A stretch of DNA of 56,737 bases, filler included, from Dugesia japonica (lineage: Eukaryota): the NCBI GenBank assembly GCA_001938525.1. It is 5 parts of 5 records of this genome, joined end to end, with 100 filler letters (N's around TTAATTAATTAA, not from the genome) between each part and the next. Parts side by side here need not be neighbours in the genome. Positions count along the whole stretch, not along the records: positions 40,124 to 56,737 come from MQRL01597983.1; 4 more parts are not named here. One strand, 5' to 3'. This document shows, in pieces, positions 1 to 56,737 of this stretch (within the stretch, counting starts at the first letter, position 1; every line of letters starts with the position of its first letter). The position numbers were made by a program, and so were the translations under genes. Below the pieces are notes generated by a model. That model saw only the letters and a program-made list of their open reading frames with translations. It was not told the origin of the DNA and ran no database searches.

Positions 1-34
1 CTTATATGAAAATCATTCGAATATTTATCAGAAG

Positions 35-1273
35 ATGAGAAACATTAGCTGCAACTATTACAATCTTCAAAATTTCCACACCAAATTTTTGCCATTTTAT
101 GGTTACTTGGGATCAATGGTTTGTATAATTTCAATTTTCACAAATGTCCTCAATGTGTTTGTATTAAATCACAAGAGAATGAAAACTCCAACTAATCTCA
201 TTTTGTTGTCACTGGCAGCTCTGGACATTGTCACGTGTTCAGTGCAATTGCCAGTATTGATAAAATTCTATATTATTGACCTACATGTTTTGATGGGATT
301 AAGTCCATGGTTTAACGATTGGGGTTGGGTATTCTATTATTTGTTCAGTTCAAATGTTTCACTTATATCTCATAATACTTCTGTTTGGCTTGGATCAGCC
401 TTGGCAGTTTTCAGATATCATATTGTTAGACAATGCACCATTTCATCGATATTACGATATCGTGCTACTCAAGAAAAACGTCGAGCATTTACGATAATTT
501 TTATTTGCCTAATTTTTAATATTCTTCTCATAATTCCTTATTTATTCACTCAAACAATACAAAACAAAGTAAAACAGCAAATCGATTCGAATTCATCAAA
601 TGAACATTTTCAATATCAAGCTAGTCGTTATAAAAAAATGCCTATTTTAGATATTTACAGTTTTTGGATGGTGTCAATACTAGATAAACTTATCCCGTCT
701 ATTATAATGGCAGTTTTTATTGGAGCTCTTTTACATAGTATGGCTCGAAATGAAGAAAGAAAACGATCTTTAGTGTTCGAACGTTTATCCACCAGTAATA
801 TCACTAGAAAAGGACACAAAAATCATCATCGAGCAACCCGATTACTCGTTGTTATTGTTATTATTATTCTTTTAGCAGAAGTTCCTCACGCTATTATGCA
901 ATTCATGTCTCGATTACATAACAACAGCTATTGTGTTTATATTTACTTGGGAGATATAATGGATCTACTATCTTTATGTAAGAATTCCATCACATTTGTG
1001 CTTTATTGTTTGATGTCTTCAGATTTCCGTAAAATTTTTACTTATTATTACATGAAATGTCGATGCATTCAACAACATCGGTTTTCATGGTCAAAAAATG
1101 ATTTGGAACAACAATCTTCAGTTAATGATTTCTGTACGTCAATATTTCATCATAATTTTCAAACAATTCCACATTTCATTAAACAAAATAGATTGATTCA
1201 AAGATCAACTTCAGTTCCAGTTAAAGAGACTTTTAATTTGTTACAAGATTATCAAACTTCTTCAATTAAATAG
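35..1273 (+). CDS. Rhodopsin-family 7TM neuropeptide GPCR, myosuppressin/FMRFamide/sex-peptide-receptor-like, intronless
   Basis: 412-aa ORF with seven hydrophobic segments. Motifs: TM1 N (FTNVLN), 'MKTPTNLILLSLAALD' in TM2, FRY in place of DRY, TM6 'AEVP', TM7 'TFVLYCLMSSDFR', all typical of DmsR/FMRFa-R-like receptors. Confidence 0.9.
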   Translation: MRNISCNYYNLQNFHTKFLPFYGYLGSMVCIISIFTNVLNVFVLNHKRMKTPTNLILLSLAALDIVTCSVQLPVLIKFYIIDLHVLMGLSPWFNDWGWVFYYLFSSNVSLISHNTSVWLGSALAVFRYHIVRQCTISSILRYRATQEKRRAFTIIFICLIFNILLIIPYLFTQTIQNKVKQQIDSNSSNEHFQYQASRYKKMPILDIYSFWMVSILDKLIPSIIMAVFIGALLHSMARNEERKRSLVFERLSTSNITRKGHKNHHRATRLLVVIVIIILLAEVPHAIMQFMSRLHNNSYCVYIYLGDIMDLLSLCKNSITFVLYCLMSSDFRKIFTYYYMKCRCIQQHRFSWSKNDLEQQSSVNDFCTSIFHHNFQTIPHFIKQNRLIQRSTSVPVKETFNLLQDYQTSSIK

Positions 1274-1730
1274 ATTCGATAGAAAATTTTTTTTATTAAT
1301 TCTTTAAATTTTACATTTTGATTGGTAATTAATGATTTCATAAGGGTAAACACAACTTTAAAATAAATACTTATTTAATCGTAAATAGTAAAGCTCCTAT
1401 TGGTTGCCGAATTGTTAACAAAAAATTTTAACCCTTAGAAGCCTGATTTTCCAAATTAAATTAAAAAAATATCAAGGTATTTATTGCAGTAGCCAGATAA
1501 AGGGAAAAATAATTGAATAATTTTTTTATATATTTATTTCGAAAAAAAGAGCATTATGTAATGGTAACATACATTTGGTAAACATACATAACATACATAA
1601 TGGTAAACGTAGCATCTGGAGACACTACGCAGGCTTACGAATAATTTGGATTTGTATTTAATTTGCGACTCGTACAAGTANNNNNNNNNNNNNNNNNNNN
1701 NNNNNNNNNNNNNNNNNNNNNNNNNNNNNN

Positions 1731-2000
1731 TAGACGAAAATGAGGGAGAAAACTCAATTGATGTCCATTCTGTTCAATCAAATTTGTTATCGTTTCGTTT
1801 TTTTTGCCCATTATTACAGTCAAATATTAAAAACCATCCCATTGCAAGTGGACAATTCGATTTTAAAGTTCAGTATCAAATTTGTAACTTAGGGCATTTA
1901 AGGGTTAATCAATTTTGTTTATAACCGAGTAATCTTATTTCACGATGAATCAATAGCTTTCTGAATGCTAAATAGAAAATATTTTTGTGTAATCGTTTAC
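1731..2000 (-). mobile_element. Possible Tc1/IS630-like transposase remnant
   Basis: 'NLIEQNGHQLSFLPHF' resembles the 'LIE..GH.L.FLPPYSP' segment before the catalytic E. It is cut by an N gap. Confidence 0.3.
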
Positions 2001-2399
2001 AAATTATGCTATAAATACACTTCATTACACTTAAAAGTTTAAGAAGTGAATTGTGACAATATAATTCTAACCTGATAATAAATTGCTGGATTTTGATTGG
2101 ATCCACATAATATAAAAATTAATTTATACATACCAAAATCTTATTAAAAGTTTAATAATATTATAGAAATCTAAAAAGGTAAGAAAAATAAATCAACACA
2201 CAACAACCACAGTCAAACATACACAGTTTTATCAAAAACCTAATAAGTTTATAAAAGTTTAATAGCTAACATATTTAAAGATTTTTAAATAATTTTTGAA
2301 AATTTAGAAAATATTTCAAGTGCGATTTCTGATTTAACAGAACCCCAAAGACTGCTAAAAAGCTGTTCAAAGTAATTTTTTAATTCATTTATTACATTT

Positions 2400-2870
2400 T
2401 AACAGGATTTCTGCTGTAAACAAAGATTAAGAGGAAGAAGCTTCAGTGGTGATAAGGATTATATTCAAGTGCCAACTCAACTGGACTAAAATATTTCAAT
2501 AGGAATCAAAGGATAATTTATTTTTTTGGTACACCAGGGGTTCATCAACCAAGTGTTATAAATGAAATTTATGCCTGACCTTTCGTTAAAATTAGATGCA
2601 AGTGAATATTACTTCATTCACAATAATGCATCTAGTCATAATTATGCCCTTACAACAGATAATCAAAAGGTCCTTCATCAACTACTTTCAAGTCCATTCC
2701 TAAACACAATAGAAAATTACTTCTCACTCTACATAAAATTCTGACCAACAATTTGGATTTAGACTCAAGTTCAAAATTCAATCAAATCAGAACAGCAATT
2801 TTCCAAGAAAAAAATAAAAATATGAGTTTAAAATGTTATTATAATAGCATAAAAACTTACTACCCAAGAT
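2400..2870 (+). mobile_element. Tc1/IS630-like DDE transposase remnant
   Basis: ORF 2562-2744 has 'YFIHNNASSH...SSPFLNTIENYFS', matching the DNA..H and YSP.LNPIE..FS motifs. Degenerate. Confidence 0.7.
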
Positions 2871-4169
2871 ACTTATTGTTAAAAGATATCTCATAAAAAA
2901 TATAATTTTCTTTTATTTCTTTTTTTCTAATATAATTAAATCTAAAATGTTTCACATAAATATATTTTATTATTAAAAATTTAACTCAGTAATTGTTAAA
3001 ATCCATTGAAAATAAATTTACATATAAAAAAAAATAAATAATAAAAAAGTTACAAAATTAATCAACGTAGCTATTAAACTTATAACAGTGTAATTATTGA
3101 TTTAATAAATTCAAACCCTAATTTGATTGATAAGTTAATTTTTAAATCTACAGTGCCGTGTAAAATAAAATTCAATCGAAAGAATATTTTATTTCCGTTA
3201 AAATAAATAATAAAAGAGCATTTTCATATGAAAATATAATTATTATTTATTTTGCAGTTTGAAGAATTTTTTTGATAAATTATGTCATAAAATCGAGTGC
3301 CTGCTCAGGACATGGAAATATAATTCGTCGGAATTAATTGCAAATAATAAATATTTTATTCAATGGCGTTCTTTTATTTTTAGTAATAATATTTTCTCTA
3401 CTTTTCAAAAACATTTTTTCTTTATTGAGAATGGAAGTTTTTATTCTTTACATCTCGTATTAAAAGTGAATACTTAATAATCTATAGGATCATAAAGATC
3501 TAACAGTTTACTTTTTACATTTGTACTGTGGAGTTATAATAGGCTTCATCGGAGATTATTTGAACCAAGAGTCATCAACATGGTGCCATCGAAGTCATTA
3601 TTAAGTGCTCATAGCTTAAGAATTTTAATTACATAGTTAAAAAATAAATGCTTTTTATTGTAAAGAATGATTTCAAAAAAATTTCTTCTTAAAAATACCA
3701 ATTGAATGCAATGCAGTGCCTCTAGTGGTAATTTTTATACTACATATAATAGATAAAGTGTGTAGCTATTCATCAACAGTATGCAAGAGTCAGATGTTTG
3801 ATTACGCATAGTATTTATTAGTGAGTATTTAGGTTTGTAGTAGATTTTGTTACAAAATGAAATTAAGGGTTAAGAAATAGTAAAACAAGACAACCGATCA
3901 AATACATTTTTATCCAAAAGTGCTCGTCAAAAAAGTGCCTTATTAAAAAATATCTTCCTAAAAAATCGGAAGAAGTTCGGAAAAGAAAATTTTAACAACA
4001 TGATGTAATAGAGTTTTCTAATAAGAAAAAGATACCGATATTAGAAGGGTCCAAAAAAGGTCTTAAAGAAACAAGCCAATAAGAAGCCAGAAAATAAATA
4101 AATAAACAAAGTAACTGGAATAACAAGGTGTCCTAAAAATAGGCACCAAATCGTAGCAATTTTAGACCT

Positions 4170-5313
4170 AGTGCCAATAAGAGGCGTCACGTTAACCCTT
4201 ATAACAGGGACCTGACGTGTTAGCTGATCACACCAACTTACCGCACGTTGAGGCACTGGTGGAGCGAATACAGAATTTTGGTGAGCGGCGAAACTACTAT
4301 TCATGGTATGTTCCCCTGCAAAGCTTAGTAACTCGCTTCACGTATTGGCCATCACCAGCTCCACCCGGGGTAAGAGCCGGGATAAATAATTTGTTATGGA
4401 GTGTCCGGGATTCGAAAAATACAGAAAATATCGAAAATATTGAGAACACTCAGATCCCTGAAAACTAATCTTATTGGTGTCATATTTTTAATAAATGTCT
4501 CTCCGTTAAACTCATGAATAAATCCTGTTTTAGACTAAATTAAGCATTCTCGAAATTAATTTTATTTTTGTGCAATAAATTGGTTGATCGCTAAAATTTT
4601 TAGTGACAATTTTTTCTTTATAAATCCTTCTGTTTTAATCTAACTATTAACCACACTAGAGTGGTATCTAATCGTCAACGATGTTTTCTATTTAGTGGTC
4701 AGAATACGTCTTCCTAATAGCCTGCGATGATGTTATAGGTTGATCCAGAAACTACTGATGGAAAGTCACTTTGCTAAACGTAATGAGCGCGCTTTATTGC
4801 GTCACCTAACCCAACGAAATCGTTTAATTGAAAAATTAGATTTAATAGTTAAGAAACCAGGAGCATTGGCCGAACGCACCAGACAGATACTCAAAAATAA
4901 AATTAACTTTCTGAACAGGTACATCGCTGACTTGTCCTCCCAATTAGAGCTCGGGTCATGGACAAAATGGAACAGCGATGACGACGAGGACGCATTCGAT
5001 TTACTGAATGACGAGCCGCCCCAGTGACTTGATCCGGGTGCATTAAATTATATCTAATTAAAGTCTGTCGTGATGTAATAGATTTTTCTTATGCTGTAGT
5101 TATTGATATAATAAGTGAAGTATTTAAATTGGGGAATATTGAACCCGAAATAAAGGTGTATGAGTGTGTACTTCAAATAAGCGTTTGAAGTCAATTGTTC
5201 TGCACTGACAACCTAAATAGGGGCTTTAGGTAAATTCTTGAAAGGGTCCCCTTAAGGCTGTCTTTTCCCCCGGCCACATTTTTTTTCTAAACCAAACTCA
5301 GGTGGAACCCCAA

Positions 5314-5315
<2 letters not shown>
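4170..5315 (+). mobile_element. Unclassified multi-ORF element, family 1, copy 1 (ORF B, ORF D, structured terminus)
   Basis: ORF 4217-4468 is homologous to 26523-26876. The exon 4696-5057 is homologous to 9571-9953 and 25670-25997. The terminal module 5131-5315 is homologous to 9319-9505 and 27761-27940. It ends CCCCAACA directly against (TTA)n. Confidence 0.85.
4696..5057 (+). pseudogene. Family 1 ORF D (basic coiled-coil protein with acidic W-x-x-D-D-D-x tail), decayed
   Basis: Begins tttag|TG GTC AGA. Two in-frame TGA sit at codons that are R and W in the other copies. The true end 'LDPGALNYI*' matches 'LDPGALDLI*' of copy 2. Confidence 0.75.
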
Positions 5316-5363
<48 letters not shown>

Positions 5364-5413
5364 NNNNNNNNNNNNNNNNNNNNNNNNNNNNNNNNNNNNN
5401 NNNNNNNNNNNNN

Positions 5414-5464
<51 letters not shown>

Positions 5465-5485
5465 TTATTATTTTTATTATTATTA
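5316..5485. repeat. (TTA)n microsatellite
   Basis: Directly visible, interrupted by an N gap. Confidence 0.95.
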
Positions 5486-6379
5486 GAAAATTAATAAAGT
5501 CATTTAAAATGAAACTTTATTGTTATATATTTCGACGGATCAACAGATAAAAATGAGTTTATTTAACATATATTATTTAAACAAAGATTTAAGCAATTAT
5601 ACTGCATCGATGGTTATAATTCTTAATTTTAGAAAATTCTTTTATATATTGTTTTATATATTTTTTAAAAATTTTTCAATAAAAAATTAAATTAAAATAT
5701 TTTTTTAAAATTACTGTATTTTAAATTTATAAAATTGAATACGTTTTTCCAAAACTATACAATAATTAAAATTTACAATTATTTTAAAAAATAAATTTCA
5801 AAACCTCTAGAAACCTATAAAAACATGAACATATTAAAAAATCAAAAATTGAAAGAATTTTTTATATCTGAAAAATTTTAATCAATTAAGTCGAATGAGC
5901 TGCCTGTACATTAATACTTGGATTATGAAATCTAATCATTAACGCCTCATACAACACTCTCTCCCAGTAATTTTTAAATTGCTTAGACAAAAGTTGAAAA
6001 TTTTAAATTTCAACATTCGCATTTCAATTACTGTTATTTTTATATTTATGCTCAGCAATATTACTACCACCACCAAAACGATTATGCTATTGAACCCTTG
6101 TACAAAGATGACGGGCAGTCTCTCCATTGTATGTGGCATCACACCCATTGCATTTAAATTGATAAAAAAGATTAGAACACAAACCAATTAGTGTATGGGA
6201 TTTATTAACAAAGCTTTACAATCTTATGAGAAGTAGAGACAATTTTCAATAAAGGAAGATACTTAGCAGCTTTCAGAATCAAGTGATTAAAAATTTTAAA
6301 ACTTTCAGAATAAAGAATCGATAAAACAAATGGATCAATACAGTTTGATAAAGTGTCATCTGATTCATAATATTACAAC

Positions 6380-7640
6380 CTTTTTCAGTCTTTTTTTTAT
6401 ATCGAAATCAATGTTTTGTCAATTGTCTGTGAAGTCAATGAATTTAAAAATTGTTTAATATATCTATCCAACCAACTCTAATTTCTCTCGACACCCGAAT
6501 TTTAATACCCACTTCTCCATTATTGCTATCCTTATGGTATATTCATCTTGTCTTGCTATTGCTATCAAGGCTACATACTTACTGTATGAATCTATTATAA
6601 CGAGAACATCATTTTTGACCTCTTGTCTTCTGCATCTACACACATCTATAAATAACAATTCAAACATTTCGGCTGGTTGTGTCTTTTTCGTTTCTGCTTT
6701 CATTTGTATTGTCAACACTTTAGCTTTCTGGCATGTTATACAGCTTCAAAAAACCTCTTGTACTTTGCTCCACAATTATTTTGCGTTATGTTTATGCTTT
6801 ATATACGCTGTTACGTTTTTTGCACAAGAATGACATAATAGATTGTGTATCTTTATTAAAATCTCTTCTATTTTATGATAGGGTATCCATGTTCCTTCAT
6901 CATTTTCTTCAAAATTGTCTTGCTTCTCTTGGATATTTACTGTATTTAACATCCTTCTTTTTAATTTTCCATTTTTGAAATCTTCATATGCCATTAGTCA
7001 TTGTGTACATTTATCACATTCATTCCTTGACAACTTATCTGTATTCGTATGAAGTTATCCTTTTCTATACTCCAATTTTATATCTAAACTGCTCAAGTAA
7101 TTAATTCAAGTTTGAAACTGTGATGTGATTGTTGTCTTGACATTTAGCATAAAAGTGATAGCTTTATGGTCTGTTCTGAGGATAAATCTCTTGCCGTATA
7201 ATGATGTTTGAAATTAATACAAAAGTAGTGAATTGCGAGTAATTCTTTTCGCGTAGTACAATATCCTTGTCATTGNNNNNNNNNNNNNNNNNNNNNNNNN
7301 NNNNNNNNNNNNNNNNNNNNNNNNNGCAATTACTCTTTCTTGTCCATTGTTGTTCCTTGGAGATAGTACTGGACCAATCGTGTCGAAACTCGCATCCGTG
7401 TCCAAAATAAATTCTTTATTTATACCTGGAAAACATAATATTGGAGACATCANTAGTGCTTCTTTCATTCCATTAAAAACGTCTTCTAATTCATTCGCCC
7501 ATTCAATTTTCTTGTTACTCGACCCACTACACAGTTGTTCCAAAAATCTAGCTTTTTTCGAATAATCTTTAATAAACTTGCGATAGTAATTGCAAATGCC
7601 GAGAAAACGTCTCATTTTCTTAACGCATTTTAGTTTACCA
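6380..7640 (-). mobile_element. Gypsy LTR retrotransposon pol remnant (RT connection, RNase H, integrase)
   Basis: 'RRFLGICNYYRKFIKDYS', 'FILDTDAS', integrase zinc-finger 'HNLLCH', and 'VIIDSYSKY...EKWVLKFG'. Frameshifted. Confidence 0.9.
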
Positions 7641-9570
7641 AATATAATATAATATAAAATTAAAATATAAAATTAAATGAATCAATTGTTTTTAGTATTG
7701 AAATTTAAAATTAAAATATTTAGCATTTTCCGTTTTTAAACGAATTTTTAAGTTTGTTTGAATAAAACAAACTTATTTTTACAGTTTTTATTTGAAATAA
7801 ATTTTAATATGGAGTCGAATTTTGATGTTGATGATCCGATGAGTACTCAAAACTCATCTAACACTGTCTATACATTGTTTAAAGGACTACTATTAAAAAC
7901 ATTCTTCATTCTCACTGAAACGAGTGTGCAGAACTAAGTTACTTATAATGGTAATAGTTATGGTTATAATTATAAAAAATCTTTAATACTTGAACACTAC
8001 GTTTTAATCTTTTTGATTCCATGGACCAGCAATAAACTTTTCACAATTTTTGTGGACAATTAACACCAAACAAGAGATCATATTCGTTTATGTAGTGAAG
8101 TCCATGTAAACGAAGGAGAGCCGACGCCGCTACACACCACGTTTAATAATAATAAGTTTTTATTGAAATGTAATGAGACTCAATCGTTAATAGCATTTGA
8201 TTTTGTGTAATTATAATAAACAATATTATTTGCAAGAATTTTACGTTGTACAACCAGTGTACGCTCTCGGTTTCTCTCCTCCTTGAGAGTGCTGTAACTG
8301 CCCATTTGNNNNNNNNNNNNNNNNNNNNNNNNNNNNNNNNNNNNNNNNNNNNNNNNNNNNNNNNNNNNNNNNNNNNNNNNNNNNNNNNNNNNNNNNNNNN
8401 NNNNNNNNNNNNNNNNNNNNNNNNNNNNNNNNNNNNNNNNNNNNNNNNNNNNNNNNNNNNNNNNNNNNNNNNNNNNNNNNNNNNNNNNNNNNNNNNNNNN
8501 GCCTCGATGGAAAATAACTTGGAAATCAATTCAACAATTTAAGTCTTGAAAACCTTTTTCGATTTAAACACATCAAAAGGTTTTTAATAAATTACATTAA
8601 TGAAACTCTTAGGTATTTATTGGTATTAATGGAAAAAATTTATTCAGCCAGTAGGTTTCTTCAGAACCAGGATTACAGTGCCAGGAATTTTCCATCCTGG
8701 GAACTTGGTGCCGGAACCGGGATTTTGAAATTTGAATTTTAAATAGTAGTTGAAACAGAATATTTATTTTTATTATTGAATTTATTACATACAATATAAA
8801 TATAAATTACATAATGCATACATAATAAATAGAAACACATCCATATGCACAATTAAATTCACAATACTCAATAAGCATAAAACGCAAAACAGTGTCAATT
8901 TCACAGTTTACATTAGGGCGTGGAAGTTCACACCTAGGATAATGTAAACATCCTGGTCTGGTACACACTTAACCACCTACTCTAATGAATTATATTTATC
9001 TTATTATTCCCATAAAAAGGTAACACCTAGTGATTCAGACTAACATAAATATACACATGCACTTCAGTCACAAAATCATATATACATACAACATATACAT
9101 CCATATACAACCAACATACATAGAATAAACAGAATATAACATTCTTTACGAATATTCTATAAATTCAATCAACATCCGATACTAAATATACAGCCAAGAT
9201 TCAATTATCAACAGATTACCAATTGATCAAACCTATTCAACTTATGACAATTATTCGCAATGTCATTTAGTTTCATTTTGATCAATGACAATTATTTTTA
9301 TTAGACTATCAATAATGTTGTTGGGGTCCCACCTGAGTTGAGTGATAAGAAAAAGGCGGCTGGAGAAAAAACAGCCCTCAGGGGAACCCTTTCAAGAATT
9401 TACCCTACCGTCCCTGTGGTAGGTTTTCAGTCTATGACGGTTGACCTTACTCTTAATGGAAGNTACACGTCGATAAACCTTTATTTCGGGTTCAATATTT
9501 TTCCCTTATTGGTATTTTTAAAGCCAAGAAATTACAATTCTGTATACAGATATTTATTACATAAAAATAT

Positions 9571-9953
9571 TTAAATTAAGTCAAGCGCTCCTGGGTCCAA
9601 CCATTGGTCTGGATCGGTCATGGAGAATTTGAACGCGGCAATGTCGTCATTATCATCCCATTGCAATATTGTGGGGTTGTTTATCTGACGGGAGAGGTCG
9701 GCAATATACTGTTTGCGAAATTCTATTTTTCTCAACAGTATTTGTTTATTTTCTGTCTCAAGTGCTTTGGTTTGGGATGCCAGATCCGTTTGTTTTCTTA
9801 CCATCAGATCTAACTTTTTTATAAGTTGGTCACGCTGAGCTAAATGTTTGAGGATGGCCTTATCTGCCTTACGTTTTAGATGCCTCTCAANNNNNNNNNN
9901 NNNNNNNNNNNNNNNNNNNNNNCGCAAACTCGTCGGAAATATGATTCTTGGCA
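9571..9953 (-). CDS. Family 1 ORF D
   Basis: Open frame apart from an N gap, beginning ttttag|TG CCA AGA ATC. Homologous to copies 1 and 3. Confidence 0.65.
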
Positions 9954-10077
9954 CTAAAATTAAGAATTACAATTAAGTGGTCAAAACCCAATTCCGAAAA
10001 AATAAACAAAATTTAGGTAATAAATGGTTTATTAAAAGTCATAACATAGCGGATAAGGTAACTCAAGAACAGCCAGT

Positions 10078-10421
10078 TTAGGTTCCTTTATCAATCATGA
10101 GAGGAGCCAGGGGGATAGCGGCCCTCAACTTCACTATATTATCTAACAATTGATTTTCTCGTTCCTGATGGGACTTGATAATGTTGGTAAAAGTCTCAAC
10201 CTGGGACTTCCACACCCGCTCTTGATTCTGGGTAGCATCCATCTCGACTTTAAAATTTAGGCATTTTCGCTTATGGCGTTTCACCTTGGCTTCTGCCGTG
10301 GTGGTCTCTGCCTCCCACCTCCTTTTGGCTAATCGATAAAGATCCCAAGTCATCTCTTTGTCATCATTCTCTTCACGTATTTTTTTGGTAGGGGCCTGGG
10401 ACCTATTTAAAGATGAATGCA
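10078..10421 (-). CDS. Family 1 ORF C, coiled-coil protein (WDLYRLAKRRWEAE)
   Basis: Open 114-codon frame beginning tttcag|TG. Strongly similar to 26114-26400 on another scaffold. AATAAA follows the stop. Confidence 0.65.
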
Positions 10422-10683
10422 CTGAAATATAAATATGCTTTTAAGGCGTTATACTTTATTCAGATTCAACTGTTATTAGAAAAGCTGTGTCGTTTAGATT
10501 ACAAATAATAATAAATGAAATTAATAAACTCAATTCCATTACCAATATAGTTATGTGGTACGATTAACAAAAATGGATACAATCAAAATCAAAATTAAAT
10601 GACTTCTCCCCGAAATCAATTCACAAGAAAATTTAGAATTAGTCATAAATCAAACACTTATTTATTTTTAACAAAAAACCAAG

Positions 10684-10783
10684 NNNNNNNNNNNNNNNNN
10701 NNNNNNNNNNNNNNNNNNNNNNNNNNNTTAATTAATTAANNNNNNNNNNNNNNNNNNNNNNNNNNNNNNNNNNNNNNNNNNNN
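10684..10783. other. Artificial scaffold-joining spacer (44N + TTAATTAATTAA + 44N)
   Basis: Identical 100-bp construct, with stops in all six frames, also at 19530-19629, 27991-28090 and 40024-40123. Confidence 0.95.
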
Positions 10784-10850
10784 AAATATAAATATAAATA
10801 TAAATATAAATATAAATATAAATATAAATATAAATATAAATATAAATATA
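10784..10850. repeat. (TAAATA)n hexamer microsatellite
   Basis: Directly visible. Confidence 0.95.
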
Positions 10851-10869
10851 TATATAATATATTTGTTAG

Positions 10870-11634
10870 ATAACCATTTTGTCGAAAATTCTAGTTCAAA
10901 TATCAATAATGAAGTAAGTTATATATTAATTTGAAATTAATTAACACATTTCATTAAGAATGATATTGAATTAAAAAATGTAAATAAAATCTTTGAAACC
11001 AATTATGAAACTGAACAAATTAATATTTTATCAAAACATTCCCAAGATATTGAACATTATCAAAAGGAAATCAATTCAAATTGCGAATTTATGAAAATAG
11101 AAAATGAAAATAATTTAAATGATGAGGAAAATGATGACATTAATTTAATAAAGAAGATGAGACTGAATGAAAATTATGAAGCCTTGGAAACAGTTGATAA
11201 AATATTTAAACAATATCCAGAGAGTTGTTGTAATAATCCTAAACGTGATATGAATTTATTAAATGATCAAGATGAAATAATTTCTGATGAAAATAATCGA
11301 AATGTTTGCTCATTAAAAACAAAGGATTCTGAATTAGAATTAAAAGAATATAAAAATGAAGAAATATTGAACTCTAATAATCTCCAAGAATTAATACAAA
11401 ATGATGTAATAAATTGTAATAATCATAATATTAATATTGATACAAAGGATTGTACGAAAAATAATGATATAACTTCAATTTCTATAGAATCTGATAGAAA
11501 TCAATTATTGATGATAGAGAAAAATTCTAGTCAAGAAAAATTGGATTTTTTAGTATGTGATAACGAAAACAAAAGTAAATCGAATTTCGCAACGGAAAAT
11601 TATTTTACCCAGTCTAAACCGATTTCTGTACAAG
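10870..11634 (+). CDS. Filamin-like gene, N/E-rich two-exon cassette copy 1 (exons 10870-10913 and 10959-11634)
   Basis: AG/GT sites, 45-nt intron, open frame ending 'PISVQ G|gt' (phase 1), which matches the phase of the filamin exon at 19249. Confidence 0.7.
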
Positions 11635-13596
11635 GTTACATTTATATTTATTTAATTATAATTTTTTTTATCAATTAGAACAAGCATGTTCAACTTTTTG
11701 GTTATTGACGGTCGCACAACATAATTTTTTCTTTTATAACGGCAAACGACACAAATAATGTTTTTCAAATATAAACACCAAACGTCTCAATATCTTAAAA
11801 AAATTATTTATAATACTATATAATANATATTTAAATATAAATAGTCAAATTTTATTATCAATAATTTTTTTATTTAATCTAAGCACGAAAATCAATGCTT
11901 GCCTTGGTTTTGAGAATTAGCTAAATTAAAAACTTTGTATAGCTTGTTTATTATATTTTATTATTATAAATTTAAGCACAACATAGAAATTTTCCACGGC
12001 TGCAAGTGGCGCACCCCTGATTTATAATATATGGCAGATTACTTTAGTTTATATTTATTATATCATTGAATAATTTTATAGAAATAATTTTCTTTTGATT
12101 TTTTAGGAATCAGAAATTATTTGTAGTTTTAAATAGATTTAAATAACAATTTATTTGATTTTTCACAATTTGTTTACACTTCCTTTCGATTGTTACTTTC
12201 TTTCAGATTTGTCAAAAATAAAAATAATTTTAGTAAAAATCTAGTAACAGAATTTTTCTGTTTTATTTTCATAGAATTACCAATTTCAATTCCAGAAATA
12301 ATGAGGAACATTTTATGATATTAAAATCGATAAAAAAATGTTTTATTAAATAATTTATAATTTACAGTGTTATTTATTTNNNNNNNNNNNNNATAGCCTT
12401 TTAATAATTAACTAGTTTATTCTAGGTGCCCGCAGTGCCTGTAAATTTTGAATTTTTTAAATGAGAATAATTATTGTTAATCTAAATTTCTTTATCTAAA
12501 GTTTGTAGCTAGTAACATAGTAGACCACTACAAAAAATCATCTTTTTGTTAAGTTCATAAATAATTATGACTAATTCAAACGAATATCGGGTAATTCACA
12601 CAAAATCGCACGGTTAATCGCATTTAAATCTTCATTCCAAACTAACTCAAATATATGTTAACTGTAATGGTATATTAATTTGTTAATTTCTACACACTTA
12701 TAAAATTACTTTTGACTTTTTACCTGTTTGCGAGCGTTATAGTGTGAGTTAGTTAGTGAATTGAATAAATATATTATAGATTTAAAGTTTCTATCAGTTT
12801 TTTTGGTTTCACCAACTGCATAATACAACTAAAACTGAGACGTTTATTTTGTAATTTATAAAGATTAATATATGAATTTAATATAAAATCTAAAAATAAT
12901 TTAAAATTTATTTTAAAATAAAATAATATACTTTTCATACCCATAAAATATAAAATCTGTTTACTGTGAGACTACTGTTGGTGATCCTACGTGTTATAAG
13001 TAGGATTTTAGCCAGAATAACTTGTATTTTTCCGATGCACTATGTTCTTCACGACCGATCGACACTAATAACAATGAAATATTGGTGCTTATTGAAAGTA
13101 ATCATAATAGAACGACTGAAAATATTAATGAATTACTTGATATTAACCATTCTGAAATGTACAGACGCTCAAATAAACTTGTAATGATTACTGTGAGTAG
13201 TTTAGAAGCGAGTTAAAATTTTTTGTGCTCTTTTTTGAAAAAAATCAAAATCACAAATTAATTAAGAAATTAAAAAAAATTAAAATTTTTGGAAATGACA
13301 ATTTTGTTTTGAAAGTTCAGAAGATTTTAAAATGATAATTTAATAGCAAGNGATTTTGTTTTGAAAATTTTATGAAAGTTTTTGTGAAAATTTTAAACGA
13401 TATATTATTAACAAATGATAATTTTTTGGTTTGAAATTTTATGAAAATTTTAAAAGGATGTGTTATTAAAAAATAATTATTTTCTGTAAATTATCAAATT
13501 AATTTAANNNNNNNNNNNNNNNNNNNNNNNNNNNNNNNNNNNNNNNNNNNNNNNNNNGTGAAAAATAATTTCCGATTAGAGCATGCGGTTTTAATT

Positions 13597-13871
13597 TGTT
13601 TGATTAAACAAATAATGATGGTTATAGTTTTTTTTGAAATAAATTTTACGGAGTTGAATTTTAATGTTGATAATCCGAGTTCTCAAAACTCATCTAACAA
13701 TTAACAAAGTCGATATATGGATGCTGCATCGATTGTTTGATTAAACAAATAATGATGCTTATAGTTTTCTTTTGAAATAAATTTTATGGAGTTGAATTTT
13801 AATGTTGATAATCCAAGTTCTCAAAACTCATCTAACAATTACCAAAGTCAATATATGGATGCTGCATCGAT
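13597..13871 (+). repeat. Tandem duplication of a ~136-bp unit; also dispersed (7752-7865)
   Basis: Two near-identical units ttgtttgattaaacaaat...gctgcatcgat. A related copy lies on another scaffold at ~7752-7865. Confidence 0.85.
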
Positions 13872-14007
13872 AATTTCTGCTTGCCATTCTCCATTAAAGG
13901 GTAACAAAATCCATTTCAAAGCCAATGGTANCATGAGGTGAAAAATGAATAGAACATTATAATGTTAAGCGTAAGAAATCGTGTCTTCCCCATGAATATT
14001 CCTCAGT

Positions 14008-14666
14008 ACAATAAATAAATAATAACAAATAATAATAAATTTTAGTATTTAAAAATATTATTTAATAGTTTAATAAGTCATTTTGTTAACAATTAATTAA
14101 TTTGTTTATTGTTTTATTGACAGTTTATTGTTCTAGATTGTGTGCAATACCACACAGTTGATTTTGGTCGATTCTGATCGGTTTTGGTTGCTAAATATTT
14201 CTCGGTGAGATCATGTTTGGTCTGTTTTTCTAAGAAACCTATTCGGTATGGTGGAATTTGTTAAATTTTGATAAAGAATTTCCTCACGATAGTTGTTTTT
14301 GTTGAATTTTACCATCCTCCTAGAAGGTTTGGCGATTTTAAATGATGTTATTCGGAATCAACAAAAACTAATCTATGTAATAGAGGGTTAATAATCAAAA
14401 AAAATTTTAATTAATTTTAAGAAACTGATAAAAAAATAAAATTGACCTAATTCGATAAGAGTGAAGAATTATTGACCAAAAACAACCATGATTGACCATC
14501 CCGAGGAAATTTCTTATCAAATTCAACCAAAATCAATCTATAATCAATCTAAAACTGTAAAGCATCAATAAATAAATATATTATTAATAAATTGACTTAT
14601 TAAACTATTAAATATTATTTCGTAAATATTAAAATTTATCATTATTTGTTACTATTTATTTATTGT
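14008..14666. mobile_element. Foldback/MITE-like element with long imperfect inverted repeats
   Basis: 14008-14180 is the reverse complement of ~14510-14666, with additional internal inverted segments. Confidence 0.75.
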
Positions 14667-14699
14667 CAGGGGAAAATGTCCTCTTCCCAAGAAATCATG

Positions 14700-15210
14700 A
14701 TATAAGCTAGGAGATGTTCCATTAACGGGATTCAAAGTAGTCTAAATCCAAGAAAAACAATGCTGTATATTTGATAGGCTTTCAAACTATTAATTCAGAG
14801 AAATTCTGTTCACAACTAAGTCATTTAAATGTAACAATCAACCAAAGCGGTTTGAACGAGCAAACAGAAAGGGTATTGTGTCAAATCACGACAATTCTTG
14901 ATCAAACGTGTCATTGGCCACCCAACAGAAACCTCAACAACTTGACTGGGATGTTTTAGTCCATCCACCATTACTCACAAAATCTTTCACACTCCGATTA
15001 TCATTTATATTGATCTCGCCAACATATTTTACGTGATAAGAACTTTTCATGTAAGTTTTGGGGTCAATTAAATCAGTTCCTCAGCCAGAAAATTTGGAGT
15101 TTCTATGAGTGTGACATTAAATAGCTGAACAAAGGTCATCCAACAGAACGATCAATATTATATTGACGAAATGAAATAAAAAAGGGACGAACTTAAGCAC
15201 ATTTCTAATA
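14700..15210 (+). mobile_element. Mariner transposase 3' remnant
   Basis: 'QTINSEKFCSQL' and frameshifted 'HPP.YSQNLSHSDYHLY', matching the mariner HPPYSPDLAPSDYHLF motif. Confidence 0.75.
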
Positions 15211-15319
15211 GAATTTCGAAAAGTTATAATTTGTTTGATAAATATTTTAAAAACTTTTAATTTTATTTATGTTTGCAACTACTTTCAACTGTTAGTAAAT
15301 AATGTAATATATTTTATAG

Positions 15320-16150
15320 ATAATATTAATGTCGAAAGTTCTAGTTCAAATATCAATGATGAAGTAAGTTATATATTAATTTTAAATTAATTAACACATT
15401 TTATTAAGAATGATGTTGAATTAAAAAATGTATATGAAATTTTTGAAAACAATTATGAAACTGAACAAATTAATATTTTATCAAAACATTCCCAAGATAT
15501 TGAACATTATCAAAATGAAATCAATTCAAATTGCGAATTTATGAAAATAGAAAATGAAAACAATTTACATGATGAAGAAAATGATGGCATTAATTTAATG
15601 GAAAAGTTGAAACAGAATGAAAATGATAAAGGAAATTATGTAGTCCAGGAAACCGATGATAAAATATTTAAACAATATCCGGAGAGTTATTGTGATAATC
15701 CAATTGTAAAAAAGAATGTGAGTTTGTTAAGTAAACGAAATGAAAAAAATCCTGATGAAAATAATTCAAATATTTATTCATTAATAACGAATGATTCTGA
15801 ATTAGAAATTAAAGAAAATATGTCAAAAGAAAATGTAAATAATATATTACAAAACATAAATAAAGAGCAAAACAATGAAAACAATCTCAATTTCAATAAC
15901 TGTTCAATAAATGGTCTACAAAATTTAATAATAGATAATATATTCCAATGTGATAATGAGAATATTAATATCTCGGATATTACAAAGAAAAACGATGTAA
16001 CTTCAATTTTTAATGAATCTAGTGGTAACAAATTATTATTGATGAAAAAATATACTAATCAATATTTTAATTATGATGATGAAGATGATAATCAATCGAA
16101 CTTTATTATTCTAAATTATCTAATTCCATCTAGACCAATTTCAATACAAG
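15320..16150 (+). CDS. Filamin-like gene, N/E-rich two-exon cassette copy 2 (exons 15320-15363 and 15409-16150)
   Basis: Paralog of 10870-11634 with the same splice sites and a near-identical 45-nt intron. Ends 'PISIQ G|gtaat'. Confidence 0.7.
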
Positions 16151-17075
16151 GTAATTTATAAAATTTTGTTCTTGAATTTATTATAATTATGTTTATTTCA
16201 AGATTTAATTTTTAATTTAATATTTTTTATTATTACTAATTTTCTTTATAAATTTTTGTATTTTAATATTTTTATATATCAAATTTTTATCATTTTATCC
16301 TCACTCAATTTTAGTTTAGTCAAAGCTTTATCACTCCCTCCTCCAGCAAAGTGATATAGAATTTCACTGGTACAGTATACTGCACTCTGATTGGTTGAAA
16401 GCGTGTTACTAAAAATAAGTGATAAAGTATCACCAAATATATAGGAAAAATTATATTAACATAACAGTTTTTAAATAAATAGATGCGGTTTACCTTTAAA
16501 ATGTATTAATTTATTAAATACGATACAGATTCTGTCAAAGTTTACTGCGTACAAGATATATAATAAATGAAATTGTTGAGTTGAAAAATATTATCCATAA
16601 ATTGTAGTAAATTTATTAATTGTTGAATAGATTTTAAATTTCCATAATTTTATGAATTCATGAATAAATGGAAATTTTATTATTTAGCCTAAATTATTTT
16701 TTCATGTGAAATCCGAATGTTCTTCAATTATTATAATCGCTGGTTCAAAATATTTTATGAACCAATACACCCGACAGGTCAATATCATATTTACAGAACC
16801 ATTTTGCAGTTAAAATCTTTCTATGAGCAACAATTGCCATCAGGTCTATCTGCCTTTTGGGAGCAGCTCTTCGTGGTTGAGGAGCATCTGGTAATTGCTT
16901 AGACCCAATATCGTTTTGATTGTGCTGTTGAATATGCTGCTTCAACATGACTTGTAAAGCAGCATAGATATGATAGATTTTACAATTAAGACCAAGCAAT
17001 AACAACTGTATAGAAGACTAATAAGGATCATTTGAATGTATTTTGAATGACTTTGTCGATCGTGATAAAATGTTA

Positions 17076-17236
17076 CAGGGTTTCTAACTTAACTTAATCC
17101 TTTAAAAAACAATTCAATTCTTTTAAAAAATAATTTAATCTTTTTAAAGTAGAATTTAATACATTCAATGGATTAAATTATATTTTAATACAATTAAATT
17201 ATTTTTTAAAAGGATTAAATTTAGTTAGAAACCCTT
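17076..17236. mobile_element. Palindromic MITE
   Basis: TIRs AGGGTTTCTAACT / AGTTAGAAACCCT with further internal inverted symmetry. Confidence 0.75.
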
Positions 17237-18639
17237 TATCAATTTTCAAAGACCAATTAAGGAAAATGAATGCAAATTTGTGTAAGTTGATCTCGATGAA
17301 TCTGTTACTTAAAATCCGTTAATCTTCAATTGTTCTGTTAATTTATCAAGATTTTTAACACTACAATAAACACCAATCTGCCTTTTTTCATGAGCAGTAA
17401 ATAAATAATACAATATATACAATTCTCTTTCAAGCAGTTGCTGCTTTCTTCGATTTTGGTCACCCAGCTTTCTGACCAATTTTTATTTTATTATTTTTAT
17501 ATTCGAAATTAGTTCAAGATCGTGGTGATAATTTAATGACATGTGGAAATTTTAATGATATTAATAATNNNNNNNNNNNNNNNNNNNNNNNNNNNNNNNN
17601 NNNNNNNNNNNNNNNNNNNNNNNNNNNNNNNNNNNNNNNNNNNNNNNNNNNNNNNNNNNNNNNNNNNNNNNNNNNNNNNNNNNNNNNNNNNNNNNNNNNN
17701 NNNNNNNNNNNNNNNNNNNNNNNNNNNNNNNNNNAAAAATAAATGCATTTGAAATTTGAAAAATCAAATAAAAAAGAAAAAATTTGATTAGATGTTTTAA
17801 TGAAAAAAGACACATGACGAAATCTGTCAATTAAAAGATTAAATCAGAAAGATAATGATCAAAATTATAGGAAAAAATTATGAAATTTTACAAAATTAAT
17901 ATATTTTTTAAGAAAATTGTTATTTTTAAATTTTATTTTAAATTATATTTAAAATATTTGATAATTAAAAAAAATTAGAAAAATTTCATCTAATTTCTTT
18001 TGAAATATTCTATACTTTAAATATTGTTTAAATATTACTGATTTTAAAAATTGATACTGTGTTTCTCCAAATACAATCTCAGGCTTGTATTATTTTCATG
18101 AAATATTTTACTTATTGGCCATATGAAAATAATTTTTTTAGTAATGTTATTAATCAACAAGATAACAATAGTCAGATTCATTAAATGAAACTCATGGCTT
18201 ATAATTGATATCGTCCTTTTTTCGAGAAACACTTTGTATATTATTTACCATTTTATGTTATTATCAAAATCAGTTACTAATCACATGTCGGATAAAAATA
18301 ATAAAAAAATAATCTGAATAATCAATATAGGATACATTTTTATTAATTTGTAAACATAGAAATCCAATGTGTTTAAGAATAACATTAAATAAATTTCGTT
18401 AATCAATTTATGAACTTATAAAACAACAAATTATTAAAGAAAATATTATTGAACAAAATAATCTATGACGAATTCAAATCCAAACATAAAGCAATTAATG
18501 ATTTCACTTGTTAGCAATTGATCTGTATTTATCAAATAGAATTTTTCAAAATAAAAAGATAAAAATTGTGTTTGTTTTTCTATTTTCATGGATTTTTTAA
18601 TATTTTTATTTAGTTTTCTGAAGGAGAAATAGTTATTAT

Positions 18640-18749
18640 AATAATAATAATGATAATAATANNNNNNNNNNNNNNNNNNNNNNNNNNNNNNNNNNNNNNN
18701 NNNNNNNNNNNNNNNNNNNNNNNNNNNNNNNNNNNNNNNNNNNNNNNNN

Positions 18750-18810
<61 letters not shown>

Positions 18811-18820
18811 CATTATTATT
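18640..18820. repeat. (TAA)n/(TTA)n microsatellite around a gap
   Basis: Directly visible. Confidence 0.9.
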
Positions 18821-19248
18821 AGGCATCATTAAAATACTTTTTATGAATTAGCGTAATCACAACCATAAGGTCGAATAATTCGCAATAATAATTAATTTTG
18901 AGAAGGTAAAATCGGGAAATAATCAAATTTAAACATTTTTATAATAAAAATGATATACTGCTATTGTTGCTATTATTAAATTATTCAATTAATCTCAAAA
19001 TTCTAAAAGAAAATTGATTTATCTTCCAAAATAAAATTTCTGAATTATTTAAACTTCTATATTTTTCAAACAAAAACAGAAAAATTTAATTAATACATGC
19101 AAAATCAGTAATTTATTTAATGATGAACTAGTTCTAAGCTTAGAAAAATTCATTTTAGGACAATTTATTTCAACACAAATAAAAAAATTTAGTTTTCGCT
19201 TTTCTTTGTATACTAAATTATTGTTGTAATTTTTCTGTTAAATTTTAG

Positions 19249-19524
19249 GAATAATAGAAACTCCAGAAAAATTAAAAATTGAACCGAAATTTAATTTCGT
19301 TGAAAATGATTCAGTGTTAAATGTCTATTTTCAACCGCAATCAATCGGTGAATATAGATTAGTGATAACTTGTAATGAGAGCCCGATTCCGAATTCCCCA
19401 TTTAAATTTACTTTAACTGATATTGGAACATTTAATCAGGTTACCGCATCTGGTCCGGGATTATTGTCAGCAACTGTAAACCATTGGTCATATTTTTATA
19501 TAGACAAGTCTAATGTTTGCCTGG
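19249..19524 (+). CDS. Filamin (Ig-like/ABP280) repeat exon
   Basis: 'VYFQPQSIGEYRLVITCNESPIPNSPF' followed by 'VTASGPGL' is the filamin repeat signature. Flanked by ttttag and a G|gttag donor. Confidence 0.85.
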
Positions 19525-20106
19525 GTTAGNNNNNNNNNNNNNNNNNNNNNNNNNNNNNNNNNNNNNNNNNNNNTTAATTAATTAANNNNNNNNNNNNNNN
19601 NNNNNNNNNNNNNNNNNNNNNNNNNNNNNGAAGTGTGTATAAAAAAATGTTACCCGCTTATTTTAGATATTAATTATAATTAATAATAATAAAAATAAAA
19701 AAACAAATAATAAATAAAAAGTACTTTATTAAAAGATCCAAAAACTCCAATAAATCAGGATTGCCTAATTAATTGATAATAATAAAAATGAAAATCATAT
19801 TTTGTGTTTTTTGATCTTAATAAATATATATATATATATATATATACACTAATTTTTTCAAAAACATTACAAATAAAAAAAATAATAATAACAATGAAAC
19901 TTACTGATCAAACCCTACAACTCAATGATAAAGTATAATTCTATTAACAAATAAATTCCAAATTGCAATGGTGTACAATGATATTTGCTAATGAGGAAAA
20001 GGTTTTCCAAAATAAAATTTATTACAATTTATAACTTTAAATATTTATTTGATTTAATTATAAAGTCATTTTTTAAAACCGGAAATGAATTTTCGAATTA
20101 AAATGT

Positions 20107-20189
20107 ACCTCTCTATAACGTCAAACCCCCTATAATGCCACTCAGTTCCGGTCCCGATGGGTGACGTTATAGGGAGGTTCGACTTTATA
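20107..20189. mobile_element. Small Tc1/pogo-type MITE
   Basis: Inverted repeats ACCTCTCTATAACGTCA / TGACGTTATAGGGAGGT. The right end GGTTCGACTTTA resembles ...CGACTGTA termini. Confidence 0.65.
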
Positions 20190-21989
20190 AAGCTAATATG
20201 GGCCAAATACAATTTATCTTAGTAAAATATAAGGTAATTGTCGCAACCAATGAATGGACACCATCGACAGATTTGTAATGATTGAAAATCAAACGACTTA
20301 TAATGCAAAAACTTGTATTGATATTTATTTTGTAAAACTCTTCCCATTAACAAATGTCACCCCTAACTGAATTTTTGTGACAGAACTTAAATTTCAATAA
20401 TTTATTTAATACATGTTTTGTTATTGATACTTTCATTTGTGTACAAATTTAACGAGATATTTTAATACAAAATCATTAAAATATAATAATATTTCATCTA
20501 AACAAATAATTTTCATGATGTTTTGAAGCTTATTGATTTCTGATATTAATCAAAAAAGTCAAAAATTCGAAATATCAAAAACAAAAAAAAATTGACCGAA
20601 GCTTTTATTTTAATGAATTCTGAAAAACGATCAATAGTTACGTCCAACATTTATTCTCTCAATAATTATAATTGTAAAATTATTGATTTCTGTTTAATAC
20701 AGTTTACTCTCTATTTTTTTCCATAGAGGTTTTGAATTTCTTTTATATTTTATTTTTATTTAAAAATCTACTTTTATGTTCTTCGAAGGCTCGAAATTTA
20801 GATTTAAACATTCTAGAGTACATTAATTAAATTATTTTCGATTTGCACACACGAGCACAGGGTTGTGAACCATTTTCTTACAGGGTAAACTGTATAATTA
20901 TAAATAATTCATCTTCGAACCGTATTTTGTTTTGCAATACTTGTTTAATATTTTTTGATATTAATCATGAAGTCAATTTTATTAGAACTTTTTATAGATC
21001 AATTATAATTATTTAATAAAAAACAATATTTAAAAAAATATCTACATTGTTACAAATAATTATGAGTTATCTATGGATATTGATTATCTTTCGAAAAACA
21101 TAAAATTTGATTAAAAAATAATAAATCTAGTACAATAAAGGTCAAAATATTCGATTAACATTCTCATTGAATTGTAATTTGATAGTTTTCAAGGTACCAG
21201 TGAGTCATTAATATAGGTAATGATAATTAAACGAGATAATTTTATATTGTTTAGATTGTAACAATCATTGACAAAATAATTTGAAACATGAATAATAATT
21301 AATAAAATACTTGTTAAAAATTAACCAGTTAAATATTAATCTAAAATTACTATTCACCAACATTTTAAGATTAAAATATTAGATANNNNNNNNNNNNNNN
21401 NNNNNNNNNNNNNNNNNNNNNNNNNNNNNNNNNNNNNNNNNNNNNNNNNNNNNNNNNNNNNNNNNNNNNNNNNNNNNNNNNNNNNNNNNNNNNNNNNNNN
21501 NNNNNNNNNNNNNNNNNNNNNNNNNNNNNNNNNNNNNNNNNNNNNNNNNNNNNNNNNNGTATTAAACAAGTTTTCATTATTAAAAAAAATATGATTTTTA
21601 ATTCAATATTTCTTTTTCGATAAAAATTAGTAATTGAGCTATAATTAGTGGTGAGCTATAGGGGGCTCGCGCGAGGCCTTTATTAAACTTATTTGATAAT
21701 TTGGGAGCCTCTTGTTACTTCAAGATTTTTTTTAAAAATTTATTATAAAAATTAATTTTTTTATGATGCAACGTCTTTTCATTTTTCAGTTCATTGTTTA
21801 TGTTGATTATTTATGAACTGATTACATTTACAATTGGCATTTCATAATTGTTTAAAGATAATTGTGAAATTAAAAGTGTATATATGTATTAGTATACTGT
21901 TTAAATGCATTCTTTATATTTCCATCATTTGCGCATAATAAGAAAATAAATATAAATAAAGAATGCCGCAAATCAATATTACCAAATTT

Positions 21990-22900
21990 AATTGAAATAG
22001 TAAATCAGAATGAAATGTTAACATTTTGGTGAAAAATAATTGACCAATGTCTGATTTACCGAATTTAATAAAACTTTAAATTAAAGATCGTGTCACTCTA
22101 GGATTATCAATGCATTCTAAATTTACAGAAATTCGAATAGTAGAACATATTGCACAGCAAATTAGATTAGAAATGTTCTCCAAAGTAATAGATAAAATCT
22201 GCAAAATTTCTGCAATAATAGATGAATTGACAACATTATNNNNNNNNNNNNNNNNNNNNNNNNNNNNNNNNNNNNNNNNNNNNNNNNNNGAAAATCAGTA
22301 TTTTAGTTATTTATCACCAAATGAGCTTAGTGAACCATGTATGATATTTGTAGATCTTGTAGAATTATAAAATACTACTTCTATAGTTACTACATTAAAT
22401 ACATATGAAAGATAGATTAATGCAACAAAGTAATTTCAAACTTAAAAATGCAATTAATGATGATGAATTTTTAATGTTTGCGATCTTGAAAATAGAAAAT
22501 GGAAGAAGTCACGTGTCCATGACCAGAAGGGGTAAATAGAATAATATCCTTGAATTACATTTTGAAATATGAAATTAATTTCAACGATTTTCGAGATTTT
22601 GTAGAAATGGCTTTAACTTGAAAATTAAAAAATGAAATTGCCAGCACCATTAAAAAAGTCAAAGTAATAATGGGCATTATCGCAGTTAGTAGCGTTGAGT
22701 ATGAACGAGCCATCAGCGCAATGAATAATATAGTAACAATAAAAAGACCGTCATTGATTATAAAACATGTATCTGACTTAATGGCCATTTGTTTAAATGG
22801 GATATCCTTTAATGATTTTGGCCAAGTTCCATGTTTCAAATCTTATTAAGAAAAATCATCGCTCGGTTATTCAACCTCCTAGAAAATCATAACATAAGAA
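21990..22900 (+). mobile_element. hAT transposase remnant (KIAA1586/ZNF862-like)
   Basis: 'ISAIIDELTT' (first catalytic D) and the C-terminal dimerisation-like 'AVSSVEYERAISAMN..KRPSL..HVSDLM'. Many stops. Confidence 0.75.
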
Positions 22901-23824
22901 TGGGAAAAAATGTTTGGCAACATTTAGAATAAGTCTTTTTTATTTGAATTTATAATTGTTTTGTTCAAAAATTTTATTGTTTTTATTTATTATTGTTAAA
23001 TTTTTCTTTATTTTTATATTATTTATTTATATTTATGAATTAAATCATTCAAATTATAATAATTTATCAATATACAATGTTGTTTACTCTTCCAAACTAG
23101 AAGCGAGTCCTTTGTTAAAATTTTTATAGTTCACAACTGGTTACATGTCTGAGATTTTCATGTTGATCTTTTGAATCAGAGTTGATTCGAGTAGGGTAAA
23201 ATTAAAATTTTAAAGTTAACTATATCAAATTAATATGAAAATTACTTAAGTAAAGTATTTATAACATTAACGGGTTGTATTTCAGTGTTATCAGAACACA
23301 GTGCTCCACACTAATCTTAGATTAAATATTCTTTATAGTATTGATTATTAATCAATTATTAATTTAAATTTCGTAATTTTTGAAATTATTTTCAAAGATT
23401 TTATTTTATTGATCGAAAAGTAAAAATGCGAGGATAATTTTTTAATTAAAAATTTAATTCACTGAAACACAAATCTAGAGTTCATATTATATTAATAATA
23501 TTTCTTTAAAAGAGACACCAAATTCCATTTAATTGGCTACCGAAATCGTGTTAAATAAATGCATTTAGAATTGGAAAATAATATTTAATATCAAAATGAA
23601 ATATTTTAAAACTTTTTAAAAAATTAATCAAAATTGCAATTTGATTTGCAGTAAACTCCGTATAAAAGCAACACAATTAAGAAGAAAAACATGCTTAAAG
23701 AGAATTGTTTTCGGTCCAGTTTTATGTAATTGGAAAAGTTTACATACAAAATACTCAGTGTAAAGAGCAACTCCGCTTATATAGAACAAAAATCGCCGAT
23801 CCTACTGATTTTTCTCGTAATTAG

Positions 23825-24548
<724 letters not shown>

Positions 24549-26113
24549 TAATTCCTAGGCAAAAAAGTCTTATCCGAGTGCTTTATTATATTTCTGTGTA
24601 ATAAAAATAATAAAATTAATAATAATTAGTTCAATTTTCAATTCGATTGTCGCAAAGTTTGGAATGTTGATGTGCAATATTTGAATGATGTGAGAGATTA
24701 ACAATTTGATTTTCAACATGATTAAATAAACAGTTATTGACTTGTCTTGTCGTCTATATTAATGGTAATGACTAAGAAATACCGCGTAATAAAATTAATA
24801 CCGTATCTTAATTACATTGTTATTTTGTCGACAATCAATATGCTGTAAAATGGGTGTAAAGTAGTAGTGTCTGTCATACAGAGATAATGGTGACTAATGA
24901 AATGCACAAAATATTCTTTCTTGTATCTGGTTTTTACACGCTACTGTAAATAACTATTCTAATTTCAAATGTAAAATTATGTAATTATTTTTTGAATAAA
25001 TGATTTTTTTTCTTTTTTTTGGTGAAATATTTTATTGTATGTCTAAATTTTCCATATTTTTTGTAATAAATTAATTTTACTTCAAAGAGAACAGTCAAAG
25101 TAATATAATTTTTTTTAGAAATTATTAGATAATTGTAGAACATTATTTCTATTTTCTGAGTAGATAGGTAGTAGCACTCCAACTCACCCCCCAGGAGATA
25201 ATTTTTTCAGGCCGACTTTTCATGAAAATTTATTTGAAAATTTTTAAAAACTTAGATTTCGAGAATTTTGTCCAATACACAAGCACTCTCAAAAGAACTT
25301 CTTTCTTTCCTCCTAGCTTTAATCATCATTCAAAGCAAAATGTTTACTATGATTAAGAATATAATATTTAAAAGTCAATATTACTTATTCACAACAAATA
25401 AAATGAAACTAATACTAGAATTCTCACCGAGTAGACTTGATATTATAATAATATTAGACACAAATTAAATAACAAAAGATTTTCAAACAACAATTTATTT
25501 AAATTAAATCTTGTTTCTATCCATCTGATTGAGCTGTTTTGAACTTGTGAGTTGAAAGTAATAAAAATTCATTAATTTCAATGAATAAATAACAAATCAT
25601 AACCTTTACATTATCTGGATAAACTTATTCGCTACGGTTTGAACTACTATAATGTTTGAACTACTATATAAAATTGAAGGTGGCATCGTCGTCGTCATTG
25701 TTCCATTGCTCCCAAGTTGGTGGTTGAGTCGGCGAGAGAGATCCGATATATATTGCTTGAGGAAGTCAATTTTCCTCTGCAGCAACAATTTGTTTTCGTC
25801 TTCTAACGCTTTGATCTGCCTTGCCAGGTCATTTTGTTTTTTCACAATCTGATCAAGTTTCTTGATCCGACAATCTCGTTGGTTCAAATGTTTGATCAGT
25901 GCTTAATCGGTTTTCCGCTTTAGATGACGTTCTAATAGTAGGCAGCGCAATATGCGATGGCATCTGCGGATACTATTGGGAAAGGTGATGCGGGGCACTA
26001 AAAGAAATTAAATTAGCATATAGGCAACTTAGCAAAAATTATCAAACGCTACAACAATAACTGATTTCACAAGAACGCTTAAATGAAACATTTATTTATG
26101 AAAACGAGTAGGG

Positions 26114-26400
26114 TCATGTCCGAGGGGTTTCAGTGCTTTTCTCAATCATCAAAGGCTCGAGAGGGATCCTTTCCCTGAGATGTAAAACATCATCAACCAG
26201 TTTATTCTCTCGGTCATGGCTGGACTGGATTATTTCCGCAAAGGACTCGACCTGTTTTTTCCATACCCGCTCCTGCAAGTGGGAGGCCTCGGCTTCCTTT
26301 TTAAAGGCGATACACTTTTTCTTGTACCTAGATACATTACTATTTGCGGCGGCTATTTCTGCCTCCCATCGTCGCTTTGCAAGACGGTAGAGGTCCCAAC
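26114..26400 (-). CDS. Family 1 ORF C, coiled-coil protein
   Basis: WDLYRLAKRRWEAE...QERVWK.QVE.F...PL.PLMI shared with 10078-10421. The start is uncertain. Confidence 0.65.
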
Positions 26401-26522
26401 TAATAAAATAATACTTAGTATAACTCCGATTACTAATACTAAGTTCTAGATCACCCAAATCGTCTTGATATTTTAGAACAGGACAACTAGATAATTTTAT
26501 TATACGTCACACATATAAATCA

Positions 26523-26876
26523 CTAAAAAGGAGTGGATAAATCCGGCGCGGGTGCAGTATTTTCCGAGTCTTCGCTACCTGAGGGTTCCCTTATTCCCCA
26601 GAGTAGGTTAGAGGGAAAGGCCTGTACCGCGGGCACTGGAGTTGGAGTGGGAGGCCGATACTGAAAGGATGTTGCAATGGTGCGATTAGGGACTGCCCAG
26701 GCTTGGTATCGCTGACGCTCGCCAAAGTCTCTTATGCGCTCGACGATGGACTCTACAGGAGGCAAACTAGATCTGTCGGCCAAAATGCACGCGTCCCGAT
26801 TGTGGGGTTTGTGGTGTCGTCGGAAGATTATTCGACGAGTTCTTCTATCCACTATCCTTTCCAATATTGATTCCAT
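26523..26876 (-). CDS. Family 1 ORF B, 117-aa Arg/Pro-rich protein
   Basis: ATG 1 nt after the tttatag acceptor. Conserved with 4180-4468 (LAD..LP.VE..VERI..FGER..Y..W.VP; NLLW). Confidence 0.7.
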   Translation of the reverse strand: MESILERIVDRRTRRIIFRRHHKPHNRDACILADRSSLPPVESIVERIRDFGERQRYQAWAVPNRTIATSFQYRPPTPTPVPAVQAFPSNLLWGIREPSGSEDSENTAPAPDLSTPF

Positions 26877-27025
26877 TCTATAAATAACCGAAATTTTGTT
26901 TAAATTATAATATATAATTTCCTTTTAAATTAATTAATGGTAACAGAAATAAACAACAAATAGATTTAATCAAATCATCAGTTTATTTTAGACAATTAAC
27001 AGTAATTGGCAGATTACACTCCTGC

Positions 27026-27220
27026 TTAGAAAGGCGTACTCTTCGCATCTAGATCTACTGGAGTCACTGAGGGGAACATCTCCGCGAAACAGCAAAGATC
27101 TGTCTCATCCGGGTGTTCAATTCTTCCCTTAGTTAATAGATGGGCAATGAACTGTCTTAATCGAGCAGTTTGACGTCGTCGTTTTATCCATTGGAGAGTA
27201 CGGCGCAATTCGGGTGTCAT
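27026..27220 (-). CDS. Family 1 ORF A, 64-aa basic protein
   Basis: ATG 3 nt after the ttattcag acceptor. GC-richer than the flanks. AATAAA downstream. Confidence 0.55.
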   Translation of the reverse strand: MTPELRRTLQWIKRRRQTARLRQFIAHLLTKGRIEHPDETDLCCFAEMFPSVTPVDLDAKSTPF

Positions 27221-27760
27221 GAACTGAATAAAGACAACAAATATTAAATGATGACTCCTACAAAAAAAATTTCATTACTATTGCCGGCTTTTATTAATAG
27301 GACGACTCGTTCCATTTCCACGATACTAGTTTACTGAATAATTTTAATTTAGACTCATTGGTCAATATTAGAATCTTAATAACATTTTTAACATTCATCA
27401 TAAAGATAGTAGGGCTAAACGTAGTATTTTTTTATCTTACCAGGGATAAACGTCACCTTGAGCATGTTAATAATAATGGTAATAATATAACGGATCATAA
27501 TTTCAACGATGACACTACCCATATGGCCAATAGTAATGTTCATAACTACCACATTGAGAATGATTTTAACAGTAATCAGGACGATGATCATACTAATGAT
27601 AGTACTGTTAAAGATAGTAAAAATAATAGTTGAATTATTTCAAGTTTACTGGTACTTAAAGTAGTATTAATACTGTTAATTTCGTCAACCATAACCATAA
27701 AATTAGCACTCCCAACCATAAGGATAATATCGGTAATATTAATAGTCTTAGTATTGATAG

Positions 27761-27940
27761 TGTTGGGGTTTCACCTGAGTTGGAAAAGGTGACTGGGGAA
27801 AAACAGTCCTCAGGGGAACCCTTTCAAGAATTTAAACCCTACCGTCCCTATGGTAGGTTTTCAGTTTATTGTGGTTGACTTTTCTCTTGATGGAAAGTTC
27901 TCACCAATAAACCTTCTGTTCGGGTTCTATATTTTCCCAA
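27761..27940 (+). other. Family 1 structured terminal module (third copy of the module)
   Basis: Homologous to 9319-9505 and to the reverse complement of 5131-5315. Begins TGTTGGGG. Confidence 0.85.
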
Positions 27941-28090
27941 TAATATTTAAACTATTTTAATTAACATTTAATATTACGAAAAGAATTTAANNNNNNNNNN
28001 NNNNNNNNNNNNNNNNNNNNNNNNNNNNNNNNNNTTAATTAATTAANNNNNNNNNNNNNNNNNNNNNNNNNNNNNNNNNNNNNNNNNNNN

Positions 28091-28640
28091 TCGTATTTAT
28101 TGGTTTTCCATTTGTGATTATATGATGTACTGCCGATATCCCAGTTGCCTGCCATGAATATTCCTTAATGAATCATTATAACTTTCTCCAAATTGTCATT
28201 TAACTTGTTATTCAATATTTTTATTGCTCTCTGTACTCTCTCATCATCCGTTGTATTGCGTCCATACTTTGCTTCTATATTACAAATATACATTTCATTA
28301 TCATCACATTTAGTCTCTCTCAGAAGTTGGAATCCAAACTTTTTCTGTAATTCTATTCCTCCCATTAGATCTGGATGTATCTGTTTCACCACGCCTTTAT
28401 TCTTGAATTCCACTTCTACCTTTATCGCACCTACGATTTCGAGTGGACTATTATTGGCACATCCTAAATTATCTTCACCTTTTAAAATATTAACTTTTCT
28501 CAATCTGTNNNNNNNNNNNNNNNNNNNNNNNNNNNNNNNNNNNNNNNNNNNNNNNNNNNNNNNNNNNNNNNNNNNNNNNNNNNNNNNNNNNNNNNNNNNT
28601 TGTTCTTTCTTAAATAGGCCATTAACTTTTCTGACAGCCT
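28091..28640 (-). mobile_element. Gypsy protease/RT-linker remnant
   Basis: 'CANNSPLEIVGAIKVEV...PDLMGGIELQKKFG' (retropepsin C-terminal half), then 'WDIG' before RT. Confidence 0.65.
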
Positions 28641-29649
28641 AGTTTATTAAAAACATTTGATATTTTTTTTAATTACGAAAATGGGTGTCTTCAATAATTT
28701 TTTATAATACTTTCTATTGTATCTAAAACTTTCTATTGTATCTAAAACTTCTATTCTGATTCAAAAACAATTATTTTTATAACGAATCGATATAATTTCC
28801 TAAAAGGTTTTCATATCGTAATAATATCGTAAAGTATTTAATTGCACATTAATTACTACAAAGCGTTATTCTTTTATATTACTCTATTATTTTCGAATAA
28901 ATGATTTTTAAAGTAAGTAAAAATTGAATACATTTCTTAATTTCTAAATTTAGAATAATAAAAAGAATGAATTAAAAAAATGAATGAAAAAGGAAAAATC
29001 TTTAGTTGTTGAATAATTTTAATTTACAAATTATAACAAATGAATTTTTTATTTTGCACTTTTGATGTAGACACAGTATTTAGATTAATAGTTAATTAAA
29101 ATTTGTTATAATAGTTTGTCTATATTGTACTGATTACAGTCTTATAATAACAATTGAATTACATTTAATATTTATAATAATGAAATGATTCATTTTCTTT
29201 ATTTTTTCATATCTCACCAGTCTAGTCCTGGGAACTTGTCGACAAATATTAATTTTTCAAATCATAATTTCATATCATAAAATAATAGTAATATAATAAT
29301 AATANNNNNNNNNNNNNNNNNNNNNNNNNNNNNNNNNNNNNNNNNNNNNNNNNNNNNNNNNNNNNNNNNNNNNNNNNNNNNNNNNNNNNNNNNNNNNNNN
29401 NNNNNTAATTGACAATAATTGACCGTTTTCAATTTTTATTGGAGTTTGTTAATATCTGCAATTAATTGTAAATTAAGTAATATAGTTACTCCATATCCTA
29501 AAAACCCGATTTCTTAAAAATACTTATTACAGTAATAAAACAAAGACAATTAACAAAGTTTATCGCGAATGTGGTACACTGACAGTTAATCCTTTCTGCC
29601 TTATAATCTCCACCACTATGCGTGATTTGCTTTCAAAAAGTAAAGTCAA

Positions 29650-30670
29650 AGTTTCTGGTTTATTTGACCAAAAATTCTCTTAAAATGATCACCACAGTTT
29701 TTCAAAATTTTGAAATTTATTGCTAAGACATTGCTTTTTGAGCGAATTGAAAACGCCGAGGTTGTTAGCATTTAAATCTGAAGACTACACTGGCTGGTTA
29801 ATGATGGTGATGCAGTGAACAAGTCTATCTCTGAAGTCGTTGAAGCGTTCAACAATTATTCTTTCCAACGTGAGAGCGATCATTGTTCATTTGAATAATC
29901 ACATTCTGGTACCACTGCATTTTTTTTGCAGATTGCTGACATATTTTCATTGGTCATTAAAATTATCTGCCGTCATTAAGCAATCAACTTTGTAGATATC
30001 ACCCTTACTATGATTTTTAGAAAAATGTAGGGCTTTGACATGTTTCTGAATCATCCAAATACCGATCAATCCATTAAAGCCATTTCCCAAATCAGGCTTA
30101 GGAGTAACTAAAAGTATCATGGTTTTTGATGGATTACCTTTACTGAGTAATGTCGGTTTTCTTCGCCGACTGTTATCATGATATTGTTCCTGATAGAAAG
30201 GATACAACTCGAGACACTTTTCATCTCTATCAACATGAGCATTCCATTGATTATAACGATTTTGTCTAGCTTTTTCAATTTTTGATCATCACTTAAGGAA
30301 GGACTGGTTCTTCTGGGAGCCAAGTCTCATTCCTTCTTCTTTGATAATTATTTGAACACTAGTATGGGGAATATCAGTCTCTTCAGAAAGAGACGCAATG
30401 CTAGAGGATCGGCGCTTGCGAATAGCTTCGACAACTCGTTGTCGTCTATCAGCATATCCTTTGATATTCTTTCTTCCTAAACCACTCTTCCTATCCAGTG
30501 TACTTCTTTCCAAAAATNNNNNNNNNNNNNNNNNNNNNNNNNNNNNNNNNNNNNNNNNNNNNNNNNNNNNNNNNNNACTGTTTCATACTCAGACAGGACC
30601 AATTTTCATAAGAATCTTCTCATAGTGAATTTGCAATAATATTTTTTCATCATTTGACAGCGCCATAGTA
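29650..30670 (-). mobile_element. Tc1/mariner superfamily transposase of the plant-mariner (DD39D/Guest)-like type, decayed
   Basis: N-terminal 'RKSGLGRK', 'HVDRDEKC', 'FNGLIGIW', 'IIQMNNDRSH' and 'QPV*SSDLNANNLGVF'. About 40 residues lie between the 2nd and 3rd catalytic positions after one frameshift correction. Confidence 0.75.
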
Positions 30671-31199
30671 TCTATACCATAGAAACCAGATTTATTTATT
30701 TAACAACCCAAAATTTAATAAAAGAGTTTATAATTCTTATTTCTTTAGCTGAAATAATATTGTTTAGAGTAAGTAATATAATTAAAGTTATAAAGCTTAA
30801 ATGGGAACACATTTTCATTTTTTTACTCTAAACCAAACCAAAATTTGGCCCATTTGAATAAAATTTTAAAAAATTATTTTAAAAATTTTCATGAACAGTT
30901 GGCTACCTAAGTATTTGAGACCATAGCTGGGTAGGAAAATGGGGGCACATTAAGTGAATTTCACTGTAATTAAGTTTGATTATTAGTATAATATTAATAA
31001 TATAAATATGTATTCTGACTTGATATTTACGCAAACTTTTATAAAATTTTCTTTAATATTGATTTGAACAATTATTTATTATTTCAATTATAATTTAAAA
31101 TGAATAAACTACAATTTATTAGTAGTTAGAACACAAGATTCTTCCATAAAAATACTTTTTTTTGTCGTTCATCTTTCTTTTTTTTCATATTTCTTTTTC

Positions 31200-31324
31200 T
31201 GTAACGTCGTCGCTAGTTAGAACACAAGATTCCTCAATAAATGTTTATTTATTAAAATACAAACAATAATTACAAAACTGATAAAAATTAAACAAAGTTT
31301 ATATTTCAATTTATAACTGATATA
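31200..31324 (-). repeat. Putative 3' LTR (~125 bp)
   Basis: Similar to 35287-35412. On the minus strand it is preceded by purine-rich AAAAGAGAG. Confidence 0.65.
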
Positions 31325-34300
31325 GAACTGCTCTCTTTTAATTTTGAGTTTCAATTTTCTTCAGCCATTCCAATCTTCTAGTTTTGAGTTTCCCTGCAAA
31401 GTCAATAATCACATGGTGTGGGCTTATGAATTTAATTATTTTATATGGACCTTCATTTCTTAAACCATCTTTCTTCAGCTTATTTGGATGACCTATACTA
31501 ATACTTCCTCCCCTTCATTAAATTGTCTATACGTTCGTCTGTGAAATTCACATTTGCTTAACTTTTTAGCCTCTTCATGTAAGTTTTGTCATCTGCTATT
31601 GCTTTCATTTTTTATGATCTGAAATTTCTTGTTGTAGTAACACAAGTAAAACTATCTTTCTTCCAAAGATGATTTCGAAAGGAGATAATCCAGATGATTT
31701 CTGTTTAGTCGCATTCATAGATAATTGTATTCTTGGTAGTAATTTGTCCCAGCTTGCTTCCAAACATCCATTTTTTATCGTTGTTACCATCATATCTCTC
31801 AAAGTTCTGATGCTTCCTTCAGCTAAGCCATTTAATTGATGCTGATATGGTGATGCGAACTCTTGTTTTATCTCAAATTTATTTGCATTAATTTTGCTTC
31901 AAAAATCTTTCATTTATCAGTTAAAAATGACTTCGGTTTCCCAAAACGATATATCTACTGCTCTTTTATCGCATCAACTACTGACTTTTCATCCTGTTTA
32001 TTCAATGCTACAAAAGAAACTAACTTACATAATCTGTCAACCGTGACGAAAACATATTTTTTCTTAGTTTTTGCTTCGGGAAAATGAACAATATCCATGA
32101 CAACCTGTTCTAAAGGTACATACTTTGTTCTTAGGATCAGATACTCTTTCGTTTTACCAGTGTATGTCTTTCTCATATTGCATATCATACATTTTTTAAT
32201 TGGTGTTCTACAATCCGTTTTATATTTGGCCAAAAATAACTTAGATTTAAATATTCTGTCAGATTTTGACCTCCTGCGTGACATAATAAGTTTGGGTATC
32301 GATTGCCCTGCAAGTACTATTTTCTTTTTGTTATTTTCATTGGTAATTAACAGCTCATCACTCATCTCAAATTTTTCCATTTTTGAAAATTTTTACTTTT
32401 CGTCACCATAGCTCAGCTATCTATCACCTTTTCCTTTTTCTGTATATTCAATAATTTCTCTTGTAACAAGATCATTTCTTTGTATTTCTTTGATACGACA
32501 TTTAACAAAATCTGTTTATCTAATACATTGATTCTTTTAACCCGAGCTCGTTCTCCCTTGGCATCTTGATTTGACTTCTAAAATTGTGAACACCAGCTTT
32601 CGCCTATTCTTGAATGTCCGCCAGCATACCTTTGTGCTGCTCCTTTTCTGAATTCTAGATCGAAATTAAATTCTGCTAAATTTGTTATCCATGTTTGGAA
32701 CTGCGAACTAATAGGTTTACTCGTCTTCGTCATAAATGCCAAAGGTTCATGATCTGTTCTTGCTGTAATTTTTTTCCGTTTAAATAATGTTTGAAATACA
32801 CCATAAACTTGTGCAATGCCAACAACTCCATGCGATTTACTCAATATCCTTTTTCATGATCATTTAAAGTGCGAGAACCACAAGCTATTACTTGTTCTAA
32901 TCCATAATTTGTAACTTGGCTTAGAACTCCTCCAATGCCTCAAAACTAGCATTTGTATCTAATATCATTTCATTTTTATAATTTGGAAAAGCGAAGATAG
33001 GAGCACTACATAACTTAATCTTTAACATTTAAAAACTAATTTCACATTCCTTTGTCCATTCGATGTTTTTTTCATGGCTCGCAGTGGCTGCATATAAATG
33101 TGCTACAATGAGAGCGTAGTCTTTTATAAACCGCCTGTAATAATTGGTTAGACCAAGAAATGCCCGTATTTGTTTGGTGCATTTTGGTGTCTACGCTTTT
33201 CAAATTTTCCTGATAGTATTGTCATTTATCTCTACACCTTTAGCACTAATTGTATGATCCAAGAATCGAAATTTCTCAGAATGTGTATTCAACGCATTTA
33301 TCCGGATTTATCTTTCAATCTGTTTATTTGAATAAAGAAAAAACTTTACCAACCCGCTTATCATGCTCTTGTTGAGTTCGACCATATATCAAAAAATCAT
33401 CCAAGTATACTGGTACTCCTTTATACAACATTCCGTCGAATAATTGATGCATCAAACTTTGGAAAGTTGCTGTTGCAGTGCGATCAAAACCAAACTGCCC
33501 CATTTTCGTACTAAAAACTGTCTTCAACTTCGATTCTTCACTTAATTTAATTTGATTGTATGCTTGTCCCAAATCGAGCAACGAAAAAAAGTGATACCTC
33601 AAGCGTGTCTAAAAGTAGTTGAATATCAGTCACCTGAAAGGAGTTTTTATCTGAAATTGAATTTAATTTCTGAAAATCCAGACACATTCTTATTGCTCCG
33701 CCTTTATTCAGTACAATTACCACTGGTGAATTCAACGGACTTCTGAAACTCTTGATAATATTTGCTTTTCTAAGATTTCTCAATAACACATCACTTTTGC
33801 TTTCCAAATGCATTGGCTGTCTTCTAGGATTTAACATTATTGATCCTCTTTTTGTTTCAATGTGATGTAGCATTATTGTTGTAAATCCAAGATCAAATTT
33901 CGATGTCATAAATATCTCTACGTGTTCTTCTATCAGTTTTATAATTTCTTGATTGATATTCTTTTAAATATTCATAACCTTTTTTACTCTTTTTGAATTC
34001 TCAACTTGCTCAACAACAACATCCTTTGAATCAATAAAATCAATTTCGGTCATCTTCATTCCAAATATTCTCATCATATCAATGCCCCCAATAAATTCGG
34101 GACGAATATTTTTGACAATTACTACTTCTTTTTCTCTTCATTTCCCATACCAATGTATATGTAATTTAGTTATACCAATACATCTTTTTCCTTTCTCTGA
34201 AAATGTTTCTGATAATACAATCTGCTACTGCGATAACTCTAGTGATTTAATTCTTCTCCAAACGTCTGCACTTATTACTGACATTGATGCTCCCGAATTC

Positions 34301-35286
34301 CATAATATTTCAACGTCAAATCCATTACGCTGCATTATGCTTCATTCTCTCCGATCGTTCTTCTGAAATACCTTCTTTTTATCAAATATAATTCTTGAAT
34401 CTCTGGTTTTACAATCGGTTATTGCAGCCTCACTGATGAAGTAGTTTGCCAATCTTTTTTATATCGTCATCGTCTGTAGGGACATCATGTATATAATCTA
34501 TCGATTTCCTTGTACAGGACCAATTATCATCTTCATCTGCAACACACAAAACACACCGAAAAATCCTTTACTCGAAATGATAAACAATCACGAAAACTAT
34601 GACCTTCCTTTCCACAAATTAAGTATTTTCCTTTCAATGGCCAATTCATCCTTCTATGACTAGTTTCTCCACATGCTCCTGCCTTTATGATTTCGTTTCG
34701 CGACGTTATCTTACCTTTAGCTTTACAATATAGTTTATTTGCTAGATGTTTCAATGAATACTGCGGGAAACTATTGTACTGACCTTGTCTTTGTATCGGC
34801 TTACTTTATTTGAAATATGGATCATCTTGAGTTGGTCGGTCTCTAATATTTGTGTCCTTTTGAACACTTATCTTCAGGTGATTGTTTCCAAATTTGGATT
34901 GATATATATTCTTTTTTAATGATTCAGCATAACTCTCTTTCATCATATTTCCAGAGTATTAGGTTATCCAATTTAGTAGCCAATTCCCTTCGTTGAATAC
35001 CTGTTAACTATGGTTGGATGACAAATGATTCCTTCAACTTTTCGCTCCGTATGCCATTAGTTATAAGCAATGTAGCTATTTCATCTAATGACTTTTTACT
35101 TGAAAATACTTNNTTGAAAATACTTTATATAATAATTTCATAAAATAAATTAAAAATATCGATATTTAATTTTATGAAATATTTTATTTTACATGTTTTA
35201 AAAATAAGTTTTAATATTATAAATATAAAAATTAAAGAAAAATCTCTCAGATATTTAAATCTATGAATGATTCTTACAGTGGTCAC

Positions 35287-35412
35287 TGTAACGTGGTCTC
35301 TAGTTAGAACACAAGATTCCCCCATAAATTTTTATTTATTAAAATTCAAATAATAATTACAAAAACTGATAATATTTAAATAAAGTTTAAATATCAATTT
35401 ATAACTGATACA
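35287..35412 (-). repeat. Putative 5' LTR (~126 bp)
   Basis: TG...CA ends, similar to 31200-31324. No clear primer-binding site seen. Confidence 0.55.
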
Positions 35413-35752
35413 TAACTTTAGTTATTAAATTATTACAATACATATATTAATATCAATTTCTTTAATCCCGTCTATTTGTTGAAATTTTGTTGTTTATATC
35501 TTAATGATCTTTTGTGATATGAATTCTAATTTATGAAGTCTCTTCAATAATTGTTAAAATAAAGTTAATTAATTTATCGTAAATTGGATTATAGATTNNN
35601 NNNNNNNNNNNNNNNNNNNNNNNNNNNNNNNNNNNNNNNNNNNNNNNNNNNNNNNNNNNNNNNNNNNNNNNTTTTTTTTATAAAAATCACTAAAATTATG
35701 TAGTTATCAAATAATAACACAAATAGGACTATATTTTTAAATATAATCTAGT

Positions 35753-35890
35753 TTTCATTAAATTAAAAGCTTTGATCAAAATGTTGTTTTTTCATATTTT
35801 TTTTAATTTTTGGTAATATAACAACTAAAACACAAAGATGAAAAAATATGGAAAAAACAACATTTGAGTGAAGCTTTTAATTTAATGAAA
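35753..35890. repeat. Palindromic repeat; its right arm belongs to a dispersed family also at ~20598-20680 and ~46546-46620
   Basis: ttcattaaattaaaagctt...aagcttttaatttaatgaa. All three sites share 'gtccaaca.ttattctc.caata'. Confidence 0.65.
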
Positions 35891-36687
35891 TTTTAAATTT
35901 AAGTCCAACAATTATTCTCACAATAGTTATAATTATAATCATAAAATTATTAAACAATCAACTATGATAATAACAATCAAGATCGTATTTCAAATTATAT
36001 TAAATCAATAAAGAAGACAATAATGAAATCGATTATGAGAACACTAAGAGACGATAAAAAGACAGCAAAGATTGAGAATCAAACAAAGAAAAAACAGCCA
36101 AAGATAAAAATTCAATCAAACTGGAAAATGGATAATGCTATAAAAAATCTATAAATGTAATTAAATGAAACTTGTGTCATTTCAACAAAGTCTTCCATTT
36201 TTAATGTATTACTCTAGACTTCAAAAGAGTTGACAAACAAAATGTTACAGTCATTTCCAATGTTTTTTTTGATAATTTACTNNNNNNNNNNNNNNNNNNN
36301 NNNNNNNNNNNNNNNNNNNNNNNNNNNNNNNNNNNNNNNNNNNNNNNNNNNNNNNNNNNNNNNNNNNNNNNNNNNNNNNNNNNNNNNNNNNNNNNNNNNN
36401 NNNNNNNNNNNNNNNNNNNNNNNNNTAATAATAAGCAAAGAAAGAAAGTTGTCATAAAAAAGTAAAAAGAAAAAACAAGAATTACGCCATTAAAGATCGT
36501 TGCTTACACTTGTAAATAAAAATAACAAAAAATATGAGAAAAATAATATATAAACAAAATGGTCTATTTATAGCTGCATTACTACTAATCACATTAGTAG
36601 CATTTAGACTAACAAATTTTGTAAAAACAATGGGTAATTTAGAATCATTATCAAGAATTTAAATCAAATTTATCCCAAGATGTCGTA

Positions 36688-37584
36688 ATGGACAAAATAT
36701 AAACTATGTGTACAGATCCTAAAAATCCAGCAGGGTTCAAGGGAGTAGAAAATCTATGAAGAGTCAAAAAATTCAAAAAGTGAAACAGAAAACTGGTTAT
36801 CAAACCAGTTAGCATACAATCTGAAATCCAATGTTGAAAGGATTTCCAACAAGACCATATAAAGCATTTGATATTGACGTTTTATGGCAAATGCATTTGA
36901 TGGAAATAATACATGTTGCCAGGTTTCATTGTCCGTATGTACAAAGCACTTTTTCAATCCATCTCTCAAAGTTCGATAAAATCCTTCAATATATGCTGCT
37001 TTGTATTGTGAAAATACTGATTTCAAAAGTCAAGAGTATTATTAATCATCTCAAGATCGACCATTATTCAGTATTTTCACAATAAGAAGTAGCATATTTT
37101 GAAGGATTTAATTACCGAAATTAATTGATAGTTATAATCATTCAAGTCACAAGGGATTTAATGGATGAAATATCCGGTAATTTAATGAAATTATGGTTAT
37201 CCCAACGAAGTTGGCTATTGTGACAACAATTAAAAACAATTAAGAAATTCAAATATAAATATTATGTTAGAATTAGGTTTTCCAGAAGATATGAGCTTTC
37301 CCATTCATCAAGAATATTTATAGTAATTGGAGCGAGGAAGTCATAAAAATAACAAAACTCAATACCGAACAGAATTCAATAATCCATGTCATTAAAGATC
37401 ATGAAGATAATATTATCCAATGGAAATTCTATGAACAAGAATTACAAGTGATTTCACCACTAACAGTATTCAGAATAAGATAGATTATAATGTAAAAAGT
37501 AATTGGAAAATATAAACAATTAAACATAAATTGGCATGGGTACGAAAAACCTACTTGGATATCAGCATTTCAATTAGTTAACCA
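36688..37584 (+). mobile_element. Polinton/adintovirus-type retroviral-like integrase pseudogene with C-terminal chromodomain
   Basis: 'TDPKNPAGFKGVENL', 'WLSNQLAYNL', 'FPTRPYKAFDIDVLWQM.L', 'LIDSYNHSSH', 'NWSEEV', 'KFYEQELQ', 'KWHGYEKPTWI'. Confidence 0.85.
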
Positions 37585-38330
37585 ATGCTTAAATCGAATA
37601 ATTTCTATATACTTTTACCTTGTAATAATTGTCCACTTATTTATCTGAATAATAAGTTAGTAGTTTCATTGCTACTTTTCAAAATCCTATGTATTAGGAT
37701 GGTCAATGTGAAGTAACCTTACAGGATTTTACGTTTATATGTATAACAAATTATATAACAAATCATATATTAAAGATGTAACAGATTAAGGTTATGAGAG
37801 GAATATAGATATTATAATTGATAACAATGAAAAAAGATTGATGATTTTTGATTTTGATGCAATGATAATACAGACTTGTTAATTATATTAAAACATCATA
37901 ATTATGATATAATATTTGAAAATATAAAAGATGCAAAAAGATTTGTATTAAATACTTTAGATAATAATATTATCGAAGGAGTTTCTGTTATACCATTTTG
38001 CTCATTTAAAAACGATGAATCGATTGAAACTATAAAAATTAAATTAGGTTTTTCAATAGAAACTAATAAAGTCAAACATTTTAAAAATGAATATCTCATA
38101 TAGAATTTGGAACAATATAGTCATTTCATTACAAAAAATTGTAAATATGTATTCAATACTCTAACTATAAGAAATGATGAATCATTTCGGTTTTCGCTGT
38201 TGTAAATGTTAAACGAGTTACATTCGACAATTTCCTGGCAAAATCATTGAGATTAGTCCATACTGAATTCATCGGTATTAAATATCCAAAATTGATTACC
38301 AATCTTCATCAAATGTTTGTATATATTCGG
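37585..38330 (+). mobile_element. Polinton/adintovirus minor capsid (penton)-like pseudogene
   Basis: Starts 'MLKSNNFYILLPCNNCPLIYLNNK..F...FQNPMY.DGQCEVTLQDF', matching the 'FY.TLPSN...YP.N....F...L..P..L.G.WEVAL' N-terminus. 'MFVY' near the end. Directly follows the integrase. Confidence 0.7.
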
Positions 38331-39099
38331 AAAATTACAGTATTTTGTAATATAACTTGAAACATTTATAAATTGTTAAAAAATATAAAAATTTAGAAGA
38401 AAGTAGATTATAAATTTATCTTCCTTAATCTATTTTAGTTAAATTTTCACTTATTTTCAACTTAATGCACCATCTATCTAATAACGACAATTTCTCTATG
38501 ACGATATTTTCCATTGGTCTCATNNNNNNNNNNNNNNNNNNNNNNNNNNNNNNNNNNNNNNNNNNNNNNNNNNNNNNNNNNNNNNNNNNNNNNNNNNNNN
38601 NNNNNNNNNNNNNNNNNNNNNNNNNNNNNNNNNNNNNNNNNNNNNNNNNNACGTATTTGTTTTATAATTTATTTATTTATACATTATACTTGATTTGTGG
38701 AACCCGAGTATGTCACTCAAAATGTGTAAGTGATGATAAGTTATGATATATAACTTGATGACTCAATAGTCATAGGTTGCTTGTTATATACTGTAGACTG
38801 CATTATGAATATGAAAAGAATCATTGTGTGTTAACTAAAACTATCATTAATTTATTTTTCTGTCAAAAATGAGCTTTTAACACTTTGAAAAAAACGAATT
38901 CAAATATTAATTTATTTAAAAAAAAGTTTATAATATAAGAATCTGCTTAATTATTGAATTTACCCGAATTTAAATCAATTAAAATTATTCATGTTTTTAT
39001 AAGTATCATAGAAATTATTGTATGAGGAGACTACTTCTTATTAACTAAATCAATATTTTTTATCGATATTCTTTAGTTTATTTGTATAATTATATATAG

Positions 39100-39386
39100 A
39101 TGAATTGTGCAATACAATTAATCCATATTCAATGAATCCAGAATCAAACAGTAATAATGCAGATCTAAGATTGCAAATAAATGGTGAAGTAAAAACTAAT
39201 AACAATTTACAACATGAAGAAAACAAGAATTCTTCTCTATTAATTGATCGACAAGGAGTGAGCAATAGCATCATTTCAACGGGACAGAATGATAATAACA
39301 ATTGGTCAAATAAGGAAGATCACAAACTTCTCCAACCACAGATATTTATCCAGAATCCAGCCGAAAACAATGTAAACAATATTGAG
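39100..39386 (+). CDS. Isolated N/Q-rich coding exon of an unidentified gene
   Basis: tatatag acceptor, 95-codon open frame, GAG|gtaata donor. Confidence 0.45.
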
Positions 39387-40123
39387 GTAATAATTATTTA
39401 TTTTATTCGATTAGACAAGTTAATTGTATATTTGAATTATAATTTAGAAATAATTGAATTTATTTCACTAAGCATATTCTTTAAAATAAAAAATTGGACC
39501 TTTAACTGTCACTATTTATTTATTATTTAATACTTAAATTACTAAATTTATTCAGAACACGAAAGAAAATTATTTAATATTTTTTAAGGAGTTCGATAAT
39601 TTTGGAAAAATTATTACTATTCGAATTTGTTTTTAATTTCTTGATTAATGAAATGATTTTTTATTTAATTATTTAATGTAAATAATATTTTTAAAAATAG
39701 CAAAAAATAATCTATTGTTTTATTTACATAAGAAAGTTTTAAAGAATTTTATTGTTTTTAAAGATATGTATTTTGAATAGAGCTGAGTTATTTTAAATTT
39801 GAAGTTATTAATTAATGCAATATTATCAATAAAGTTTTCCCTAAATGTTTTAAAATTATAACATATTTGCTTCCAAAATTAATGTTTTCTTTTGTCAAAT
39901 ATTTTCCAAAAATATTTTGACATTTCTAAATTTCTGTGAAACGCCATTTCAATGTATATTTTTGTACTAGATGTTTCGACAGAATATCTGTCATCTTCAA
40001 ATACAATATTTAATTCTTTATTGNNNNNNNNNNNNNNNNNNNNNNNNNNNNNNNNNNNNNNNNNNNNTTAATTAATTAANNNNNNNNNNNNNNNNNNNNN
40101 NNNNNNNNNNNNNNNNNNNNNNN

Positions 40124-41045
40124 GTTGTATGACTTGAAATAGGAATTTGCAAGATTAGCCTTAATAGTTTTGTATTATTGCGATCCAAAATTTTTACAAC
40201 TTCCTCAATATTCTTTATAAATTTTCCATCTGACGTTTAGCACGAGCCATATTTCAAGATCTACAATAACTAGCCTCTACCGCAGTATTGATTTAACAAA
40301 TGACGACAATAAATCCTGCTGACCACGTATCGCAGACAATAAACATTTTAGTTTGTGGGTTCCTTTGATTGAATTATATGGATATTCGACTGTAAATTTA
40401 CCATGATTTAGTTCGTGGTGCCGTTTTAAATTACTGGCTTTATATTGAGCGAGTGATTTATTGCAAATAAGGCACAATGGTTTTCCATTTCGTTCTATGA
40501 ATGAATATTCTTCTCATTCAGATTTGAACCTTCAATTTTCATCTTCATATTTTCTTGTTTTCTGACGTCATATTTATAAAACAATATATACCTAAAATAA
40601 AATGGTTTCGTTTAAAATAGACTTTATAAATTATTGTAGAAAAAATTATCGTAACGACGATTTTCATATTACTACTTGTAAGCTTAATTATTTTAGTTTA
40701 AAAACAGAACACAAAAATCATTTAACATTAAAAAGATATAATATTTGCACAAGTATTTTGTAGCGTAGTAGGCCATGACTTTACTGTACTGTACAATAAA
40801 AATTCAGTGATTGATTGATTGAAAAAAATTAAGCGTGGGAAATTTTTTAAAATATAAAGTGCATACAAAACGTTTATATAATTGCCATAAAAAACCACGC
40901 GTATTTTTTTGTAAACGAATACAATTTTAAAATACTTTTTTTATTTCTTAAAAATTTTTAATATTTTTTAAATATAAAATTTAACGCTATTTTTTCGACC
41001 TTGACGAGAGCCGCATGACACTCCCATATCGCATTGATCTAGGGC
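40124..41045 (-). mobile_element. hAT (SPIN/GTF2IRD2-like) transposon 5' part with BED zinc finger
   Basis: 'KPLCLICNKSLAQYKASNLKRHHELNH' is a BED-type CxxC...HxxxH. Truncated by the scaffold join. Confidence 0.85.
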
Positions 41046-42380
41046 TAGGGTCATAATATTATAAAAGATATTGTCAAAAACAAATATATGATTTCTATTA
41101 CAAATTTTAATATTACGAGATATTATGATAATAAGAGTGTGATTTTAGTAATTTTTGCTGCTGTTTATATAGCAGTTTGTTTGCTTTGTTAGTTCCTGTT
41201 CATTGTAATCGTTTCCATTTTATACTGGTTTATTACCTCGTAGATTTTTTGTAGTTTCAGTTTATACGGGTTAATAAACTTGGTTTCTTATCGTCTCGCA
41301 ATCTTTATTCGGTTTCTTTTTCTTACCTAATTTTATTAAATCGTTCCTTTATTTCCATCTAATTTTAGATTATCTAATTTTTCTCCATCTTGTTTCTTAT
41401 TCACTAATTCATTTCTTTCGCTTAAATCTTTGCTATTTTATTTAATTCGTGACTTTTCTGTTATTTTCTATTTGCGGTTTTTTTATTTCGTTTAATTCTT
41501 TAATTTTGATAAATTCCAGCCCAACACAAATAATGTAAATAAACAGGGTGATTGAATTAATGGTCTCTTATTTTTCAAATTTAATGTATGACATCACTAA
41601 AAGCTTACAAATAGTCAATATTTCTAACGAGAAATAAATTTTCTAATAATAATTTAATTGTCTCTTGTCTGAAATATTTTCAATTAACGGATTACTCCAA
41701 ATGACATAAGGCATATTATTTTAAAATAGTATGCTTAACTTTTTTGATAGTCATTATTTGGATTTATTCTGTAATTTAAATTACTTTAGGTTAGTAATCA
41801 GAGGACGTTCTACAAAACCAATATTCAACAAGAATAAAATAAATACTTTTAATATTAAACATTTATTTATTAAATACATCGATATAACTGTCCAATGTAA
41901 CTACAAACTCATCGTTAAAATGGTTTAAGAACATATTTCCATAAATATCGTGCTTTGAAATCTGCTAAGCTTTTACAATGGAAGAAAATCCCACAGCCTT
42001 GAAAGAATTTAGAATTTTATAAGTATTGGATATATCCAAAGAAAATTGAACCAAGTACTTTTGGATTTCTAATTTTCGTATACTGAATTTCTGGTGAATT
42101 GTTCCAATTGATCTTCTGAAAAACATCTTTCATTACTTGAATATTCCAAGATGTCAATTCACTTGGAATTACAACTAACCTTATATTTATTGATTTCATT
42201 TCGTTGTTGAAAGAGTTCATCGTAAGTTTAAGTAAATTTCTCCAACTAACTTGCACTCGTATAAAATAATGGTTCGAATTTTCTTCTTTTCCATCTTCAT
42301 TTAAACGATCGATTCAATACATTTCTACCAATGTACAAGTTTATTTATACTTTTTGANNNNNNNNNNNNNNNNNNNNNNA

Positions 42381-43015
42381 CAAGGAACTCATCGAAAGTT
42401 GTTTTGGCATTAGTCCGGTTTTTAAAGAACCTTTCCTGTGTGAAGTTAAATTGGTGCAGAGTTCTTTGTGCAATGTGTTGGCGGATATTGTTGTGCAACA
42501 TAATTGAACCCTTTTAGTTGGTTATTTGTTACAATTTCCCATGCATTTCTTCGATCTGTTTGCAGTATTTCTTTATGATAATAGTTTCGTCCTAATTTAG
42601 AAAACGGTGATGTATCACGCCGTCATTAGACCACTAAACAATCCTCATATTCTTTTTTGGCTTTTGTAAATGTTTCTGAGCTGAGAAGACTAAGAAATTT
42701 GAAAAGTTTGAGTGCCGAGGTTTTACCATATCTACCATACAGCCACATCATCTGACTACGATTTTCTCAAATCTATGCAGTACTTTTTGAATGGTCGTCA
42801 ATGTGAATCATTTGATGAATTCGAAGAGGCGTGGCAACAGATCTTTCACTCATAGAAGCCAGATTTCTACAGATTCGGAAACTTGCAGACCGATTGCAGA
42901 AAGTAGTGAATAATGATTGACTGTACTTTGATTAGTTATTGTTGTTAAATTCAATCAAATGTTCTTTTTGTATTTTTTTCGAAGCTGTAACATAATTTTT
43001 GGGACAACCTACTAA
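42381..43015 (+). mobile_element. Possible Tc1/mariner remnant
   Basis: Degenerate coding-like stretch ending in TIR-like 'AATTTTGGGACAACCTACTA'. Confidence 0.35.
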
Positions 43016-43864
43016 TTCTGATATATATCTTAAATACTTGTTATCAAAAATTTAAGTAAACTTTAATATTAATCTCATATATTTGCTATCAAGTAATTTT
43101 TAACTAACATAAAATCACATTTAAATAAATAAAGTCTTTATTCCAAAACTTGAATTAAATTTATTTCAATTTTAAAATTCATGAAAAATTTACTAAGATG
43201 ATACTTTATATTTGACCAAAATTCAAAGGCTTAATTACATCAATTAAAGGAACAATAATTAAACCATTGTAAGAATATTGTATTCATTTGTGAAACAAAA
43301 ATCTTAATAAGCATTGAGAAGTAATAACCAAAAAAAATCATAATAACGTATATCGTGGGTTCGTTAGAGAATTGGGTGGAGCGGAACACTTCAACTTCTC
43401 TTTTCGTAACTTGATGTCTGCGACAACTCTCACTCATCACCCTCTCTATATACTTCATTCTTACTCTCGAGACAGGTGTGATAAATCTGGCTTGTCTTGT
43501 TCATGATGCGTTACTTGTAGTCTGTTATCGTTCTCATCGCTATCTGTCATCATGCTATCTCGTGCTAGACATTTATTTGATATCTTTTGTTTCATTACTT
43601 CATGTTTTGTGATATCGTATTTGCTCATTTCAAGTCATGATTTCATGCTCTTTGGCGTTAATTCATCGGTCTTTATGTTAATCTCAGTAACAAAGTTATT
43701 TCAACATTCTTTATGTAGTACAGGAGTACCTTAAATGTCTTATCTTAGTAATTTATATTACTTCTTGATTAACTTAATTTATTCCCTTAAAATTTTCTGT
43801 TATTTACCTGTATTCTACAACTTATTTTCTTTTAATTTACTTTATTTTATTTATTTGTAAGAGG

Positions 43865-46320
43865 AGTTTGATGGCCCCTAGAGAGTCCGCCAAGTTGTGT
43901 GGCGACAGATGGGGTGTATAATTTGTTTACAACACACTAATTAAAGATATAAAAAGTAGTAATCAAAAATAAATAAAACTAATTTTAACAAATTTTATTT
44001 AACCAAAAATGAAATATAAATTTACTTTTTCTCTTTTAACTCATACAGATTTGAAACTTTCTTTGGAGCTGTATTTAATTCAGAAATAATTTGTAACTGA
44101 AGCTTTTTTTTGATTTCGAGGGAATTTATAATTTTAGCATTGTCTGATTCGGAAGGGATTTATAATTGAAGCTTTATTGAGTTCGTTTTCGATTGATTTA
44201 GGTTTCTTTTCTATTTTTCGTATTCCACTTTTTTCATTATGAAATTCATTACTCAATATTACGAGTATTTGTGAGGCTTAAGTACATTAAACTGGNNNNN
44301 NNNNNNTTTCTATGTCCTTTGTCTCAAAATTTACTTACTCTTAATTTAGTTTTTGATTTAATTTAATGTGAATTTTGATTTTGATTTAGTTTTTAATTCG
44401 AGAAATTATCTAGGCCCCAAGGGAGTCTTTAAACAAAAAATATGCACTGGTAGGGACTCTTGGGGTGTAAGTTATGTAGAACTTGTATTAAGTTTAATTA
44501 AAAGTAATAAAATTTAAATTATGACAATTTAAAATAATAAATATCAATTTAACCAAAAAACAAAAAGTAAACTTTTATAACAATAATATTCTAAAGCAAA
44601 AAATACCAAATAGTGATTGTTGTCAATATTGTGATTATTTTTCAAAATTAAAATGTTATTATTTCTTTTCGAGCTTTTCTTTTTTTTTGGTGACTACCAA
44701 AATCTTTAATGTCCATTCTGACGAAATTTCTTTTCAATGTTTTTCTTTATTTGGTGACTGCCAAAATTTTCTGATTTTCAAATTTTTCTTTTTTTTGCAA
44801 TTTACACTTTATTTCGGCGGTTGCCAAGTTTTTAATTTGTATTTTTTGTCAATACTTATTATTGACCATAATTTTTAATATTAATATTTTTAATATTATT
44901 TTCATTATATATATATATATATATATACATACACTTTCTTTTAAAATAAAAATCAAATCAGTTACATTATACTCAACTTTTACTGCAATTATTACTAAAA
45001 TTTACTAAATTTATTATCCAATCTTTTACTGAAAGCGTTTACCACAATTTTTATTAACTTTACTAAAATATTGTTTACACAATTTTGCTTACCGTTTTAT
45101 AAAAAAATTTCCGAATACTGTTAATTAATATTTAAAATAATACCAATATGTTGGGTTTCTTGGCTTTTTATATTAGTGATTGCTATGACTTATGATCTTT
45201 TCCTTATCGTTTCTTGGTCGGCCACTCTACTTCAAACTTTGTTAATCTTGGTCTAGGGTATGCCCTAAAACCACATAACTTGTGCACACCCATGTGCCTT
45301 TCCTTTTTCCAGCGGGTCTTTGTGGTTATGGATTTGGATCTATCTCTGGCTACATTATAAACTGAAGGTACTGTCTTTTGCAATCTTATGAAACAATTTT
45401 AGAAATAACAAACTGATGGATAATTCGAACATATTTTATTAAATCAATCCAATACAGTAACATAAGGACATATATTCAATCCGGATCAAAATTTTTTCAT
45501 TGTCTATCATGACATCAAGTTCATTTCTGAGCATAGTATGCCGAGGCTCTTCCTAGAAAATGGGTCGAATAGAGATGATTTTGGGAGTTGCTGTTAGTGG
45601 TTCATCTGTTTCGGTGAAACTCGAATACAAATATTTAAAAATCAAAATAATTTACCCGACTTAACATTTAAACCCTAAGGAGGGTAAGCATAATCAGTTT
45701 CGGACTTGTCATTGCATTTTTCAAAATCATCTTCTAGATAATCAAACATCGCGTTTCTTCCAAAAATGTTATTTCTAATTATATTCTCGATAATCAAATA
45801 TCGTAGCTCTTCAGAAAGAATTATTTCTCCAATTCACTAAGGGATGTGAGGTTCGGTTGGCCAGTGATTGTTTAAATTAAATCATAAAAATGTTGTTGAG
45901 TGAATATGCATAACAAAAAATTAGAATTACTGTTTAATTTAAATGACAATCCGTATATTCACAAGAAAAACAGTGACGTAGTTTTTAAAACTTTTAATAG
46001 CAATAATAATTCAATAGTGTTATAATGATGCTGAATTTCCCTCTAATAATAATTTTAATTCTTAACAATGATGACTATATCAATTATTGTTTAAAGGTAT
46101 TGTTTTTCTTTTTTGTCCGTCTGCCTCAAAATTCTACCACTGAATTTTAGAAAATTCTAGACTGTAATGGACTTGGCAGTGGTGTTTTTTCTGCCTCGTG
46201 TACTTTTCTCTTTTTCGGGAACTCTTCGTGACCGTTTCCATGGCATTTAAGAACGTCCGGTTGTCAGGATAATCATGGACTGAATCGGGCTGGGTCACTG
46301 GCGCATGTCTATTTTTTTGA
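43865..46320 (-). mobile_element. Unclassified multi-ORF element, family 2, copy 1 (two terminal modules plus decayed short ORFs)
   Basis: Hairpin modules at 43873-43918 and 44413-44469 match 50721-50770. Shared GGCGGTTGCCAA/GTCAATA-TATTGAC block (44816-44870 vs 51066-51130). The ORF at ~45205-45390 is homologous to ~52632-52790. Confidence 0.65.
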
Positions 46321-46441
46321 AAATTTTAAAATGAGCCTGATGACTCATCATAACATTAATATCTTTTATAATTAATAATATTAATTAATTAAATTTTTTA
46401 CAATAATAGTAATAATAAATAATAATAATATCAATAATAAT

Positions 46442-46476
46442 AATTCTATATTTCGACTTTGTCTTCGTCAGGAATT
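46442..46476 (-). ncRNA. Minimal type I hammerhead ribozyme (Penelope-like element type)
   Basis: Minus strand reads AAUUC-CUGACGA-A-GAC AAA GUC-GAAA-UAUA-GAAUU: complete core, stem I AAUUC/GAAUU, stem II GAC/GUC, palindromic minimal stem III AUAU, cleavage after UA. Confidence 0.8.
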
Positions 46477-46480
46477 TACT

Positions 46481-46513
46481 TTTCCTGACAAAGACAAGTC
46501 GAAATATAGAATT
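46481..46513 (+). ncRNA. Inverted second hammerhead copy, core mutated (CUGACAA)
   Basis: UUC-CUGACAA-A-GAC AA GUC-GAAA-UAUA-GAAUU. G8 is changed to A. Confidence 0.65.
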
Positions 46514-47306
46514 ATTATGAAAACCAAAAAAAGAATTTTGATCGAATCTTTTAATTTAATGAAAACAATCAATAGTTACGTCCAACAATTATTCTCGCAA
46601 TAATTGCAATTGTAAAATAATACTTTAATGATGATAATACCAATAATAATAACAATAATATTACTATTGTTGAGGTCATGGGTNATATGGCTAGTAAAAA
46701 ATATATCACTCATAACCCGCAAACTGGGATTTGATGTACTCGTCCTTCGAGTACGTTGATGGCAGCCCCGTTGACTCTTACACAACGTTAAGAGTGCTTG
46801 AGCGCACCATCTGCATGTTATTCGGGTTCATTTTTCATCGACGATAGAAATCGTTTCAGAGAAAAACCAATAATTTACGAACATGATATTTTTAAAGAAT
46901 TAAAAATCGTTACTTTAATACATAATTGAAAACAATAATCACCTGTCACCTCATAAAGAGCAAATCTCAAAACCGATAACTGCCTAACTAAATCATTCCT
47001 TCTTTTCTTCTCCATTTTTAACATACACCTGAGCATTATCTTGTGGATCATTCTGACATCCTCATTTGAGAAGCATTCATGAAGTTTTCATTTGAAAATA
47101 AAAGCCGGAATAATCTGTTTTTCATTACACGTTTCCAAAAAACATATGTCTGATTCTTTCCTTCTGACAGAACAAAAAATTTTCATATATCTCTTAAAAA
47201 CAGGTCACGCAAGTGAATAATTACGATTCAAAAACTCAAAAAATATTGGTAATTTTTAAATTTTTTTTATATAAAGGTTGTATCTCAATCTCAAAGGTTA
47301 TAGATA

Positions 47307-47669
47307 CAGGGCTTTGGAACGGAGCCCGGAGCCCAATAATATTGATTGCTCCACTGCTCCAGTTTATTAAAAAATTAATTATGTAATAAACTTACTAAAC
47401 ATACTAAAGTACATATACTAAACTAGTACATAAATTGTAAGTCATACAAACATTGCGTACACGCATTTTCTTGCTGGAGTTTATGTCGATCCACGCTATA
47501 GAATTTTACTATTTATTTATTAAGTTAATTTACACTAAAAAAACTTTTTCTTTCAACTTTTGAAGCTTTGTAATTTCTATAAATTTTCCTTGGAGCATGG
47601 AGCAGAGATGTCGTGCCGGAGTGGAGCTGAAGCGGAGCACCATAAAAATTTGACTGCTCCAAAGCCTTG
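47307..47669. mobile_element. Non-autonomous hAT element (MITE)
   Basis: TIRs CAGGGCTTTGGA / TCCAAAGCCTTG. 8-bp flanks TATAGATA / TATAAATA (7/8 identical target-site duplication). Confidence 0.8.
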
Positions 47670-47744
47670 TATAAATATGTTCAATAATAAATCTATAACC
47701 ACTTTAGGACTTGCGCCCTGATCTGGTATATCAATTTAAATGTA

Positions 47745-48072
47745 ATGAGTGTAACGCCACATACATTGTCATCTCTGCCCCAGAGTTCAGATAATAATAT
47801 TGTTGAGCATCTAAGAAAATGTATAAAATCAATAGGGTTTTCTGATTTTACAATCTTGTGCAGTAGATTTAATAATTATTGTGAGATAGTAATGTGTGAA
47901 GCTTTGTTGATAAGGGCATTAAATCCTAAAATTAATGTTCAGTGGACGGATTCAACATCGCTCTTAAAATTATTTTATTGATTATTTATTAAGATTGCCT
48001 AATTGAAATTATATAATCATTTAAACTTTGTAAAAAGTTTGTTTTAATATTCTTTAATTGCCTGATGATGAT
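47745..48072 (+). mobile_element. Penelope-like retroelement 3' end (GIY-YIG endonuclease C-terminus)
   Basis: 'NIVEHLRKC...DFTIL...CEALLIRALNPKINVQ...LLKLF*', followed ~80 nt later by CCTGATGATG, the start of a truncated hammerhead core. Confidence 0.8.
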
Positions 48073-48379
48073 AGTATGAATAATAGCAATAACAGTATTA
48101 ATAGGGTAGTCTTCATCATGCTAATAAGAAAGTCGTCACTGAAATAAAAAATCAATATTGAAGGCAATATTAGGTCAGTGAGATTTGATACAACAATAAA
48201 AATAGTCCTCAAAATTTTAAAACTAGCATTGTGATGGTCCTATAAGGTTCGTGTAATGACAATAATCGCGGCCATCATAATTAAGTAATTTAAAATTAAC
48301 TCAGTGAAAACCATAGTATAAAATTTAAATAATATTTAATTAAAATTATTATAGCAAATACATAACACAAAAAGTATAC

Positions 48380-49347
48380 CCTCTGTTTGAAGACCACGCT
48401 CAGAAAAAATATAATGGATGGAAAACTGATTAGACTTTTCTGAAATACCGAGAATAGACTGGTATGTCAACTAATGGAAGGATCAGAATAGCAATTCAAA
48501 TTCAGTTGATCAATAATTGAAAACGAATTTTGAAATGATGAGCAATAGTAATTTAAGTTTAGTCGATAAAACAATAATTTGTCACTTTTCTTGTCTGGTT
48601 TATTTAGTTGCTGTTGACAAGTAATTGCTCGTGAAATTGGGCAATTATCCGTTCCAATTTTTTCTTCCTTGCAATACTTCCACTTGGTCGATTGAAATTG
48701 GACAATTATCTATTCCAATTTTTGTTCTTAGTTAAACGAAATTCAGAACGACGATTATATGAACGGCAATCTTCTATCTGTAATTATAGATGGTTCAACG
48801 AGAAATTGAACGGCAATTAGTGAAGTAATTTTCTGTTTTAATTGCACACCTCGTTAAAACATGGTAGTTGTATTCTGCTATTCTATAATTCTACTACTCT
48901 TTGATGTCGTTGCCGTTTATTACCATTAAATGTATCATCTATTGTTATAAAAATATTTCTAATTCTAAGCTTACTGGACCGTCAAGTTTTTTTTAGGTGT
49001 GACAAAAAACTTCAGAAAAATAATATTTATTTACTTCATTACATACTCTAGGATCTGAGTACAAGATTTAGCTTTTGAAGATCAATGATAACAGCGACTT
49101 TAGTGCTACACTATGACGATTAGCATTATGTAATCCTTCCCATCGGGATGGTACGAAAAATTATTGCATGACTCTCTGATACTACTTTACAATCGAATAA
49201 TGCATTCATATCTGATGGCAAATCATGAACAACAGACCTACCAACCTTAATTTCTTCATTTAAAAAAATTCTACTTTCATGGAAATGTTGTGAATTTGGT
49301 TGATGGGTGAGCACTAAGACTACTGGTCCATTAATTATGGATGCCAT
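48380..49347 (-). pseudogene. SLMAP: SLMAP-like FHA-domain gene, decayed or highly diverged
   Basis: 'PNSQHFHESRIFLNEEIKVGRSV...NALFDCKVVSESHAII' closely parallels the SLMAP FHA (PNSHPFQER...IKIGRSV...NATFDCKVLSRNHAL). Downstream, duplicated 'EQKLE/EEKLE' coiled-coil pieces with stops. Confidence 0.65.
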
Positions 49348-49399
49348 TGAATTATGATGTTGAATTTTTTAACTATTATTCAAATGAAACTTTAAAGTC

Positions 49400-50480
49400 T
49401 AAAAAAGTCATTCTAAATATTTAAAAATTAGTTTTCTCATGGTAAAAGCAGCATAGTTATTGATTTCCTTCTCTCTTCTGGAATTTATTTCAACACCACT
49501 ACTCAAGAAGTTAATTGGAAATTCACCACTTATCACCTGCAGACGATTATTACTAATCTATTCTATTGTGAATTTAATGCATTTAGATCATTGGACTTTA
49601 TCGATTGGAATTTTAAAATGCTCGAATTATTTGATTTTATCACATATTCAACCGGTATTTATCTTTTGTACTTTTTGTAAATGAAGAGATGTGGCTTTTT
49701 GATATTTTGATAAATGAATTTAAAAGTTGCTACATAATTTTGGGTGAGTTGGCTTCCCTTACCCTTAACAAGTGTGGAAAAGAAGCCTGTTCCTAGGGTT
49801 TTCCATGTTATGTGATATTGTTCTAGTGAAATCTTATGTTTGTTGAAAGTGTTTGAAGACTTCACTTTCCTTTTGTTTGAGGTGTTCTTTAATTCTGGTT
49901 CGGATTGTCTCATTTTAAGAACTCTATTTTTCCTTCTATCTCCTTTCACCGTTGCTGTGAAACTCATAATATTATATGAATCTTCATTATTTCTCACTTT
50001 ATCTAAAAGTTTCTTTGATTTCTATAACTTTTTGTATCTTACGTAAAATTATTTCTTCTACACTTTTATTTCCGACACATTGTACCAACAACCTGGCTGT
50101 CAATTTCTTCTTTGTAAATTCCTTATTTGTAAAAAGCTTTTCCACCAAGTTGTCTACTTTCCTGATATAATTATTAATATCCTCGTCTCTACTCATTTAA
50201 TATATCATTTCTTTCGTGTCTCGGATGGCATCTCTTTCTCTACTACAAGCCTGTCTTAATCATTCTTGGAAACCTATTTTTCCCAATGTTTCCACGTATT
50301 TAACCAATGATCAATAAGGCAGGTAACCAGTCTTTCCTGATCGCTTTTATTTGAAATCCCTTTCACCTCGAAGTACTCCTCACACTTACGGATGAATTTT
50401 TTTACATCATCCTACTTACCAAATACTCGAGCATAAGTCGGTCTGTTATTGAGTCTGTGTTTATCCACCATGTTAGGGAG
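49400..50480 (-). mobile_element. Gypsy-like gag remnant
   Basis: 'DDVKKFIRKCEEYFEVKGI' and 'EDINNYIRKVDNLVEKL' resemble retrotransposon gag. Frameshifted. Confidence 0.5.
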
Positions 50481-50720
50481 CGAATTTACATACCCATTAT
50501 TAAAAAAGATTTTAAAAAGATTAATAAATACAAGCTACAATCGATAATTGGTTAAAATAATAATTTAACAAACAATAATACTATTAGGATAAAATATGCG
50601 CGACAAGCTGGTTGGGTTTTCTGTTTGTTAGCTTAATCAAACCCCTTATCTTATATTTACTTAGTCGCTAATTTATATTATTTTGTTGTTAATATCATTT
50701 ATTTATGTATTCAGAAGTAT

Positions 50721-53403
50721 TGTTAGATCCCAAAAGAGTCTGCCAAGTTGTGTGGCAACAGGAGGGGTATATACGTATGTAGGGTGCAAAAATTAAATTC
50801 GTATTTGTGTAGAAATAATTTAGGTATAATAGAAATAACAATAAAACAATAACGAAATTAAAAGTTAATTAACGAACGTTTACTTATCAACCAAAATAAT
50901 TATATAATGTAAGTTTACTATTTTTTTGTCTTTGAATGAGAATTTGAGTTATCACCGTTTTCTGTTATTTTTGACGATTGCCAGGACTTGTAGTTTAATT
51001 TTTTATTCCAATTTAAATCAATGGTCTTTTGTGGGCAAACAATACTTTTTAATTTTTCCTTTTTTTGGCGGTTGCCAACTTTTTAATTTATCATTTTAAA
51101 TTCTTTTTTGTGTCAATATTTTTATTGACCTCATTTTTCTAGAATTAATTTTTATTATAGTATATTAGTATACATATGTGTATGTATATATACAAACATA
51201 ATATGAGTACACAGATACATATAATAATTTTTAAAAATATAAATAAAAGTTCATAACAAATACAATTGAAAAAGTACAAAATATTACGTTTAAAACTGAA
51301 AAAAGCAATACCAACTGATGAAGTCTTGAATAAATAAAATGAACTGGCACTGAATTAATTCCAACGAAATATTTGTTTGATAATTGTTTTTTAAAAAACT
51401 TTCAATCTTTTGAAATATTTAAACAATAGAATTTTAAACATAAAATTAACACTTAATTTAAAATAAAGTTCCTAAAATTTAATTCAATAATAGTGTTTCT
51501 CAAAGTGAATAATAACGAATGATGCGTTATTTAATAATAGAGAATGATGTGTAGTCGAATATTACCACAAAAAATTTATGATTATATTTTTTAATGGTAC
51601 AGCAGTTGACCCTTTAAAGGGTCAAGTGAAGCCAAATTATTAAAATTACATTATTATTTAAATATTTAGAAATATTTAAATAAACAAATAGTATTGCATT
51701 GTTTAATTTTCAACAGAATATTATCTGTTTAGAAAATATAGAATTTTTTTAAGAGATCTATAATGAAGAATAGATGCATAATTTACTCCATTGATGAAGA
51801 CATAGAATGTAATGTAGATATACCAGATCCAACTGATAATTTCTTTGTTACGGACTGTGAAAAAATGAGTAGCTCATCAATTACAATTGTGAGTATGTTT
51901 TGAAAAGCGAGTTGAAATTTTTGTGTTTGGAAATCATTTTCTTAAAATCTTTTGTTAAAAATTGAAAGCTAGAAATTAAAGTAATTTAACTAGAGCTCTT
52001 CGAATCTTTTCTTTAAATGAAGGACTTTTTTATTTTTAAATCATGAATTAAATTTACATCAGCAATATGTCTATCTCTTAAATCTTTCGATTTATAAACA
52101 ATATCGTGTTATAATGTTGCAGCATCAACTTTATTTGTTAGGTCTTCTTTTTTATTTTATTATTATTTTCATCTAATTTTGCATTTGGTCCAGTATAATT
52201 ATGTCTAAATTAATGTCTTTCTCCAGTATATTTTTCAAAAGCAAATGGTTTTAATAAGAATGAAGTAACTTTAGAAGATTAAATATCTCCGCCAGTTTTC
52301 ACCCATGGAAATTTATTATGATTTAAATTATTATTATTTGTTGGTTTATTTGATTGTTTTATAATTATTGTTCCAAAAGTAGAATTAAGATTTTTAAATC
52401 ACTCATTTTCGAATGAAAAATTAATTTATTTACAGAAATTTCGCGTCTCCTCTAACGTTTTATATTATGCCTATTTTTCCTCAATAACTGAACAAATTCT
52501 ATTTAAATAATTTGCAAATATTTATTTATGAGAATTTAATCTTTCTGTTGGGTTTTTAGGTTTTTTTATGTTAAATATTTTGGTTTAACTTTCACTATAT
52601 TCTACTCGCTTTTACAATTTAATTAATAAAATCATAATTCAGGGGCATACCTAAAAACCACATGTATTTATAGTACCTCTGCACTATGCCTCTCTCTTTT
52701 CTGGGTCCAGCGCAACTTTTCGGTATCACGTCTTACTCTCGATTGATGGTAATGGACAACCATTCCTTCCACGCTCAGTATTTGATCTTCACAAATTATA
52801 TGATTAAAACTAGTCATACATAACCATTACGAAAATTTATTGGAAACTTTTTAACACCGATAACTATTTATTATACATACGACAATAAGCATCCAAATCC
52901 ACCGTGGTGCTGACCTCTGCTGGTTCCTCAGGGGAGTTCCTGTACTGCAGCTATAGTGTGCGTAAATTATTGAATACTACAGCCTCTCGATCGGCGTTAA
53001 TTTTGATTGAACCTGTTGACCTGTTGAAGGACCAGCTCATTTTCCTTAAGCTGCTGATACTTGGCGTCCCTCTTGATCATCTGACCCTTCAGTCGGAGGA
53101 CCTGATTTCGAAGCTCTCTTCGATCCTATTTCCATCTCTGTTGTGCGTTCACCAACTCCTTTTTGGATGTCATCTCTTCGTTGGCTTGAGTCACTAAATA
53201 ATTCAAAATAAATAATTATTGAAACGGTATTAATTGAATTGAGAATAATTTTTATTCATTGATGTGATAAATATCCGTTTCTTCGGCCTACCGCCTATCT
53301 GGTCTTCGTCCCCACTCCTCAGATACGAACCAGTGAAGATGGCGTGTCACAACTACCATCTTTTCTCGTTCCCATCGGTACAGAGTTCTCGTAAGATTTT
53401 CCT
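50721..53403 (-). mobile_element. Unclassified multi-ORF element, family 2, copy 2
   Basis: Terminal module TGTTAGATCCC... at 50721. Minus-strand short ORFs 53288-53401, ~52870-53193 (tttag|TG start, coiled coil) and ~52632-52790, with AATAAA between them. Confidence 0.6.
51990..52320 (-). pseudogene. Parvovirus/adintovirus-type phospholipase A2 (PLA2X) remnant
   Basis: Manual translation: 'KYTGERH*FRHNYTGPNAKLD...TNKVDAATL*HDIVYKSKDLRDRHIADVNLI'. It has the YxGP Ca-loop, the HD catalytic dyad and the R..AD motif, with two stops and one frameshift. Absent from the ORF track. Confidence 0.8.
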
Positions 53404-53589
53404 ACAAACAGAATTTTCATTTCGTAAATAAAGTAGATTTTAATTGTGGATAATTAAGCGCTCATAATAAATGAAACGGAAAATTCCATTATTTATAATA
53501 AATAAAACTGGTTGTACAGACCCTTCTAATATAATATTATATTATAGTATATTATTTTTATTATATAATTCTTCGTCGCCTTTTTATTT

Positions 53590-53850
53590 GCTATACTAAA
53601 ATTTGGCAGTGCAAAGAAATGTAAACTCTTTATCCAAACCTCTGGCAGAAAATGAAATTGCTCATAATGGAATTTCCCACAGCTTACCTCGTCGAGTGTG
53701 GATTCAGTTCAGTAACTAATCTCCTCACCAATCAAAGAAGCAATCTCGATTATGCTAAGAGGCGTGATTTGAGACTGCTTCTCATCCACCTGAAACCAGA
53801 CACTAAGTCTTTAGCATCAATAAAACCAAGCACATGAGTCTCATTGACTC
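53590..53850 (+). mobile_element. hAT (Charlie/ZBED8-like) transposase C-terminal remnant
   Basis: 'FPTAYLVECGFSSVTNLLTNQRSNLD...DLRLLL..LKPD' dimerisation domain. Confidence 0.85.
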
Positions 53851-54539
53851 TGAAATCTCTAAAACTGTTGTATCAGTCATATAGCATTCTGTTTTGTTAG
53901 TAAACAGTATTTGGATTGGATTTCAATAGATGTTAATTACCACCAATATTTTGCTCTGTATTGATACTTTGTTTCTCTGCCACCATCCTTGTGCTTTAAT
54001 ATGTTCATCTATTACCATTTTATATTAATCCGAGTTAAATATAAATTGCAACTGTAATCATAAAACATCAATTAAAATCGTAGAACAAGTTTTTGGCCTG
54101 TGGCCTAACAGTTTCTTCCACCATTCTTAGAGCAAGGACCAGGGAAGATGTTCGTTAATTTCAGTCATCTTCACTCGTCCCGGCTCTTATGGAGCTCTTA
54201 CAAGAATTCCCTATTATTATCATTAGTTTATTGGTTGATGGTCGATAGATGGTAAACGTTTCCAAATTTTAAACAACTTTTCAAAGCGAAATCATATACC
54301 ACGAAATTTTGATGAATTTCTGAACAACAGATTCAATCAGTAGTTAACTCAAATCAAACTTTATGATGTAATGATGAGACTAAAATTATTTATTCAAGAT
54401 TAAGTTCCTTTAAATTAAAAAAATTTATTTTATTTAATCAAATAAAAAACAGTATTACTTTCAATTTATTTACTAATCATAAATTTTAGGATGATTACAA
54501 AATCTCACAAAGAAAATTTTAAAAATAAATGAAGCCAAA

Positions 54540-55250
54540 TTAAAGACTTGTAAGTTTCAAGTTAAACATTACATTCCTTGACGATCAAGCTCCCACTATG
54601 TTCATTACAATTCTTCCATTTTTAATCACTATTTTGCCCAAATTCTTCTCACATATTCGATGATCTTTTACTCTTCGACTGACGCTGTTTCTTAATTCTG
54701 TATTGCAGTTTATGTAGGATCATAATTTGTCGTTTGTTCACTGATCTTTTCCTTCTCTGGTTAAGAGTATTTAAACTTTAAATTACCATCTATTCGAGGA
54801 AATTGTGTCCTGTTACTAACAATGTTCCATTATCATTTACGTTGAGCTTTTCCTTTTTTGAATGTAGATCTTCTACTTACGATTTACATTGCGTTTTCCT
54901 TGATTTACTGACAATATTTAAATAGCGATTCGTTGTTGGATCGACAATAATCTAATTTTAATTTATCATTCATTCGGTGATATTCTCACTTTTGTAGTGA
55001 CCACACTTTAATTATAATTTGCGTCGAGGTCTTCTGTATCTGGCAGACAAATGTTTCTCAAAGATCTAATCATATTCTGTCTGCCAATATTTCAATTATA
55101 ATTTACGCCAAATTTCTCTTTATCAGATAGGCAATATTTTGAAATTTATTCATTGATGAGAAGGTCAATCACCGACATCTGTTTTTTCTATATAATCGGA
55201 ATATGTAGTTGTTATTAGTAATTTTACTTCAAATAATTTAAATTTACTTC
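54540..55250 (-). mobile_element. Possible highly decayed retroelement integrase fragment
   Basis: Fragmentary 'MSVIDLLINE' and coding-like composition only. Confidence 0.25.
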
Positions 55251-55404
55251 TTAAATATAACTTGATCTGGCCGGAATCAATATCTGATAATTGTGATTAA
55301 GTACACAGATTTTTAAATAGATTTTATCTACACTGGTAGCTTTTTAAAAATATCCACTCTTTTTACAATAAATACACTACACATATACACCTCTCTTTTT
55401 ATAG

Positions 55405-55631
55405 CTGTTTGGGGTGTCGGTTGACTGAATGATTCAGCCTACCAATACATTCTCTGCCATCTCTTACTCACAATCGCACACACCATCGGTATACTAGTCG
55501 TCACCGGTAATTGAAAATTTTATGAATTAAGTTTTGTCATCTTTTTTCAGGTTGTGGCTTGCATCTCATCTTGCCGATGTCCCGTCAATCATTGCACGAT
55601 TTTGGAAAACTAGATCAGCATGTACTACTCG
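55405..55631 (+). CDS. Two candidate exons (55405-55506, 55551-55631) of an unidentified gene
   Basis: Canonical AG/GT sites, 44-nt intron, phase-compatible frame, one in-frame TGA near the start. Confidence 0.4.
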
Positions 55632-56497
55632 GTAAGTAATTACTGTTTTGCTTAAATGACTTCATTTATTTTCACTATAAAGATTATGGATTTTCCAATT
55701 TTGTAAGTGCCTAGACCGGTGGTTTATTTTCAAGATAATACTGATAAAGTTTCTAATTGCTATAACATTGATAATGACGAATATTACTACATTACTAAAA
55801 TTTTAACTTATTATATTAAATATTTAGGTCGCAGAGACCCTTTTAACATTTTATTATAATATTGTAATGTATTTATACTATACATTTTAGTTACTGATAA
55901 ACTTTCTGAAAAGTCCATTATATTCAACAAAATTTTATTTATGAAATTTCAAATCTTAAGAAACTGTTTTTTAAAAGCTGAATACTTAAACAACGTTTTG
56001 AAATATTTTTAAAAAATTCTTGAAATCTTTTTTTGAATTTTCTTCTTCAAACTTTAAATTGCAATTTTCAATTTTTTATCCTTATCAAATTTACCTAACT
56101 TAATAAAAGCATTCAATACATTCGACCTATTTATTTCATCAAGATTACTTGATTACTCTATTCAATACAGGCATAAAACCAATGATCACTGCAAACATAA
56201 TACACCTTATAATCTAAGTCAAACATACTTAATAAACTAAAAACATTCAAAACTCTAAATAAACCAAATATAATACACTCATAAAACTAATATTGTATCC
56301 ACTAAACTAATCACCATACTTAATTAATTTAATCTGTTTACTTCATCGAATACAATTAATTATATCCAATCTATATGTTTATTTCATTTTAACCAACTGA
56401 ATTCATAAATTAATTAAATCAATTAGATTCTATACGAAATACATTGAACCTTTATGAACTCAAAAAATGTAGAGTTATATAAAAATATGAAAGAAAT

Positions 56498-56737
56498 ATT
56501 AACAGGTGTAAAACTTTAAAATATTACCAAGGAAAATTTAAATATAAACAGGAGCAAAACTTAAAACTATCACTAGGGGCAAAAGTTTTTAGAACAACTT
56601 AAGCAAAAATAAAATACCTCCAGGGAAAATTATCCGATGAAAATTAATCGAATAAAATTAAATACTGTCAAGGAAAATTTTAAAAACCCAGCCGGGGTAA
56701 AATTAAAATACTAACCTGAGACAAAATTAAATACTAT
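56498..56737. repeat. Degenerate ~22-bp minisatellite
   Basis: Repeated 'cagg(g)aaaatt(t)aaatac/t'-like units up to the window end. Confidence 0.55.

Follow-up and report, generated by a model that had tools for sequence, protein, structure and literature searches.

The window, that is, the whole stretch of 56,737 nucleotides (filler included) of Dugesia japonica that was analysed, consists of AT-rich animal DNA (GC content of 0.17–0.37 per 2 kb) in a gappy assembly. Its host genes are a single-exon GPCR, a filamin exon and coproporphyrinogen oxidase, the last with introns of 43 and 54 nt according to RNA reads, and gypsy remnants are found among them. Decayed pol remnants of the gypsy type, with Pfam matches to rve and RT_RNaseH, lie at 6400–7700 and 28100–35000 (– strand). 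An Asn/Glu-rich exon occurs twice on the + strand (10843–11675 and 15296–16161, 84% identical, no Pfam match) and is probably part of a filamin-like host gene. Long near-perfect palindromes are located at 17067–17245, 35753–35890, 36976–37112 and 46437–46518. A decayed region at 36650–38400 presumably resembles, as judged by eye, a Polinton integrase and its neighbouring genes (one frame tested, no Pfam match).

Within this DNA, four copies of a module of about 180 bp were identified: copy 1 at 5126–5315 (+), with a perfect (ATT)n run directly after it; copy 2 at 9319–9508 (–), the main copy under study; copy 3 at 27761–27942 (–), whose body lies in the assembly gap to its right; and copy 4 at 46668–46844 (–), which is newly found and absent from the initial annotation. 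The first three copies stand where that annotation had placed them, and copies 1 and 3 are 77–79% identical to the copy at 9319, while the identity of copy 4 to the other three is 57–59%. Copy 4 was located by a covariance model of the three-copy fold on the strand that carries the open reading frames (hereafter the ORF strand), with a score of 26.2 bits and a rough E-value of 2.5e-4, against 12.1 bits for the next-best match; it was left out when model R1 was built, and it was not picked up by blastn or nhmmer in the window. A second covariance model returned no fifth copy in the window, and the analysis had four copies in all to work with. Downstream of copy 2, 550 nt of strand-biased DNA (8760–9318, GT-rich on the ORF strand) end near an AATAAA, and one of the palindromes (46437–46518, with a 36-bp stem) lies just downstream of the copy 4 flank.

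The read depth of the module, summed over contigs, was 592,973 and 336,339 in two DNA runs, compared with 18.5 and 10.3 for single-copy DNA. The ratio is about 32,000 in each run, a figure that does not equal the copy number; even with a 31-fold overcount, about a thousand copies would remain. The read depth thus points to a very large element family.

Open reading frames upstream of the module

Copy 1 is preceded on its own strand by ORF A (4205–4465, broken at its 5΄ end) and ORF C (4692–5054, with internal stops). Copy 2 is likewise preceded on the – strand by ORF B (10081–10440), whose family is predicted to form one long helix, and by a coiled-coil-like ORF C (9574–9966), which contains an assembly gap and ends about 70 nt before the module. 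A cassette of four co-oriented ORFs, with no module at its 3΄ end, occupies 25670–27220 (–) and comprises ORFs D (27220–27029), A (26876–26526), B (26506–26117) and a broken C (26004–25670). Directly upstream of copy 4, a frame at 46878–47087 (–) weakly resembles the N-terminus of ORF C; scores as high were obtained in 30 of 1000 shuffles with one C copy and in 241 of 1000 with the other. A T-rich, AG acceptor-like site precedes each ORF of the cassette, and AATAAA often follows the ORFs. RNA reads covered the ORFs to a depth of no more than 1.6 in the runs, and no splicing was seen at that depth.

In all four comparisons of ORFs between copies, synonymous sites were saturated (pS 0.78–0.87) and pN was 0.20–0.39; the ORFs coded for proteins under purifying selection. 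ORF B was predicted to be a single helix of 77 residues (pLDDT 89.5), and the predicted structure of ORF A was unusable (pLDDT 36). No match to ORFs A, B or C was found in a set of 5.8 billion proteins, exact look-ups returned 0 of 5, and Pfam, PHROG and PDB yielded no substantial match. A profile search with ORF A alone as query gave six hits, five of them repeat-driven or unconvincing and one a true relative; this sole relative outside the genome is a 94-residue protein on a 512-nt contig (E 2.6e-8, 39% identity over 67 residues). In viral contigs, 71 pattern matches to ORF B were obtained and none was confirmed.

Several other small-ORF stretches were observed in the window. Asn/Asp-rich frames at 27301–27760 (+), broken in the window copy, head towards copy 3 on the strand opposite to ORFs D, A, B and C, and this stretch is multi-copy, at 5–20 times the single-copy depth. 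Two more decayed cassettes of small ORFs with acceptor-like sites, at 45140–46340 (–) and 52500–53450 (–), lack the fold; their last ORF is common to both, together with a 27-nt end closing in AAACCCAACA (45149 and 52546), and the alignment score of this common end was 88, compared with at most 75 in 200 shuffles. A frame at 52.9–53.2 kb has a weak likeness to ORF B, which 2 and 11 of 500 shuffles equalled when the best of three frames was taken.

A covarying fold and its strand

Read along the ORF strand, copy 2 comprises a 5΄ decamer (9494–9485), stem P5 (9479–9468/9439–9429), stem P6 (9464–9458/9450–9444), hairpin H4 with a purine loop (9423–9404), a linker (9403–9390), the H1/H2 stem (9389–9377/9337–9324), hairpin H3 (9376–9358) and a terminal CAACA (9323–9319). 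When copies were folded singly as RNA, one of six folds reached a z-score of –2.9 and the other five ranged from –1.1 to +0.6. Folding the alignment of three copies gave alifold z-scores of –6.1 and –5.9 on the two strands, and none of 300 column shuffles was as good. The long stem described in the initial annotation is present, and two of the compensatory changes reported there were confirmed, namely the change of GGCUG/CAGCC to GACUG/CAGUC and the double change of CCUACC/GGUAGG to CCUAAA/UUUAGG. The ACUU/AAGU pairing was also recovered, as part of the 7-bp stem P6, in which five of the seven pairs are changed on both sides. The UCAGU/RUUGA hairpin fared differently: it shows no two-sided change, its 5΄ arm is missing in copy 4, and RNAalifold replaces it with the longer stem P5, which encloses P6 and has several two-sided changes. 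A proposed alternative pairing of the loop G(U/C)CCCU with AGGGG was likewise lost, both motifs being missing in copy 4.

For three copies, a 42-pair model on the ORF strand paired 91.9% of 124 cells and showed two-sided change at 10 pairs, which was reached in none of 500 shuffles. With copy 4 added, in an alignment that was fitted to the model, 92.5% of 160 cells were paired and two-sided change was seen at 20 of the 42 pairs; none of 500 shuffles reached any of five measures, and slid controls were 34–47% paired. Covariation is strongest in P5, at 7 of its 11 pairs. The helices that covary in the four copies are P5, P6, H4 and H1/H2, which copy 4 keeps by compensatory change, while it lacks H3. 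For H4, two further versions were read by eye from majority cells in run contigs and RNA reads, both with changes in the two arms and the same loop core. The invariant columns are mostly unpaired (39 of 61), and the invariant unpaired letters are concentrated in the 5΄ decamer, the P6/P5 joint, the H4 loop, the AAAU linker and the terminal CAACA. The module also retains a U-run. Two extra pairings, between the 5΄ decamer and the GGGU that opens H1 and between the H4 loop and the linker, have a core that is possible in all four copies and show no two-sided change. The former could act as a switch and the latter could form a short pseudoknot, although both remain unproven.

These results indicate that the module is real and under selection, and they support the proposal in the initial annotation that a selected single-stranded structure ends a mobile element. 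Since the synonymous sites of the ORFs are saturated, the 77–79% identity among the first three modules reflects selection rather than recent descent.

The initial annotation had folded the strand antisense to the ORFs. With its helix set and three copies, the G-U bias it reported does hold, at 12 G-U against 2 A-C cells for the antisense strand; 6 of these 12 fall in UCAGU/RUUGA and 3 are one helix-end pair. The four-copy, 42-pair model reverses the bias, giving 16 G-U against 6 A-C cells for the ORF strand (one-sided P = 0.026), although the cells are related rather than independent, which flatters this and the following P value. Under strand-neutral scoring, P5 has 11 G-U cells and a single A-C cell when read on the ORF strand; leaving out the shared end pair makes this 8 to 1 (P = 0.02). 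The overall figures under this scoring are 13 to 4 in favour of that strand. The four-copy alifold z-score was –15.0 on the ORF strand and –11.0 on the other, and P5 was recovered on the ORF strand only. We consider the ORF strand to be the folded one, which is supported but not proven, and the initial annotation likely folded the wrong strand.

It is nevertheless conceivable, if improbable, that the functional fold lies on the UGUUG strand, as an antisense RNA or as first-strand cDNA serving as a substrate for integration or replication. The z-score of –11.0 on that strand stands above shuffles, and three cells in H1 and P6 favour it; H1 has two A-C cells when read on the ORF strand. In the stranded poly(A) RNA run X22, whose read orientation was set by a host gene on the + strand, the module is found on both strands, at 18.3 for the UGUUGGGG strand and 10.7 for the ORF strand, and single-stranded cDNA intermediates are known in DIRS elements (excerpt of PMC7192593). 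Against this possibility stand the G-U excess of P5, the absence of the UCAGU hairpin from copy 4, and, for a DNA form, folds with DNA parameters that were no better than shuffles (z +0.4 to –1.7). The runs are about 5% divergent from the window and cover it partially, and the ORFs are nearly without X22 reads; the X22 module reads come from diverged paralogues and probably reflect copies inside host transcripts.

None of the 4227 families of Rfam 15, which include hammerhead, HDV, pistol and twister ribozymes, IRESs, snRNAs and snoRNAs, matched any copy at the gathering threshold, in agreement with the view in the initial annotation that the module is neither hammerhead nor HDV. The best hammerhead score was 14 bits against a threshold of 75; of eight strand scans, one contained the core CUGANGA, at a position within a helix. 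Read ends did not pile up in the module, where coverage was low and partial. By eye, we took the module to resemble a dicistrovirus IRES, H/ACA RNA, SECIS or HDV ribozyme, and each of these candidates failed on copy 4 or in Rfam. An exact-motif scan of prokaryote genomes gave no match, and viral contigs held no relative of the module. Six exact-motif matches outside this genome (three in metagenomes and 0, 1 and 2 in viral contigs) were attributed to chance, as they cover 17–28 bases and the rest of the module is absent. The motif was not described in the literature surveyed, which included papers on Penelope, DIRS, Ginger and ribozymes, nor in excerpts of PMC11410931, PMC8532177 and PMC6515669; repeat catalogues such as Repbase and Dfam could already list the element.

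Termini, junctions and polarity

The conserved block starts with TGAACCCGAA in three of the four copies (AG in copy 3) and closes with CAACA in all four, so that TG is found at the start in three and CA at the end in four. A purine tract lies 0–3 nt upstream in every copy. The polarity is the same throughout, with the element-like side upstream on the ORF strand (ORF C for copies 1 and 2, the weak C-like frame for copy 4 and a shared spacer for copy 3) and unrelated DNA downstream. The terminus is a single CCCCAACA/CCUCAACA end followed by DNA in ATT phase, with no run of telomere-like repeats; it reads TGTTG in the four copies on the other strand, and the opposite end of the element was not seen in the window. 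Termini of the type CG..CG, by which Troyka elements are defined (excerpt of PMC12440569), are absent, the ends being CAACA.

After CAAC, the match to (ATT)n phase was 24, 14, 16 and 20 of 24 bases in copies 1–4, and the fractions of window positions with a match as high were 0.0002, 0.034, 0.007 and 0.0006, respectively. An exact ATT directly after CAAC occurs in one copy of the four. The copy 1 junction is an (ATT)n microsatellite with a gap (5315–5485), and copy 3 adjoins a degenerate ATT-phase stretch upstream of the ORFs of another copy. The AAT-rich flank of copy 4 (46526–46667) is part of a different repeat, which also stands at 35851–35983 without a module, and the flank of copy 3 is a multi-copy stretch upstream of ORF D. 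These two flanks favour the view that ATT-rich DNA, including that of the element's own relatives, is a preferred target. We also considered that the ATT stretch might be the tail of the element itself, in a head-to-tail chain, and gave this candidate less weight since the copy 4 flank exists elsewhere without the module. The position of copy 3 upstream of the cassette fits either a pseudo-LTR or a nested insertion.

No second module was found upstream within 2.3 kb of ungapped DNA for copy 1 or 1.2 kb for copy 2, and a tRNA primer site followed none of the four copies (nor did TGG stand next to any of them); all four may be 3΄ ends, so that these absences are not decisive. The lack of a second module within 2.3 kb fits a 5΄-truncated copy 1. 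Upstream of copies 1 and 2, within the same 2.3 and 1.2 kb, there was no split direct repeat, and no internal complementary region was detected (best local scores of 9 and 8, from A-runs only). None of the copies is linked to a reverse transcriptase or an endonuclease within the window, where copies 2 and 3 run into assembly gaps. Homologous fragments at 5840–6260 (–) and 47691–47978 (+), whose similarity was reached in none of 300 shuffles, each lie within 1 kb of a module, and the former ends at the (ATT)n run of copy 1 from the opposite side. We take these fragments to resemble the C-terminal GIY-YIG region of Penelope elements (the second has no Pfam match); they could mark a shared target or a helper element.

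Element class and likeness to known systems

We tentatively favour, at somewhat below an even chance, the explanation that the module is an RNA signal at the 3΄ terminus of a Penelope/Terminon-like retroelement, one that is target-primed and attaches itself to ATT-rich DNA, a class that we infer with no mobilising enzyme found in the window. Under this explanation, the element RNA would end in the fold, which would bind the element's reverse transcriptase and leave the final bases exposed, much as the terminal fold of Penelope/Terminon elements brings the RNA end into place for reverse transcription; first-strand synthesis would then be primed from a nick in (AAT)n-like DNA. Incomplete copying would yield 5΄-truncated copies, and insertion into AAT-rich parts of relatives would yield nested chains. 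This class is suggested by the uniform polarity, the absence of a primer site, an upstream repeat, an internal complementary region or a split repeat, the microsatellite-phase junctions, the coiled-coil ORFs with acceptor sites and the location of the fold in the last 180 nt of the sense RNA. The acceptor-like sites before the ORFs would fit Penelope-like elements, which keep introns and include microsatellite-biased clades without a hammerhead (excerpt of 10.1101/2021.04.23.441226). Against it stand the missing linked enzyme and hammerhead core, the TG..CA edges with their purine tract, the strand excess in X22 together with the near lack of ORF reads there, and the two A-C cells of H1. Because it has neither a hammerhead nor a telomeric repeat, the element was filed as working like a Terminon rather than being one. 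That it represents an undescribed Terminon-like lineage is rather doubtful; in such a lineage, a structured RNA of a new class, possibly a new self-cleaving ribozyme or a two-fold switch, would replace the hammerhead at the 3΄ end, and thousands of copies of cargo-gene cassettes would be attached to (ATT)n microsatellites rather than to telomeres.

The main and serious rival, which we consider possible though not probable, is that the module is a short LTR (about 175 bp) of a retrotransposon of the integrase type, in which accessory ORFs precede the 3΄ LTR; in that case the fold would be an R-U5 leader or would signal the end of transcription, and (TTA)n DNA would be preferred by the integrase. 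The TGAACCCGAA start and CAACA end, the polypurine-tract-like sequence upstream and the invariant unpaired ends, which are suitable as integrase attachment sites, all agree with this rival, and giant gypsy-like elements with accessory ORFs occur in AT-rich flatworm genomes (excerpt of PMC6431247). It is opposed by the missing primer site, all four copies resembling 3΄ ends, by the missing second LTR upstream of copies 1 and 2, and by an AATAAA that lies about 10 nt from the presumed start in only two copies of the four. That the module is instead a structured 3΄ UTR or terminal repeat of an intron-bearing DNA element (a Ginger-like transposon or an endogenous DNA virus), with a last gene that runs up to the terminus, is unlikely. 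DNA elements retain introns easily. The terminal TGTTG fits the TGTNR end of Ginger, which has introns and AT-rich targets (excerpt of PMC2836005); yet the four modules are all oriented alike relative to the ORFs, no inward-facing partner was seen, covariation that tolerates G-U is not needed in terminal inverted repeats, and there is no linked transposase or viral gene and no relative among viral contigs. Still less likely is the right end of a tyrosine-recombinase retrotransposon (DIRS/PAT/Ngaro), recombining at ATT trinucleotides and into its own copies. Most DIRS1-like elements have NTT, mostly ATT, at both ends (excerpt of PMC3266345), and copy 3 lies inside a relative, as is likewise reported for DIRS-1 (excerpt of PMC7192593), but the internal complementary region and split direct repeat are lacking upstream of copies 1 and 2, the exact ATT after CAAC is confined to a single copy, and no recombinase was seen.

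Whichever class applies, the 3΄ end of this very abundant orphan mobile element carries an RNA structure that is real, selected and uncatalogued, with a function that we infer. Folds at retroelement ends have often turned out to be ribozymes or loading signals for reverse transcriptase. The motif lies outside the 4227 Rfam families and is kept across lineages whose synonymous sites are saturated, and must therefore serve a need of the element. Its many diverged copies in the genome would give a deep alignment at once, and an RNA of 180 nt is easy to handle in cleavage and structure work. If the target-primed explanation is true, it would account for the landing of a large orphan-gene repeat family in AT-rich microsatellites.

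Compared with known systems, the element resembles the Terminons of bdelloid rotifers (Athena, Penelope-like elements without endonuclease), which have several co-oriented, coiled-coil accessory ORFs, a conserved 3΄-terminal fold followed by a short end sequence, and 5΄-truncated, nested copies (excerpt of PMC6431247); here, ORFs D, A, B and C lie on one strand. It differs from them in having a fold other than a hammerhead, a junction of internal ATT-rich DNA rather than a telomeric overhang, and no Athena-clade reverse transcriptase next to any module copy in the window. With the Naiad and Chlamys clades it shares microsatellite bias, very high copy number, the lack of a hammerhead, intron retention and non-autonomous derivatives, whereas those have one ORF for reverse transcriptase and endonuclease, and neither a covarying terminal fold nor a small-ORF cassette is described for them in the excerpt available (10.1101/2021.04.23.441226). 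Like LTR retrotransposons (gypsy/BEL and the giant Burro), the module has TG..CA-like edges, a purine tract before it and accessory ORFs, but it has no primer site or paired LTR, and Burro LTRs add several kb (excerpt of PMC6431247) compared with its 180 bp. The ATT-type junctions and insertion into relatives recall DIRS1, PAT and Ngaro, whose internal complementary region and split direct repeats are missing from the module flanks. The pistol ribozyme is similar by eye in having a purine-loop hairpin followed by an AAA linker, with a GU between two helices near the 3΄ end of copies 1–3. However, the pseudoknot partner and the GU are lost in copy 4, there is no Rfam match, and the helix order is unlike that described for pistol (excerpt of PMC8495972).

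Follow-up and report, generated by a model that had tools for sequence, protein, structure and literature searches.

An array of short ORFs in three copies

The window, by which we mean the whole analysed stretch of 56,737 nucleotides from Dugesia japonica, consists of five scaffolds joined by artificial linkers (10684-10783, 19530-19629, 27991-28090 and 40024-40123). Each linker is made of 44 N, a six-frame stop 12-mer and 44 N, and the sequences flanking it are not thereby genomic neighbours. The window is AT-rich, with a GC content of 17-41% per kb. It carries three copies of an array of short co-oriented ORFs, referred to below as A, B, C and D, which are likely decayed copies of a mobile element. 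Copies 1 and 2 lie on the same scaffold, and copy 3 and a second array (family 2) lie elsewhere, on other scaffolds; the true 5' ends of the units are outside the window, and within it there is no complete copy.

The order of the ORFs is A, B, C, D in copy 3, C, D in copy 2 and B, D in copy 1. In copy 3, on the minus strand, ORF A (27026..27223, 64 codons) has its ATG 3 nt past an acceptor-like site, and ORF B (26523..26877, 117 codons) has it 1 nt past such a site. They are followed by ORF C (26114..26398), with the N-terminus replaced and AG|TT in the place of AG|TG, and by ORF D (25667..25997), in which a stop occurs after 30 codons and the frame shifts late. Copy 2, also on the minus strand, contains ORF C (10078..10421), with 113 codons after TTTCAG|TG and its own in-frame ATG at 10353, and ORF D (9571..9953), with 126 codons, an assembly gap at 9891-9922 and a coiled-coil-like appearance by eye. 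Copy 1, on the plus strand, contains ORF B (4205..4468), which has lost its N-terminus and is 45% identical to its counterpart in copy 3, and ORF D (4696..5027), with an internal stop after 10 codons.

The gaps between the ORFs of copy 3 are 149 nt (A-B), 124 nt (B-C) and 116 nt (C-D); the C-D gap of copy 2 is 124 nt and the B-D gap of copy 1 is 227 nt. Neighbouring same-strand ORFs of copies 1-3 are thus at most 300 bp apart, the distance used as a criterion for operons. The signal AATAAA is found 13-45 nt past the stop at six of the seven ORF ends of copies 1-3, ORF D of copy 1 being the exception; as background, it occurs in 269 of 1087 windows, each twice as long as the 13-45 nt tested. 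In copy 2 it lies at 10028..10033 (minus strand) after ORF C, 80 nt before the start of the D exon, and at 9553..9558 (minus strand) after ORF D. From AATAAA to the next acceptor there are 63-122 nt for ORF D of all three copies, for A and B of copy 3 and for the family-2 ORF, and 39 nt for ORF C of copy 2, so that a polyadenylation signal shortly precedes the next acceptor, as is also expected in operons. A median of 99 bp between cistrons is given for S. mansoni in the accessible text of PMC12582326. The layout is that of SL2-type operons, and equally that of alternative last exons under one leader.

The protein products of the array have no obvious relatives. Among the 30 proteins compared with Pfam were 7 ORF copies of A, B, C and D, and none of these reached the cut-off of any family; protein searches gave no relative of B, C or D; ORF A was compared with Pfam and the window only. 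A single match of ORF D, to the repeat-rich protein P0001 of 1319 aa, was judged spurious. DNA motif scans of metagenome and viral contigs produced 0 matches, and the predicted fold of ORF B (mean pLDDT 36) is unusable.

The second array, family 2, occupies 52500-54300 on the minus strand and by eye shows short frames, AATAAA and acceptor-like sites at a similar spacing; its protein is unrelated to A-D. It includes a coiled-coil-like ORF (52994..53193, minus strand) that follows TTTAG|TG, has its own ATG 6 codons in and contains an internal stop, and a small ORF (53251..53401, minus strand) with a phase 0 start past an acceptor and AATAAA at 53256. The coiled-coil-like ORF has no significant similarity to ORF C (BLASTP E=7.1), and homology between the two was dropped for this value. 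Elsewhere, a weakly D-like frame of 69 codons (46878-47087, minus strand) occupies the position of D directly upstream of the fourth copy of the structured repeat described below. It gave two colinear matches to D, with E of 0.004 and 0.11, and another comparison was not significant. An ATG stands at its start, one base out of frame.

The setting includes host genes and other repeats. The coproporphyrinogen oxidase (CPOX) and filamin genes in the window are of the animal type; CPOX lies at 23840-24548 (plus strand), its introns, read by eye, are of about 43 and about 51 nt, and in a one-exon tree (44 of 121 rows used) it has a long branch and belongs to no supported group. Remnants of reverse transcriptase and integrase occur at 6464-7672 and 31605-33963, which does not imply that they are part of the ORF-array unit. 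A decayed gypsy-like element spans 31199-35417, with direct repeats of about 130 nt that are 88.6% identical and with remnants of reverse transcriptase, RNase H and integrase on the minus strand. An Asn/Glu-rich coding stretch is duplicated at 10843-11352 and 15296-15820 (plus strand); its two parts are 84% identical and match no Pfam family.

Acceptor-like sites and the starts of the ORFs

The earlier note had described AG|TG at five places, and it is indeed present at 4696 (plus strand) and at 9953, 25997, 10421 and 53193 (minus strand); at all five the long frame opens two bases past the AG, i.e., in phase 1. The statement that A and B have their own ATG was borne out as well, at the distances given above. 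The frame check agrees that a leader ending in AUG would suit ORF A and the frame starting at 53401, and would be out of register at the TG sites. The sites had also been described as pyrimidine-rich acceptors. They are acceptor-like; their upstream sequence is better called T/A-rich, with T+C at 9-12 of 17 nt at the five TG sites. The expectation that TG is kept past the acceptor holds for ORF D in three of three copies and fails for ORF C, where copy 3 has AG|TT.

For ORF D, the acceptor with its TG reads TTTAG|TG invariantly in the three copies (4691..4697, plus strand; 9952..9958 and 25996..26002, minus strand). A gapless alignment of the three copies has 7 of 8 identical columns from -6 to +2 and 5 of 54 further upstream, so that the site is conserved far more than by chance; by segments, identity is 3/30 and 2/24 upstream, 5/6 at -6 to -1, 2/2 at TG and 11/27 after it. 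The TTTA ahead of the GTG of ORF D is as conserved as the GTG and resembles the host acceptors in the CPOX and filamin genes. Identity of the D protein between copies is 46-59%. Copies 2 and 3 differ at 19, 15 and 52 sites of the first, second and third codon positions over 80 codons, and the third-position bias is already there in the first 9-10 codons past TG for all three pairs of copies (2/2/6, 5/2/7 and 4/3/6). The first in-frame Met is codon 21 in copy 1 and codon 49 in copy 2 (the gap hides codons 10-21), and the first 92 codons of copy 3 contain no in-frame Met; no in-frame Met near the N-terminus is common to the three copies. Judging by this pattern of substitutions, the N-terminus of ORF D is coding and requires one base or more from upstream sequence, since coding conservation begins at AG|TG and there is no conserved AUG nearby.

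The third base is identical across all three copies in 3 of 41 codons of ORF D, which is near saturation, and among codons with invariant residues it is fixed in 2 of 17; the G of the xTG codon is fixed nonetheless. A start codon would fit this G better than a Val or Leu codon entered in phase 1. We regard this as modest evidence, because these ORFs contain 74 Val and Leu(CTN) codons, 23 of which have G as their last base. The fixed G does not discriminate between A|UG and G|UG.

ORF C is also constrained as a coding sequence: copies 2 and 3 differ at 34, 13 and 57 sites of the three codon positions. In copy 2 the in-frame ATG at 10353 is 22 codons into the frame and is preceded by two out-of-frame ATGs, at 10367 and 10364. 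A five-codon out-of-frame ORF lies at 10353-10367 (minus strand), and its stop overlaps the internal ATG of ORF C as ATGA. An overlap of the ATGA type can couple termination to reinitiation. Both ORF C of copy 2 and the family-2 ORF have their own in-frame AUG, so a splice-made start is unnecessary for them, and the case for it there is weak. The AG|TG case is thus strong for ORF D only, and weaker for ORF C.

As to the recurrence of AG|TG, the three D sites are homologous and descend from one ancestral site; they are therefore counted as a single origin, which leaves only 2-3 independent events among about 6 acceptors. TG follows TTYAG at 27 of 316 sites in the window, a background of 8.5%. 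The binomial P is 0.09 for 2/6 and 0.01 for 3/6, or 0.011 (2/6) to 0.0004 (3/6) if the frame is also demanded, in every case with sites picked after the fact. Given the few independent events, this range of P and the post hoc choice of sites, the recurrence across different ORFs is suggestive only.

Reads were aligned on copy 3 only (25850-27330), for 4 of the 24 runs of one organism. Three of the runs are raw RNA data of 1.6-1.9 billion letters each; they gave 3, 12 and 1 reads on copy 3, 16 in total and all at most 95% alike, with none at an acceptor and no joint. The remaining run, X16, for which RNA or DNA is not on record, gave 54 contigs on the copy 3 region. Among the 8 pieces listed, at least 4 cross the D acceptor unspliced (to 26014, 26014, 26021 and 26287), a second piece of a fifth record extends to 26040, and at least 1 crosses the A acceptor unspliced. 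The D acceptor and its TG are unchanged among the 40 differences listed, the stop codon of D in copy 3 is changed in at least 3 contigs, and within ORF C 14 of the 21 differences among those listed are on third positions. At least four contigs leave copy 3 just upstream of a conserved Trp, where their loose letters contain an ATG at the place of the internal Met of ORF C in copy 2. The X16 contigs are further family members with the C-D order of copy 3. They neither confirm nor refute splicing, because X16 may be DNA and because full-length RNA of the element would be unspliced in any case.

No leader was found among the reads on copy 3, and the regions scanned contain no conserved A|GT donor; the donor-like sites common to copies 1 and 2 of the structured repeat (5229 and 9404) end in G. 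The splice-built start proposed by the earlier note therefore stands in part: ORF D needs upstream sequence and keeps its G, while junction, leader and donor were not encountered and ORFs of the C type have their own AUG.

A structured repeat after ORF D

ORF D is followed in copies 1 and 2 by a repeat of about 170-185 nt. Copy 1 of the repeat (5135..5315, plus strand) runs into (ATT)n. Copy 2 (9319..9499, minus strand) is composed of two hairpins, an unpaired conserved AATTCTTGA, a third hairpin and the end CCCCAACA. Copy 3 (27761..27933, minus strand) is located upstream of ORF A, by about 540 nt; it likely represents the 3' end of another unit ahead of this one, which the scaffold linker at 27991 cuts off. 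A distant fourth copy (46662..46847, minus strand), followed by an ATT-rich tail, was found by a model built from the other three (20.3 bits, E about 0.003 on a rough calibration).

Among the three copies 8 of 46 pairs are changed on both sides. In the four-copy alignment the number is 19 of 46, compared with 7.7 for shuffles, of which none in 500 reached this number, and with 2-5 when the partners were slid; this alignment was fitted to the structure, and the covariation counts lean upward. The consensus structure has an energy of -37.9 on the ORF strand, with a covariation term of -0.54, and of -42.3 on the opposite strand, with a term of +0.89; the z-scores of single copies are weak (-0.05 to -2.7). 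None of the four copies matches Rfam up to E 5. The Sm-like run AATTCTTGA is unpaired between stems in three of the four copies and absent in the fourth. AAG|GU is the possible leader-end motif in copies 1-3, and AUG|GU is confined to the distant fourth. CAACA forms the end of every copy, two of the four have clearly ATT-rich tails, and TGAACCC with a purine run 0-3 nt before it is present in three of the four. The repeat was also considered as a fifth ORF and rejected for the frame-breaking indels between copies and the compensatory changes.

Three roles are conceivable for the repeat, namely a short LTR, a 3' structure recognised by a reverse transcriptase and an RNA that donates a leader; on the features compared here it qualifies as none of them. 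Of a short LTR one would expect TG...CA termini and a purine tract ahead of the 3' LTR, to be compared with the TGAACCC, its purine run and the CAACA end given above. There is no primer-binding site after the upstream repeat of copy 3, which speaks against a short LTR or TRIM. The only match of this kind, at 8706-8721 (plus strand), is on the other strand than the copy 2 repeat and 600 nt from the repeat; it is one match against 0.08 expected, for a pattern drawn from this same site. We take this 16-mer to be of the tRNA-Phe type. It comes after a possible LTR end and precedes an AC-rich stretch, and it probably belongs to another element into which copy 2 is inserted.

Several further features are found near the repeats. 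The sequence between the repeat and ORF A of copy 3 (27300-27760) is of low complexity and three-periodic, and represents either an ATT tail that has decayed or a plus-strand frame rich in Asn and Asp. A near-perfect 80-nt palindrome at 46438-46517, near the fourth repeat, has an Rfam miRNA match far below the gathering score. Two related fragments, 5939-6187 (minus strand) and 47691-47981 (plus strand), each lie less than 900 nt from a structured repeat, on the opposite strand. We presume that they resemble the C-terminus of Penelope-type endonucleases; the fragment 47691-47981 has no Pfam match.

A leader that may complete the start codon

We propose tentatively, with a confidence somewhat short of even, that splicing joins a non-coding leader whose last base is A to alternative acceptors, so that A|UG arises at the junction. 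The unit would then be a series of short intron-less ORFs, each with an acceptor-like site at its start and a polyadenylation signal at its end. Joined to these sites, the leader would create the A|UG start of ORF D and probably that of ORF C. The unspliced full-length RNA would give no ORF D product, and the choice of acceptor and polyadenylation site would determine which protein is made. Our inferences are the use of the AGs, a single leader common to all the ORFs, its terminal A and the mobility of the unit. An AUG-free leader with this end is the one single leader that suits A, B, ORF C of copy 2, D and the family-2 ORF together: A and B would retain their own ATG with no AUG upstream, and the A|UG start of ORF C in copy 2 would bypass its two out-of-frame ATGs. 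The flatworm leaders reported in the accessible text of PMC12582326 end in AUG, with rare exceptions.

The phase 1 shared by all five TG sites would also be explained by a short coding first exon (AUG, a few codons and one base) joined to D and C, with xTG as an internal codon, and the env of the ZAM and Beagle subclades is joined to a short upstream peptide according to the part of bioRxiv 10.1101/2023.08.03.551782 available to us. Over A and B, such an exon would be read out of frame, for 30 and 7 codons respectively, so that a second leader is needed, and an internal Val or Leu is not expected to retain its third base, a position fixed in only 3 of 41 D codons; we hold this reading unlikely. 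An AUG-free leader ending in G suits all the ORFs only if D starts at G|UG, and GUG is a weak initiator in animals, which counts against such a start. The leader in question could be another spliced leader of the host or come from the structured repeat of the element. It is favoured by the operon-like spacing (AATAAA 39-122 nt before acceptors, to be compared with the median of 99 bp in S. mansoni; PMC12582326, accessible text) and by the architecture of the repeat, in which an interrupted U-run separates two hairpins from a third, as in flatworm SL RNAs, and in which AAG|GU marks the foot of the first long stem in three of four copies. The repeat is, however, about twice the 78-103 nt of those RNAs, the U-run is missing from the fourth copy and no leader occurs among the reads on copy 3, and we consider a leader ending in G quite unlikely. 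One may go further and propose an animal mobile element of a kind not yet described, with an operon-like orphan ORF array and its own spliced-leader-like RNA (the ~180-nt covarying repeat with its Sm-like run), which would resolve its own polycistronic transcript and complete some of the start codons. This is highly improbable in our opinion; if it is true, the protein production of the element would depend on a private leader.

The spacing also agrees with an operon that is resolved by the usual flatworm spliced leader, which ends in AUG, and in which the TG is incidental. This leader is in frame for A and for 53401, planarians use SL trans-splicing (PMC10899757, as far as its accessible text goes), and reinitiation after upstream frames of 4 codons and 0 codons could give access to ORF C of copy 2 and to the family-2 ORF, respectively. 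What makes it improbable is ORF D, whose first codons are conserved as protein and over which the leader would run out of frame for 15, 25 and 21 codons with no conserved fallback AUG; it is out of frame for B too (a 10-codon wrong frame). There is similarly little probability that splicing does not occur at D, i.e., that the genomic GTG, with the G of the AG, starts translation or that the recurrence is chance. The X16 contigs, of a type not on record, are unspliced across the D acceptor and the binomial P is 0.09 for 2/6, both in agreement with it; yet TTTA is conserved like GTG and similar to host acceptors, and A and B likewise sit directly past acceptor-like sites. The T at -3 is a poor initiation context and counts against a GTG start of D as well.

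The proposed A-ending leader has a precedent in mobile elements. The start codon of gypsy env in Drosophila is made of AT plus G joined by splicing (PMC2585583), and that of env in the springer subclade is made from AT and G in the same way (bioRxiv 10.1101/2023.08.03.551782), as described in the accessible portions of these sources. The likeness is that the start of an ORF of a mobile element is completed by splicing, which is here a proposal. The gypsy codon is split as AU|G and belongs to one env ORF behind gag-pol, whereas here the split would be A|UG and would serve four or more short ORFs arranged in an array, all with a polyadenylation signal of their own, in a unit with no gag, pol or env. 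The division into AU from the leader and G from the exon does not apply: the exons start with TG, which leaves one base rather than two to be supplied for the frame. The identification of the unit as an errantivirus was rejected, as there is neither gag-pol-env between LTRs nor an AU|G split.

With SL2-type operons (C. elegans; S. mansoni candidates in the accessible text of PMC12582326) the array shares co-oriented ORFs and the position of a polyadenylation signal some 100 nt ahead of the next acceptor; unlike them, it is a multicopy decaying repeat, an AUG-ending leader is out of frame for B, D and ORF C of copy 2, and the reads on copy 3 include no trans-spliced one. The flatworm SL RNA, as the same text describes it, is 78-103 nt long and consists of two hairpins, then an interrupted U-run, then a further hairpin. 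The repeat is similar in this order of hairpins, with an Sm-like run in three of four copies; it differs in being twice as long, in the missing AUG|GU in three of four copies and in the missing U-run in the fourth.

Terminons, the giant Penelope-like elements of bdelloid rotifers, have co-oriented accessory ORFs, including coiled-coil ones, and the available text of PMC6431247 also provides for a folded 3' end beside simple repeats and for head-to-tail arrays, in which our unit is similar. Unlike Terminons, the unit as assembled shows no reverse transcriptase and no telomeric repeat; ATT-rich tails follow two of the four repeats. Penelope-like elements are noted to favour microsatellites (PMC8557442, accessible part). 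No Penelope-type reverse transcriptase is present in the three units as assembled, with their 5' ends missing, and a 3'-terminal hammerhead ribozyme gave no Rfam match on the four repeat copies. The unit contains no viral hallmark gene, and there was no match in the viral contigs. In the adenovirus major late unit and the accessory genes of complex retroviruses, one non-coding leader is spliced to alternative acceptors, in adenovirus with alternative polyadenylation. The ORFs of that kind carry their own AUG, unlike ORF D.

A literature search, which covered a minority of subscription papers, found no published description of this element. The mechanism has precedent; what would be new is to find it in a multi-ORF array of orphans whose terminus is itself a new structure. 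As a repeat family the unit is unclassified, and it combines orphan proteins under purifying selection with a strongly covarying RNA structure absent from Rfam. If the A-ending leader is confirmed, the full-length RNA would be silent for ORF D, and a trick that the sources consulted describe for single env genes would have a wider use. The choice of splice site would then be an on-switch of translation across several ORFs of one mobile element.

What the first reader, a model, noticed from the sequence alone, without database searches (positions are those of the whole stretch)
25670..27250. Unclassified repeated element carrying an operon-like array of small genes
Seen: four short co-oriented ORFs (A-B-C-D). 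Homologs recur at 4170-5057 (B, D) and 9571-10421 (C, D) on an independent scaffold, with protein conservation despite DNA divergence. Intergenic spacers of ~60-230 bp hold AATAAA after the stop, then a U-rich tract, then a pyrimidine-AG acceptor before the next ORF. I recognise no transposase, RT or known domain in these ORFs. Inference: this is the accessory-gene arm of a high-copy mobile or virus-like element, expressed by alternative terminal-exon splicing or trans-splicing. Known analogies are nematode operons, the adenovirus late unit, Terminons, and ORFs in the multi-kb LTRs of the giant planarian Burro retroelements.
Basis: partly seen in the sequence, partly recalled or inferred. Interest (0 to 1): 0.9.

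Follow-up and report, generated by a model that had tools for sequence, protein, structure and literature searches.

The report
Array of small spliced-and-polyadenylated ORF cassettes
Next to an ordinary haem-synthesis gene lies a head-to-tail row of four small reading frames of unknown function, each with a splice-acceptor-like site in front and a poly(A) signal behind; they look like separately processed mini-genes of one transcription unit, but nothing here shows that they belong to a mobile or virus-like element.

Summary
The four co-oriented ORFs are real and lie on the minus strand at 27223-25606. They are more than chance gives: six stop-free stretches of 80 or more codons against 1.15 in shuffles.

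All four units are built alike:
- an acceptor-like YAG directly before the frame;
- a GC-rich frame (39-52% GC, GC3 0.44);
- a stop, then AATAAA 17-38 nt later (106 nt for the last unit);
- a T-rich spacer that puts the next acceptor 72-110 nt after the AATAAA.

ORF B is a real protein under purifying selection. Its only relative among about 15 billion proteins is a 94-aa ORF on a 512-bp metagenome contig, which shows the same layout. No known domain, RNA family, LTR, TIR or mobility gene is present in the piece. No credible GT-AG chain joins the frames into one gene.

Two units are incomplete. C has no start codon, and D has one break.

My best reading is a polycistron-like array of terminal-exon cassettes, each spliced to a leader and polyadenylated separately. 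Its codon composition is unlike that of the neighbouring host gene CPOX. The "high-copy element" claim could not be tested, because the other copies lie outside the piece.

The parts
27026..27223 (-). Cassette A. The acceptor-like site ends at 27224 and the first exon base is 27223. The ATG-to-stop ORF of 64 aa runs 27220..27026. The protein is basic and predicted to have three helices.
   Evidence: Pfam and PDB gave only sub-threshold HTH-like hits, and the fold search found nothing.
26878..27025 (-). A-B spacer of 148 nt at about 21% GC. AATAAA lies at 26987..26982, followed by a T-rich tract (47% T) up to the acceptor-like site before B.
26523..26877 (-). Cassette B. The first exon base is 26877, 1 nt before the ATG. 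The ORF of 117 aa runs 26876..26523. It is the only unit with a relative elsewhere.
   Evidence: P0002 matches with E 8e-7 in a library of 1.84 billion proteins and SW z 21; 21 of 34 identical degenerate residues use different codons.
26400..26522 (-). B-C spacer. AATAAA lies at 26501..26496. The best acceptor-like site gives a first exon base of 26399, 102 nt after the AATAAA.
26114..26399 (-). Cassette C. This is the GC-rich part of a frame that is stop-free from 26506 to its stop at 26116..26114. It has no in-frame ATG near its start. The protein is helical and charged.
   Evidence: Only sub-threshold coiled-coil-type Pfam hits, and no homologue.
25998..26113 (-). C-D spacer of 116 nt. AATAAA lies at 26096..26091, followed by a T-rich tract (49% T) and an acceptor-like site 99 nt after the AATAAA.
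25606..25997 (-). Cassette D, given as one part because it is broken. It is a GC-rich block from the acceptor-like site to the stop. No intact ATG-to-stop frame covers it: there is one break, which is either one in-frame stop or, reading from the only ATG, one frameshift. It carries a leucine-zipper-like helical segment.
   Evidence: Only sub-threshold TSC22/bZIP/coiled-coil hits, and the metagenome scan found nothing.
25494..25499 (-). The first AATAAA after cassette D, 106 nt past its stop.
27290..27431 (-). Possible tail of a fifth, decayed cassette upstream of A. It is a short open frame whose stop overlaps an AATAAA (27295..27290). A T-rich tract follows, and the acceptor of A lies 72 nt later.
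23840..24548 (+). Neighbour: the last three exons of the host gene for coproporphyrinogen III oxidase (23840-23965, 24009-24410, 24462-24548), with introns of 43 and 51 nt and AATAAA at 24600. It converges on the array; the two stops are 1057 nt apart.

Best explanation
The block 27223-25606 (minus strand) is a head-to-tail array of four small coding cassettes built to one plan. Each has a 3' splice-acceptor-like site directly in front of the frame and a GC-rich frame of about 64-130 codons. Each then has a stop and an AATAAA shortly after, followed by a T-rich spacer of about 100 nt up to the next acceptor.

I think it works as one transcription unit whose precursor is cut and polyadenylated after each cassette. 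Each cassette would get its 5' end by splicing to a leader. The leader could be a shared upstream exon (alternative terminal exons) or a spliced leader added in trans (operon-like). One unit would then give several small proteins.

Shown:
- the layout and its statistics;
- that B encodes a protein under purifying selection;
- that a distant relative has the same layout.

Inferred:
- the splicing and polyadenylation themselves;
- the common precursor;
- that the array is, or derives from, a lineage-restricted repeated element rather than old host genes. This rests on composition and on its absence from annotated proteomes.

This copy is partly defective: C has no start codon and D has one break.
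For: Layout and signals:
- ORFs exceed chance.
- AATAAA lies 17-38 nt after 3 of 4 stops, and 6 nt after the stop in L001. Chance per 45-nt window is about 0.17, so 4 of 5 has a binomial p of about 0.004.
- Acceptor-like YAG sites lie 3 and 1 nt before the ATGs of A and B, each with P about 0.02.
- The distance from AATAAA to the next acceptor is 72, 110, 102 and 99 nt in the window and 99 nt in L001, across tracts of 44-49% T.

Not one gene:
- No in-frame GT-AG chain with decent sites joins the four frames. The longest spliced ORF from the ATG of A is 120 codons and skips most of B and C.

B is a real protein:
- B is 35-38% identical to P0002 from residue 1, with synonymous sites saturated.

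Composition:
- L001 repeats the pattern of 17-23% GC flanks, a 48% GC ORF, a spacer, an acceptor and a new 47% GC block.
- GC3 is 0.44 against 0.26 in CPOX, p 2e-5.
Against: - There is no RNA evidence of any kind.
- C and D have no start codon of their own, so as they stand they cannot be independent cistrons.
- No leader exon is visible in the 770 nt upstream, and no good donor there ends in A.
- A flatworm-type spliced leader ending in AUG (PMC9851317) would be out of frame for B, D and the L001 ORF.
- The acceptor before the L001 ORF is weak by my pyrimidine count. Its apparent AG could simply be part of a changed start codon.
- Only one host gene was available for the composition contrast.
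- Repetition in the genome was not testable.
- A, C and D have no relatives at all. C was searched in the word-index protein search and D only in the metagenome scan.
Confidence: 0.4

Rival explanations
1. It is an ordinary host locus: a cluster or operon of lineage-specific small host genes, not part of any mobile or virus-like element. It uses the same per-gene acceptor and poly(A) signals.
For: - It lies 1 kb from, and converges with, a normal host gene, in normal AT-rich intergenic DNA.
- The piece holds no mobility gene, LTR, TIR, tRNA or ribozyme.
- The signals are those of the host's own RNA processing.
Against: - GC3 is far from that of the neighbouring host gene.
- No annotated protein in any genome matches B, which has only one metagenome fragment as a relative.
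- Two of the four units are incomplete.
Confidence: 0.25
2. It is one ordinary multi-exon gene on the minus strand. The 'ORFs' are exons that look separate only because AT-rich introns are full of stops, and the AATAAA and acceptor placements are by-products of AT-rich introns.
For: - The host has very short, AT-rich introns with weak donors that score 5 of 8 on my scale.
- C and D lack start codons, as internal exons would.
- One in-frame B-to-C junction exists: a phase-1 donor scoring 5 of 8, an AAG-type acceptor and a 115-nt intron.
Against: - No chain through all four frames exists with decent sites.
- The strong acceptors are not in phase with any decent donor.
- The B-like ORF in L001 ends in a stop plus AATAAA at the same place, and the candidate donor inside B is not conserved there.
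- The ATGs of A and B lie 3 and 1 nt behind acceptors.
Confidence: 0.15
3. It is a dead remnant: fragments of a once longer gene, from a host pseudogene or an old insertion, now broken up. The signals are chance and the block has no present function.
For: - C has no start and the D unit has one break.
- A possible decayed fifth unit lies upstream.
- A, C and D have no relatives.
Against: - Frames of 98-133 stop-free codons at 39-52% GC would not last in a genome whose neutral DNA is about 20% GC.
- The signals are non-random.
- The same layout and GC contrast are kept in a relative at 36% identity.
Confidence: 0.12

Closest known systems
Spliced-leader-resolved operons of nematodes (Caenorhabditis elegans type), also reported in flatworms, tunicates and chaetognaths
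   Same: Both have co-oriented genes a hundred or so bases apart. In both, a poly(A) signal of the upstream gene is followed by a U-rich tract and a 3' splice site just before the next start codon.
   Different: - Operon genes are normal-sized, unrelated, conserved host genes, each with its own AUG. Here the frames are 64-130 codons, have no known domains, and two lack a start.
- The organism has a haem-synthesis gene (CPOX) with introns, so by my own knowledge it is unlikely to be a nematode.
- No spliced leader is known for it.
Accessory ORFs of retrovirus-like elements expressed from spliced messages (ORF3 of bdelloid LTR retrotransposons, accessory ORFs of planarian Burro elements; PMC5408684, PMC6431247)
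   Same: Both are small extra ORFs without assignable function, some helical or coiled-coil-like. They are co-oriented and expressed by splicing from a leader.
   Different: Those ORFs sit between pol and an LTR and share one poly(A) site in the LTR. Here each unit has its own AATAAA, and the piece holds no gag, pol or LTR.
Terminons (giant Penelope-like elements of bdelloid rotifers; PMC6431247)
   Same: Both have many co-oriented ORFs of unknown function, including coiled-coil ones, in an AT-rich genome with short introns.
   Different: The piece has no reverse transcriptase, hammerhead ribozyme or telomeric repeats, and the ORFs here are much smaller.
Leader-to-body splicing in nuclear DNA viruses
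   Same: The idea is the same: one promoter and leader serve several downstream coding bodies, with several poly(A) sites.
   Different: This is an analogy only. No protein, fold or domain here resembles any viral protein.

Membership tests
Spliced-leader operon (nematode type) | Co-oriented genes, with the upstream gene's poly(A) signal about 100 nt before the next gene's 3' splice site | tested here: met
   72, 110, 102 and 99 nt in the window and 99 nt in L001; AATAAA statistics
Spliced-leader operon (nematode type) | U-rich element in the intercistronic region | tested here: inconclusive
   The spacers are 44-49% T on the coding strand, but no defined motif was tested and the whole genome is AT-rich.
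Spliced-leader operon (nematode type) | Every cistron is a complete ORF with its own start codon | tested here: not met
   A and B have ATGs. C has none and the D unit has none in its long frame.
Spliced-leader operon (nematode type) | Mature mRNAs carry a spliced leader | not testable with these tools
   No transcript data are available and the organism is unknown.
LTR retroelement (Gypsy/Burro type) | Long terminal repeats flanking the unit | tested here: not met
   The piece has no direct repeat longer than 60 nt, and all repeats found are low-complexity. The piece ends 770 nt upstream of A, so an LTR further out cannot be excluded.
LTR retroelement (Gypsy/Burro type) | gag, protease, reverse transcriptase or integrase domains | tested here: not met
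   Pfam found none in the ORFs of the array or in the other open frames that I submitted. Not every frame of the piece was scanned.
Penelope-like element / Terminon | Reverse transcriptase (with or without GIY-YIG), hammerhead ribozyme motif, telomeric repeats | tested here: not met
   No Pfam hit; no Rfam family at gathering score, or at E up to 1 in 24600-27990; no telomere-like tandem repeats.
Polinton/Maverick or other integrated DNA virus | Polymerase, integrase, packaging ATPase or capsid genes | tested here: not met
   No Pfam, PHROG or PDB match. Only the 8.4-kb piece was available.
Ordinary multi-exon host gene | The frames join through in-phase GT-AG introns into one ORF | tested here: not met
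   No chain with donors scoring 5 of 8 or more and YAG acceptors covers the four frames. This is a sequence-only test.
Repeated (high-copy) element | Several copies in the same genome | not testable with these tools
   The other pieces are masked and no collection of eukaryotic genomes is on hand. Within the piece there is a single copy.

The most novel reading that the evidence does not exclude
The cassettes belong to an undescribed family of mobile or virus-like elements of an AT-rich invertebrate. Its small accessory genes would be modular terminal-exon cassettes that can be shuffled between copies. Several of them would have no start codon of their own and would be completed to AUG only when a leader ending in A is spliced onto an exon that begins with UG. 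That pattern is seen at three acceptor-like sites: the D unit here, and the B-like ORF and the following block in L001.
Probability: 0.12. Interest if true: 0.75.

Novelty: new member of a known kind. Interest (0 to 1): 0.4.

Why it matters
If the layout is what it seems, this is a compact eukaryotic transcription unit that makes several unrelated small proteins by coupling splicing to internal polyadenylation. It would lie outside the nematodes, where that arrangement is best known. The protein families involved are absent from current databases. It would also give a handle on how small accessory genes of repeated elements are expressed in an AT-rich invertebrate genome.

If it is only a cluster of orphan host genes or one mis-read gene, it is ordinary. 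On the evidence available here it is a well-formed but uncharacterised locus, not a demonstrated new element.

Tried and rejected
Searches that found nothing:
- Pfam, PHROGs and PDB sequence searches of all four ORFs and their extended frames gave only sub-threshold helix or coiled-coil noise.
- AlphaFold gave low confidence for B (pLDDT 49) and for A (pLDDT 63). The fold search with A found nothing, and no fold search was run on B because the model was too poor.
- Word-index protein searches with B, C and the B+P0002 profile returned nothing beyond P0002.
- Exact look-up of the four ORFs found none in the collection.
- Two metagenome scans (B profile, D) and one scan of bacterial and archaeal genomes found nothing.

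Ideas rejected:
- P0001 is a 61-residue tandem-repeat product that matches 27 residues of B seven times. I rejected it as spurious.
- Paralogy among A-D is not significant.
- The heptad test for coiled coils is weak: D p 0.06, C not significant.
- Plus-strand ORFs in the block are shorter and not protein-like, and the homologue of B fixes the minus strand.
- A flatworm-type leader ending in AUG as the source of the missing starts is out of frame.
Full report
**What is there**

The usable piece is 19630-27990, with two N gaps at 21386-21558 and 22240-22289. Most of it is very AT-rich, at 12-30% GC. Two GC-richer islands stand out, at 23630-24400 and 25630-27130.

The first island is the 3' part of a host gene for coproporphyrinogen III oxidase (CPOX) on the plus strand (Pfam PF01218, E 6.6e-65 and 5.2e-16).
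- Its exons are 23840-23965, 24009-24410 and 24462-24548.
- Its introns are 43 and 51 nt, and an AATAAA lies at 24600.
- So the piece is nuclear DNA of an AT-rich eukaryote with very short introns. I could not name the species.

The second island is the finding.

**The observation**

On the minus strand lie four co-oriented frames:
- A: 27220..27026, 64 aa, starts with ATG.
- B: 26876..26523, 117 aa, starts with ATG.
- C: stop-free from 26506, with its stop at 26116..26114.
- D: a GC-rich block 25997..25606.

The block holds six stop-free stretches of 80 or more codons, against 1.15 in shuffles (p about 0.001). The four longest that do not overlap one another are all on the minus strand.

C and D have no in-frame ATG near their starts; the listed starts are TTG.

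The D block has no intact ATG-to-stop frame. It has one break, which is either one in-frame stop or, reading from its only ATG, one frameshift.

**One building plan**

*Poly(A) signals.* AATAAA follows the stops of A, B and C by 38, 21 and 17 nt, and D by 106 nt. In the AT-rich non-coding DNA of the same piece, a 45-nt window holds an AATAAA with probability about 0.17.

*Acceptor-like sites.* Sites of the form pyrimidine tract plus YAG end 3 nt before the ATG of A, 1 nt before the ATG of B, and at the start of the GC-rich D block. Such sites occur once per 264 nt in the AT-rich DNA, so a given 5-nt window holds one with P about 0.02.

*Spacing.* The distance from each AATAAA to the next acceptor is regular: 72 nt (a signal upstream of A), 110, 102 and 99 nt. 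The tracts between are 44-49% T. Judged by GC content and by the best acceptor, cassette C really begins at 26399. The true spacers are then 148, 123 and 116 nt.

**Is it one ordinary gene?**

I listed all in-phase GT..AG pairs between neighbouring frames. I then searched for the longest spliced ORF using donors scoring at least 5 of 8, which is the strength of the two CPOX donors, and YAG acceptors with a pyrimidine tract.

No chain runs through the four frames. From the ATG of A the best chain is 120 codons and skips most of B and C.

The only tolerable junction between neighbours is B to C: a phase-1 donor scoring 5 of 8, an AAG-type acceptor and a 115-nt intron. The exons were searched apart, by reference.

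This is a sequence-only test and cannot replace cDNA.

**Relatives**

Nothing significant turned up in Pfam, PHROGs or PDB. The four exact sequences are not in the 15-billion-protein collection. Word-index searches with B and C found nothing.

The exhaustive HMMER search with B found two proteins:
- P0001 is a tandem-repeat product that matches 27 residues of B seven times. I take it as spurious.
- P0002 is a true relative. It is 94 aa, 35-38% identical to B from residue 1, with E 8e-7 in 1.84 billion proteins and a Smith-Waterman z of 21.

Of 34 identical degenerate residues between B and P0002, 21 are written with different codons, and nucleotide identity is 0.51. The protein has therefore been conserved while silent sites saturated.

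P0002 comes from a single 512-bp metagenome contig, L001. A profile search and scans of metagenomes and prokaryotic genomes added nothing more.

**The relative has the same layout**

L001 shows the following:
- flanks of 17-23% GC around an ORF of 48% GC (GC3 0.41);
- an AG directly before the frame;
- AATAAA 6 nt after the stop;
- a T-rich spacer;
- 99 nt after the AATAAA, a strong acceptor followed by a new 47% GC block that runs off the contig.

With L001 included, 4 of 5 stops have an AATAAA within 45 nt, a binomial p of about 0.004. The candidate donor inside B is not conserved in L001, which argues that B ends at its stop.

**Composition**

GC3 of A-D is 0.44 (range 0.39-0.48), against 0.26 in the 204 codons of CPOX (Fisher p 2e-5). 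The same contrast persists in the distant relative.

Either these frames are under codon-level constraint, or they do not share the host's long-term mutational history. This is the main hint, and an indirect one, for a mobile or foreign origin.

Against that origin, the piece has no mobility gene, no LTR or TIR pair, no tRNA, no Rfam family including hammerhead ribozymes, and no telomere-like repeats. The claim of other copies in the genome lies outside the piece and could not be tested.

**The proteins**

- A is basic and is predicted, at low confidence (pLDDT 63), to form three helices. Its HTH-like hits are sub-threshold and the fold search found nothing.
- B models poorly (pLDDT 49).
- C and D are charged and helical. 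D has a leucine-zipper-like stretch, but the heptad test is weak.
- A-D are not detectably paralogous.
- A and B nevertheless end in the same four residues, S-T-P-F, preceded by D-L and written with different codons. I cannot explain this.

**How it most likely works**

My preferred reading, at confidence 0.4, is that one precursor RNA runs through the array. Cleavage and polyadenylation would occur after each cassette. Each cassette would be spliced at its acceptor to a leader, which is either a shared upstream exon or a trans-spliced leader.

The layout and spacing are the part that is shown. The RNA processing is inferred.

Points that do not fit:
- C and D lack starts, so this copy is partly defective or they depend on what is spliced on.
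- At three acceptor-like sites that lack an ATG, the exon begins with T-G. These are the D unit, the L001 ORF and the following L001 block. For the first two, T-G is in the long frame, as if the leader supplied the first base of a start codon.
- No donor ending in A is visible in the 770 nt upstream.
- A flatworm-type leader ending in AUG (PMC9851317) would be out of frame.

Rival readings are a cluster or operon of orphan host genes (0.25), one ordinary gene with splice sites I could not model (0.15), and a dead remnant (0.12).

**Comparison with what is known**

The layout is closest to nematode-type operons resolved by spliced leaders. The spacing criterion is met. The criterion that every cistron has its own start is not met, and the leader cannot be tested.

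It shares only general traits with accessory ORFs of Burro elements, with ORF3s of bdelloid LTR elements, and with Terminons (PMC6431247, PMC5408684). Their defining features were looked for here and not found.

I therefore file it under none of these. I rate it as a new member of a known kind of arrangement, carrying new protein families.

- I did not scan the viral contig collection with these ORFs, because a hit could fetch a virus of an animal (see referred steps).
- L002, a metagenome contig, was fetched only to check the spurious hit P0001 and was not used further.

Noticed in passing
window 23840-24548 (+): The last three exons of a host coproporphyrinogen III oxidase gene, with introns of only 43 and 51 nt and AATAAA at 24600. 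GC3 is 0.26. The gene converges on the ORF array.
   Followed up: yes
window about 22080-22850 (+): Open frames that look like a decayed hAT-type transposase remnant, interrupted by an N gap. The Pfam hAT dimerisation region matches with E 0.015, below the cut-off.
   Followed up: partly
window 27026-27040 and 26523-26545 (-): ORFs A and B are otherwise unrelated, yet both end in D-L...S-T-P-F before the stop, written with different codons. C ends in a loosely similar K-S-T-x-T-P.
   Followed up: partly
window 25997 (-); L001 76 and 465 (+): At three acceptor-like sites without an ATG of their own, the first two exon bases are T-G. For two of them T-G is in the frame of the long ORF, as if the first base of a start codon were supplied by splicing.
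   Followed up: partly
window 27290-27431 (-): A short open frame whose stop overlaps an AATAAA, followed by a T-rich tract and the acceptor of A 72 nt later. It may be the tail of a fifth, decayed cassette.
   Followed up: no
window 27660-27875: A GC-richer island with a 72-codon open frame on the plus strand and splice-like sites on both strands. It has no Pfam hit and may be an exon of a neighbouring gene.
   Followed up: partly
L002 5001-9494 (+): A metagenome contig with a long tandem array of a 61-residue unit, called as proteins of 423 and 1070 aa. It came up only as a spurious, repeat-inflated hit to 27 residues of B.
   Followed up: partly

Follow-up and report, generated by a model that had tools for sequence, protein, structure and literature searches.

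As far as the available parts of the cited papers go, phospholipase A2 (PLA2) is an accessory gene of Polintons and adintoviruses (PMC8502044, PMC5803895), and such genes are also known, as 'CAP', from insect Mavericks (PMC5803895; PMC3671162, figure legend). The adintovirus enzyme (PLA2X, in Alpha adintoviruses) bears a pX tail (PMC8502044). The parvoviral PLA2 is a calcium-dependent His-Asp enzyme that is defined by the motifs HDXXY and GXG and for which a role in endosomal escape has been proposed (PMC7765992). Vertebrate Mavericks carry an (AGT)2 end motif, and 96% of their loci are degraded (PMC8097293). In a planarian, Polintons have been reported to become de-repressed (PMC8532177). For Gypsy LTRs and Ginger elements, a TGTNR terminus has been described (PMC2836005).

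The window, by which we mean the whole stretch of 56,737 nucleotides (filler included) of Dugesia japonica DNA from assembly GCA_001938525.1, is AT-rich eukaryotic DNA with 28% G+C, in which host exons (an Srw-type GPCR, CPOX and filamin) are surrounded by numerous decayed mobile elements. The PLA2 that it contains resembles adintovirus PLA2X and insect Maverick PLA2 in being a PF08398 domain encoded by a small gene that belongs to an integrating element of an animal, and it is degraded, as are most loci of vertebrate Mavericks. Unlike the adintovirus and Maverick genes, however, it has no pX-like tail, lies about 100 bp from an end that reads TGTGA, and has neither a virion module nor pPolB alongside. 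It belongs to the same PLA2 subfamily as the genes of environmental Polinton-like/MELD elements (L002-L042) and the PLA2-like proteins of Lottia gigantea; whereas PLA2 lies beside or is fused to rve in the environmental loci, the copy in the window is broken, with no downstream integrase and no detectable upstream DUF5679. With the group XIII PLA2 of parvovirus VP1u it shares the conserved HDXXY and, judging from the model of a relative, probably the fold class, but it is not attached to a capsid and its loop reads GPN, not GXG. The terminus at 51888 is of the TGTNR type, as in Ginger elements and Gypsy LTRs, yet no TIR/LTR pair, target-site duplication or transposase was found with it in the window.

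Materials and Methods

Relatives of the PLA2 were searched for exhaustively with phmmer, using a 57-aa catalytic piece against 1.84 billion representatives. Gene neighbourhoods were surveyed at 42 related loci, which are environmental, distant and short, and 150 of their 154 ORFs of at least 95 aa were scanned, the four omitted ones being overlapping ORFs of a single locus (L034). Read mapping at 80% likeness covered two raw RNA runs and two sets of contigs treated as DNA (X1 and X2, of which X1 is possibly the source of the assembly itself). The mapped contigs were short, and the stretch 52141-52174, inside which the first PLA2 frameshift falls, was skipped as a repeat. Summed contig depth is not a copy number, as the mapping tool itself warns, and is taken here only to mean 'very abundant'. 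The meanings of 'family 2', 'terminal module' and 'B-like ORF', terms of an earlier, sequence-only reading of this DNA, were derived from a self-comparison of the window. Spacers of 12 nt with stops in all frames, found between N runs at 10727, 19574, 28035 and 40068, are assembly joins, and synteny across them is unreliable.

Results

A viral-type PLA2 that has decayed

The viral-type PLA2 called by the sequence-only reading is upheld: about 52308-51985 on the minus strand is a parvovirus/Polinton-type PLA2 of the family PF08398 (Table 1). In the six-frame translation, the motifs named earlier lie on the minus strand and are divided among frames. The Pfam search that had been proposed as a check matched PF08398 on the catalytic half of the domain, i.e. 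on piece 2 alone, with E=7e-4 and 20.3 bits, which is below the gathering score of 23.9. A profile made from four intact relatives scored 48.4 and 22.8 bits on the window, the best of 30 window shuffles reaching 0.3 bits, and tblastn with the relative P0003 as query gave E=1e-16. No second PLA2 copy was found when the whole window was searched with the profile, and the statement that the other family-2 copy (43.7-45.4 kb) lacks the PLA2 is hence true.

Table 1. Coordinates of the PLA2 pseudogene, of the repeat that holds it and of the neighbouring DNA
Feature	Position	Strand	Basis or content
PLA2 pseudogene, piece 1	52150..52308	-	GGD, KYTGERH (KYxGERH), calcium loop HNYTGPN; two in-frame stops
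PLA2 pseudogene, piece 2	52022..52147	-	NKVDAA, catalytic HDxxY (HDIVY), RDRHIAD (RxxAD), LIHDL; PF08398, E=7e-4
PLA2 pseudogene, piece 3	about 51985..52030	-	C-terminal helix EKIRRALVK past the second frameshift; tblastn with P0005
End of the abundant repeat	51888..51984	+	begins TGTGAGTA at 51888; loose contig ends
Upstream abundant repeated DNA	52309..52820		depth; weak likeness to 45134-45325
Low- to moderate-copy DNA between insert and PLA2 repeat	51265..51887		bin depths 24-292
Separate low-copy insert (about 680 bp) with the family-2 modules	50582..51264		joints in X1 and X2; homology 50618-51256
Presumed 'B-like ORF'	52889..53200	-	broken, coiled-coil-like by eye, low depth

Since the homologous part is interrupted by three in-frame stops and by two frameshifts, one near 52150 and one near 52025, the PLA2 frame is not intact, and the copy at 51985-52308 is a pseudogene from which the enzyme cannot be made, a point that is absent from the sequence-only reading. 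The first frameshift, which terminates piece 1, lies in an A/T-rich run; the single stop of piece 2 sits just ahead of the catalytic His; and piece 3 has weak phmmer matches to the tails of homologues (best E=0.004). In all three stop codons, a different letter accounts for 97-99.8% of the depth of related contigs, and these stops are therefore decay private to the window copy.

The catalytic HDxxY (HDIVY) and the downstream Asp (RHIAD) are retained; across 123 relatives, the former is kept in 119 and the latter motif in 112. The calcium loop reads NYTGPN and so departs from GxG. Among the same relatives GPG occurs in 89/123 and GP in 98/123, and since some of them have GP without GPG, the GPN-type variant is found in intact relatives too, e.g. 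in P0003. As to the earlier name 'PLA2X-like', its PLA2 part stands and its X part does not: no pX-like tail is visible here, where the repeat terminates about 100 bp past the domain, and none is visible in the nearest relatives, which terminate 48-52 aa after HDxxY as judged by eye, P0003-P0006 having no Adeno_PX match. A DUF5679 zinc finger was considered as the upstream neighbour in the window and rejected, as the profile gave 0.0 bits at best.

Relatives and their gene neighbourhoods

The exhaustive phmmer search gave four matches at E<=0.001, all of them PF08398 proteins above gathering, and intact relatives score 38-60 bits against this family. The eight best relatives are 58-76% identical to the catalytic piece over 33-41 aa, and the three nearest (P0059, P0076 and P0077) are stand-alone proteins of 134-146 aa. 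With a profile, 399 relatives were recognised among 3512 candidates, and the 120 of them that were listed are environmental or Lottia gigantea proteins, many of them with DUF5679 and four with an rve domain. The signature of the subfamily is GGD..KYxGE[KR]H..NYxGP..HDxxY..RxxAD..LIHDL. An alignment of the three nearest relatives matched 0/77 in viral_contigs and 0/32 in genome_contigs, the 57-aa piece matched 0/27 stretches in viral_contigs, and a word-based protein search with the same piece returned two candidates, none of which scored. Rfam gave just two miRNA matches, both of low complexity and with scores far under gathering.

A Polinton/PLV hallmark gene was present at E<=0.001 in 25 of the 42 related loci, with rve in 17, an A32 ATPase in eight, a double-jelly-roll capsid in two and pPolB in one. 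No hallmark gene was found in 17 loci, a rolling-circle Rep occurred in one, and none of the 42 had a parvoviral NS or capsid match. In 12 loci (L006, L010, L013, L018-L021 and L023-L027) rve and PLA2 lie in one reading frame, a fusion of which we found no description in the accessible parts of the literature searched. At the locus L008, the PLA2 and the integrase are accompanied by an SF1 helicase.

In BFVD, an alignment-based model of the intact relative P0077 (pLDDT 80) matched the PLA2 of an entomopoxvirus (E=2.9e-4) as well as densovirus VP1; in the PDB, rice PLA2 took ranks 1-6 with weak matches (E 0.2-0.4). The PDB sequence matches to AAV VP1 were likewise weak (E 0.7-1.7).

The PLA2 lies in a very abundant repeat with a sharp end

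The PLA2 sits in a very abundant repeat of its own, the left end of which, at 51888, is sharp. Depth jumps at this position, where 172 (X1) and 178 (X2) contigs exit, and the flanks beyond it agree only at 0.44-0.47, about as base composition predicts. At ten listed sites in the PLA2, depth was 146-3487x (X1) and 125-4239x (X2) the median of locus-specific contigs, values that represent depth and not copy number. The binned depth exceeds 12,000 throughout 51914-52215, and loose ends behind 51925-51926 agree at 0.71-0.75 with the window's own continuation. As the contigs are short, it is from the continuous depth only that we infer the linkage of this end and the PLA2 within single copies; an X2 contig (51455-51904) crosses 51888 by just 17 letters and was not counted as a bridge.

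The first 38 nt of the repeat end recur at 13192-13227, there without an adjoining PLA2 (0/200 shuffles). Both copies start with TGTGA, which matches TGTNR, a five-letter pattern that is weak when taken alone, and 4 nt inside the end they read AGTATG (51888) and AGTAGT (13192). In the window, the search for a right end that matches this one and for a target-site duplication was negative, and neither paired TIRs/LTRs nor an integrase-type transposase or gag-pol were found around the PLA2, a copy that may be truncated. A possible second TIR at 52586-52617 was rejected, its score of 27 being lower than the 30-36 of chance windows.

On the upstream side of the gene, depth dips at 52301-52324 and at 52639 and fades between 52720 and 52820. 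The continuity of 52309-52820 with the PLA2 in other copies is putative, and the repeat extends perhaps as far as 52820. This block was also tried as a chromodomain or other neighbour gene and rejected, no phmmer match falling under E=0.03. To the left of the PLA2 repeat, in low-copy DNA, 51605-51628 forms a perfect palindromic hairpin (-9.3 kcal/mol for a 41-nt piece), which we assume may be a Helitron-like end.

The neighbouring family-2 modules

Between the two family-2 copies of the window, homology beyond chance was found for 50618-50773 with 43758-43920 and for 51046-51256 with 44775-45008 (each 0/500 shuffles). The right-hand block, 52480-52830 with 45080-45450, was not significant: its score was reached in 17/500 shuffles, at least 8 pieces out of 534 from elsewhere in the window outscored it in local alignment, and nhmmer returned E=0.0096 with a large composition bias. 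In X1 as well as in X2, several single-locus contigs connect about 50581-50589 with about 51265; 50582-51264 is therefore a self-contained insert in another repeat, and since its limits coincide with those of the family-2 homology, family 2 stops about 620 bp before the PLA2 unit. The PLA2 repeat thus lies beside the family-2 element and not inside it. Because the repeat ends at 51888 into unrelated flanks, the family-2 module does not follow it elsewhere. Family-2 bins have depths of mostly 3-7x the locus-specific median (one X2 bin 45) and the B-like ORF has 3-10x, and a profile of the family-1 ORF B gave no match above 0 bits to the latter.

The family-2 module contains a short hairpin in both copies (43884-43906 and 50740-50762), in which one stem pair is changed on both sides, and a third, partial module lies at 44334-44428. 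A 63-aa frame at 45210-45398 has one unnamed ESM Atlas match at 0.78, which is a lead only.

Expression

Of the RNA reads mapping to 49800-54300, 8/1116 and 0/87 in the two runs were at least 99% alike, and there is no RNA support for expression of the window PLA2 copy. RNA depth in the PLA2 bins is low and on both strands. The public runs listed for the stretch (16 rows from eight studies, all under one species label) included no RNA run, which speaks neither for nor against expression. A peak at 52304-52338 (88 reads) was considered as a PLA2 transcript and rejected; since both read ends leave the stretch, with an agreement of 0.99-1.0, it belongs to a different transcript.

Discussion

From our point of view, 51888 to about 52310 (perhaps 52820) is probably a dead end-fragment, which would stem from an abundant family of Polinton/Maverick-like elements (adintovirus/MELD type) or from a deletion derivative of such elements that is non-autonomous. 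This reading builds on the PLA2 homology, the breaks in the gene, the left end of the repeat and its independence from the family-2 insert, all of them observed. The active ancestor would have packed the small PLA2 in its virion, where it could have aided membrane crossing, and would have been inserted by an rve-type integrase. The fragment from 51888 to about 52310 would have come to lie among older repeats, and the window copy is without function. As such, the alternative of a Polinton-type fragment, which the sequence-only reading had also offered, is supported, and the PLA2 would be one more decayed member of a gene class that has already been described in insect Mavericks and adintoviruses. 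What this locus adds is that the gene seemingly occurs at a great number of sites in the animal, as well as an element end that is unlike the canonical Polinton end.

The Pfam and profile matches, the matches of the P0077 model and the hallmark genes at 25 of 42 loci argue for a Polinton-like origin. The AGTAGT in the end copy at 13192, which equals the (AGT)2 at the ends of vertebrate Mavericks, was counted in the same sense. A decayed Polinton-type integrase with weak matches at 36898-37456, which lies 14 kb from the PLA2 and is unlinked to it, indicates that Polinton-type elements invaded this genome. Polintons and Mavericks are recognised by TIRs that start with AG or (AGT)2 and by a 6-bp target-site duplication. 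Measured against this, the read-defined end is TGTGA and not AG, the AGTA(G)T lies 4 nt inside it, and the window held no second end with which a TIR or a duplication could be scored. The PLA2 stops about 100 bp from the terminus, whereas it is accompanied by an integrase in 17 of the 42 related loci, and no other Polinton gene (pPolB, rve, ATPase or capsid) was detectable within 14 kb of it. It also speaks against this origin that 17 of these environmental, distant and short loci have no hallmark and that one has a rolling-circle Rep.

In the main competing reading, a Polinton PLA2 was picked up by a TGT-ended element, either an LTR or solo LTR of Gypsy type or a DNA transposon of Ginger- or MITE-like type, and was then carried to hundreds of sites, where it would have been a passenger or would have aided membrane crossing. 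This could explain the TGTGA end, which conforms to TGTNR, its sharpness and the high abundance of the repeat. The same end occurs without the PLA2 at 13192, the stops are not common to most of the related depth, and giant Gypsy elements of planarians with many accessory domains have been described, as far as the available part of the source goes (PMC6431247). We nevertheless regard this as unlikely, given that neither gag-pol or a Ginger transposase nor a second LTR or TIR was found near the PLA2 unit, that the Polinton-type AGTA(G)T lies just inside the end, that every context found for the PLA2 family is Polinton-like or viral, and that the family has little RNA depth, which comes from both strands. 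Even less would we expect hundreds of such TGT-ended elements (LTR- or Ginger-like, or an undescribed lineage of integrating viruses with retrovirus-like TG ends) to carry the stand-alone viral PLA2 as a terminal gene that is open in many copies, which would make them a non-Polinton transposon that is equipped with a virion entry enzyme and may cross membranes between cells. If full-length copies did turn out to be of the LTR or Ginger type and to have an open PLA2, they would represent a new way for transposons to acquire a viral entry enzyme. No such case was found in the open-access literature, which is weak evidence of absence, and the word 'phospholipase' does not occur in the available part of the Ginger paper (PMC2836005).

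The idea that the PLA2 is a variable insert, or cargo, within a longer family-2 element that has the B-like ORF at one end and the terminal module at the other draws on the two family-2 blocks to the left of the PLA2 and a weak third to the right, whose order matches that at 43.7-45.3 kb, and on an X1 locus-specific contig (52642-52982) that connects the right-hand block with the B-like region. It did not hold up and is very unlikely, as the third block is not significant (17/500 shuffles), the blocks on the left coincide with a self-contained insert that is missing at other loci, other copies have unrelated flanks at 51888, family-2 depth is far below that of the PLA2, the B-like ORF does not match ORF B, and the enzyme is dead; even if the PLA2 unit lay inside an old family-2 copy, this would be a nested insertion and not cargo. 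It is most improbable that the fragment derives from the VP1 of an endogenous parvovirus, densovirus or bidnavirus. Although the Pfam family is the same, weak PDB sequence matches lead to AAV VP1 and densovirus VP1 is among the fold matches of the P0077 model, the nearest relatives are stand-alone proteins and not capsid N-termini, the repeat terminates about 100 bp past the domain without a capsid body, and the 42 related loci hold no parvoviral gene. We would give just as little credence to an end at 51888 that belongs to a different very abundant repeat, with the PLA2 as an internal Polinton fragment merely abutting it: the 38-nt end is indeed present at 13192 without the PLA2 and depth varies strongly along the unit, but the loose ends behind 51925-51926 resemble the window's continuation and the binned depth stays above 12,000 from 51914 to 52215.

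Other repeats and elements in the window

Family 1 of the sequence-only reading, which is arguably more mysterious than the PLA2, comprises three diverged copies of an unclassified repeat at 4185-5320 (+), 9308-10440 (-) and 25600-27950 (-). The copies contain conserved small ORFs (40-57% aa identity between copies) and a module of about 200 bp followed by TAA repeats; no convincing Pfam match was obtained, and ORF B had no homologues in the search. The decayed Polinton-type integrase region spans 36690-38100 (+) with an internal inversion near 36976-37112, and the frame after 37576, to which Pfam gave no match, looks penton-like to us. Two related fragments at 5889-6193 (-) and 47700-47957 (+) look to us like the end of a Penelope GIY-YIG endonuclease, which Pfam did not confirm. 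An Asn/Glu-rich exon is duplicated at 10843-11680 and 15296-16160 (+), the copies being 84% identical over 528 bp and the first having no Pfam match.

An abundant repeat at 53424-54178, without a Pfam match, is one that we take to be hAT-like; further hAT-like remnants are a Spin-doc zinc finger at 40277-40513 and a weak hAT dimerisation match at 22622-22849. At 49800-49950 lies an extremely abundant repeat; its summed depth exceeds 140,000, and related copies contribute RNA reads on both strands. A decayed Gypsy-like LTR element at 31199-35417 (-) has two 132-bp repeats at 88.6% identity and an rve match, and pol fragments related to it occur at 6460-7670 and 28120-28640.

Follow-up and report, generated by a model that had tools for sequence, protein, structure and literature searches.

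The stretch from 50.6 to 53.4 kb of the analysed Dugesia japonica DNA (56,737 nt at full length, filler included, and referred to below as the window) is a real, repeated and decayed cassette of small open reading frames (ORFs), laid out like the cassettes of another family in the same window; the two are called family 2 and family 1, respectively. In our judgement the chance is about even that it derives from a Ty3/gypsy-type LTR retroelement, as an old and decayed example of a modular cassette for accessory small ORFs that occurs in many copies. The proposal of the first-pass annotation that the window holds another repeated family, in which short ORF islands of the minus strand alternate with spacers bearing poly(A) signals, was supported by a second copy in the window and by more copies in assembly contigs.

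The window DNA is AT-rich (GC 0.17–0.41 per kb) and contains a Srw-type GPCR gene, a coproporphyrinogen oxidase exon and a filamin exon, with many decayed gypsy fragments around these genes, the minus-strand ones filling the window. One decayed gypsy element (31199–35417, minus strand) was nearly complete, with two LTRs of ca. 130 bp (89% identity) and remnants of RT and RNase H. Additionally, an acidic Asn-rich ORF with no Pfam match was found duplicated on the plus strand (10843–11675 and 15296–16158, 245 and 256 codons), the two ORFs being 84% identical over 528 nt and 4.45 kb apart, and a third small dispersed repeat was identified at 20570–20683, 35844–35977 and 46516–46656 (72–80% identity), one of its copies just past the second family-2 copy. 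Decayed pieces at 53570–53900 (plus strand) and 42300–42900 (minus strand) resembled by eye a hAT transposase C-terminus and a mariner transposase, respectively, the first giving no Pfam match. The gaps at 10728, 19574, 28035 and 40068 share the same TTAATTAATTAA linker between N runs, which is an assembly artefact.

Table 1. Positions of the cassette features in the window, counted from its first nucleotide.
Feature	Position	Strand	Description
Island A′	53252–53401	-	short decayed ORF directly after acceptor-like TTTGTAG (53403–53402); one in-frame stop
Island A′ ending	AATAAA 53256–53251	-
Spacer A′–C′	53194–53251	-	ends in acceptor-like TTTAG (53195–53194); GC 0.15 over 53200–53251
Island C′	52867–53193	-	decayed gene, ca. 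105 codons, coiled-coil-like composition
Spacer C′–B′	52780–52866	-	GC 0.24; AATAAA at 52872 and 52841
Island B′	52630–52779	-	LPSIES and purine tract; candidate coding island; shared in part with 45200–45400
Candidate family-1-like end region	52546–52662	-	AACCCAACA at 52554–52546, again at 45157–45149
Middle segment	51270–52479		AT-rich; absent from second copy; very high-copy repeat pieces and 20-nt palindrome 51606–51625
Module M, optional, ca. 680 bp	50590–51269		hairpin 50727–50768, adjoining TATA-like TATATA, GGCGGTTGCCAA motif 51067–51078, AACCCAACC at 50618–50610
Gag-like ORF start, decayed, Ty3/gypsy	50274–50480	-	preceded by LTR-end/primer-site-like junction CCCTAACA|TGGTGG, by eye
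Second family-2 copy, collinear	43758–46350	-	two hairpins (43869, 44409), three GGYGRYTRCCAA, end motif 45149, B-like island
Family-1 reference copy	25609–27945	-	order block, X, A, B, C, D
Family-1 copy	9319–10440	-	C, D, block
Family-1 copy	4205–5315	+	ORFs B, D, then end block

The family-2 copy comprises three GC-rich minus-strand islands at 52630–53401 (GC 0.43–0.45), divided by AT-rich spacers (GC 0.15–0.24) that contain AATAAA, and acceptor-like AG sites precede the first two islands (Table 1). All motifs quoted in the first-pass annotation were present, i.e. TGTTAGATCCCAAAAGAG from 50721 and, on the minus strand, EEMTSKKELVNAQQRWK (53179–53129), LPSIES (52752–52735) and NLTRTLYRW (53398–53372), as were the quoted family-1 peptides. 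Its description of short minus-strand ORFs between AATAAA/acceptor spacers was accurate for the layout but not for intact ORFs, as all three islands are interrupted by stops or a frame change; in island C′ the breaks are in-frame stops at 53128–53126 and 52953–52951 and a frame change near 53005. On the minus strand AATAAA occurs at 53256, 52872, 52841 and 52526. Because its chance rate per random 50-nt window is 15% (25% if AT-rich), its presence after each of the three islands is a modest but real signal, and in both families AATAAA follows every ORF end, with co-directional short GC-rich ORFs and AT-rich spacers common to both.

Codon-position GC values were 0.56/0.38/0.42 for island A′ (GC 0.45 overall) and 0.54/0.23/0.60 for island C′, the latter coding-like, and from its composition the middle island C′ looks like a decayed coiled-coil gene. 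Island B′ might be a cis-acting sequence. Spliced-leader trans-splicing may supply the start codon; by eye, the reading phases after the acceptor-like sites were mixed across the ORFs. At five of these sites (9960, 26005, 4715, 10429 and 53194), which precede ORFs D, C and C′, a TG comes next and always in one phase, as though a shared leader were joined there (by eye); the other ORFs differ in phase.

Past the last island, AACCCAACA was located on the ORF strand at a distance of ca. 85–100 nt in both family-2 copies (52546 and 45149). This motif, defined post hoc, had three matches in the window, all within family 2, against 0.64 expected. The surrounding region contains an inverted repeat (52546–52560 versus 52649–52662), and its minus-strand fold over 52546–52662 scored z −3.05, the counterpart in the second copy being no better than shuffles (z −0.69). 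Against an end at this motif, 22 contigs match beyond AACCCAACA at 52546, on to 52481, and then diverge. Position 52546 is a better candidate than 50721 for an end of the family-1 kind, and lies where the architecture predicts it.

The end of the element had been placed at 50721, next to a hairpin thought to adjoin the ORFs, and neither proposal survived. Similarity to the second copy begins at 50678 by blastn and at ca. 50618 by a softer alignment, i.e. ca. 45–100 nt past 50721, and the TGTTAG start at 50721 is not kept in that copy. One contig matches both sides of 50721 (joint 50660 to 50735), and at least seven contig joints link 50567–50589 to 51271–51444, skipping the whole hairpin module. 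Thus, 50721 is not the element end, and the hairpin at 50727 is internal, in an optional module, 1.85 kb from the ORFs, with high-copy, unrelated-looking repeats in between, compared with ca. 65–95 nt from ORF D to the end block in family 1. The hairpin did not exceed shuffles in stability (z 0.21 and −0.41), and was found again at 43869 and 44409, with the pairs kept in the three copies and both-side changes in 2 of the 12 pairs. Parts of module M are common to 43758–43920 and 44792–44933, and its arrangement here is not an assembly artefact, since near-identical contigs bridge both of its edges (50032–50624 and 50817–51335). Module M could be an independent insertion into another repeat.

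The 12-mer GGYGRYTRCCAA, with three copies in the second family-2 copy (44689–44827) and one at 51067–51078 when none was expected, is a possible protein-binding site. The palindrome at 51606–51625 is perfect, and two short hairpins of GGGTC...GACCC type, related to each other, were observed at 53510–53530, in a high-copy segment, and at 55828–55842.

In alignment to the second family-2 copy, the hairpin scored z 13.3 and module segment 51046–51198 z 17.2, with none of 300 shuffles reaching either score. The match of the B island was weak, as its core was equalled by 5 of 1410 controls and a wider piece by 42 of 606. Islands A′ and C′ did not align with this copy, since control segments scored as high in 589 of 622 and 71 of 534 cases, respectively, and its further GC islands could not be aligned with either of the two. 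The two copies agree in the order and strand of module, end motif and B-like island. In the second copy gag does not follow, and the left flank is not alignable to 50473–50617.

In family 1, ORF C shows 57 third- versus 13 second-position changes over 89 codons, and ORF D 43 versus 12 over 66 codons. Because the changes concentrate at third codon positions, both are real genes, which evolve as genes under selection do. The end block of family 1 is ca. 190 nt long and structured, begins with TGTTGGGG, and stops sharply in CCCCAACA at the same base in all three copies, against three different, unrelated flanks. It is present on both sides of the cassette, with no primer site after the block at 27761. 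Region X (27300–27760, minus strand), which adjoins the block, contains hydrophobic, membrane-like stretches in several broken frames, and is a candidate small membrane ORF of the cassette. A tandem unit in which X always follows the block was rejected, as the flank 8760–9318 was not alignable to X (295 of 300 shuffles scored as high).

The first-pass annotation had placed both families in one old superfamily, from which they diverged while ORFs A, B and C were shuffled in order but stayed homologous, as did the termini (50721); in this full form we consider that view unlikely. For ORF C, hand-joined C and C′ are collinear over ca. 88 residues, with p 0.0055 for one C copy and 0.056 for the other, and their summed score was reached by 12–13 of 3000 shuffles (p ca. 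0.004). The claimed echo of ORF C at 53193 was thus borderline when joined by hand, but it faded in an unbiased frameshift-aware scan, where 52, 12, 7 and 12 of 200 shuffles scored at least as high at four penalty settings (p 0.03–0.26), and under strict penalties it fell outside the top six peaks in the window. For ORF A, of which NLTRTLYRW had been taken as an echo, the similarity of island A′ gave p 0.58, with 36–119 of 200 shuffles as high in the frameshift-aware scan, and for ORF B, of which LPSIES had been taken as an echo, the best p was 0.06 over 12 frame tests, with 62–190 of 200 shuffles as high; both are within chance. No homologue of ORF D was detected in family 2 by the same scan (82–182 of 200 shuffles as high). 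The shuffled gene order depends on ORF B homology, and is therefore unsupported.

Profile methods gave the same picture. Family-1 HMMs of B, C and D, and phmmer with A, had no match on the family-2 islands, and the hhalign comparison of C with C′ (X at the breaks) was not significant (E=0.15, probability 0.4%). The covariance models of the termini did not cross-match in either direction: the family-1 model had no match at 50722, 43869 or 44409 among 27 matches to E 10, and the family-2 model none on the family-1 blocks among 16 matches. None of the nine block-to-block DNA comparisons was significant. These profiles were built on 1–3 sequences (A and B on 1–2), with correspondingly low power, and the family-2 copy is decayed; deep homology is for this reason unproven rather than excluded.

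Shared short motifs argue for a relationship: LP.[IV]E[SA] occurs three times in the six frames of the window, twice in ORF B copies and once at 52752, and exact CCC-N4-GAGT has four matches, all in hairpins of these families, against 0.75 expected, but both motifs were picked after the sequences had been seen. The end motif has the same orientation, and the spacer layout is common to both families, but position 50721 is internal. Weighing these comparisons, we place a common origin of family 1 and family 2 slightly below an even chance.

Coverage of 49000–54200 was compared at 82% likeness in 4 of 24 runs, using about a quarter of each raw run. Near-identical contigs of the large contig run had a depth of 8–12. 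Summed contig depth was 30–46 over C′, 5,600–8,000 over B′ and 10,000–29,000 in the middle segment at 51784–52305; these depths cannot be read as copy numbers, but their range of about 1000-fold marks a repeat whose modules are very unevenly represented. Up to 34 contigs had related letters over island B′. A contig of a presumed RNA run spans 52868–53270 with 44 other letters and 27 gaps, and C′ consequently has at least one diverged relative. Raw RNA reads over 52828–53349 had a depth of at most 0.72, and 92–97% of the placed raw reads ran on in unlike sequence, which in a comparison with no positive control says nothing on expression.

The unevenness of this coverage is what a nested pile would give, i.e. 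islands, hairpin module, middle repeat and gag originating from different elements, and the copy at 43.8–46.4 kb being an old local duplication. Such a pile would also explain the skipping of the module in other copies, the unalignable A′ and C′ islands, and the weak DNA similarity in the B region. We regard it as rather improbable, since neither the order nor the strand of module, end motif and B-like island differs between the copies, the three islands are alike in strand, spacing and poly(A) layout, and contig joints connect 52850 to 53036 and, in several cases among those listed, ca. 52566 to 52640.

The presumed link of the cassette to an LTR retroelement comes from its neighbour. Some 2.2 kb downstream of B′, a gag-like start at 50472 shares the strand of the islands, and the best 10 named Atlas matches of this ORF all belonged to the Retrotrans_gag/Ty3_capsid family or clan (top score 0.90). 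Pfam and PDB searches with it gave no match, and no pol was observed behind the gag-like start within the window. Contig depth was 201 in bin 50392–50565 and 34 in the adjacent gag bin, which together with the module-skipping joints indicates that the repeat spans both sides of module M. The window is full of minus-strand gypsy fragments, and the adjacency and orientation of gag may therefore be due to nesting.

Behind this gag-like start, the region 49659–50021 (minus strand, core 49770–49905) had a summed contig depth of 97,500 and received the most raw RNA reads of any part of the compared stretch. It lies within a 120-aa open frame with no convincing Pfam match; depending on the frame, it resembles by eye either the start of a kinase glycine loop or a decayed zinc knuckle. 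A single-copy open frame at 49126–49368 (minus strand) resembles by eye the start of an FHA domain, with no Pfam match; 49174–49347 had zero raw RNA reads, yet is covered by a contig of the presumed RNA run.

Several features point to an accessory cassette of a Ty3/gypsy-type LTR element: the collinear second copy, related contigs in an independent run, the CA|TGG junction before gag, AATAAA after each ORF end, and the third-position bias in family-1 ORFs. Ends of the TG...CA type were also counted in its favour (CCCCAACA in family 1, AACCCAACA after the last island in family 2), with CA ends at 50471, 52546 and the family-1 blocks, and purine tracts were seen by eye in B′ and before the family-1 block. 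Against this reading, three or four internal AATAAA signals would burden the genomic RNA. A second LTR for the 50.6–53.4 kb copy was not found in the window, and no convincing target-site duplication of 4–6 bp was seen at seven candidate ends, the copies being decayed and several of them running into gaps.

In such an element, the cassette would be a long, deletion-prone LTR or leader region with two or three small accessory genes on the gag strand. Each small gene, with an acceptor-like site before it and its own poly(A) signal after it, would give a single short mRNA from one transcription unit, whereas read-through would produce the full RNA, to be copied and inserted by the reverse transcriptase and integrase of an autonomous gypsy partner. 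The hairpin at 50727 would be an internal cis-element of the optional module, and family 1 the same kind of cassette with a better preserved end block, the two families having no alignable sequence. We infer the gag link, the use of poly(A) and splice sites, retrotransposition, and the function of the proteins as small coiled-coil adaptors or regulators.

Protein searches did not place the ORFs. Alignment searches confined to proteins of near length, with fused forms outside the scope, confirmed none of the 5 candidates for ORF C, and those for ORF B none of 47 of near length; one repetitive 25-residue match to ORF C among 1.84 billion representatives was judged spurious. The exact protein look-up found none of four, and for ORF C the Atlas gave no more than weak coiled-coil/bZIP-like leads. 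No cassette ORF was above the curated cut-off or below E 0.001 in Pfam and PHROGs, and in collection scans ORF C was confirmed in 0 of 71 and ORF D in 0 of 515 candidate stretches. Predicted folds had pLDDT values of 63 (ORF A) and 35 (ORF B), and fold searches with ORF A returned nothing specific, the best Z of 6.4 being in the range of common helical arrangements. At gathering score no Rfam family was detected, nor any tRNA. The hairpin pattern had no match in metagenome contigs, nor the family-1 block pattern in viral contigs.

In the gene arrays of DNA viruses, short ORFs typically have one poly(A) signal each, and the stretch might accordingly be a fragment of an integrated DNA virus or Polinton-like element, with the small genes each having their own poly(A) site and the hairpins and GGYGRYTRCCAA serving as origin or protein-binding sites. 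The family-1 block that flanks the cassette on either side, as it would if the unit were circular or tandemly arranged, and the four unexpected occurrences of GGYGRYTRCCAA would agree with this. Nevertheless, such an origin is very unlikely: polymerase, Rep, ATPase, integrase and capsid were unmatched in the ORFs scanned (fragments only), the viral contigs scanned gave no relative, inverted termini were not seen, and two family-1 copies stop at the same base against unrelated flanks.

The end motif AACCC(C)AAC, which is one change away from the complement of TTAGGG repeats, was counted in favour of a Penelope-like (Terminon-like) element that lacks an endonuclease, has all its accessory ORFs in one direction and stops at a fixed 3′ terminus of quasi-telomeric kind. 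The Terminons of bdelloid rotifers have co-directional coiled-coil accessory ORFs, a defined structured 3′ end and tandem arrays (PMC6431247), and are resembled here by the coiled-coil and hydrophobic ORFs that run in one direction, the fixed 3′ end and the head-to-tail-like arrangement at 27761. Such an origin is nevertheless highly improbable, as the hammerhead ribozyme that defines Terminon ends (PMC6431247) was not found at gathering score (the sole trace, 14 bits versus a cut-off of 75, was a flanking stem with no core, absent at the 27761 copy and the 50721 region), and no Penelope reverse transcriptase was seen beside the cassettes in the ORFs scanned.

Among known systems, the closest layout is that of the MDG1/412 group of Ty3/gypsy elements. 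In these, short ORFs of 60–130 aa precede gag in its own orientation and are separated by a poly(A) site that is used, and one sORF has been linked to cell-to-cell spread of the element (10.1101/2025.03.14.642691). These insect elements have two unspliced ORFs (sORF1 and sORF2), whereas the present cassettes comprise three to five islands, all of them accompanied by AATAAA and an acceptor-like site, their gag link is presumed, and the family-2 copy has no transmembrane sORF; the likeness is one of layout. The giant Burro gypsy elements of planarians share the AT-rich animal host, accessory ORFs, and a total length implying LTRs of a few kb, but their accessory functions can be recognised as domains, most of which lie within a ca. 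4,900-aa polyprotein (PMC6431247). That giant gag-env-pol polyprotein includes BIR, BCL2 and other domains, in contrast to the cassette ORFs, which have no domain match. The Retand elements of plants likewise belong to gypsy, have a long variable region that contains additional ORFs, and include non-autonomous forms, but these ORFs are described as antisense, between pol and the 3′ LTR, and mostly with TRP28 (PMC11963269). No description of either family was found in the literature searched, and the supplements of the original Burro paper or curated repeat libraries could name them.

Accessory small ORFs of LTR elements are poorly known, and ORFs B and C of family 1 had no real relative in the protein searches run, though C and D evolve in a gene-like manner. 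The 50.6–53.4 kb locus is one broken copy and contributes layout evidence only. We tentatively envisage an old superfamily of retroelement-borne orphan small-gene cassettes, in which a coiled-coil ORF C and an AACCC(C)AACA end would persist across at least two deeply diverged families, the remaining ORF modules being acquired, lost or moved to other positions. Alternative acceptors and poly(A) sites would give each module an mRNA to itself, as in a transcription unit of a DNA virus. If the homology is true, the conserved residues of ORF C would be directly testable, and many RNA runs exist for the organism. The presence of this layout in a second family suggests that such an arrangement is in itself a strategy that recurs.
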